Shown here: one piece after another, positions 1-39,944 of the stretch | Numbering within the stretch: position 1 is the first letter of the stretch | Layout of the letters: the number at the start of each line of letters is the position of its first letter | NCBI GenBank assembly: GCA_000934665.2 | Contig: JYFJ02003613.1 | Coordinates: 1 to 39,944, forward strand | Direction: 5' to 3' | Origin: Catajapyx aquilonaris | Taxonomy: Eukaryota | Length of the DNA stretch: 39,944 nucleotides | Made by a program: the position numbers and the translations under genes | The notes under the pieces: generated by a model | Told to the model about the DNA's origin: nothing | Seen by the model: the letters and a program-made list of their open reading frames with translations, nothing else | Database searches by the model: none

Positions 1-165
1 CTTTTTTTTGCCCATGCTTTTTTTTGCCCACGCTTTTTTTTGCCCACGCTTTTTTTTTGCCCATGCTTTCTTTTGCCCATGCTTTTTTTTGCCCATGCTT
101 TTTTTTGCCCACATATTTCTTTGCCCACGCTTGTTTTTGGCCACAAACTTTTTTTCCGCACTTGT
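1..165. repeat. Tandem repeat (T)nGCCCAYGC, ~16-18 bp unit
   Basis: Repeated ttttttttgcccatgc/ttttttttgcccacgc, degenerating by ~165. Confidence 0.9.
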
Positions 166-223
166 TTCTGTTTGACCATGCTTAAATTTTCCTTGGTAAT
201 ATTTTCCCATTTCCCTCCCCATA

Positions 224-1200
224 CTTTACTACACGACGAAGTGGCCGGAGTCGGGGTGGAGCGCAACTGGCCGTGGCAATACCACAATAACGTTCATTGA
301 CCTGGGGCGCCACAAAAAGCACAGTAATTTTGGTGGTTACATAACCCACAATAAGCGCCCAGCCAGCTCCAAAATTAACTAAAATTACCTAATTAACTTA
401 ATTAACATCTTAACTGAATTAATTAATTACCGGTATTTATATAAAATTGTAACTAAACCTTAACTTATGCACCAAACTATTAGTAACGATTATTAGCTAT
501 TATACTAACTATTATTAACAAACCTAGTTTATCTATTATTATAGCTAATAATTTCCTATATTTACCATTATTATAGCTAATTTCCTATATTTACTATTAT
601 TAGCTAATTTCCTATATTTACTGTTATTAGCTAATTTCATCTATTATTAACTAGCTGTTATTAGCTAATTTCCTATATTTACTATTATTAACTAGCTGTT
701 ATTAGCTAATTTCCTATATTTACTATTATTAACTAGCTGTTATTAGCTAATTTCCTATATTTACTATTATTAACTAGCTGTTATTAGCTAATTTCATATA
801 TTTACTATTATTAGCTAATTTCCTATATTTACTATTACTAGCTAATTTCCTATATTTACTATTATTAGCTAATTTCACCTAGATATTATTAGCTAATTTC
901 ATCTATTATTAACTAGCTATTATTAGCTAACTTCATCTATTATTAACTAGCTATTATTAGCTAATTTCATCTATTATTAACTAGATATTATTAACTAGCT
1001 ATTATTGTTACTGACCTACTGTAGTTTAACTATCAGTCTATCATTAGCTATTTTATCTCTTAATAATTATTATTGTTACTAAACTATGTTAGCTACATTA
1101 TTAACTGTTATTATATTACTAAACTATTATGAACTAAAATTATCTCGCTAACGGACCCTGCCTGGTGGGGCCGCAAAAGTCACTTCGTCGCGTAGTAAAG
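224..1200. mobile_element. Non-autonomous TIR element enclosing an AT-rich tandem array
   Basis: 20-bp TIRs CTTTACTACACGACGAAGTG (224-243) and CACTTCGTCGCGTAGTAAAG (1181-1200), 19/20 match. GC-rich subterminal ends, interior array of ttattagctaatttcctatatttacta units (~520-990). No clear TSD. Confidence 0.7.
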
Positions 1201-1235
1201 ATCAGCTGATGAAAGTGAGTACATTGTCTTATTAC

Positions 1236-4200
1236 CCAATTATGGCCACGGCCGGTTCTGTCAGAAGTGGTACCGTGAGCGTGTGGGTATTGTCCGACGG
1301 GTTCAGGTCCTCCGTGGCCGACGTGACGTTCAGGTTCATCGTGAACTGTTTCGTGCCAGGTAGCACCTTGGACACGTCGACTTTCAGGGATATGGACACG
1401 TTGTGCTTGGCGGAGAGTGAGTTGGACACCCGGCATCGCAGGACACCGTTGGTCTCCTGGCACAGTCCGGGCAAGCTTCCGAACGATGCGGACGCAGACA
1501 TGTACAGATCCACGCCAGACGCGTCTTCGCCCAGGTTCATCGTAGTCACCAGGACCTCGAAGGTACCTGGCGTACCAAGCACCCAGCCGGACGCGTTCAC
1601 AAAGGCTTTAGCCACGACTTGCAGGTCCGCCGTACACACACCGTTGTCGTCCGAGTCGCATCGTGGCAGGAAGGGCAGCTCGAGCTTTGCGACGCCTCCG
1701 TCCGGTGCCGACACTGCTGCCGACGTCGAAGTTTCTCTCGACATGTCCTCCTCGCACGTTGGTGGTGGTCCTCTCGATTTATTGGGTACCCTCAGAGTCA
1801 GAGTCATCGACACCGGAAGACTAGAGTCGGTCGTGTTGGTCTTGACGGAGATCCGGTACGACTTGCACTTTAGCTGATTAATGTCCAGTTTGTGACTGAT
1901 CGGTACGGAGCTGGCGTCGTCGTGCTCGGACACTCCTAGGATGGTCAGTCGGGGCTGTGCTACCATCACGTCCACTCGAAGACAGCCGTGAATAGCTGTA
2001 AGTACCGGTATACCCTATTAGCTACCTGGTAATGGCATTACTAATAATGTGACCTCTGACATACCCATACTGCTAGACAGGTACTTCCCGGAGTACAACA
2101 TGCACGCGTCCACTTGGAAGGTCGTGACGTTGAATAGGACGCGTGACACAGACGCGTTCAAGTACGGCGTCAACACAGCCACAGGTCTCGACTTCAGGAT
2201 GACCGCATCTCCGGACAGGTACGCTCCGACAGCCAGGTCCGGATACATGTTCCCATCGACGTCTCCGGACGCCAACGACGCTCCAAAACCACGGACGGTC
2301 GGACCTGCGACTGCAGATCCCAACACACGCTGAGACGCACGTTGTCTGACCCCCTTGGAGTGTCCGTGGTATATGTACACTGCACCGGCATTGTCCTCGA
2401 AAGGTGCTCCTACCGCCACGTCGTCGTACCCATCGCCGTTGATATCCCCGACGCCAATGACACAACTGCCGAATCTGGCTCCGGGTGACCTGCTGCCCAC
2501 CAGTGACCTGACCTCATCCAGCTGGCCGTTACCTTTACTCAGATACACATACACCCTCCCTTCGTCCCCGTTTTGAAGCGCGTGCATCGGGGCTCCAACA
2601 AACACGTCGTCGAGTCCGTCCTTGTTGACATCCACGGCTGCCACGGCTGACCCGAAGCCCTCGCCCAGCTGTGACCCGACCCTCTGCAGTCGCCAGGTCA
2701 TCCGTTCGTTCCACCGTTCTCCGCTGGGGAACTGAAAGCCCAGGATTCGGCCCCTGAGTGCGGCTGCTCTGGGCGCCCCCAGAATGAACAGGACTGATGT
2801 TGAAGACAGGACTTGACCTGAGGTCATCGAGTAACCTGTAAGGAATGTTAGGTTAGGTTGGGAGCACGGTTTCTACACCCCCTTAGTGACGTGTGGAGCA
2901 ATATTCATGCGCGCGCAGGCTTGCCCCGCCCATTCGGAGGAGAGTACGTGCGCGCGCAAGGTAATCTCCACCCCTTAGTGACCTATGGAGCAGGATTCAT
3001 GCGCACACAGGCGTCCTCCACCCATTGGGAGGATAGTACGTGCGTATAGGTAAGCTCCACCCCTTAGTGACGTTCGGAGCAATATTCATGCGCGCGCAGG
3101 CTATTCCCGCCCATTGGGAGGAGAATACGTGCGCGCGCAATAAGTTATGTGGTTCAACCCTTAGTGACGTGTGCAGCAGGATTCCTGCGCACGCACCACC
3201 TATTGGGAGGAGAGTACATGCGTGCGCAAGGTAGGCTCCACTCCTTACAGTGACGTGCGGAGCAAAATTCCTGCGCGCTCACGCTTGCCCGCCCATTGGG
3301 AGTACGTGCGCGAGCAATAAAGTTACATGGTCCACCCCTTAGTGATGTGTGGAGCAAAATTCCTGCGCGCGCAGGCTTGCCCCTCCTATTGGGATGAGAA
3401 TACGTGCGCGCGCAAATAGATACGGTATATGGTCCACCCCTTAGTGAGAAGGATTCCTTCGCACGCAGGTTTGTTCCACACATTGGAGGGAGAGGACGTG
3501 CTCGCGCAAGGTATGCTCCACCGCGGCAAATGGTTCGCTCCGTCCATTGGGAGGAGAGTGTGCTTGCGCAAGGTGTGCTGCTCCACCCCTTAGTGACGTG
3601 TGGAGTATGATATCTGCGCGCGGGGGCTTGCTCCATCCATTGGAAGGAGAGTACGTGCGTGCGCAAGGCAGCCCCACCCCCCAAAGTGACGTGTGCAGCA
3701 GAATTCATGCGCGCGCAGGCTTGCTCCGCCCATTGGGAGGAAAGTATGTGCGCGCGCAAGTTTGCTCCACCTAAGTGTAAGTGATTCGTAATTTACCGGC
3801 TAAATTTGACGCCTCCCAGTTTGGAGGGGTGTGCGGAGGCTTTACTGCCCTGACAGACCTCGGCGCTGGAAGTGCCACACCAGCGAAGTGCAGGTACCTG
3901 ATCGCCGTACCTGAAAGACAATGGTCATTATTTTGGTACAGTATACAGTGAAGATTATATGACCTTACCTGACCAATCGTACACCCCAGGTGCGCCCAGA
4001 ACCAGCTGGCTTCCGTCCTGTGAACATGAATCGTACTATATTGGCATCATACTTCCAGGATTGGCTACATGTAGAGTTAAGCTCCACCCATCGATCCCGC
4101 CCACTTTAGGTTTCAATTTTTGACATTTTATATTAGCATCTTGCTTACAGTTGGGCATATTATCATATTTGCCAGAGGAAGTTAAGCTCCGCCCATTCTC

Positions 4201-5910
4201 AGCATGCCCCGCCCATCGTTATCTATGCCCCACCCACTTTATGCTTCAATTTTCTATTGGCAGCTTGTCTGTTGGACATCCTGGCATGGTTTTCAGGGGA
4301 AGTTAAGCTCCGCCCATTGGCATTATGCCCCGCCCGTCGTTATCTATGCCCCGCCCACTTATTGATTCAATTTTCTATTGGCATCTTGACTGTTGAGCAT
4401 CCTGGCATGGTTGCCAGGGGAAGTTAAGCTCCGCCCATAGCCATTACGCCCCGCCCGTCGTTATTTATGCCCCGCCCACTTTCGTCTTCAGTTTTACGCA
4501 TCAGATCGAGGCAACCTTTGACCCTTGACTGACCTTGGTCATGTGCGCTGAGAACCCTGATTGGCCCAGCCTGTAGTAGTATATCCCTCGTCCGTACAGA
4601 GTCTCCGTTTGCTTTCCCTGGTCCTGCAGTGGGTCATACACCAGGGATGACCTGTTGGACATCCAGGGGTCAAGCCGGCCGTAGCAGGCTCCGTTCATTC
4701 CGTAGAAATCATTGGGGCCGTTGTTGACCTCGCCTCTGCGCCAGCGTGGCCCGCAGGTCACCACCTGCCAACCTAGCTGGTTGCTCGGACGGGACGAGAA
4801 CGGGGTCGAGGTCACCAATGACCCCCCAATCCAAGCGTTGCGTCGGCTGTCGCAAGAGTCACCGCAGCTCCCACTCACTTTGCTGGCTGGTTAATTAATA
4901 AGTCATGTTGTAAAAAAAATTATATGCAAGTAATATATCAATAATCTCACTTCATGAATGTGACAATAATAATAATTTATCGGCATTAATTATTTTATTC
5001 ATTTTATTTACAGTACATTAATAATAATTTATCGGCATTAATTCTTTTATTCATTTTATTTACAGTACATTAATAATTTTACATGACGCTAACAACACTA
5101 ATTATATAATATTATTAAATAAATGAAATATTATTAAATAAATAAAATAATTAAAATAAAATAATTAAAATAAAATAATTAAAATAAAATAATTAAAATA
5201 AAATAATTAAAATAAAATAATTAAAATAAAATAATTAAACAAATGAAATAATAAAATAATAAAAATAAAATACCTAATTAAAATAATTAAAATAAAATAA
5301 TTAAAATAATTAAATAATTAGATAAATAGAATGACGAATTAATAAATAACGAATTAAAATCAATATAAATAAAATAAGTACTTATATAAATAAATATAAA
5401 TGAGATATGTAAATAAACATTAAATAAATATAAATAAAATAAGTACTTATATAAATAAATATAAATGAGATATGTAAATAAACATTAAATAAATGTAACT
5501 AATAAACATTAAATAAATATTGTGCACTACATACACAATATTGCATAATAATTATATCAACCTAAATTATTATCTTCCCAGTGTTTCTTACCCAGGTCAT
5601 CGACATAGACTTCGTGGCATGTCCCGACTCCACTATCCGTGACATCGCACCTGTAGAGGGCTCCAGGTTGGTGCACATTGGGCAGGTAAGTCGAGTTGGA
5701 CTTGGGCGCTCCAACGTATATCCTGGCCCTCCCTTCCTCCACCCCTTCGGCCCCTGAAGGTACCAGGCCCACCGAGTACCCGAAGTAGCTACCAAGGGCG
5801 GCCCCGGGGCCAGTAGGATGGGCCAGGAGGGGGTTGGAGGTGTCCAGGTTGAACGAGGTGCAATAATAAGGCGCGACTAGGAGGGACAATAATGGAAGGA
5901 ACACCTCCAT
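1236..5910 (-). CDS. Integrin alpha subunit (no I-domain), 5' part; 3' exons (rest of leg, TM, GFFKR tail) not found in window
   Basis: Phase-compatible GT-AG exons 5910-5592, 4886-4534, 4017-3969, 3910-3797, 2835-2065, 1995-1236. Signal peptide then 'FNLD' mature N-terminus. FG-GAP repeats (SYFGYSV..IYVGAP, LVLGAPGVYDW, ILGAPR, FGSAV..VFVGAP, FGSCV..VAVGAP, FGASL..LAVGAY). Ca-binding loops DVNKDGLDD, DINGDGYDD, DVDGNMYPD. Thigh/genu 'CDSDDNGVCTADL' and 'NLGEDA'. Confidence 0.95.
2865..3771. repeat. Intronic minisatellite, ~90-95 bp unit, ~10 copies
   Basis: Unit ccccttagtgacgtgtggagca..tgcgcgcgcaggcttgccccgcccattgggaggagagtacgtgcgcgcgcaagg in integrin intron 4. Confidence 0.92.
4070..4490. 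repeat. Intronic minisatellite, ~120 bp unit, ~4 copies, GC-box rich
   Basis: gttaagctcc(g/a)ccca recurs at ~4076, 4181, 4302, 4423, each followed by ccccgccc motifs. Confidence 0.88.
4960..5525. repeat. AT-rich low-complexity tandem repeats (15-bp AATAATTAAAATAA(A) array plus two longer duplications)
   Basis: Visible periodicity at 5140-5320. Duplicated blocks at ~4967-5075 and ~5364-5495. Confidence 0.85.
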
Positions 5911-6479
5911 GTTTCAATAGCAGTTGGCTAAGTGCATTGGATTATTTTATCGCCATCGACCTGTTATCGTGTAGTGGCTTTTTAGACCTCAACCACTTCC
6001 GTCAGACTACTCTCCCCGTGTGTTGTAACAAACAGCAGTGTTGCAATCATGTGGGAGCACCTTCATGAATAGTGAGCAAGTATTTATGACTTATGACCAC
6101 TCCCCCCCAAAAATTGCTCATATTATTCATGTCTAATTAGACCTCCATCACTTCAGAGCAGGGCAATTGTCCACAAATAAAGTAGGCTATACTCAAAAGG
6201 TGACCTCAGATGACCACAGTGGCCAAATGTTACTTTTGGGGTCAACAAACACTTTTGACCTTCATTTTAAAATGTTTTGACTTCCTATGTCTGTATACGG
6301 TCATTTTTAACTTATTTTCATAAATTTTGTCCTTTGCGACCTAATATGACCTAGGAGGCCCACCAATACTGCCACTTTCGGGGTTAACAAACACTTGTCA
6401 ACTTTAAAAAAATATATCTCTCGACATGCCCACAGCCTGCAATGCTGAAAATCTACTGATACAAAATGATTAAAGCTGA

Positions 6480-7040
6480 GTTAAAAATTGATTGAAAATT
6501 GCATTCAAATTCCATTATAAAGTGCATTAGAATCGATTGAAAATTGCATTGAAATCTTATTGAAAGTTACATTAACATTGCATTTAAAACATTTAAATTG
6601 CATTAAAAATCGATTGAAAATTACATTGGATTACAAGTTGCACTGAAATTGACAATTGCATTAAAATATATTTAAATTGCATTTCAATTGACTACATTTT
6701 TTTGTATTACCTAAGTTGTGTTTAAACTTGATCGAAAATTGCATTTAAAGGAATTAAAATTGAATGAAAATACGATTGGAAAAGGCATGTTCAAAATAGT
6801 AATCAAATTTGAATCAAATTATATTCGAATTATACATCATCGAAATTGCATTTTAAAAAATGATACAAAATATATGGAAGATTGTCTTCAAATTACGCAC
6901 ACATTGAAAATTGCATTAAAATTGATAAGAATTGATTGAAAATTGATTGAAAATTGCATTCAATAGATTCAAACTGCATTGATAATTGCATTCAATAGAT
7001 TCAAATAGCATTGATAATTCACTAAGATTGCATCAAAAAC
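6480..7040. repeat. Degenerate AT-rich repeat built on AAAATTGCATT
   Basis: Many copies of (g)aaaattgcatt and attgattgaaa. Confidence 0.75.
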
Positions 7041-7819
7041 GCGAATTTGCACACATTTTGATTTTTATTCCAAACATATGTTGCCACCCTGGCATTCAGC
7101 CTGGTGTATGCTGTAGGTCAGACTGTCCCGGCTCTAAATAAATTTCCCGCACCTTTCTACGCCCATTACATGTCCCGCAATCCCTCCTGGAACCCAACCC
7201 TGCATCGACCACTGTGCGCAGCCATGTTTTCCTAAAAAAATGGCCGCCAGCAGAGCTCCAAGATGGCCGCCCGAGTTCCAACATGGCCTCCAACACCCTC
7301 TCTCGATGCCGATATCCCCACCTCCTGGTTACGACTCCTTCTCCCCTGTCCCCTTTCGCCTGCTCTGCGCAGCTGGGAACCCACCACATTCTCTACCCGC
7401 TCCAGGGGGGAAACACACGCCCCACATGAGAAAAGCCACACATGGATTCAACCCCCCCACACCACCTGCATCCACATTGTTGCTGGGGGAGCCAGGAGGT
7501 GCCCCCTGAATTCTTGTTTCGCAGCCAAATGCTGGCCGGGAGAGATTTTTTTATTTTTATTTTTTATTTTTAAAAAAAGGGGGCCGGTTTTTTTTGGATA
7601 CTCTTCCCCCCTTTTCCCCAGGTGCCGCCAGCTCGGTTCGATGGTGGTGTGGCCTGGAGAATGAATGATGATGACGCGAGGCGCTTGCATAATTTCCCGC
7701 CTTCCACTCACAGGGCAACAAAAGGCGGACAGGAGCAAGGGATAGAGGACAGGACCAACAGGTTTTTGCACCCCCTACCTTTTGGGAGGCAGGGTTTAAC
7801 ACACCTGGGGACGAGGTAG

Positions 7820-8770
7820 TACCGTGCAATGGAAGCCTGCATGCCTATACCATGCTGCATATACGGCATATGCACACCTTGGATATGCTAAGCTGGACAC
7901 TACTGGACAGTAAGGTGGCTGTGCGACTAGTATATGCCGTCGTGAACAGCGCAGCGTGCCCATCACAAACTTGTTGCTATGCGCAACGCATACCGAACAT
8001 ATGGGAGCACATGACAAAGATTGTGCACAAATCCCATGATTTTAAACATCAGCACATGTGGCGTATCCCCCATTGCTGTCGTGAGAATAAAGCGCGTGCT
8101 CATGCCAACCAAGTTGCCATGAGCATATGTATGTAGCTACCCACAAATGTAAGCAGTGTATGACAAACCGATGCGATGCGTCCGGTATGACCAGCAACCT
8201 GGCTCATGGCAACGCCCAGCCCATGCCAACCGATTGCCATGCCCATCATACTGTGTGTAAGGTACACAATGTGTTCATGACAACCGTTGCGATGAGCCCG
8301 ACGACATGTATTAGCCACCTCATTACTGTGCTGTCGCGTGCACAGTACTCATGCGAACAGAGCAGATGCGAACCGGTTGCCATGCGCCACGTAATTGCAC
8401 GCTTTCTGTTCCATCGTGCACCGTCCTCCCAATGTGAACGAACTGGTGCATGACAACACCCCATACCCCCATATACGACGAGCGAAGCGCCGCATGCCAA
8501 CCGGTTGCCATGCTCATACTGTGTACGATTACATATCTATAATGCCATGGCGTCGTCAGCAGTGTGTTCATGCTAACCCTGCCAACCGATGCGCCCGGTA
8601 TGACCAAACCTGGCTCATGGCAACACCCTGCCCATGCCAACCCGTACGTTGGCTCTCATGCACTGTGTATAATGGTAGGCTACACATCTAATGCCGTCGC
8701 GTGGTCATCAGCAGTGTTGATGTCAACCAGTTGCGATGGGGATGGGCCCCCCTTCCCCGTCGCGTGGCAA
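7820..8770. repeat. Degenerate repeat region rich in CATGCCAACC(N)GTTGCCATG / CATGGCAAC motifs
   Basis: Motif copies at ~8101, 8222, 8276, 8371, 8493, 8634. Block ~8165-8260 is duplicated at ~8585-8670. Confidence 0.7.
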
Positions 8771-9837
8771 CCCCGGCCGTATAGGGGGCGTACTAGACTC
8801 TTCCGAGAGACTCTGCCGGGGCCATTCACGTAGCGCTCGCTCGTCCTATTTTCGTCGCTGGGAGAGCAGAATTGCGCGGATATCTACCAGGAGGCCATCA
8901 CACGCCAGGAGGTACCGCCACACCCGGCATATACGAGCGAGCGTTGTCCCCACTCTCCTTCTAGACCTCCTGCCCACTTACAGGCTCCTGAGCCCTCACG
9001 TGGGCAGGGCTCCATCCCGCCGGGCCCAATTCCCCTCCATTTTTATACCCCGGCTCTTTTTGCAGAGCTAGACGTGGAGGAGGCCTCCCGCGCGACCGGC
9101 CACCTTTTCTACCTTTCCCCGTCTCTTTATCTCCTGTCCGCCCTATTTTTCAGGCTGCCTCTCACACACTCTCCTCTCACATGTGTGTGTGTGCACATGT
9201 GTGTGTGAGTAGGGGTCGCGCGCGTGTGTGTGCGAGGAGGGGTGGGGCGGGGGCGGGATGTGGCCATGGTATGCAACCTCCTGCCCATGTTGAGACCCTG
9301 GCATGGAGCGCGCGCTTGCCTCGCCCCATCTTTTACTACCCGGGGACTAGGAGCGGCCATGTTGGGGGATTGGGGATGGTGCCCTCCAGCCTTGTATAAC
9401 GTGTGGGCGGGTGGAGTTATGGCAAGCGATTTTTGCTACCCTGTCTACCCGGCTTGTATCGGGTCTATCACCCGGAGTTTCTATCGGCCGTGTGGGCGGG
9501 GGACATCGATCCGTATGCTCCATGATATAATATGTACGTCATCTGCTTCGGTGGTGGAGCAGGCGTGGATGGCCCCCCCTAGGTGACGTCAATGCTCGGA
9601 AACAATACAAAACCCCTTTTCAAATTTTCTATTATTGTTACCACCACACTGCGACATACAGCAGGGGTGTCCCACAATAAGTCTGGAACTATAGCTCATA
9701 TTATTTGATTGATTATATTGTTGGTTTCCAGTTGTGACAGCCAGCGGTTTGTACAGCAAGGGGGTAACCACCCCCCAAAGTGTACTACACCAGATCACTC
9801 TTTATTAGTAAAATAAATATTGGACAAACTTTCTGCT

Positions 9838-9966
9838 TTATCCTCCTGAGACCCCTGGTACAGTATACTGTACCTTTGCTTTTGGGTTTTTTACGCGTTT
9901 GAGTTAGTCAGAAGGTGCTGGAAAAAAAAGGTACAGTATACTGTACCAGGGGTCTCAGGAGGATAA
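9838..9966. mobile_element. 129-bp MITE-like element with perfect 40-bp inverted arms
   Basis: TTATCCTCCTGAGACCCCTGGTACAGTATACTGTACCTTT (9838-9877) is the exact reverse complement of 9927-9966. Confidence 0.8.
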
Positions 9967-10139
9967 CATTTGTTTCATATACTGTACTGATGGGGGTGGG
10001 TTCCATCAAATATCGCAAGTCAAATTATTATATCGTCGTAATAACCGGTCGTAACCATATAGTTACAATTATATACTTTGATCAATCACCCCCCTGTTTA
10101 TTTATTAGCTATTCAATAATTATTAGTTATTTGTTTCAT

Positions 10140-10410
10140 TAAACAGTTATTGATTATTTATCAGTTGTCGGTTATTTACTAGTTAGTATTAGTTGGTTAT
10201 TGTATCGGTTATTTATTAGTCAGTATTAGTAGGTTATTGTATCGGTTATTTATTAGTCAGTATTAGTAGGTTATTGTATCGGTTATTTATTAGTTAGTTA
10301 TTGTAATAACTAATAAATAGCCGACAACTCTAGTTGTCAGTTTTTTATTAGTTATTATAATTAGTTTTTGTATCGGTTATTTATTAGTTATTAGTTAGGG
10401 GTTATTTATT
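10140..10410. repeat. AT-rich tandem repeat, ~37 bp unit (gttatttattagtcagtattagtaggttattgtatcg)
   Basis: Three or more near-identical consecutive copies plus degenerate flanks. Confidence 0.85.
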
Positions 10411-10485
10411 ATTCGGTTCCAAGCCATTTCCAGCAAGAGCGGGACCCTGTACACCGGTTCCACCTTCCATGAAGTGGTTACCCCC

Positions 10486-10499
10486 TACTACTACTACTT

Positions 10500-10572
<73 letters not shown>

Positions 10573-10644
10573 CACCACCACCACCACCACCACCATTAGC
10601 TCTTGCTGCTGCTGCTGCTACTACTACTACTACTACTACTGCTG

Positions 10645-10685
<41 letters not shown>

Positions 10686-10693
10686 GCTGCTAC
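10486..10693. repeat. Compound trinucleotide microsatellite (CTA)n(CCA)n..(CTG)n(CTA)n
   Basis: Direct reading. Confidence 0.97.
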
Positions 10694-10823
10694 TCAACAC
10701 ACATGAATATTATTGAGAGCACATAATTGCTATAAATAGTACAGATGATAGAGACGGATAGAGATGAGGTGCGCATGACATGCAGCCATGTGCTTATCTA
10801 GGAAGAGCGACAAGAGCAAGGGA

Positions 10824-10896
10824 GTTTCCGTAGTGTAGCGGTTATCACGTGCGCCTCACACGCGCAAGGTCCCCGGTTCGACCCCGGGCGGGAACA
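10824..10896 (+). tRNA. tRNA-Val-CAC: tRNA-Val (anticodon CAC)
   Basis: GTTTCCGTAGTGTAGCGGTTATCACG..GGTTCGACCCCGGGCGGGAACA. 73 nt cloverleaf, anticodon arm TGCGC-CT-CAC-AC-GCGCA, A and B boxes present, no intron. Confidence 0.97.
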
Positions 10897-10902
10897 CTTT
10901 AG

Positions 10903-10910
10903 TTTTTTTT
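10903..10910 (+). terminator. RNA polymerase III terminator (T-run) of tRNA-Val
   Basis: Run of 8 T beginning 7 nt after the tRNA 3' end. Confidence 0.8.
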
Positions 10911-11521
10911 AAAATCATTGTTAAGTTAATTAATTTATGGTACTAATTTGCGTGCACTTATTTTATTACCGAGTTGTTATTAACGTTTGTTTTATATTAA
11001 AGAAATAGTCAGGTGAGTGGATTTGTAGCTAGACAATAAAATGTGTGACCGTGTGTGACGCATGGCAACAACTGCCATGTTGTCATGCGCATGCCAATTG
11101 GCTCGCTCAGTTTTCTTGGGGGTACACTTAGTCTGCACCTAGAAATTGTAATTGTCAGCGCAACACGGTTGGCTCTAATTGGCTTCAATGAGCCGTAACG
11201 AACCGTAACGAACCTTGATTGGATGATTGGCGTGGCACAAACGACGTCGCGTGGGCCCGGGTTGGTTGACCTCACGCTTCCAGCGCATGACAACCGAGAA
11301 ACTCTCCAATACAAGAGAATTGTGGTCAAGACAGCAACTAAAAGGCCATATAAAGCTGGATCCGAAGTGGCGGCGCCCATGTGGGGTAGCATATGAGCAT
11401 TCTGCTGGATCCAAAATGGCGACGTCCATATGACATGGCAATAAAAACCGCAGTTTAATTAATTGTTTTTAAAAAACTTTATAAAAGTGTGTTTGTGACT
11501 ACAGGCATTGCTTGGCTGGCC

Positions 11522-14500
11522 TCAGACGAATATGAACTCCGGATGCGAGTCGGCTGCGCATGGGCATTCCTCCCCGTGTCGCTGCGCATCTTCCCCTTCG
11601 CTGTTGTGCGCAGGCACGCGCGTCCACTTGCCGTGGCACGTCGGTTGGCGCAGGCTCACCCAGCGCGATCGCGTCTCGAAGTCGCCCTCGCCCTCGCAAC
11701 GGAAAGACAGGTGTCGCCTCTGGGCCTCGGTCTCGCAGCGGATGCACACCGTGGCACCTGGAACGTATGGGGAATATGGGATGAAATCTTATGGGGAGTA
11801 TGGGATGAAATCTTATGGGGAATATGGGACGAAATCAGTGAATATGGGAGATGAACATGGGGAATATGGGACGTAATCATATGGAGAGTATGTATATGGT
11901 AATCATTGTGAATATGGGAGGAAATCATATGTGGAATATGAGAGGAAATCATTATAGGGAAATGTGGTTTGAAATATGAAAAAGTCTGGTGAACTATGGG
12001 CAAAAATATGGGAAAATATGGGATGTAGTGATGTAAGGAATGTTGAAGATAAAGATGCGAAGAATATGTGAAGAAATCATGTGAAATTTTGTATGAAATC
12101 TTACGAGAAATTTGGGAGGTAAACATATGGGGTATATACGGGCAATGATATAGTAAACTTATGGCCAATATAAGGAGAATGTGCGGTGCACATAAGACTA
12201 TAAATATGGGAGGAGCATACAGCATATACGGTATATGGGCACATACCTTGCCGTAGATTCTCATACTGAGGGAGTTCTGCACAAGCTTTGGTCGCCTTCA
12301 GAACCTCAAACTGGACGCAGTAACTGTAACCATAGAACCCTGCTGTTACTGACCGGACTGATGTATAGTTGCAGCCACACTTACTCTTTGCTCCTCTCCT
12401 TCTCTGGGTCCTTGGGGTACCTGAGCCTCAAGTTGTTCCTGATATCATTGGTCGCGTTGATTCGTCTCAGCGGACTGAAGCTGGCAGGCAACAGAAGAGC
12501 CGCCTCTGGAAAGTATCAACTGAATGTAAAAGTGGGCGGAGCATAGGTGGACACTGGGCGGAGCATAATCTCAAGGGTGTATTCGAGTGCCCATTACAGA
12601 TGCGTTCGTATCAGCACCTCTTGTGACGCGTCATCTGCTGCTTTACTATATATACTGCAGTTGGTTTGTTTGTGCTTTTCCGAAGACGAAGGGGTTGCCA
12701 GCTGACGCAAAACGGGTTCAAGAACATGGCCAGAGAAGACTCTTTGTATTTTTAGCCCCAGACCGAGCGTGTGCACATGTGGCCATCAATCCGAGGCCAA
12801 CGAGCCAAGAGGGGTGTAAACAAGGCGGTGCACCCGGTTCAAGGGTGCCAGATAAAGGAATGCGACAACACTTGCTCGATCCCTTAAGACTAATCAGGAA
12901 GCGTGTCACCAAGATAAAAAGGATCAATGTCTCAAAAAGAAAGATGCAAGTTGGCAACACTGCATTCAACGGAGATCGAAAATTGGCAACACTGCAGTCA
13001 GATCAACCAATCACAGCCAGGGTTGTGCATGAGTCAAAATCTGGCAACATTGCTGCCAGCCAATCAGAACAGGCAGTTTTGACGCGAAAATGGACCAATC
13101 AGCAGCCGGCTATTTTCTTTGCAAATTGGCAACATTGCATTAGTGGCAACGCAATAATCAAAATGATTAAATAACCGGCATGTAATTACAATGATTAAAA
13201 TAATTGCAAATTATATTAAAAAGCTCTTTTAACCAATCACACCCAGGGGGCGTGGTCCATTTTCATATGAACCAATAAGAGCCGCCTGAAGCAGTGTTGC
13301 CAACTTGCCCAGTGTTGCCAGCTTCGTTCAGTGCTGCCAACATGATCAGTGTTGCCACGTCCTTACCCCTTGCGGCGATCCGGTTGGGTCGAGGGCACAG
13401 TTGACCCTGGCAGGCCCGCTCCTGCACCAGTGGAGGGCAAGGTTGACCTCCGTTGGCCGAGGGTCGAAGGGCGGTCCGTAGCCTCTGTTGGACACCGGGG
13501 CCGCAGTCGGAGCTGCATCGAGACCAAGGACCCCAGTCCGACACTTGGCAGTCAGTCACTGGAGTAAATTAATTTGCGAGGTCAAACTTTGGGAGGGGTC
13601 AACGGTCAAGATAAGGATGATTAAAGAGAAGGTCAGATACGACACCGGAAGACGCAGGGCAAGATGGTTCGCCCCAGCAATAACACGTTTTAAGCAACAC
13701 TATTTTGCTAATCGCCAATTAAAATTGACGGCCAGAATGCACTAACCAAACAGTTAACTAACGGCCAGTTAAAATCAACCAATTGGGCCCGCCCCCGGAA
13801 AGCCAGCAAGTCAAGTGACCAGATTAACTCCTAACGGTCGGTTAAAATGAACCCATCAGAATAGGCCCCGCCCCCTGCCCAAGCCAGCCAATTCGAGCAC
13901 GTCATGTGATAGCTTTGGCCAATCGCGGCCAGCTCCGACCAATTAGAGCTCGTCACGTGACCAGATTAACTGCTAACGGCCAGTTAAAATCAGCAACCGA
14001 TCATAATTGGCTGCTGGCCGCGCCCCCTGCCCGAACCAACTAATCCGAGCAATAAGTCACGTGATTAGCTCCAGATTACATCTTAACGGCCAGTTAAATC
14101 AAATTATCATAATTGGCTCCGTACCCGCATGAACCAGCCAATCAGAGCAAGTCACATGATCAGATCCAACCAATCCGAGCAAGTAATGTGACTATAGATG
14201 AACTCAAAATGAACCAATCATAACTGTCCCCGCCCCCGCCCGCCCGAACCAGTCAATTCGAGCTCGTCACGTGACAAGATCCGATCAATCAGAGCAAGTC
14301 ACGTGATCATATTAACTTCTAACGGTCGGTTAAAATGAACCACTCGTAATTGGCCCCGCCCCCTGCCTCAGCCAGCCAATCCGAGCTCGTCACGTGACAA
14401 GCGCTGACCAATCACAGCAAGTCACGTGATCACATGTACTTCTAACGGTCGGTTAAAATGAACCAATCGTAATTGGCCCCGCCCCCTGCCTCAGTCAGCC

Positions 14501-15114
14501 AATCCGAGCTCGTCACGTGACAATCGCTGACCAATCACAGCAAGTCACGTGATCGTATTAACTTCTAACGGTCGGTTAAAATGAACCAATCGTAATAGGC
14601 CCCGCCCCCTGCCTCATCCAGCCAATACGAGCGTGTCACGTGACTGGCTCCACCCAATCCGAACTCGTCACGTGACTGGATCCGACCAATCAGAGCAAGC
14701 CACGTGATCAGCTCATAATTGGCCCCGCCCCCACCCGAATCATCCAATCAGAGTAGGTCACGTGATAGCTCCGACCAATCAGAGCAATTCACGTGATCAG
14801 CTCATAATTGGCCCCGCCCCCACCCGAATCATCCAATCAGAGTAGGTCACGTGATAGCTCCGACCAATGAGAGCTCCCTCCAACTGACCTCCGCAGGCCT
14901 CCTGGAAGTCCGCGCAGCAGTCCCCGACCTGCATGCAGTCATGGTCACAGTAGCAGGGAGGGACGAAGGCACCTCGAGGGTCAGAGGTCAACACGACGCA
15001 GGTGGGGTCACGGCCCTGGCAGCACAACCCGGCCGAGCGACACCCGGACGCCGACGCCGAGGACGCCGCGGCCAACAGGAGGAGGAGGAGACAGCTGCAG
15101 AGAGCAAGAGACAT
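11522..15114 (-). CDS. SBSPON: Somatomedin-B and thrombospondin type-1 domain-containing secreted protein (RPE-spondin-like), 283 aa
   Basis: Exons 15114-14889, 13558-13367, 12505-12385, 12323-12247, 11757-11522 splice in frame (852 nt). Signal peptide, SMB domain (CCQGRD..CYCDHDCMQVGDCCADFQEAC), spondin-type TSP1 (DCQVSDWGPWSRCS..R.R..NGGQPCP), YCVQF..VCIRCE..C-terminal FIFV. Confidence 0.92.
11765..12240. repeat. Intronic degenerate ~24-bp repeat (atggggaatatgggatgaaatctt)
   Basis: Three clean copies next to the last SBSPON exon, decaying across the intron. Confidence 0.8.
13750..14880. repeat. Intronic minisatellite, ~123 bp unit, built from CCAAT, TCACGTGA, GGCCCCGCCCC and TAACGG motifs
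   Basis: ttctaacggtcggttaaaatgaacc recurs at ~14317, 14440, 14563. An 89-bp tandem duplication lies at ~14700-14870. Confidence 0.92.
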
Positions 15115-15394
15115 GGTGTCGAACTGAATGGCTTCTGCTCCGGATGCCTTGCTTTTATTATGAGGAGGCTAGGGAAGAACCTTTTCTTTGTGGTGGGGCC
15201 CCGGCCTTGCCACCAGGGAACTTGGGTGGGGGAAAAGGAAGGAGGGCTCTGCAGCTCCTACCCCCACTGACTAAGCATAAATCAAGACCTCCCTCCCTCC
15301 CTCAAAGGCCCTTGACCCATCATCATCGCTCCCTTGACTAATTTTAACCCTCACTCTCACACTGCATCGGGGAGGCCCTGAAACACGTGCCTTA

Positions 15395-15725
15395 CGCAGC
15401 TGTGCCCAACATCAAACATGCGGGTTGTTGCTATGCGCAAATTAGCAAAGCCACAATAACGTTCGTTTGGTCTACTGCGCACTATTCGGACAGCGCTGTT
15501 GTTGGATACACAACCCGCAATAAAGAGCTCAGCGCTCACGTGTGCCCTCGCGTGTCTATAGGGAATGTGAAATGGCAAACTGGCAAAGCCACAATAACGT
15601 TCGTTGGCCTGCGGCGCACAATATTCTGACAGTAATAATTGTTGGCGGATACAAAAACCCACAATCTGCGCTCGCAATTACAGGGCAAATTGCGACGTAC
15701 CGTGCCTGGCAGGGCCACAAGACGG
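15395..15725. repeat. Dispersed repeat related to the subterminal parts of the 224-1200 TIR element
   Basis: ccacaataacgttc..ggcgc..acagtaat..acccacaat matches 282-355. tgcctggcagggccacaa matches ~1159-1177. ttgttgctatgcgcaa is identical to 7971-7986. Confidence 0.6.
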
Positions 15726-15864
15726 ACCAACTGGTGCGGTCACCCAAAAGCCATACAGATACAACAACAAATTGCTTAAACGCCGCCCTGGAGCGCAGAA
15801 ATTAATTTCCGCATTTCCTTTTCCAGGATCAGACGTTTAATTGTGCCATTATTGCACCCTAAAG

Positions 15865-16480
15865 ATGTGGGTTGCCACACGTGCCTAAGGAAAATGTGGG
15901 TTGCCATACATGTCCAAGGAAGTGGGTTGCCGCATGTGTCTAAGGGAGTCGTGGGTTGCCATACGTGTCTAAGGAAGACATGGGTTGCCATACATGTCTG
16001 GAAATGTGGGTTCCCTCACATGACTAAGGAAGTTGTGGGTTGCCACACGTGTCTAAAGATGTGTTGGGATATGTCTACAGAAGATGTGAGTTTCCGCACT
16101 GGACATATCTAAGGAAGATGTGGGTTGCCATACGTGTCTAGGGAAGATGTGAGTTGCTGTATCTAGGGAATATGTGGGTTGCCATACGTGTCTAAGGAAG
16201 TGGGTTGCCACATGTGTCGAAGGGAGTCGTGGGTTGCCATACATGTCTGGAAATGTCTAAGGAAGATGCGGGTTGCCATACGTGTCTAAGGAAGTGGGTT
16301 GCCACATGTGTCGAAGGGAGTTGTGGGTTGCCATACGTGTCTGGAAATGTCTAAGGAAGATGTGGGTTGCCATACGTGTCTAAGGAAGATGTGGGTTGCC
16401 ATACGTGTCTAAGGAAGATGTGTTTCTGTGTCTAGGGAATATGTGGGTTGCCATGTATCTAAGGAAGTACGTTGCCAGAC
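15865..16480. repeat. Minisatellite, ~29 bp unit (gtgggttgccatacgtgtctaaggaagat)
   Basis: About 20 variably spaced copies between the SBSPON 5' region and the zinc-finger gene 3' end. Confidence 0.93.
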
Positions 16481-16573
16481 AAAAATTCTCTTAAAATAAA
16501 TCACAATATAATCAAAGAGGAATTAATGACACCACACTTCTCATGAACATGATTGGAACACAGCTTCTAAAAG

Positions 16574-16579
16574 TTTATT
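16574..16579 (-). promoter_or_regulatory. Candidate polyadenylation signal (AATAAA) of the zinc-finger gene
   Basis: TTTATT on plus strand ~580 nt downstream of the stop codon, just before a tandem array. Confidence 0.5.
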
Positions 16580-17152
16580 TATTTCATAATACTTCAGGAA
16601 TGGTAACAAAAAAAATTGGGATGAAACATAGCCACATATGTTTACACGCCGGGTACGTACTTCACGCCCCCAGTCACGAACTTCCCCGTCCCAGTCACGA
16701 GTGGCAATGCGTCCAAATCAGGTGCATTCACGCTATTACAACAAGGTTACAGTCCGAACAAGACCAGACTCCAACCGAGCGCGAACACACCTGACGCCTA
16801 AACACTATATTGCTCCTTTGATTATATGAATACAAAAATTAGTCTTTTAACAATTATCATTATAGTACATAGAGTGACAAGAGACTGGACTGTGCGACAT
16901 CCAGGGTCAAGACTTGGGAAGAAAATACTCGCAATAAGCGGCCCAATGACCGAATTAGAAACGATCATCGGAAATGTCCTGCTTACCAAGAAAATGAAAA
17001 ACCATTGTTGTGCCCCCCCGTCCTCACCCCAACAATCACAGCCTCAGTGCCTCAGTCACAACAAATCCATTTTTCGCCGACACCAGTCCTTCAATAAATC
17101 ACAGTCCAATAAATGCAAAGAAAAAAAAAAAATTGGTGCCAGGAAGGCAACA

Positions 17153-20100
17153 CTATAAATAAATCTGGCTCCTCCTCAGCAACGCTCTTGTTCGCTCACT
17201 CGCATGAATGCGAATGTCGTTAACCAGAACTCGTGGGTCCAATCCGTTCGGCATCATCGAAACCATTGCTGCCACGCTCACTTGCACATCGACGCCACCG
17301 ACGGACACCACAGTCTTGATCCTCTGGAGGTCGTCAACTGGCGGACTACACCCGTAGTGACTCACATACTCAGTCTTTCTGTACGCCATGATTCGAGGCA
17401 ACCGAGTCGTGGACTTCCTGGCGACAAATCTAGCCGTTGCCCGGCTGGTCGTGGACTTCCGGGCAACCTGACGATGCACGACGGGCCAGCGTGGCTCTTC
17501 CTGTACCGGCTCCTGCGTGGGCTCCGCTACGACTTTCACCTGGTATTCGACCCCGACATGCGAGATCTTAAAGTGCCGGTGTTGTACCGCCACACTTCGA
17601 GACCTGTATCCGCACACAGCGCACTCGACAAGCGCACGGATGACCTTAGCCCGCTTCAGCACAGCACCACCCGGCGACATCGACTTGCGCTTACGAGGCG
17701 CAACATCCGTTGAGCTCGACACCTGTGGACGAACCTGATTTAAAAAGGAGTTCCTCCAAAGTGTACGGTACAGTACCTTGTTGTCCGCAACTGGAGGGTT
17801 CTTCGCCTTTCCGCCTTTCTGCTTGTTCCGCAACGGCCGGATGTCGGGGCTGCTCGGCATCGGCTTGCTGACCACGCTGATGTCGCGATCCGGATGTGTC
17901 CGCAGCGAGTGCTTTCGGACCTCATAGTCTCGGACAGCCTCATAGTCGCAGTGTCCGCATCGAAACGGCTTCTGAAGCCAGTGGCGCATCTCATGCCGAC
18001 GAAGCTCCCCGGCGTTACGGTTACTGTACTCGCAATGTGAGCATCTGCAAAAAGTGGGGTTAGTCACCGAGCTTTTAACGTACACGGAGGTCATACCTGT
18101 GCATGGCGGGGTCATGTTTCTCCTCCACTTCCCCGATATCTGCAGCTTCGTTCTCCTCCGTAACCTCCACTCGGCTCCTCCCCGGCTTCAGCCCCTGAGT
18201 GTGTCTAGTCGGCTCGAAGTTCAACCTCGCCGCTTCCTGCATAGTCATCATGAACGGCTTCCAGTACATCGGCTCTAGCGCCGGTGCGTTATCGTTAATC
18301 AAAACCAATTGCGGCTGGTCCGAATGCTGCTTCCGCTGATGGGACTGCAGCATATTTTGGTTGTTGCATGACTGATGGCAGTATCCGCACCTCCATTTGC
18401 CCTGTTGGAGATGGGCCACCCGGACGTGGACTTTCAATCCGGGAAGGGCACGGACGCAGACTCCGCACTCGCGGCATATCAGGCGGTCGCTCGGATCTGG
18501 AAAAGCAGCGGTTTTAATTACATGTCAAAATTAACGTACTTGAAGTTACTAACCTTTGTACAATTTGCCTTTGGTCTCGGATGACTCTTCTTCCGCTTCC
18601 GCTTCATCTTCCTCCATCACTTCCTGCTTAACGACCACCTTTTCCGGTTCGTCTTCTTCCGGTTTGCCAATTCGCCACTCTTCAATCTCCTGCGCTTGAG
18701 TCGACAGAACTAGTGCTACCCAATCCTCAATCCCTCTGTCCGGCCGTAGCGGCGCCAAAGCCTCTCGTTTTCCCTCTTTCTTCGTATGCATCTGCCGAGA
18801 AAACGTTGGCGTCACGCTTCATCCGAGTACGACTTTGTTTACACTCATTGCGACTTACCTTGAACGAGTGCTTCTGCAGATGATTCTGACATGACGACAT
18901 GAGTCCGCAGTGAGTGCATACCCACTTCTTGTAGTTCAACTCTCGGTACAGATGATCCCGCATGTCTCGCTGGGTCTTGGTGATGTAGTGGTTGCATTTC
19001 GGACACACGTACGAAAGCTGGAAAGCGTGGCCCAATGGACCGAAAGACTTTTCCTGAAGGTCCGAGTCCATCTTTTCCTCTTCCTCGTCGTCCTCTCTCG
19101 GCTGCTGTTTGATGACGGGTTTGAAGTTCCGCATGAGCTCCTCCTGCTCCATTTCCTCAAGCTCAGCCTCGTCCGGCCAAGGTTCGTCGTCTGAATCGCC
19201 CAACGTTCCACCGTCCACGACCGGCTGCGATTCATCCAGAAGAATCCCGCGGATGTGAATTATCCTGTTGGGATCCCGTCTCCACAGCGGCCTTGTCGCA
19301 GGGTTTTCCCCGATGATCCCTTCCTCCACTTTCACCACCGTGGATACTCCTGGTACGGCAGCCGCGGACTCGTCCATCTCCTGATACCCGTACATCAGCA
19401 CAATGTGTCTCGGCAGATTCGCATGATTATCCTGGTGGTGCTTCGTTAGTGCGGAGTCCGACTTCGGGCTTCCCCTGGCAGGGCACAAGGCGCACTTGAA
19501 CTGCGCTCTCATTCCGTGGACCATTCCAGCGTGGGCCTCGGCTGCAGTGCGGGTCAAGGAGCCGAACTTGCAGAGGCAGCAACGCCAAGGTTTGAATCCC
19601 AAGTCCACATCCGCACCTTCGAAAAACAAAACGTTTAATACCGAAGCTTGTAATCCTAGGTTAAATACAACTGCGGCCAAGACACACATAAGCCGCAATT
19701 AAACTTTCACGCTCTACACACATGAACATTCAATGGTAGACATGGAATGCCCCAAACTCATCGGCTTAACCTTGGCAACAGCATTCAAGTTGAGTTCGGT
19801 TATACCTGAACATACAGCCTCCAGTACAACGCAAGTACGACTTGTTACCGAGCCGCTAAAATGTATATTAAATGCGGCCATGAATTTAAAGAGTTAACGA
19901 CGATTACGTAGCTGTCCGATGACTCCTTAAATCAGGCTGTGTTTACTTGTGATCGATTCGTTCAGCAATTGTTTGGGAGCGAAATGCGATTGCTACTTTT
20001 GGTTCACTAATACCCGAACGTACAGCCGTTCGTACGACGCAATTGGGACTCGGTACTGATCTAACACGATTGCCGCAAAAATGTCGATTGAATGCGGCCA

Positions 20101-23100
20101 CATGCGGTTTGGGAGCAAAATGCGATTGGTCTCATCGAATCGCTCGCAAGTAAACGCAGCCTTCATACCGCCATAACTCTGTAATGCAAAATGAGGATCA
20201 AATCGAAAGACGTCTATCCGAAGGAAGGAAAGTGCGGCACAATGTTACAATAATAGATCAGGTGTTTTTTCCCCTGCAGAAGCGGTGCGGACTAACCTCC
20301 AGTTAATCCAGCTCCGTCGCTGCCCCCGTCGGCCCCACCCATTCCCCCCTGGGGCACCCCTTCCTCGTGCACCTCCCGCAGGACCCTCTCCAGCGGCTTG
20401 TCCCCGGGATGCTTGTCTATCAGATGCCTCTCAACCACCGCCTGCCTCCAGTGCAGATAAGGGCAGTGTCCGCACCCGTACAGATGCGGACCGTGCAGCT
20501 TCAAGTGGGCCCCCAGACGCTCCGGAGTGGGCAGAGGCTCCTCTTCGGGGCAGTGCGGACAGGCAAAGTGGGGGAGGTCCGAGTGGAGTGCGCGCAGGTG
20601 GTGCTTGAAGATCGTCTCGTCCAGGGTCATGTAGCTGCACCCTGGTTGGGTTCAACATGTGTGTGAGGGGTGTGATATCTACTGCTAAGTGTGACGGAAA
20701 AGCTCCACACACACAATAATGAACCTGACAAGTCAGGCTTCGACAACACTATTGGAATGAAACATCGAAAAAAAAAATACGGAGGGGGTTAGTCACTTGA
20801 TACTGTAGCGTACGACAGACTTCAGCTGGACATTTCAGGACTTCAGTCGGACATTAAGGACTTCAGCGGGACTTTAAGGACTTTAGTCGGACATTAAGGA
20901 CTTCAGCTGGATTTTCAGGACTTCAGCTGGACATTTAAGGACTTCAGCCGGACTTTCAGGACTTCAGTGGGACTTTAAGGACTTCAGCGGGACTTTAAGG
21001 ACTTTAGTCGGACATTAAGGACTTCAGCTGGATTTTCAGGACTTCAGCTGGACATTTAAGGACTTCAGCCGGACTTTCAGGACTTCAGTGGGACTTTAAG
21101 GACTNAAACTTTCAGGACTTCCGTTGGACTTTTATGGACTTCAGCTGGACTTTAAGGACTTCAGCTGGACATTAAGGACTTCAAGAACTTCAAACGGACT
21201 TCAACCTCGCGAAGGACTTCGTAAGTGACTAACCCCCTCGGAAAATACACACATGCACACATGGTACAAGGGAAGCAACAAAGACCAAGATAATCTAACT
21301 ACTTCTACAGTGCATAGGACGGGAAGCAGCCGAAGGAATGGGAAATCTAAAAACAGTCTGCAGTGTTCACCGCAGACCTGAAAAAGCAGGATTTTACCGT
21401 TATTAACGCCAAGGTAAATAAAAAAAAATCACATCGAATGCAATGTTGCCATGGGCCATGCGAATCTGTACAGCCCAAATGTTAGTCCGTTAAATAAACA
21501 TGCGGTCCATAGTAATTCCCGAGGCGTACCGTGCATTCCATATCTCCCTTATTACCGCATGTTACCTTCCGATGCAAACTCACCTGTCACGCCGCATACC
21601 AGCCGTTCTTTCAGTGACACGAATTTAGGGACGGCTCCGGGCTCAAGCTGTGCCAACTGCGGCTGGAGGTTGGAGCTGGCTGCCAGGTTCGTCATCTTGT
21701 CGAACATACGCTCACTCCGCTCTAGACAAGGAACCGGGTTGACTGGGGCTACTTCCGAGGGATGCTGCGCCGCCTCTGGATCCGCCAAGTGAATGCTCAG
21801 ATGGCGGAGAAGGTTGCTGCGGACCTTGTTTCTGTATGAGCATAGCCCGCACTTCAAGGGGCGAAGGTATACAGCTTGCGGAGGAAGCAACGATGCGTCC
21901 GACGGCAGGAAAGTGTCACGAGGTTGCTTCGGTGCGTCCGGGTCGTCCGGAGGTCCGAATATGTTAAACCCTTTACGGGACATTAATTCCTTCGGGAGAA
22001 CCACAAACTCTTCTTGTTCCGGATCGTTCGATAGCGGATCAACCTGAAATTCATCGCGTTAGATTCGTCACATTGCAAGGTCAGGGTAAAGCGTACCTGT
22101 ATGATCTTCGTAGATCCGACCCTGTGCGCTTGTCGTATATGCCTGACCGCATGTTGCTGCAACGGACAACGGTGCAAACACAGGCTGCATCTGTACCGTT
22201 TCCATCCGTGTGCCCGCAAATGATCGATTAGCCCTTGCACTTGTTTGAACGCCTTGGGACAGTGCGGACAAGGAAGCGGGTTGGGCATGGTCGGTTGCTT
22301 CTCGCACACTAAAAGGTGGTCACGTAGCAATGAGGACGAGTCGAACGAGTACCCACAGCCTGGGTTTCCGCAGCGATACAAGGTCGCACCCGTCAAACCT
22401 TGGGAAAAATTGAATAAATCGCATGTTCGTACTACAAAACTTGTTACGACAGTACCTGAAACGCAAGCATTTTCGCTTGCTCTGTACGGCTCCTCGACTG
22501 GACAGTACAGCTCATCCTCGGGTGGTTGCGCCGGTTCGTTATTGCCACTTGCGACGGGAACCTGTTCGCTGGCAGTCTGATCCGTTACGCTACTACTTTC
22601 GCTGCTTGCTTCCTGACTATCGGTCCTGTCCGGTTGACTCTCGCTTTGGTCCATGCTACTATCGACAGTCATCTGAGTCGATGAAACGTCAACCGTCGAC
22701 CGACCCTCTGAAACGTCAATCGTCGACCGACCCTCTGACACATCAATCGTCGACGGACCCTCTGAAACATCAATCGTTGACTGGCTCGCTGAAACATCAA
22801 TAGTCGTTTGACTTGCTGTGACTTCAACGCTTCCGAGATCCGCCGCACTTTCTTTGTCCGCAGCTTCGTTTTCAGCCGTTTTGTTGCTAGCTACGGGCGG
22901 ATCGCTGCTTTCCTGTGCACTGATGGCCGCTTCCTCGTCATCGTCGTCCAGTACTATCACCTCGTTATTCTGTCCGCTAGACACTAACGGACCAAGCGGA
23001 ACCGGGACAGGACGGCCCAGTCTGATCCCCCGATCTTGTCCCGACCGTACGACCTCCGCAGTAGTCGTAGCCTTCGCCCCGTCGACCTGCCCTCGAACCA

Positions 23101-26100
23101 ACACCTTCCCGGACCGATTCGGATGAGCATTACAAAGGTGCAGCAGGATTTGGTTGTGCGAATCTGATCCGTGCAGACAGTACGAGCATTGGTACTGGTA
23201 TATCCCATGGTTCTTGTAATGCTGTCGATAAAATTTTCCCTCCGATTAGTTACACGCATGCCATCACTTTCGCCTTCATTTACCTGTATCAGATGTTCGG
23301 ATTTGAAGCTCACGTTGCTGCAAATAGAGCACTTGTAGATACGAGATTCGGGGTGTTCCTTGCTCAAATGATGCTTAAACGCTTCGGGATCGACTGCTCT
23401 GAACTGACATTCGCCTGTAAATAATTCGGATTGTAACGTGCTGCCATTTTTATCAGAAAAATCAGTACGCTCGATAGTCGTCAACAATGGTTGCTACGGT
23501 TGTGAAAAACCGAGGGTCCAATTAAATTTTTGTCGGTTTTAACAATGAATTTCCGTAGCAACCGTTTGTTGACGACTATGGAACGTTTCTCTGAAAGTAA
23601 AAGCGTCTCACCTTGTTTGCATAGGAAAGGCAGCACAACGTCGCCCAATCCGAGGGTGGGCCTTGATTCCTCTTCAGACGGTACGATGGGCAGGATGGGC
23701 ACGTTTATGTAGCAGCCTCGTCTGCTTGCCGCGGACGCGTGTCTCTGCTCCTGGTGCAGGTACATGTAGCTTTGGGTCGCACTGCGGTAGAAGCAGTTGC
23801 AGCACTGGAATGTGGAACGGCCGTGCTCCCAAACGATGTGCTCTAACAAGTCGTCTACGGCTGGAGCGGCGTGCATACAGTAGCTGCATCGGAGGTACTC
23901 TCTGCGGATGTTAATTAACTCGTTAGAAAATGCTGTGTGAGACTAATTAATTAAATTAATTATAGCGCGTCTAACACGTTAGAAAATGCTGCGTAAGACT
24001 AAGTAATTAAATTAATTAGAGTGGGTCGTTAAGACTCGTAACGTCATGTGGTACTCACCTCTTCCCGTCCAATCTCTCCCACAACTTGTCCGCATGTGTC
24101 GTCCCTTCCTTAGCGTCCGTAGCGTGCCTTTGAAGCAAATGGGTCTTGAACATTTCCCGGCTGTCCGTAGTCGCACTGCAATCGCGGGACATACACTTGA
24201 ACAAGTGCCGAAGCTTGTTCAGTTTGCACATCCGGTTGAACACTTCGGCTGGCTTAGTAGACAACGGCCAGCCAGGCGACGGTTGGAGAGTTGTAGCGAT
24301 TGGCGAGTTGCTGGAGGTAACAGATGCGGTCGCTCGGATCAGGACGACTGGAGGAAGGTTCGATCCGGGAAGCAAAACTGGAGCAAGGACAGGCTGTTGC
24401 GGCAAAGTCGCCGGAGCCTGAGAGGACAACGTTAGTCGATTCAACCGGTACGCGAAAAGGTTCGAACTTACGAGCGTCGCCGTGTCGACAGTGGACGCCT
24501 CGGGGTTCAGACTGACGACACTACTAATCTGCAAGGACATGGATCCGCCATCTTCATCGTCATCATCATTCCAGTCGATTAGGCCTGGTGAAATAAACCC
24601 GGATAAGTACACACGCCTCGGGAGAAACCCGCAATTCAAACTTACCATCCCATTCGGCTGGAGTGTCGTCACTCAGATTGACCACCTCCTTATGTTCGCT
24701 CAGCTTGTCGCCGCTTAGACGTCTGACTTGTAGGAATTTCGGGATTTCAGGATTCGAGATTCCCTTCTTCTCGTCCTCGGCTGTTGGGAGTTCAAATGGC
24801 GTCTGCAACGATCCGGTCAGCTTGGCGATTGTGCCGTGCAGTTGGCTCCAGCTTCTCTCTCGCTTAATCCGCTCCTCTTCCGGTTCAGGCTCGTCTATTT
24901 CAAGCGGAGGTTCGTCGTCTTGTTCCGACGGGGCGTCCGATTCCGAGTCGGTCATTAGCGAATCGGATGTTGACGATTCGTATTCGGACGATTCATCCTC
25001 GGAAAGACCTAGAAATAAATCGGAGCCTACTTTAGCGTACTGTGAGTTCGCAATTGTTTTAAAAAGCTTACTGGCGGCGTCGTCCGGTTCCTTTTCCGGC
25101 TCGGGATTCACCGCGTCTGGCGCAGTTTCCGTTGGTTCTTCCGGCACCTCCTCTTCGTCCATCGGCTCCTCTTTAACCATGGCCAGATCGGCCAGCCTTT
25201 GACTAATTCCATCCAACACTTCGGCCACACTTTGTCGTGGCTTCAAACCACGAGCCAACTCGCTTCCCAGCCGCACCCGTTCCTCCACAAGCTCGATCTC
25301 GTTTTGGGTCGGATCAATTTGGGTCAAAAATGCGGAGGGATCGGTGTCCGCGCTGCGTCTTATCCAACGTCCCTGTGGCGGTTCGGAAACTGGCTTTTTT
25401 GGGACATCAACTTTGATAGGCTCCGGTTCCGGCTCCGGCTCAGGCAGAGTCGACTCGCTTCGAAGCACAGATATCAATGTAATTTCAGCAGACGTGTGAT
25501 GAACCTCGATGTGCGCTTGAACCCTGCTGCGGCACAGTTGATAGAAGCGGCATTCATTACACATGTATACCGTCCCATCGAAAGCATCGAAATCTTCATC
25601 GTCGAGCGTCGCCACGATGTTCGCCTCGCCTTTATGACGCCTCACACGGTGGTGAGTTATCATCGAGGGCTTCCATCCACGGTATGAGCATGATCCGCAC
25701 TTGTACCTGAAAAATTCACGGTTTTAAAATAAAATTACTTGAGCGATGATACGATGCGATGTAAACGAGGCAGATCAACGTACCTGTATTCGCCGGTATG
25801 CCACGTCATATGTTCGTACATCAGCTCCTTCGAGTCAATCGGATCTCCACACAGCGCGCAGTACGAGGGCCAACTAATGTCCGTCTCATCCGCCGGGTCG
25901 ATCTCCTTCAAATGCTTCTCCGCCCTCACCGGAATCTCCACGCCCGGATGGGTCTGAACGTAATGTTGTACCAACGCCTTTCGCGAAGAGAATGGACACA
26001 TGTGGCATCGGAGCGAATCTGGGAAGTATTCGCCGCGATATTTGCGGCGACGGCCGACGGGAAATGCGCCTGTTTGTGTTCCCGGCGTCTTCTTCTTCTG

Positions 26101-29100
26101 CGGGACGATCCGCTTCCGACGACGACGTTTCCGAGGCTGAGACATCAGCGACTTTGGAGTCGATGCGTTCGACATCGTTGTGTTGATCGAGTCGTCATCA
26201 CCGTCAACGTCGATGTCCATCGCATCACGAGAATCCTCCGCAAATCTGTAAACATCAGTGGGTCATTAATCTACCCGCAACATAACGACTAACGACTTAC
26301 CCGTCGTCATCGTGGTGTGCGTCGTCCTCTTCGTCATCCTCGGATGCCACTTTAGATCCCGTCTCTTGGCTCGATTCAGGTTTGGACTCCTCAGCCGCAG
26401 ATTCAATCGGAGCATCAACTTCCGCCGTTTCCATCAGCTGGGGCTGTTCCACTACCGGCTCCTGAACCCGCTCCATTTGCCGTGCGCACCGTCTGGTAGC
26501 CAACACCTTCTTATCATCATACCCGATTTCCTTCAGGTCGGCATGAAGCCGTTCAAGTGACGAGCGTCGTTTGATCTGTCGCTTCTGAACCGGATTCGCA
26601 GCCGATTCATCTTCAGACTCGGATGAAACTCTTCTGGTAGGTGCCGCCTTTAGTAGATCAAACGGATCTGTCGGTTTAGATGCATCAGTCTTTTTAACTC
26701 TAGATCTGCCTCGTCTGGATGCGGCCATTCGTTCAACGAGAGTCATCTCCGACTCGCTGTCCGTGGTTTCTGCCAATTTCCTCAGCGCCACTTTGGGCGA
26801 AAATGACTTCTTCTTAGCCAACCTTTCTGCCAGAGATAAGTTGGATTCGCTATCCGATTCAGACTTGGCCGTAGCGATTTTCTCAGAGGCTGAATCGGAC
26901 TTGGGGTGCTTTGTGTCCGGATCTGACTTAGTCTTTTCCTGCTTCTTGTCCGTCTTTTGAGGTGATTTGTCCTTAGTTTGCGCTTCCAACTCGGAATCGC
27001 TTTCGGGCAGTATAAGCCTATGTTTCTTGTCCTTTGTCGCTTTCTTAGACCTGGTTTTCAACTCGTCCGATTCATCCGAACTGTCCTTTCCTTTCCGTTT
27101 CGATGGCGACTCTGTGCTGCTGTCCTTTCGTTTTGATGGCGATTCTGTGCTGCTGTCCTTTCGTTTGGAGATTCGATCGGCACTTTTACGTCTTCGTCTC
27201 GCCCTGTCCGAATCACTAGAGCTGTCCCGCTTTGACTTCGATTTGTCCCGCTTCCTTCTGCGGTCACTGTCCGAGTCGCTACGTTGCTTCCGCCGCTTAT
27301 GATCATCCGAGTCCGAACCCCTCTTTGATTTATCCCGTCTTCGACTGTCCGAGTCCGACTCCGAATCCGAACTAGAATCCGATTCGCTATCGGACACCAT
27401 CCTGTTCTTCCTCTTAGTCTTCCGTTTCTTACTCTTCTTACTTCCGGAGTTATCGCGAATACTGCTAATCAGCTCTTTGAACAAATCGGCCAAGTCTCCC
27501 TTCTTGGTGTCCTTTCCAAGCAATGCGGACAAGTCTGATTCGAGTGACGACTCTGCTGGTGGTTCACTCTGCGGTTGCGGCGGTGACGGCTCAGGTTGCG
27601 GTACAGGAAGCGGCGGAGCTTCTCCCTTTTTAATCTTTGGGATTTTAAACTTCTGAAGCCCGTAACCTTTCCCGGTTTGGGTATCCGCGGATTTGACGTC
27701 GTAAAGCGAGTCGAGCGGGGACTTAATGTTGGACTGCGGCTGAAGCGGTGGTGGTCTGAACCCCTTTCCGAACCCCTTTCCTGAATGAATCGCATCCCGC
27801 TGTGCACGCAAACGTGCTTCAGCCTTCTTCCTTTCATCGTGTCGTTCCTTCCGCATCATTGCCTTGCTCTGGAAGTTTAAAAAAAACGTTAGTTTCATTG
27901 CGAACTGCCTTAGTCGAATTAAATCCCATTTGCAGAACTTACTCTATGGTTGTCCTGCTTTGTTTGTAGCTTGTTAACATGATATGGCTTTTGCGGCTCT
28001 TTCTGCGGCGCCTGTGGACCCGCCCTGTGTGTCGGGCGTTGATCTGGAACTCTCGGTTCCTCTCGTCTCATGTCCGTCCCTCTTCCCTCGTTCTTATGCG
28101 GCCTGGGGTCGTGAATAGGAGGCTTTCCAGCTGCGAACGGCTGCTCCCATGGCTTCTGGTTCATCCCAAACGAGGTGGACGGCCTGGTTATGAGCGGCTT
28201 TCGGACTGTCAGTTGCGGCAAAGGCGGCGGAAGAGGTCGTGGCTTCCATTGCGAGGGACCAGGCTGCTGGTGAACCACAGGCTGCTGGTGAAGCATCGGC
28301 TGCGGTTGGAGCATCGGCTGCGGTTGTAGCATCGGCTGCGGTTGTAGCATCGGCGGCTGGTTGATCAGCTGCGGACGCTGTTGTTGGAAGATCATCTGAG
28401 GCTTCGGTGGCATTATCGGCGGCTTCTGTTGCATTATCAGCGGCTGGTTGAAACGTGGTTGGCGACCCTACAATTTTTCACAAACAAAAAGTTGACATTG
28501 TGACTTTCACCAAACAAACAGTTACGTACTATTGATGTGACGACTCCGATTGGTTGGTGTTGCTGTGGCGGAGTTGGATGCCTCGGTGGTGTCTGATATG
28601 CTGGCCTGTAGTGAGCCACGTCCGTCTCAATCAGCGGCACTATGCCTTTCGGTTGAGATATCGGCAAGATCGGCTGTGATGGCGGCGGAACCGGAGTCGG
28701 AGTTGACGTGAGATGAACCGGAATTGGTCGTCCTAATGGTGGAGGATGAGTCGGGGAAGGATGGGAACTGGTGCTAGAAGCTGGCGAGTTCCATGGGCCG
28801 CCTCGGGGACTGTTTTTATGTAAAAATGGCGGCGGAGACATGGTTGACATCTGCAAACAAAAGTTGTTAACGATTGAAGTTCCTGTAAACGCAACTGACT
28901 AACCTCCTTCGGATCGCTGTTTCGCCTGAGACGCGGATCTCTCGATTCGCCTCCAGCAGTGTGCGGCAAATTACGTGGATCCGGCATGTTACGTGGATCC
29001 GGCATATTGCGAGGATCCGGTAAATTGCGCGGATCCCGCACTCTCGGATCCCGACATGGCACTGCGGCCACATTTCCCGCTGCCATCCGTCCCATACGAT

Positions 29101-32100
29101 GTATCTCCATCACGTCCTCCTTCAGCCGCGACTTAACGCCTTTCTTGTCAGCGTCAGACTGTCTGGACTCCTCCTCATTCTTGGTCCATTCCTGCATCAG
29201 ATCGTTGAGGTCAGTGTCCGACAGCGGCGGACCCGAGAGCCGACTCCGCATTCTAGCCAAATCCAGCGTAATCTCCTCTCTGTCCGGGACATGCGAATCA
29301 GGTCCCAGCAGCGGAATTTGCGGGGAGTCTTCATTCACAAGCGGAATTTGCGGGCTGTCGTATGATACCGATGGGGATGAACCTTCCGAATCTGTGTGGC
29401 CCATCAGCTTCTTCAGCTTCTCCAGGCCGTGCTTTAAGATCGTGCCTTTGGGTTCCCCCGAGTGGGTCGAGTTGTGCTCATTCTCGGGCCGAACCGCGAC
29501 CTTCAGACGCTGGAGAGTATGTTGGAGCATCGAGGTGTCAGGCGACGAATGCCGGAAGAGATCGTTCTCCAGGTTGTGGTTCAGCATCTTGCTCATCACC
29601 TGCGGACAACAAATTCAAAGCCCCTTCACTAGTCGAACGGCATGAAAATGGAGCTGGATTTAAGCCAACTGAAGCTACCGTCAATTGTTCGAAATTATTA
29701 CTCAAACATCTCGGGCAGGTATGTTTTCTAATGTAAACTTGTGCACCAGAATTATCAAAATATCCGTCCGTACCTGTATTGGCTTTAGACCAACAGGTGG
29801 CCTTTCCACATTCGATCCCATCCTTAGATCGGCCCTAGGTGGCGGCGGCGGCGGCTGCTGCTGCTGCTGCGGTGGCGGTGGTTTAGACGTGGGTCCATAG
29901 CCAAAAGACGCCTCGGTCGGAATAATCATGGGCTGCTTCACCCTCGGGTCAAACCGAGCCGCATTGAACTTGTGCTCAGGGCTGGGGCTCCTCGGAGTCG
30001 GGCTTGCTGGCTTTTCCGCAGGTGGCATCTCTTCGTCGTCGTCTCGAAGCTCTCCTTCCTCCGGGCTGTCCACGTAGGACCTTGAATGCACCGCGGAAAG
30101 TTGGGGAGGCTTCTTAAGGGTGGGAACGGGTCTAGACAACTGTTTGTCAGACTCGGGCTTGTAAATGTTAACTTTGGGGGCTTCGGGCTCGGAAAACGCT
30201 CTTGGTGGTGGGCTGCATGAAGCGTGAGGAACGCAGAGAAGCAAAAGACAAAGCACAAAAATAAATAAGCACAAAAATAAATAAAAAATTATAAAAATAA
30301 ATAGGAATAAAAACAAATAATCCCTTCGAAGGAATAAACATAAAAGCCAAATGTGACGAGCAAGGATAATTAGTAGCATGCAGGATTTAAAAGCACATGA
30401 GACATATCCTTTAAAAAAAAGTACTCAAGTAAATGTACATGCAATTATCGACACCACATACCCTAATTAATTACAACTCATGACCATATTTATGCGGAGG
30501 AAAATACTACTAACAAAAAAGGTCGTACATACACTAAGAAGTGTAATTATAGACCCAAATTATTTAAAATTGAGGCCATTAATATGCTAATTTATTTTAG
30601 GGCTTCATTATTTTTAACGAACTGAACTATACATCAGGTCTGCCGTTTTGTGATTAAGATTAATTAGTACACTTACAGTTGCCTTGTTTTTGGTACTCTG
30701 TCGCCCAACTTTTGCGACTTAACGGCAAACGAGAGGCCTCCTTTTGATGCTCCCGAAGCTGCGTTTCTACTCCCAGATCGATCTCCCAAGTTGCCGTCAT
30801 TCGGCTGCAATATAAAGTAAAATTACACATATCACGTTCACAGTTATTACCTGATTCATGCAGTATTTTTTTTCTCTATAATCTAAAAATATCAACTTAC
30901 GCCATTAACCTTCTCGTACAGCTTCAGTAATACTTCCTCGCAGCGATAGAGGGTCGCAATCTTCAACCTGAAATCAACAAGGCCGTATCTTTTTTATAGT
31001 CGGCACATCATGACCTTCCCTCACAAAAATATTATCATTTCCTTATCTTCATATGCTTTGTTTACCAGTAATGCCAACAAATGTTATAAACAGGCCGAAC
31101 TTAGAATAAGTACTTTATGTGCTGCTATGGCGAGCCTTATGGACTCGGCCCGTTCAAAATGTAATCTTCTGGCCGAGGAATTTTCAAGTGTACTTCTGTC
31201 ACATGTGACGGACACAGTAAATATTATGTTGTGCGCTTCTATGTAATTGAAGGCTAATCGATTTTTTTTTTTTGCCAAACCCACTTTTTGTTAGGGTCGG
31301 CTAGTATGTCGTAGAGGGACTTCATCTTTTTCAGCTGAGCGTCCCTGCTGTGATCTTTGGCCTTCTGGAGCTTGTTAATCATGTCCTCGAGGAAGGGCAT
31401 GAACTTCTTCATCTCCTTCAGCTTGTCTTGGTAACGAGCCTCCTCCGACATGGCAGGTTTGGCAGAGACAGATGACGAAGAGGACGTCCCCCCGCCATCT
31501 AGAGAGTGAAAGGCTCCGTGATATAAAAAGGAATACATAGCAACGCAGAAATTCATTTACAGTGTACGACCTGAGGTACCGCATAAAATAACTGAACCAA
31601 ATAATGAAATATTACGTAAACAGGAGGAAACGATTACATTCATTATTCGCAAATAACCAGCTTTTTAACTAAATTGAAATAAAGAGCAAATGAACTATTT
31701 ACACAAATTGAAATAAATAGTACTTGGCTACATAAATTGAAAAAGCAATTACATTGAAATAAAGAGCAATTAGCTACCTACATGAATTGAAAGCAAGAGC
31801 AACTAGCTATTTAAATCAAGAGCGATTAGCTATTATCAAATTATTACTTGCTACTGTAATTAGGAAATAAATAGCAATCAGCAAATATTCAAAATTGACA
31901 TTATAAGCTGAGTATATGAAGGCAAATATATTGTATTATTAAAAATCTGACATTTAACGAACCTGGGAAATTAAAAGTAATTAAGAGTTAATGAAACTGA
32001 CACAAAAAAAATGTAGTGAAGCGTATTTAAAATTGACAATATTCTTAAACATTATCAGTCGAGTATTACGAGGGAATAATTTTACAAAATGACACTTAAC

Positions 32101-32304
32101 GTACCTCAAATTAACAGTAATTAAGTGCTTAATCAAACTGTAGTGAAGCAAAACTATTTAAAACCAGAATATATCCTTAAATATTATCAGTTATTATTAT
32201 GAGTGAATTGAACGTTTTACAAACTGACACTTAGCTTCAAATTAAAGAGTAATTAAGTAGTAAACAACATTACCTGTCTCAGGTTTATTCCCCTGGAATA
32301 CCAT
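17153..32304 (-). CDS. sov: Very large multi-C2H2 zinc-finger nuclear protein with N-terminal MED15-central-like domain; probable small ovary (Sov)-like heterochromatin factor, ~3,525 aa
   Basis: Phase-consistent exons: 32304-32274, 31498-31285, 30967-30901, 30804-30677, 30212-29774, 29599-28904, 28850-28530, 28467-27943, 27868-26301, 26245-25784, 25706-24646, 24584-24059, 23901-23612, 23414-23284, 23221-22456, 22398-22097, 22043-21584, 20641-20297, 19616-18859, 18791-18554, 18496-18097, 18044-17777, 17734-17153. They sum to 10578 nt, divisible by 3. About 26 C2H2-type fingers counted by eye. The gene model is strong; the sov identity is inferred from size and architecture only (about 0.6). 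Confidence 0.88.
19935..20161. mobile_element. MITE-like element with PIF/Harbinger-like TIRs, intronic
   Basis: GGCTGTGTTTACTTGTGATCGATTCG versus the reverse complement of the right end, GGCTGCGTTTACTTGCGAGCGATTCG (23/26). TSD ambiguous. Confidence 0.65.
20781..21241. mobile_element. Non-autonomous TIR element enclosing a ~20-bp tandem array, flanked by a direct repeat
   Basis: GAGGGGGTTAGTCACTT ... AAGTGACTAACCCCCTC perfect 17-bp TIR. AAAATAC on both flanks. Interior (ggacttcagctggactttaa)n with one N at 21105. Confidence 0.85.
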
Positions 32305-33274
32305 CTTTTCAGTCTGACGTCTGGCAGTGAAGTCTCAGTATCAAAAAACCGGCACCTGGAAACAGAAGGTGCAGTTGGATCTATTTTTGACTCAAAAAAA
32401 AAAGCTTGCGTAATATTGATTCAAAAAACAAAACCGACCAAATAAACAATTTCACATGTGCCCCACCCAGTAGTGCACATACAATGCTTACGTGTAATGA
32501 CCTACTAAAGCCTGGCATTTCCCTCCCCGCCTCGTTCAATTGGCAAAAGAGGGGAACAAGGTTCGATGGCCAGGCACACACACAATGAAATTTTAATGTG
32601 GCAAATATCCATCCACGACCTTGCCTAACAATCGCTACGGGTATGGCTACACATGGGTCGGGGGGAAACATCCGAAAAGCGGCATCATCCGTCTTTACAC
32701 TTCCATCTAAATTGGTGCACATGATCAATAACACGCAGCATATAATAATTTCCACACTGCCAAGATTTAACGCACCAAATGTACTTTTATGAGCCTGGCC
32801 GTATTCAAATGGTCTTAACAGCTGATAAAAGAGTAACGCAAAATTGCTTGGATTATTTGACGACTGGAATAAGTTTGCAGGACATGTTGTTGCTAATGGT
32901 GACTTATTCAGGAAGCACTTGTGTACCTATGATATTAAAAATGAAAGCGACTGAACTGATTGTCATTAAATGAAGACTTAAACGTGACGAGATGTAACAC
33001 ATGAAGTGATTTTGTTCTGACATATTAAACATGCAGAAATAATCTTGATTAAGTATAAGAAGTGGATAAGTGTCAAATGAAAGTGCAATGAGTAGTGATA
33101 ATTATGATTAGAGTGTAAATCTCATGCCAATTATAACGAAATGATTGGTGTGCAAAAGTTGAGGCTAACAGCCAAATGAAAACAATTTCGAAAGTTAATC
33201 ATGATTAACTTAATGACACATGCCCATTACGCTAATCATTCACACCACTCCATCGAGATTGAAAGTAAACTCTG

Positions 33275-33436
33275 AGTACCATTAGTTAAATTAATCACCA
33301 TCAACTTAAATACACATTTAGGTTAATGATCATTCTGAACTGCTAAATGAAAAATATTAAGGTGGCTGTTTTATTAGTTAATCATTAACCTAAATGTGTA
33401 TTTAAGTTGATTGTAATTAATTTAACCATTGGTACT
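33275..33436. repeat. Long inverted repeat (56-bp arms, 50-nt loop); MITE or hairpin
   Basis: 33275-33330 versus 33381-33436, about 4 mismatches. Confidence 0.85.
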
Positions 33437-35099
33437 GAAAATGGCAAGTTCTTGGCAGCAATACGTCCAATGAAGAATGGCCAATTGCAAGAGCAAAAGA
33501 TTTGTACATGTTACTGATAGTGTGCGCGCTGATGATATACTGATGTTCAGAAGTTTAAAGTAAGTAGGTCACGATGATTCAATGTAAAAAATTGTACACA
33601 TCCACACACGAAATGTCATGTGATGAAAAAAAGTGACATGTGCTCATTATGTGCAGAAGTATGAGCTCTGTCAGCTGTTCTGATGTAAATCCCTGTGTAA
33701 CGATGCACATTCTGTGCCACACCGACACAAATCTGCAGCTGCCACAATTGCAACTTGCACCTGGGTGCATCCGTGTGTTGCCAAGGAAGCATTATTTCCA
33801 CTCCTGCACTCAGGGTCGGCCATATCTTTGCCAGCATTTTCAGCCATATAAGTTGCCCTCATTCCAAGTGTGTTATCATCGGCACATGGCTTTCATTTTG
33901 TCAATAAGCCAACTCTTGTGATCTCATGATGGCAGCCATCTTGTAGACATAAGATACACATCATGAAATGTTCATCATGTAAACTCCATTTCAATATGTT
34001 TGTTCATTCTGTAACGTTTCAAGGCTTTTACTTTGGCTGGAATATCAATATGGTAATGGCATCAATGGTGAATGTTTCCGTGGGTAAATTTGCAGAAGTG
34101 CAGCACAGCCAGGTTTCCAACAACCATGATGATCAGGAACAGTTTTTCGCCACGAGTTAACCGCGGCTACTGTTGAGCTCTTCTTGTCAAAATAAAAATT
34201 CTCCTTGTTGTCCGTTATGGTCACAGCCATTTTACTGAATACCTTCAGAATATCTCCCATGCTGCAAATAAGTCAAAGTTTTTTAAAACTGAAAATGTTA
34301 GAACCATACTGTAAAAAGAAGAAACTTACTCATAATACACCATGTCTGGCAGCATAACCATGTTACATGTTGGTATGTTCATGTAATTTCAGCAAGCATA
34401 AAATTATAATCAAGGTCACTATTGAAAAATTAGGTCATGATGCCACATTTCTGGATACGAAATGAAATCACAAAGGAACTATGATACAAAAAGTTCAGCT
34501 CAAGTTTTGGAGGCTCTTAAATAATGTCCACCTTTTTTAGGGAGTCAAAATCAGTGCATATAGTCATGTTTTGTGCAACCAGGTTCTAAAACATGCAAAC
34601 TTCCAGCATCATAAGTTATTGAGCATACCACCAACAAAAATCCTGGCACAACATATATTACGCGTAACATCACCTGATATATCCAACTACTGCATCTGGC
34701 TGCTACAGTATTACATGCATGCACATGTGGCAAAACAAGATTGTACTTCCAATCTTTTCTGGCCATGTTTATGAAATGAAAAATTGTTGAGGTACTCACT
34801 TTATGCTTTTTGCCCCAAGAAAACTTTTTCAACAAGAAGTTTTATGCAGCTTCCAAAAATCAAGCCAATTTCTGCAAAGTTCCTTTGAGTTTCCATGTGT
34901 AATGTTTTTAGAAGTGACTCAGGCAACTAAGGCGATTAAAAGGACTGGATAGAGAGAAAAAAAAGAGGGTGTTTCCATGTGCACCGGTAATGCAAATCCA
35001 CCCAATCCCAGTACCCAAAACATCACTGCAGCTGTACTCCTCTAATGCGGTTGGGACATAACTCCACTTGTGATATTGCTTCTAGAACATTCTCGTGCC

Positions 35100-35870
35100 C
35101 ACAATGTTCCTGCAATTCCTTAGAGATTCTTTTTTAATTCCTTATGGACCAGCTTTGTAACCCTTTGTGTTTCTGTAATCCCCTACGCACTTCCTGCAAC
35201 TTATAATGCACCATTATGTTTCCACAATCCCTTATGCACTAGTATTGTAATCCTTAATGCACCAATGTGTTTCCAGAATTCCTTATCCACTTCCTGCAAT
35301 GCATTATGCACCGTTATGCTCCTGCAATTCCTCATGCACTGTTATGTTCCTGCAAAAATCTTTTTTGCACTTCCCGCAATAATTCCTGTAATGCACCATT
35401 ATTTTCCTGCAAATTATTTTGCACCTTACGATTCTGCCATCCTTATGCACTTTCTAAAATCCATTATGCACCTAATGATTCCGCATTCCTTATAATATGC
35501 TCCTGCAAATCATTTTGCACCATATGATTCCGCAATCATTATATGCACTTCCTGCAATTTCATCATGCACCGGTACTGTTGTTGCTGCAATCCTTATGCA
35601 CTTCCTGCAATTCATTATCTTTACTTATGCACTTCCTTTAATTCCTCATGCACTATTATGTCTCCGGAATTCCTGATGCACTTCCTGCAATTTACTTATG
35701 CGCTTCCTTTAATTCCTTATGCACTCTTACGTCTCTGGAATCCCCTGATGCACTGTTATGTTTCCGGGGAATTCTTTATGCACCGTTATGTCTCCAGAAT
35801 TCCTTATGCAATTCCTGCAATTCCATATGCACCGCCATGTTCCCACACAACTCCTCATGTCCTCTTATGT
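35100..35870. repeat. Degenerate tandem repeat built on ttcctgcaattccttatgcac
   Basis: Many variant copies with ~30-bp periodicity. Confidence 0.85.
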
Positions 35871-36059
35871 GCACCTAGTGCTTCCCCCCCACTTGCCATT
35901 ACCTCACCTTTATGCTCCAACAAAAACCCTGTTCATGCTCTCATGCCCCCAAAACATTCCATGGAACCCAACCCTAACTAGGCTGGGGTTCCACTGAATG
36001 TTCCATGCAATTTCTCTCTGTCTACTTTTTCCTACCACCATGAAATTTACCCATCACTA

Positions 36060-36371
36060 AATGGCACATCCAGGGCACTCCGAACATGGCCGCTCCTTCC
36101 TCTCTACTTTTTCTCTCTCTTTCTCTCTTTCTCCTCCCTTCTCGCTCTTTTCCGATAATAAAGTGAGGAACAAACGGTGGAGAGAGGGGCGAGGCCAACG
36201 CCCCCTTGTTCTTTCTCCGGACGTTCTATAAGTTTTCCCCTCTCTGTGTGGGTACAACTGGGGGTGTCTGTCTGCCCCTTGTTCCTTTCTTGCCGAGAGC
36301 GGGGGGCAGCAGAGAGAGAGGGGTGGGCTTGTGGCCACACAGCACCCGTCAACCTTGCTGCTCCTTCTCGT

Positions 36372-36411
<40 letters not shown>

Positions 36412-36625
36412 TCCTCCCCCGAAGCCCTCTCTCTCTCCCCCTCCCTTTTTGGCTGGCTTGTTGGGGACCGAATGAAGCGTAGCAGTTGCGGCGAAAACAG
36501 CCGGGTAGCCAGTCCGAGGCGGGGTTGTCAGATTGCTTGGATGGAACATGGACGGACGTAGAGGGGAAGTGGCAACGTTGGTTGGTTCGAATGCTTCGTG
36601 GTCGATAGCGCGATATAGGGTGAGT
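36060..36625. promoter_or_regulatory. Candidate bidirectional promoter region shared by the sov-like gene (-) and GLRX5 (+)
   Basis: Non-repetitive GC/CpG-rich island between two divergent genes whose first coding exons both begin at acceptors. (CT)n/GAGA tracts at ~36100-36140 and ~36375-36435, YY1/Pho-like AACATGGCCG at ~36083, plus-strand donor AGG|GTGAGT at 36620. Confidence 0.45.
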
Positions 36626-36877
36626 TTGTTGGCCCCCCCCCACCCTGTGGGTTTGGACCCGGGGCAGCAGGAGGGCGATAGGACGATGCTGCGGGGGGCA
36701 TGTAGGATAGTTGTGTGGGCACGGTAGACGCGACTAGAGCACGACTAGAGAGGGCTGAAGACACTTGGCGGCACATTTGCTGCGGATGTGCCGGGACAAT
36801 AGACACGTGAGGGTCATGCGGGTCATACGCAGCTTGGTATGCCTTATCGTACCTGCAGGTCATATCCAACTGTCGGA

Positions 36878-37790
36878 TTTAGTACAAGTACGTGCAGGTC
36901 ATACTCGGCATAGTACGTGTAAGTACAGGTCATACTCGGCATAGTACGTGTAAGTACAGGACTACAGGTCATACTTGGCATAGTACGTGTCCTGGGAGGC
37001 CCTACCAGTAGACGAAGCTACCGCCGGCATAGCTCTTGGGGTCACGGGAGAAACGCAAACCCCACCACCACGATAAGGTGCAGATGGGGAGTGTAAGGAC
37101 AGGTCATACTTGGCATAATACGTGTAAGTACAGGTCATACTTGGCATAGTACGTGTAAGTACAGGTCATGCTTGGCATAATACATGTAAGTACAGGTCAT
37201 ATTTGGCATAGTACGTGTAAGTACAGGTCATACTCGGCAAGTACGTGTAAGGACAGGTCATACTTGGGATAGTACGTGTAAGGACAGGTCATACTTGGCA
37301 TAGTACGTGTAAGTACAGGTCATACTAGGCATCACTGTTATAAATTATGTAAGCACATGCAGGTCATACTTGCATAGTATATCAGTACGTGTAAGGACAG
37401 GTCATACTTGGCATCATACTGTTCTATATAAGCACATGCAGGTCATACTTACCATAGTACATGTTAGTACAGGTCATACTCGGCATAGTACATGTAAGTA
37501 CAGGTCATACTTGGCAAGTACGTGTGAGTACAGGTCATACTTGGCATCACTGTTATAAATTATGTAAACACATGCAGGTCATACTTAGCATAGTATATCA
37601 GTACGTGTAAGGACAGGAGGTCATACTTGGCATCATACTGTTCTATGTAAGCACGTGCAGGTCATACTTAGCATAGTACATGTTAGTACAGGTCATACTT
37701 AGTGTAGTACATGTTAGTACAGGTCATACTTAGCATAGTACGTTAGTACAGGTCATACTTGGCATCACACTGTTCTATGTAAGCACATGC
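36878..37790. repeat. Minisatellite, ~30 bp unit (acaggtcatacttggcatagtacgtgtaagt), upstream of the GLRX5 CDS
   Basis: More than 20 copies, interrupted by a unique ~105-bp segment at ~36990-37095. Confidence 0.95.
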
Positions 37791-37850
37791 TTCGACCACA
37801 ATTGCTACATTTTAATAAGTTGACTAATTGCTGCCTTACTAATTTGCAGG

Positions 37851-38342
37851 ATGTTGCGTCAGTCGCTCCGTGTGGCAACCCGCTTGCCAGTCCGGCTCCT
37901 GAGCAGCGATGCGGCACCTGGCACCAAGCCGCACATAGACGGACTGGTCAAGTCGGACAAGGTGGTTGTGTTCATGAAGGGTGTGCCGGACGCTCCCAGG
38001 TGTGGGTTCAGCAATGCGGTGGTGCAGGTGCTGAGGATGCATGGGGTGAAGTACCAGTCCCATGATGTGCTGGAGGACGACAGGGTCAGGGAAGGCGTCA
38101 AGGAGTACACCAGTTGGCCCACCATTCCGCAGGTACATTACGCTCTCTTTCCATTGCCACAGTACCATCAATGTACTCTTTTTTTTTAAAAAAAAATCCT
38201 GCAGGTTTTCATCGGCGGGGACTTTGTCGGTGGTTGCGACATACTGCTGCAGATGCACCAGAACGGCGAGCTTGTGGAGACCCTGGAGAAAGTGGGGATC
38301 AAGTCCGCATTGTTGAAAGAGGAAGGGAAGCAGGATAAGTGA
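37851..38342 (+). CDS. GLRX5: Glutaredoxin-5, mitochondrial monothiol glutaredoxin (Fe-S cluster biogenesis), 139 aa
   Basis: Exons 37851-38132 and 38205-38342. Arg/Leu/Ser-rich presequence [31 protein letters not shown] active site, [20 protein letters not shown] splice acceptor (ttactaatttgcag) directly before the ATG implies a 5' UTR exon upstream. Confidence 0.97.
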
Positions 38343-38382
38343 TAACGTCAAAGGAGCTGTGATTCTTGTATAGTTATTTGTT

Positions 38383-38388
38383 AATAAA
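38383..38388 (+). promoter_or_regulatory. Polyadenylation signal AATAAA for GLRX5
   Basis: AATAAA 40 nt after the TGA stop. Confidence 0.65.
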
Positions 38389-38699
38389 CTCGGAAGAGGG
38401 TTGAATTTTATACATGGTTATTCGTAATTACAGGTGTCGCGGTAGCCGTTCTTATAAGTTACGTCGACTCTTTGACATATGAAGTTCGCATATGCTGAGA
38501 AAAATTCTCATTGCGTAGTTTCATTGTTTGCCCCACTGTTGAACGACAAACACCATAATTGCCATGAAGTTGCATTTGCATGTGAGCGATTTGACGAGCG
38601 AAGTCTTCGCCGAGCGATAACATTGCTGATTAATAACCAATATTTTTTAAGGTGAAAGTAACAATCGATTTTTGCCTCAAACAATACTGGTTACTGGGC

Positions 38700-39944
38700 A
38701 ATGACGTCGCGTACATGTAAACGCAGCTTGAAAATTTTCTGCATACCATGCAAATTTTTGGCCCATTGTTGAACATGTTTGTAGGTTGTGTACCACTTTT
38801 GCCATGAATATTTTCTTGATTTTTTCTTTTTTGTTGAAGGACATTTTAGTTTTGTGCACCATTTTTTTGCAAATTCAGTGCAAATTTTCTTCAGTTGATG
38901 TTGATATCTGGTCCAAATTTTTTTGCCGATAAATTGTTGAAGGCCATTTTTGCAGAACATGCCCTAATTTTGTGGGGGAAAAAATGCTGGTTGACATTGT
39001 TGCAATTGTAGCAAATTTTCATCGTTGTTGGACAACTGCAAAAAATGTTGGAAATGCCCATTTTTGCAGATTCTCTGCCCCCAAAATTTCCCATCAAATT
39101 GTGTGTAAATTGGCGTGGTCATCTGTTCCATTTTCGCCAATTTCTTTGTGAAAGAATGTTGCAAATTGTTGGACATGCCCAATTTTCGCACATTCTCTGC
39201 CCAAATCTTTCTTCTAAATTGTGCAAAAATAATGTCACATTTTCGCCAAATTGTTGGGCATCATGCAGTCTTTTCCACGTTCGCCACATTTTCGCACATT
39301 CTCTGCCCAAAAATGTTCGGCCTGCAATTGTACAAAAAAATAATTCGCCAATTGTTGAACATATTTGCAGTCTTCTTCAATGTGTGGCCAAATTTTCTTC
39401 TCACATTCTCTTCCGCCTCAATTTGTGCAAAAAATGTTGCAGAATTTTCGCCTAAACTGTGGAGCACATTATAGTAGTCTTCTAAAATTTATAGCCATTT
39501 TTCCCCCTCAGATTCTCTGCCCAAATGTTTCTTCTCAATTGTGCACAAATTGGGATATTTTCGCCAATTATTGCGTTGTCCATGTAGTTATTTTCCATGT
39601 TTGCCAGACATTTTCGCACATTCGCTGCCCCATTTTTTTTTCCAAATTGTCAATTATGCAAAAAAAAAAAATGTCGCTAAAAAAATTCTCCCTATTGTTG
39701 CCCAAAATGGTTTTTCTTCTCAATTATTTTTTGTTTAAATCCACATTTTCGCCTATTGTTGGTCATGCAGCATATGTTTCCGTCGCCACATTATTTTCGC
39801 ACATTCTCTGCCCCAAAATGTTCCGCCTAATTGTGCAAAAAAAAAAACATGGAGCCAAATTTTCGCCCCAGTTGTTGAACATGTCTTGTAGGAAATCTTC
39901 TCCCTTTTTTTCCAGACATTTTCGCACATTCTCTGCCCCAAAAT
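38700..39944. repeat. Degenerate repeat array (attttcgcacattctctgcccaaa / aattgttg)
   Basis: Recurring motifs at ~39070, 39183, 39289, 39610, 39794, 39918, running to the window end. Confidence 0.85.

Follow-up and report, generated by a model that had tools for sequence, protein, structure and literature searches.

Results

The window, by which we mean the whole analysed stretch of 39,944 nucleotides of Catajapyx aquilonaris (contig JYFJ02003613.1), carries on its minus strand a giant C2H2 zinc-finger gene with a coding span of 17153..31451, for which we built a model of 23 exons and 3,730 amino acids. Eight introns of the model are supported by RNA and the rest are predicted, as derived from dynamic programming with GT..AG boundaries, and some of the small predicted exons are doubtful (31195-31114, 30875-30677, 20213-20024 and 19855-19722). 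Five insect orthologues are collinear with the gene in tblastn, from 31463 or 31284 down to 17204, and the members of this family are listed as 'uncharacterized' in the databases. The model contains 24 C2H2-like patterns, beginning at residue 1475 and reaching up to residue 3575. Its first coding exon (31285..31451, minus strand) encodes a Med15-like helical domain (MSEEARYQ...), which matches the Pfam family PF21538 (Med15_M; E 1.2e-8; score 35.5 bits, cutoff 24.2) as well as Med15 in the PDB (8j9a, E 2.4e-9).

The last coding exon (17153..18044, minus strand, stop codon at 17153-17155) is defined by its open frame and by an acceptor taken from the RNA joint 18044/18097. It contains a C2H2 finger (17885..17971, minus strand) matching the Pfam model of the seventh finger of ZNF462 (PF23225; E 2.2e-8; score 34.1 bits, cutoff 27; residues 25-53 in the translation of 17156-18043), and two further matches to ZNF462-type fingers fall below the Pfam cutoff. 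A homologous-protein search with this exon gave no longer relatives at E <= 0.001, and its comparison with PDB sequences returned generic fingers only, for example those of CTCF. From the ESM Atlas no usable match was obtained for the tail of 124 amino acids; the relative P0067 retrieved generic zinc-finger clusters there, and the top one, annotated as 'chromosome alignment-maintaining phosphoprotein 1' (0.96), is taken as a lead only.

The contigs of sequencing run X1 show eight CT..AC joints in this gene, equivalent to GT..AG on the minus strand, and because of these joints we judged the run to be RNA-derived. One of its contigs, 866 nt in length (16648-17513), runs unbroken through the two motifs described below, the stop codon and a 3' UTR extending at least to 16648 (16648..17152, minus strand). 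The last coding exon is expressed and includes both motifs. At about 17366, within the tail, the sequence offers a possible GTGAGT donor, which was discarded as the RNA contig reads straight through it.

The minus-strand frame 17153..18187 encodes VVHRQVARKSTTSRATARFVARKSTTRLPRIMAYRK, in which the heptapeptide VARKSTT occurs twice with a spacing of 14 residues. Copy 1, preceded by Gln, lies at 17447..17467 (minus strand; ARKST at 17450-17464, Lys codon at 17456-17458), and copy 2, preceded by Phe and followed by RLP, at 17405..17425 (minus strand; ARKST at 17408-17422, Lys codon at 17414-17416). The first-pass annotation had already reported a tandem VARKSTT in this interval and had assigned it to the last exon of a giant zinc-finger gene; both copies do read in an open frame, and the RNA joint and the gene model agree with this assignment. 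The position that it had given, the C-terminus of the protein, is right for the C-terminal tail but not for the very end, because 100 and 86 residues, respectively, separate the two Lys from the stop codon. Its description of the copies as nearly identical to the histone H3 sequence QTARKSTGG goes too far, as QVARKSTTS shares six of nine residues and FVARKSTTR five, the common part being the ARKST core plus, in copy 1, the Gln.

A six-frame translation of the whole window comprises about 79,900 residues and contains the pentapeptide ARKST only at the two sites in the last exon, and the composition of the 3,730-residue model predicts 0.005 occurrences per protein; a chance origin of the twin ARKST is therefore excluded. 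One could still think of a neutral and recent tandem duplication, since at the DNA level a 20-nt direct repeat is seen, with 90% identity and a spacing of 42 nt. However, the 21 nt coding for VARKSTT differ between the copies at three positions, all of them synonymous, and both copies recur in 49 of 50 family sequences, which come from no fewer than three insect orders plus the window. This conservation refutes chance or neutral duplication, the probability of which we regard as negligible.

For this comparison a set of 50 family sequences was compiled, consisting of the window protein, nine representatives and 40 insect proteins, and a single species was checked for each of the orders Orthoptera, Hymenoptera and Lepidoptera. 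Two motifs of the form A[RK]K[SH][TF], 10-24 residues apart, are present in 49 of the 50. Counted from the central Lys, the columns of copy 1 (n = 50) are V38/T5 at -3, A50 at -2, R38/K12 at -1, K50, S49 at +1 and T50 at +2, and those of copy 2 (n = 50) are V36/T7, A50, R37/K12, K49, S50 and T47, so that Val or Thr precedes Ala in 43 of 50 sequences for each copy. Downstream of copy 2, 34 of 42 sequences retain a Leu and 45 of 49 a Pro. The flanks of the motifs are variable, and averaged over its columns the tail alignment reaches only 24% identity; among its last approximately 140 positions ten columns are conserved in at least 49 of 50 sequences and seven of these ten fall inside the two motifs. 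The question posed by the first-pass annotation, whether ARKST is kept amid otherwise divergent C-termini of the orthologues, can thus be answered positively, with Ala, Lys, Ser and Thr retained in 47-50 of 50 sequences. The motifs are, judged from the alignment, under purifying selection, and the twin copies are the best-conserved element of the aligned family tail. Lys occupies position -1 of both copies in the family members P0185 and P0187. The lepidopteran copies have KR or RK just upstream.

Prediction of the tail structure with AlphaFold2, using an alignment of 25 sequences, gave coil for residues 1-60 including both motifs (block pLDDT 54-72), followed by two strands (71-76 and 79-84) and a helix (85-91) with block pLDDT values of 82, 96 and 93 over residues 61-90. 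The motifs are therefore predicted to lie in an accessible and unstructured segment, and the small beta-hairpin and helix mini-domain (17255..17329, minus strand) is downstream of them. A Foldseek search of the PDB with the tail model gave no match at E <= 0.001. Between the motifs and this mini-domain lies an SxYG element (SHYG, 17351..17362, minus strand; S in 49, Y in 50 and G in 44 of 50 sequences), the residues S56 and Y58 of which are invariant in the tail alignment. Further downstream the sequence PRVLVNDIR (17210..17236, minus strand) conforms to P-x-V-x-V-x-D-I-R and is a candidate PxVxL-type motif for binding the chromoshadow domain of HP1. Its Pro is kept in 49 of 50 sequences, the two hydrophobic positions are V39/I7/L4 and V32/L12/I6, the Asp is kept in 38 of 50, and the segment is coil in the AlphaFold2 model. 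The whole gene model contains six PxVx[LVIM] matches against about three by a rough estimate from typical residue frequencies, and of these only the conserved C-terminal match is given any weight.

The specificity of chromodomains for such sequences has been determined with peptide arrays. The available sections of that work give (Q/N)(T/V)A(R/I/F/W/V)Kme3(S/T) as the consensus for Cbx3, state that chromodomains of the HP1 class accept no residue other than Thr or Val before ARKS, and report that residues C-terminal of the motif contribute little (PMC3013012). Both window copies read VARKST and comply with the Thr/Val rule, and copy 1 with QVARKS matches the full Cbx3 consensus. Across the family the core [TV]A[RIFWV]K[ST] is present in 31 of 49 sequences for copy 1, in 34 of 49 for copy 2 and in at least one copy in 44 of 49, whereas the full six-residue consensus with Gln or Asn at -4 is found in two and three of 49, respectively. 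Lys at -1, which is seen 12 times among the 50 sequences for each copy, is absent from the Cbx3 consensus as given in these sections. As the arrays assign little weight to C-terminal residues while the Thr at +2 is almost invariant (50 and 47 of 50), another constraint besides a chromodomain acts on this position.

The main rival explanation is that the copies are phosphorylation sites of a basophilic kinase or phospho-dependent docking sites, which would regulate the tail without any methylation of lysine. Kinases of the Aurora B type use a Ser with Arg or Lys at -2 and -1, as in H3S10, those of the PKA/AGC type a Thr with Arg or Lys at -3 and -2, and the T-x-x-L of copy 2 could suit a reader of the FHA type. 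The conservation of Ser (49-50 of 50) and Thr (47-50 of 50) would follow directly, as would the retained Leu at +5 of copy 2 (34 of 42) and the free exchange of Arg and Lys at -1, as if basic charge alone counted, and the invariant +2 Thr is left unexplained by the chromodomain arrays in the sections available. However, the Ala at -2 (50 of 50 in both copies) and the Val or Thr at -3 are requirements of a chromodomain, by the same array data, and not of these kinases, and the central Lys is kept in 50 and 49 of 50 sequences although Arg would be equally good for a kinase. We consider this explanation rather unlikely.

Small ovary (Sov) is the scaffold that joins piRNA-guided recognition to HP1a heterochromatin in the fly. 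The N-terminal profile of our family matched the chain 7mkk_B ('Small ovary, isoform A') over its whole length (chain residues 6-75) with a marginal E-value of 0.027, and the N-terminal domain (NTD) of Sov has itself been described as Med15-like (10.1101/2021.07.27.453956), so that Sov and the window protein both start with a Med15-like helical domain. Drosophila Sov (CG14438) has 3,313 amino acids with an intrinsically disordered region at 114-1483 and 21 fingers; this layout of about 1,400 disordered residues followed by 21 fingers resembles the window model, which is free of fingers up to residue 1475 and then contains 24. A short tail at the C-terminal end is conserved in both; that of Sov has a PxVxL-type site (HBS5) that binds HP1a, and that of the window protein the candidate PRVLV. 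Because the N-terminal domain, at its marginal E-value, and the overall architecture match, the giant zinc-finger family is probably the Small ovary family of heterochromatin scaffolds, the sequence comparison having been made through the NTD chain alone and that of fingers and tail by description. C-terminal searches with an orthopteran query (21 matches) and a lepidopteran query (22 matches) returned Hymenoptera, Orthoptera and Lepidoptera only and no Diptera, which may reflect either limited sensitivity or a real absence, and fly Sov may therefore lack the motifs.

Sov also provides the arguments for a more trivial role, in which the copies would be a generic basic patch serving as nuclear localisation signal, nucleic-acid contact or condensate 'sticker' and their likeness to H3 would be incidental. 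A nuclear localisation signal is predicted at the Sov terminus, the Ser- and Arg-rich fragment Sov(3200-3313) forms droplets, and the basic pairs preceding the lepidopteran copies would fit as well. Such a role does not account for the way in which Ala, Ser and Thr are kept without change at fixed places of two copies, and there are few basic residues around the window copies, which makes it very improbable.

Discussion

Taking these results together, we favour with a probability of roughly 50% that the VARKSTT pair represents conserved short linear motifs in a disordered tail, which act as methyl-lysine mimics of H3K9 and dock chromodomains of the HP1 class. A handful of non-histone proteins, most of them the H3K9 writers themselves, are established as histone mimics, and in the literature searched we found no description of H3K9-like motifs in Sov or its giant zinc-finger family. 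Arguments in favour of mimicry are the conservation, the fit to reader specificity, precedents for Lys at -1 and for the tandem arrangement in SETDB1, the coil and the Sov-like context; arguments against it are the change of Arg to Lys at -1, the constrained Thr at +2, the rarity of Gln or Asn at -4 and the result for ADNP described below.

According to this model, an H3K9 methyltransferase of the SetDB1/Eggless or G9a type would methylate the Lys of the motif, the methylated motif would dock an HP1-class chromodomain, and the invariant Ser and Thr could permit a phospho-switch. The chromoshadow dimer of HP1 would be the partner of P-x-V-x-[VL], which lies some 60 residues further downstream, and as mimic motifs and PxVxL-type motif lie in one tail, this tail could keep an HP1 dimer in place through several contacts. 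The sequence thus suggests a giant zinc-finger protein that receives marks and is recognised in the manner of a histone. The first-pass annotation had likewise proposed methylatable pseudo-H3 tails that recruit HP1, and its proposal is supported in part, by the conservation, the Val or Thr before Ala and the Sov-like context; methylation, chromodomain binding, the phospho-switch and the engagement of both chromodomains of one HP1 dimer would be its predictions. HP1a is a direct binding partner of Sov, one of the contacts being HBS5 in the last approximately 150 residues of Sov, and the published Sov-HP1a contacts, in the portions of this literature available, are all of the chromoshadow/PxVxL kind; a contact between methyl-lysine and chromodomain, if true, would add a regulated second binding mode. 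The available part of the text of a 2026 Sov preprint makes no mention of ARKS, mimic or chromodomain (10.64898/2026.08.12.744517).

It is tempting, if speculative and on balance doubtful, to go further and to regard the last approximately 100 residues as a clamp for an HP1 dimer that works without a nucleosome, with the two mimics occupying two chromodomains, the PxVxL-type motif the chromoshadow groove, and SetDB1 or G9a together with a Ser/Thr kinase acting as the switch. If true, the switching of the clamp would drive or dissolve heterochromatin condensates, it would explain the importance of the C-terminal tail of Sov, of which the sov2 allele lacks the last 152 residues, and the module would be common to the window organism and at least three insect orders.

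A close parallel is found in SETDB1/SetDB1, which likewise carries several short H3K9-like motifs per protein in disordered regions with the core A-x-K-S-T, and the SETDB1 string RQVAVKST resembles RQVARKST of the window. SETDB1 has three AxKST sites in a row, and a multiply methylated peptide binds tighter, according to the available sections of PMC3013012; its tandem AxKST lies in the SET insertion, and its motif HMM1 has K-K (10.1101/2025.01.21.634156), so that Lys at -1 has a precedent among mimic motifs. Chromodomains recognise these motifs only in the methylated state (PMC3013012, in the sections available; 10.1101/2025.01.21.634156). In contrast, SETDB1 is a methyltransferase methylating itself, whereas the window carrier is a putative zinc-finger scaffold in which Pfam found no SET domain, and a separate writer would therefore be needed.

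G9a, GLP and mAM (ATF7IP) share the ARK(S/T) core with the family, but their motifs are single and N-terminal, whereas the C-terminal tail of the family contains a PxVxL-type motif in addition to the twin copies. ARKT/ARKS peptides from several partners are substrates of G9a, with H3-like kinetics, and methylated G9a binds HP1 (PMC2175347); methylation of ATF7IP recruits MPP8, as stated in the available part of PMC6172828. ZNF462/ZFP462 is likewise of giant size, with C2H2 fingers scattered along it, one window finger passes the Pfam model of its seventh finger, and a C-terminal fragment of ZFP462 pulls down G9A/GLP/WIZ and HP1. ZFP462 is described by the authors of that work as vertebrate-specific, and we did not file the gene under ZNF462. 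Several of these observations would also be in line with copies that are substrate-like baits, recruiting or restraining an H3K9 methyltransferase, a demethylase or an H3S10 kinase via its active site with no chromodomain as reader. The same sequence evidence applies to baits as to mimics, partner peptides are methylated by G9a, the ZFP462 fragment retains the writers and Sov co-purifies with Egg/SetDB1. Nevertheless, Val or Thr at -3 fits a rule of the reader and not a known rule of the writer, as far as the available array sections go, and we regard baits as quite unlikely.

For the preferred reading as methyl-lysine mimics, ADNP, the one comparable zinc-finger protein in the literature, calls for caution, as it also combines zinc fingers, an ARKS motif and a PxVxL-type motif (PGVLL), and yet methylation of its ARKS was not detected and the methylated peptide did not bind HP1 (PMC3022755). 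The ARKS of ADNP lies within a folded homeodomain and contributes little, whereas the motifs of our family are duplicated, lie in predicted coil and are preceded by Val or Thr at -3.

Results and Discussion

The minus-strand open frame 17153..18187 encodes ...VVHRQVARKSTTSRATARFVARKSTTRLPRIMAYRK... and contains ARKST at 17450-17464 (copy 1) and 17408-17422 (copy 2), so that the span 17405-17467, where the first-pass annotation had placed tandem H3K9-mimic motifs at the C-terminus of a giant zinc-finger protein, exactly brackets both VARKSTT copies. No further ARKST is found when the window is translated in all six frames (~79,900 residues), and the 3,730-aa gene model contains it twice compared to 0.005 occurrences expected from composition; a chance origin of the pair is excluded. 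The copies are spaced by 14 residues (42 nt) and form a 20-nt direct repeat of 90% identity at the DNA level, with three differences between their 21-nt VARKSTT coding stretches, all of them synonymous. To the H3 string QTARKSTGG, as quoted in that annotation, they are identical at 6/9 and 5/9 positions.

The sole public run with this stretch (X1) is of unstated kind. Its contigs show eight joints with the ends CT..AC on the plus strand, corresponding to GT..AG on the minus strand, and because of these ends we regard the run as RNA-derived. The joint 18044/18097 sets the acceptor of the last coding exon, and an 866-nt contig runs unbroken over 16648-17513, thereby covering both motifs and the stop codon (17153-17155) and reaching 500 nt or more into the 3' UTR. 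Using tblastn, five insect proteins (4,300-5,350 aa) were found to be collinear with the minus strand from 31463/31284 (insect residues ~5-70) down to 17204 (insect C-termini). A GT..AG dynamic-programming model retaining the eight RNA-supported introns resulted in 23 exons and 3,730 aa, four small predicted exons being doubtful. It shows 24 C2H2 patterns between residues 1475 and 3575 and none before 1475; the stretch 26297-30424 (minus) is without Pfam match, which fits a long disordered region.

Antisense to the last exon lies a 184-aa open frame (17159-17713, plus), which we rejected as a gene and read as a by-product of the opposite coding frame. Two tandem-repeat arrays, one with 123/246-nt units in which CCAAT and CACGTG boxes abound and the other with 29/55/94-nt units, are located just downstream of the 3' UTR (14205-14874 and 15859-16467). 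Neighbouring genes encode an integrin alpha chain (FG-GAP repeats, Integrin_A_Ig_2; 1232-2872, minus), a somatomedin-B-domain secreted protein (14797-15168, minus) and a glutaredoxin (37824-38189, plus), and an open frame of long Thr and Tyr/Cys runs at 10388-10726 (plus) is a simple-sequence tract and not evidently coding.

The last exon, used as query in an exhaustive HMMER search, matched 2,171 proteins at E <= 0.001, mainly via their zinc fingers. Among the 150 matches listed 17 contain ARK[ST], and nine of these have the entire C-terminal arrangement of the window in common. Two word-seeded searches with the C-terminal regions of giant members as queries, in whose matches no Diptera appeared, added 40 further proteins, mostly annotated as 'uncharacterized protein' and one as 'ZN507 protein, partial'. 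According to their source names they derive from Anabrus simplex (Orthoptera), 14 hymenopteran species, 19 lepidopteran species and four unnamed entries; the order was confirmed for one species each of Orthoptera, Hymenoptera and Lepidoptera, and the remaining species we take to be Hymenoptera and Lepidoptera as assigned. The 50 sequences finally aligned include several isoforms of a single gene and therefore do not equal 50 independent lineages.

When the 200 C-terminal residues of the 50 sequences are aligned, copy 1 shows V38/T5 at -3, Ala in 50, R38/K12 at -1, Lys in 50, Ser in 49 and Thr in 50, and copy 2 shows V36/T7 at -3, Ala in 50, R37/K12 at -1, Lys in 49, Ser in 50 and Thr in 47, with L (34/42) and P (45/49) coming next. 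The flanking columns are highly variable, and the mean column identity of a 25-sequence tail alignment is 24%. Ten columns reach at least 49/50, seven of them inside the two motifs and the other three comprising Ser and Tyr in an SxYG element as well as a Pro close to the C-terminus. Two copies, spaced 10-24 residues, are kept in 49/50 sequences (P0020, a protein matched in the last-exon search, has a single one), and therefore the pair is old and constrained and not a recent duplication in the lineage of the window.

Three other proteins from the last-exon search deserve mention. The zinc-finger proteins P0005 (1,387 aa) and P0038 (1,282 aa) carry TARKST(A) directly upstream of a conserved finger pair and outside any C-terminal tail, in P0005 even twice in succession (TARKSTATARKS); motifs resembling H3K9 may occur more widely in ZNF462-like finger proteins. 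P0025 (2,676 aa) has VARKSL and KARKSS ~20 residues apart and ~120 residues before its end, with no recognisable SxYG / PxVxV tail, and is either a distant member or has a mispredicted last exon.

Downstream of the motifs the family alignment shows an acidic variable spacer, then [FYV]-S-[YH]-Y-G and, further on, P-x-V-x-[VL]-x-D-[IL]-[KR] (P 49/50, V39/I7/L4, V32/L12/I6). The P-x-V-x-[VL] part of the latter is built like PxVxL, the pentamer that binds the HP1 chromoshadow domain (PMC3022755), and is a candidate motif of this type. An AlphaFold2 model of the tail (25-sequence alignment, mean pLDDT 72.7) predicts, between these two elements, a beta-hairpin (71-76, 79-84) and a short helix (85-91) with a block pLDDT of 82-96, but coil for the P-x-V element and for both ARKST copies (tail residues 22-26 and 36-40, block pLDDT 54-72); Foldseek gave no match of this model to the PDB. 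The window protein extends ~18 residues past the end of most orthologues (17153-17209, minus; …IHASERTRALLRRSQIYL), and this extension, a helix in the AlphaFold2 model (tail residues 105-122), looks lineage-specific.

The first coding exon (31451-31285, minus) matches Pfam Med15_M (E 1.2e-8) and Med15 in the PDB (E 2.4e-9), and the insect orthologues possess an N-terminal Med15_M domain as well. A profile of 13 family N-termini also found Med15 first in the PDB (~1e-14), its best non-Med15 match being 7mkk_B 'Small ovary, isoform A' (chain residues 6-75) at a marginal E of 0.027 with K-x-x-E-x-x-K-[YF]-[IV]-P-F-[LI] visible as common stretch. According to 10.1101/2021.07.27.453956, Small ovary (Sov) of Drosophila has as its N-terminal domain (aa 14-90) a three-helix bundle that is clearly Med15-domain-like. 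Sov, a protein of 3,313 aa, is disordered at 114-1483, carries 21 fingers in the C-terminal half and ends with a short region (3200-3313) containing conserved stretches, a layout matching our gene model. Judged from this layout and the marginal match confined to the N-terminal domain, the gene is probably a member of the Sov family. One finger of the window protein passes the Pfam model of the seventh ZNF462 finger; ZFP462 has been described by its authors as vertebrate-specific, and we do not assign the gene to it as an orthologue. As a lead only, an ESM Atlas feature search with P0067, another last-exon match, had the chordate cluster 'chromosome alignment-maintaining phosphoprotein 1' on top (0.96). 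CHAMP1 is an HP1-binding zinc-finger protein.

In the peptide-array data of PMC3013012, the HP1-class chromodomain of Cbx3 has the consensus (Q/N)(T/V)A(R/I/F/W/V)Kme3(S/T), tolerating only Thr or Val ahead of ARKS, and the residues following the motif add little. The family pattern Val/Thr-Ala-[RK]-Lys-Ser fits this consensus, QVARKS of copy 1 in the window matches all six positions, and in 44/49 sequences one or both copies match the core. Against a mimic speaks the replacement of Arg by Lys at -1, where the array consensus has no Lys, in 12/50 sequences per copy (two lepidopteran sequences have Lys in both copies), as well as Gln/Asn at -4 in 2/49 and 3/49 only and the lack of Diptera among the matches of the two C-terminal searches. 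The invariant Thr at +2 is also unexplained by chromodomain reading and points to a requirement of the writer or of a kinase, the latter in line with the main rival explanation, a phospho-site or phospho-docking function. A substrate-like enzyme bait differs little from the mimic idea. A generic basic patch or NLS accounts poorly for the invariant Ala, Ser and Thr. Best supported is a four-step methyl-lysine/HP1 docking mechanism, which joins the sequence-level steps observed here with biochemistry that we infer throughout: a writer would methylate both lysines, the methylated motifs would dock HP1-type chromodomains, the chromoshadow dimer would be held by the nearby PxVxL-type motif and Ser/Thr phosphorylation might release the contact.

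Conclusion

Short linear motifs that mimic histones and are read by chromodomains are a known kind, and in the literature searched we found no description of this carrier family or of conserved twin motifs adjoining a PxVxL-type motif. The pair offers a concrete and cheap test on a scaffold under active study. Sov binds HP1a directly via five PxVxL-type sites, including the C-terminal HBS5, which lies in the part lost in sov2, and Egg/SetDB1 co-purifies with Sov. In the text of the 2026 Sov preprint (10.64898/2026.08.12.744517) ARKS, mimic and chromodomain are all absent, which counts against a mimic, as does ADNP, whose similar pairing of ARKS and PGVLL is without detectable methylation or methyl-peptide binding (PMC3022755). 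Each unusual aspect of the motifs has a precedent. The ARKT motifs of G9a, GLP and mAM are methylated by G9a as efficiently as H3 (PMC2175347), and SETDB1 has tandem AxKST sites, as the window family does, that bind tighter with several of them methylated (PMC3013012). Mimic motif 1 of SetDB1 is automethylated, binds HP1 only when trimethylated and has Lys instead of Arg at -1 (10.1101/2025.01.21.634156), as does part of the family described here.

Follow-up and report, generated by a model that had tools for sequence, protein, structure and literature searches.

What does the giant gene on the minus strand of this Catajapyx aquilonaris contig encode, and which of the short docking motifs strewn along its product are more than accidents of composition? 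An earlier note on the window (the whole analyzed stretch of 39,944 nucleotides) had read the joint presence of HP1, SUMO, histone-mimic and WDR82-type motifs in one protein as the mark of a co-transcriptional silencing hub. We conclude that the gene very probably encodes a giant nuclear scaffold, an arthropod member of the Small ovary (Sov) family and most likely an orthologue. Fruit-fly Sov contributes to transposon silencing and has been published as a scaffold that joins SUMO-dependent piRNA-pathway recruitment to nuclear RNA decay and HP1 heterochromatin. Given the family membership indicated by the architecture, by the sequence and fold of the N-terminal domain and by collinear relatives, the functional idea appears largely right by homology: SUMO, HP1 and co-transcriptional RNA shut-off fit published Sov. 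Its support is this homology and not the co-occurrence of short motifs on which it had been advanced. The Sov family itself went unrecognized in the earlier note.

Gene structure and family relationships

A single intact gene of 19 exons is predicted at 17153-31451, comprising 10,446 nt, or 3,481 codons and a stop; it and all features below lie on the minus strand. In the predicted model, exons 1–5 are at 31451-31285, 30967-30901, 30187-29774, 29599-28904 and 28850-28530; exons 6–10 at 28467-27943, 27868-26301, 26245-25784, 25706-24646 and 24584-24059; exons 11–15 at 23901-23612, 23414-23284, 23221-22097, 22043-21584 and 20641-20297; and exons 16–19 at 19616-18859, 18791-18554, 18496-18097 and 18044-17153. 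All 18 introns have GT-AG borders, 11 of them are only 52-77 nt long, and there are no internal stops. The exon boundaries agree with tblastn alignments of four orthologues; the acceptor of exon 3 (30187), which is weak, lacks such support. The start codon lies at 31451 or, in the same frame, at 31556. The exons use all three minus-strand frames, not the single reading frame assumed earlier, and of the span first assigned to the gene, 17153..32304, the part up to 31451 holds the modelled gene; no coding evidence was found in 31452-32304.

The protein begins with a Med15-like N-terminal domain, continues with ~1,300 disordered residues and ~25 dispersed zinc fingers, the first of them at residue 1333 of 3,481, and ends in a tail with two ARKST motifs. 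By tblastn, four insect proteins align collinearly with it, from N-terminal domain through to tail. Its relatives are collinear proteins of 3,400-5,300 residues from insects and one shrimp; those found in full length come from Orthoptera, Coleoptera, Hymenoptera, Thysanoptera, Lepidoptera and one shrimp, are all titled 'uncharacterized' or 'hypothetical', and in many cases carry PF21538. In the strongest family match, 680 residues are 38.4% identical (E 2.7e-128). Ten or more non-finger blocks are kept at collinear positions in this protein and in insects, and five of them also in the shrimp. The Sov scaffold would accordingly date back at least to the divergence of insects and decapods, and the collinear relatives reveal which short motifs were kept. 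There were no dipterans among the 22 matches listed in the homologue search with a beetle query, and full-length D. melanogaster Sov was not among the matches of the homologue searches, one of which was restricted to 603-2000 residues and returned only fragments.

Beyond the N-terminal domain, the presumed orthology with fly Sov rests on architecture. Fly Sov (CG14438) has 3,313 residues, a total size similar to that of the window protein, and likewise begins with a Med15-like domain, which in the fly lies inside the first 100 residues. Its disordered half is slightly longer (~1,500 versus ~1,300 residues), and its C-terminal half contains 21 C2H2 fingers, compared with ~25 here. Both proteins have PxVxL-type HP1 sites, as judged here at the sequence level, and in both one such site belongs to the extreme C-terminal tail; in fly Sov, the last ~110-160 residues contain a phase-separating region and the HP1 site HBS5, and the sov2 allele removes the last ~150 residues. 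In contrast to fly Sov, where SIMs flank the N-terminal domain, the window protein has no hydrophobic run or SIM before this domain, and the similarity of the N-terminal sequences is weak (E 0.0042).

The N-terminal domain

The N-terminal domain (residues 9-77; 30904..31427) is a helical bundle resembling MED15 ABD3, split by intron 1 such that the third helix is encoded by a separate 67-nt exon (30967-30901). The MED15-like assignment made earlier is borne out by matches to Pfam Med15_M (E 1.1e-8; 35.7 bits against a cut-off of 24.2) and to human MED15 chains (E 4.5e-10). A family profile of the domain matches MED15 with E 2.4e-13 and, over the full length, chain 7MKK_B, 'Small ovary', with E 0.0042; the latter is the sole full-length profile match besides MED15. 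By profile E-value, the domain is therefore much nearer to MED15 than to fly Sov.

Structures were compared using the AlphaFold model of a beetle orthologue, the Catajapyx domain itself being spread over two exons. In a Foldseek search over 350,542 chains, 8J9A (human MED15 ABD3; TM-score normalized to the query, 0.70) ranked first and 7MKK (the Panoramix-Sov N-terminal domain crystal; TM-score normalized to the target, 0.81) second, both with probability 1.00 and weak E-values (0.014 and 0.19); the next match had a probability of at most 0.28. MED15 ABD3 (Med15_M; 8J9A and 7EMF chain O) is the best match in both sequence and fold.

In fly Sov, silencing requires the Med15-like domain, to which a repressor peptide binds. 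Contacts of this domain with Panoramix, a fast-evolving protein, involve L54, L57, L60, I74, I77, L81, K73 and K80. In the family alignment, both lysine positions hold K/R, and of the six hydrophobic positions five keep that character, I74 being replaced by a conserved Cys; MED15 shares the groove residues, so that the groove cannot separate Sov from MED15.

A SIM-like hydrophobic patch, MIIPTE (29912..29929), lies ~90 residues beyond the domain. The pattern [IVMT][IV]IP[TV]E occurs at aligned positions in 7 of 15 full-length members, and the patch may be a SUMO-binding site.

Motifs conserved and motifs not conserved

Motif conservation was counted in 15 full-length family members and, for the tail, in an alignment of 19 sequences; regex counts ignore position unless stated as aligned. 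When the earlier proposal is followed through the orthologues, DPR, ARKST and PKVAL prove to be kept, and psi-K-x-E, TIDVS, EVIVLDDDD and PPVVL do not.

A signal of the disordered half that exceeds chance is the DPR cluster (28925..29056), in which seven DPR tripeptides occur in residues 398-441 around a conserved core, SRDPRLRRNS. The modelled protein contains nine DPR against 1.37 expected, a number reached by none of 2000 local shuffles, and six of the nine fall within 50 residues. Across the 15 family proteins there are 74 against 15.7 expected (~5-fold; 0 of 300 shuffles), [RKV]DPR[RLIMD] is found in every member, and 14 of the 15 have 3-9 copies. The cluster reported in the earlier note is thus upheld by the counts, both locally and family-wide; the local run is in part a recent 18-nt tandem repeat (28964-29040). 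The two disordered regions named alongside it are equally real. One (residues 450-720; 27973..28847) is rich in Pro and Gln (38% against 14% overall) and contains 18-, 21- and 36-nt tandem repeats; the other (residues 870-1075; 26834..27451) consists of K, R, S and D to 71%, compared with 30% overall.

The C-terminal tail holds the second such signal. Two ARKST motifs (17450-17464 and 17408-17422), 14 residues apart, stand against 0.01 expected, and none of 2000 shuffles reaches two. In the tail alignment, A[RK]KS is present at the first site in 19 of 19 sequences and A[RKM]KS at the second in 17 of 19, with the two sites 10-22 residues apart across the family. Beetles have TARKST at each site; two thrips-type sequences have a longer second site, ARKSTGGK. 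Both motifs fall in a disordered part of the tail that has no secondary structure in the AlphaFold model (pLDDT 55-68). They share with the H3K9-type mimics G9a (ARKT), H1.4 (ARKS) and ADNP (ARKS) a conserved A-R-K-S/T core that lies in accessible sequence. Downstream of the pair, the protein ends in a mini-module (17222..17362) composed of SHYG, a β-hairpin and helix (17255-17317; pLDDT ~93) and PRVLV (17222-17236), the last some 60-75 residues beyond the ARKST motifs; only ~25 tail residues are ordered. A terminal P-x-[VI]-x-[VLI] is found in 18 of the 19 tails.

The claim of HP1-type PxVxL sites survives in part. All three pentapeptides are present, and their number is at chance in the window protein (three against 1.4 expected; 344 of 2000 shuffles reach it). 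Across the family, PxVx[LVI] occurs 71 times against 47.2 expected, and 0 of 300 shuffles reach this value. FSPKVALRK (26777..26803), a candidate chromoshadow site in a basic context, fits the published rule of a basic-flanked PxVxL in a disordered region, and P[KR]V[VL][LI]EK is aligned with it in 8 of 15 members. The variant QISSVVSLNPE (24499..24531; x-V-V-S-L) is a further candidate: [IV].[SCN]V[VIAT][ST]L is found in 14 of 15 members by position-agnostic regex, and QISSVVSL is also aligned. Both sites, PKVAL and QISSVVSL, are predicted to bind HP1. PPVVL, the canonical pentapeptide, and PPVGL lack conservation and were rejected as conserved HP1 sites. Conservation is seen for PKVAL, QISSVVSL and the C-terminal PRVLV, none of which the earlier note had singled out.

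The four tetrapeptides listed as psi-K-x-E sites do exist (VKEE 25166-25177, IKRE 24857-24868, VKVE 19324-19335 and VKQE 18621-18632), but the motif occurs at chance frequency (five against 3.7 expected; 649 of 2000 shuffles) and none of the four is conserved at an aligned position, and we rejected them as SUMO acceptor sites. SIM-like cores are likewise at chance (16 against 15.1; 894 of 2000 shuffles), and the same holds for both motifs across the family. Of the SIM-like arrays, TIDVS (22676..22819), a nine-residue array, is a lineage-specific 27-nt tandem repeat of 5.4 copies (22673-22818) with no counterpart found in orthologues, and was discarded as a set of conserved SIMs. EVIVLDDDDEE (22931..22963), a strong SIM-like motif, has no conservation at its position, is lineage-specific and was also rejected as a conserved SIM.

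The zinc-finger half (17558..26007) contains 24 C2H2 fingers and one C2HC finger, mostly paired, with conserved linker blocks between them; with one degenerate finger found by regex, this accounts for the ~26 counted earlier. Pfam zf-C2H2 models match, and a ZNF462-type finger, PF23225, is recognized in the last exon (34.3 bits; cut-off 27), with two further sub-threshold matches. An ESM Atlas look-up of the last exon returned generic zinc-finger clusters only, including ZNF507. Among the linkers, the strongest conserved non-finger block, APVNPVPCLERSERMFDKMTNLAASSN (21669..21749), is identical in a mean of 10.1 of 14 orthologues per residue and has no assigned function; NPVP.L and [MH]FD[KT]M each occur in all 15 members. 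The RPLWRRDPNRIIHIRGILLD block (19234..19293) ends in a SIM-like hydrophobic-acidic run, and its [IL]RGI is found in 12 of 15 members, as is R[RK]L[SP]GD of the RRLSGDKLS motif (24698..24724).

Alternative identities and candidate docking devices

Might this instead be an invertebrate gene orthologous to vertebrate ZNF462/ZFP462, whose many-fingered product targets G9a/GLP-HP1 heterochromatin? Both proteins are giants, and both carry numerous C2H2 fingers of one subtype, paired and set far apart; one finger of the last exon here passes the Pfam model of the seventh ZNF462 finger (PF23225), and the accessible part of the literature on ZFP462 likewise ties it to HP1 heterochromatin. Bird and fish ZNF462 also gave weak matches, covering 12% of the beetle query (E 2e-8 to 3e-5). 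Against this, blastp of two ZNF462 proteins with the model yielded only one or two non-collinear finger matches (E ~1e-5), none of the other ZNF462-specific Pfam domains listed for those two proteins was matched in the window, and ZNF462 is without the N-terminal domain, the linker blocks and the ARKST tail. All eight signatures sought in the two proteins (NPVP.L, MFD.M, IRGI, A[RK]KS[TA], RRLSGD, SPLxSLY, IP[TV]E[RK] and DPR) are absent from them. ZNF462 orthology was rejected on the lack of collinearity and of the signature motifs, and we regard it as highly improbable. A different role, that of a MED15 mimic working with or against Mediator as a co-activator or decoy bound to activation domains, and not as a silencer, would accommodate the greater closeness of the N-terminal domain to MED15 ABD3 in profile and Foldseek rank. 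Only ABD3 is common to the two, however: a Pfam scan of 17 open frames gave PF21538 as its sole MED15 match, and here the domain heads a giant zinc-finger protein. The same fold serves silencing in fly Sov, and the remaining architecture agrees with Sov, which makes a Mediator-related role very unlikely.

A plainer possibility is an ordinary sequence-specific poly-zinc-finger transcription factor whose short motifs are low-complexity by-products with no docking role. The chance-level counts of PxVxL, psi-K-x-E and SIM-like motifs in the window protein, the tandem-repeat nature of the DPR run and the TIDVS array, and the four unconserved psi-K-x-E sites are what it would predict. The collinear non-finger blocks, some of them reaching the shrimp, the twin ARKST and terminal PxVx[VL] kept in 17-19 of 19 tails, the family-wide DPR enrichment and an N-terminal domain with a known peptide-binding fold argue against it, and we consider it improbable. 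Membership of the Sov family is the reading we retain.

If the protein works as fly Sov does, a recruiter, which in flies is Panoramix, would dock by an acidic amphipathic helix on its N-terminal bundle, and SUMO bound to hydrophobic patches close by would assist. Nascent transposon RNA would pass, through motifs of the disordered half, to factors of nuclear decay and termination, and several PxVxL-type sites would hold the HP1 chromoshadow dimer, stabilizing heterochromatin.

The arthropod Sov relatives share two short features undescribed in the published Sov accounts that we found. Those studies concern Drosophila only, and relatives elsewhere are labelled 'uncharacterized'. The fly literature leaves open how Sov connects to H3K9 methylation and HP1, and how RNA-tethered Sov engages the termination machinery; twin ARKST and RDPR suggest testable answers to these two questions. 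As a possibility that we ourselves hold to be rather doubtful, we propose two old docking devices in the Sov family, an HP1 clamp that copies the H3 tail and a multiplied, WDR82-binding RDPR. WDR82 docking and histone mimicry are candidate functions at the level of sequence; neither is mentioned in the text of those accounts. If neither lead holds, what stands is an ordinary orthologue annotation.

The ARKST pair may copy the H3K9 site, being written and read like H3K9 or competing with it. Together with the terminal PxVx[VL], it could form a multivalent HP1 dock: the ARKST lysines, if methylated by H3K9 methyltransferases, would engage both chromodomains of one HP1 dimer, whose chromoshadow interface would hold the terminal motif, giving a three-point clamp that phosphorylation of the ARKST serine might switch off. 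ADNP, another zinc-finger protein, similarly pairs an ARKS motif with a PxVxL-type site, PGVLL, ~55 residues apart. According to the available part of that report, both motifs lie in a homeodomain and aid HP1-dependent heterochromatin localization, while methylation of ARKS or its binding by a chromodomain was not detected (PMC3022755). Unlike in ADNP as described there, the ARKST motif is duplicated here and placed in a disordered tail, and the sequence is not homologous to that of ADNP.

The family-wide RDPR, in turn, may dock WDR82, a component of the Restrictor and PNUTS-PP1 termination complexes, and such binding would physically link Sov to both. In the accessible parts of two reports on SET1A/B, ZC3H4 and fission-yeast Symplekin, changing DPR to AAA abolishes WDR82 binding (PMC9911701, PMC13710762). 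The same tripeptide stands in a disordered or loop region in those partners and in the window protein; unlike in them, it is multiplied here, where WDR82 docking is a candidate role. Su(s), the ZC3H4 homologue, is needed for Sov-tethered silencing in flies.

One conserved block of the disordered half, SPLDSLY...GKGYGLQKFKIPKIKK (27626..27721), has no assigned function. It is 59-62% identical to two cricket proteins, from Anabrus and Gryllus (tblastn), with SPLxSLY found in 11 and GYG..F.IPK in 14 of 15 members. A complex prediction of the beetle block with the family N-terminal domain gave no answer (score 0.02; mark 0.34). The block resembles the MLDSLL motif of Panoramix. Poly-proline runs are also present at residues 183-196; in fly Sov, a proline-rich motif binds TEsup1.

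Gene model of the locus

The region is eukaryotic, and the open frames on its minus strand between 17153 and 31556 change frame every few hundred bases. A gene model was built from scored GT/AG pairs joining adjacent frames, of which the top-scoring were kept. The resulting gene (minus strand, 17153–31451) comprises 19 exons and 18 introns, all GT-AG, with eleven introns of 52–77 nt and the remainder of 157–942 nt; its coding sequence of 10,446 nt specifies 3,481 residues with no internal stops. The single reading frame proposed in the earlier note for 17153–32304 is thus replaced by 19 exons with frame switches, and no coding evidence was found in 31452–32304. The tblastn matches of four full-length relatives are collinear from 31451 to 17204 and consistent with the exon ends. 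The least secure splice site of the predicted model is the exon 3 acceptor at 30187, which lacks orthologue support.

Intron 14 contains a 20-nt satellite (20818–21183, approximately 18 copies; alternative units of 40 and 121 nt), and the sole N of the window, at 21105, lies within it and may represent an assembly gap in the repeat. Because the orthologue alignments are unbroken across intron 14, exon loss at this position is not apparent. Downstream of the gene, the minus-strand open frame 2021–2827 encodes three FG-GAP repeats (Pfam PF01839, E 3.4e-28) and resembles an exon from an integrin-alpha-like gene.

Relationship to Small ovary

The MED15-like N-terminal domain recognized in the earlier note is borne out by hits of exon 1 to Pfam Med15_M (E 1.1e-8) and to chains of human MED15 (E 4.5e-10); helix three of the domain is encoded by the small exon 2. 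The best matches of a profile built from this domain in eleven family members were MED15 (E 2.4e-13) and then, over the full length, 7MKK_B, 'Small ovary', from the crystal structure of Panoramix with the N-terminal domain of Drosophila Sov (E 0.0042); all lower-ranked matches were weaker and partial. With an AlphaFold model of the domain from a beetle orthologue (pLDDT 74.9), Foldseek ranked 8J9A (human MED15 ABD3) first and 7MKK second, each with a probability of 1.00 and weak E-values (0.014 and 0.19, respectively), the next match having a probability of 0.28. The Panoramix-groove residues named for fly Sov are retained in the family alignment, except for I74, which is replaced by Cys.

As described by Andreev et al., no domains are annotated in roughly the first 1,500 residues of fly Sov, which precede 21 C2H2 fingers; an LxxLL-type Panoramix helix is the ligand of its N-terminal bundle, whose two flanking SIMs favor SUMOylated Panoramix (10.1101/2021.07.27.453956). 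From the architecture, we infer that orthology with fly Sov extends past the N-terminal domain. The window gene is most likely an additional member of the already known Sov family. Vertebrate ZNF462, which has only the finger subtype in common with the window protein, was rejected as an orthologue, being non-collinear and devoid of any signature motif searched.

A last-exon query against 1.84 billion representatives gave 2,956 matches at E ≤ 0.001, the majority due to the repeated double finger. Among 151 proteins examined, 13 contain A[RK]KS[TA]; in three of these (4,323, 5,141 and 5,349 residues) the motif lies near the C-terminus, in two as a twin, and the same three start with a Med15-like domain. 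Family members were found in Orthoptera (Anabrus, Gryllus and six Schistocerca species), Coleoptera (Agrilus, Aquatica, Pyrocoelia and Euwallacea), Hymenoptera (two Microctonus species, Venturia and Cephus), Thysanoptera (Megalurothrips), Lepidoptera (Spodoptera and Mythimna), Ephemeroptera (Ephemera, a fragment) and one decapod (Penaeus), along with several additional fragments, all named 'uncharacterized' or 'hypothetical'. The nearest relatives of the modelled protein are orthopteran (38% identity over 680 residues, E 2.7e-128). The Penaeus japonicus protein (P0177) carries in its disordered half an RRM (residues 1220–1287, PF00076, E 1.7e-7) that has no match in the window gene or three other relatives scanned, and may be a genuine lineage-specific gain or a fused gene model.

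Conserved islands and short motifs

The window model was aligned with 14 full-length relatives (omitting Gryllus, whose model has no tail, a second Microctonus near-identical to the first, and five extra Schistocerca). Outside the fingers, the conserved islands are the N-terminal domain, a PIVIPTE-type patch (7/15), an RDPR[RL]R core, SPLDSLY...GYGLQKFKIPKIK (27626–27721), SPKVALRK, a PxVxL site with basic surroundings (aligned in 8/15), RRLSGDKLS, QISSVVSLNP, PVNPVPCLE..MFDKM.NLA.SS, PLWRRD...IRGILL[DE]E, IEDWV and the tail. The PVNPVPCLE block, 27 residues between fingers (21669–21749), is present in 15/15 proteins and has the highest conservation in the whole family; no Pfam match was found for it. 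The SPL[DEN]SLY block (also at 1111 in orthologue P0035, 1072 in P0137 and in others) has L-D-S-L in common with the MLDSLL helix of Panoramix, the ligand of the fly Sov N-terminal domain, and, judged by sequence, might itself be bound by that domain, either internally or in self-association.

Motif counts in the window protein were compared with 2000 shuffles preserving local composition. DPR (9 observed vs 1.37 expected), ARKST (2 vs 0.01) and the finger pattern (24 vs 1.3) exceeded chance (0/2000 shuffles each), whereas PxVxL (3 vs 1.41; 344/2000), psi-K-x-E (5 vs 3.73; 649/2000), SIM-like cores (16 vs 15.07; 894/2000) and acid-flanked SIMs (8 vs 4.53; 159/2000) were at chance level. Several elements listed in the earlier note hold: the twin ARKST, the Pro/Gln-rich and K/R/S/D-rich stretches, borne out by composition, and the approximately 26 fingers, which an overlapping regular expression resolves into 24 C2H2, one C2HC and one degenerate site. 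Its DPR cluster is enriched, but the run is partly an 18-nt tandem repeat, and its TIDVS 'SIM array' is a 27-nt tandem repeat.

Across the 15 proteins (300 shuffles per motif), where counts are not independent since the sequences are related, DPR (74 observed vs 15.7 expected) and PxVx[LVI] (71 vs 47.2) were enriched (0/300 each), and psi-K-x-E (105 vs 105.7; 157/300) and SIM-like motifs (109 vs 127.6; 276/300) were not. The proposed psi-K-x-E sites are not upheld, 0/4 being kept at the aligned position. In the 15-protein alignment, no conservation at the aligned position was found for PPVVL and PPVGL, nor for EVIVLDDDD.

C-terminal tail and candidate silencing functions

In 19 aligned tails (the window protein, 14 full-length relatives and four fragments), the first site, A[RK]KS, is present in 19/19 and the second, A[RKM]KS, in 17/19, being degenerate in Schistocerca and Euwallacea; the two lysines are 10–22 residues apart. 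A [SW][YF]YG motif follows, and 18/19 tails have a terminal P-x-[VI]-x-[VLI]. AlphaFold, run on the tail alignment, predicts no secondary structure for the ARKST part and a beta-hairpin plus short helix (pLDDT ~93) immediately ahead of the terminal motif. The beetle sites read TARKST, and within the last 100 residues of the thrips-type sequences P0166 and P0167 the second motif extends to ARKSTGGK; these correspond to H3 residues 6–11 and 7–14, the latter identical at all eight.

Fly Sov is described as a scaffold with five PxVxL-variant HP1a sites and an extreme C-terminus containing HBS5 and a phase-separating region. TEsup1, an RNA-decay factor, is bound through a proline motif, and exosome adaptors and Su(s)/ZC3H4 are required for RNA-tethered Sov to silence (10.64898/2026.08.12.744517). 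The sov2 allele loses the last 152 residues (10.1101/383265). The integrated silencing scaffold of the earlier note comes near this role, supported by homology only. The architecture and conservation of the family are established; by analogy with the fly, the N-terminal domain would dock a peptide with SUMO assisting, PxVxL-type sites would bind HP1, and the protein would be coupled to RNA decay. To this we add RDPR motifs as candidate WDR82 docks and the twin ARKST as a candidate H3K9-type mimic that may act with the terminal HP1 site. Recognition of DPR by WDR82 has been validated for SET1A, ZC3H4 and the Symplekin of fission yeast (PMC9911701, PMC13710762). The ARKS context recurs at H3K9, H3K27, H1K26 and G9a K165, and in ADNP it cooperates with a PGVLL site, methylation of the ADNP ARKS not having been detected (PMC3022755).

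Within the texts searched, both leads are undescribed. No paper pairing 'small ovary' with 'Wdr82' was found, and none pairing it with 'histone mimic', 'ARKS' or 'H3K9 mimic' was among the matches listed. In the texts searched, Wdr82, DPR, ARKS and 'histone mimic' are absent from Foldi et al. (10.64898/2026.08.12.744517), and Wdr82 from Andreev et al.; Wdr82, Restrictor and DPR are absent from a 2025 exosome preprint.

DPR occurs in 3–9 copies in 14/15 proteins and once in Agrilus. The units have multiplied independently, with differing repeat units, in the firefly (P0159; 14-residue unit, 7 DPR), the wasp (P0171; 7), the shrimp (P0177; 9) and the window gene (28964–29040; 6-residue unit), reflecting either selection for extra copies or a slippage-prone region.
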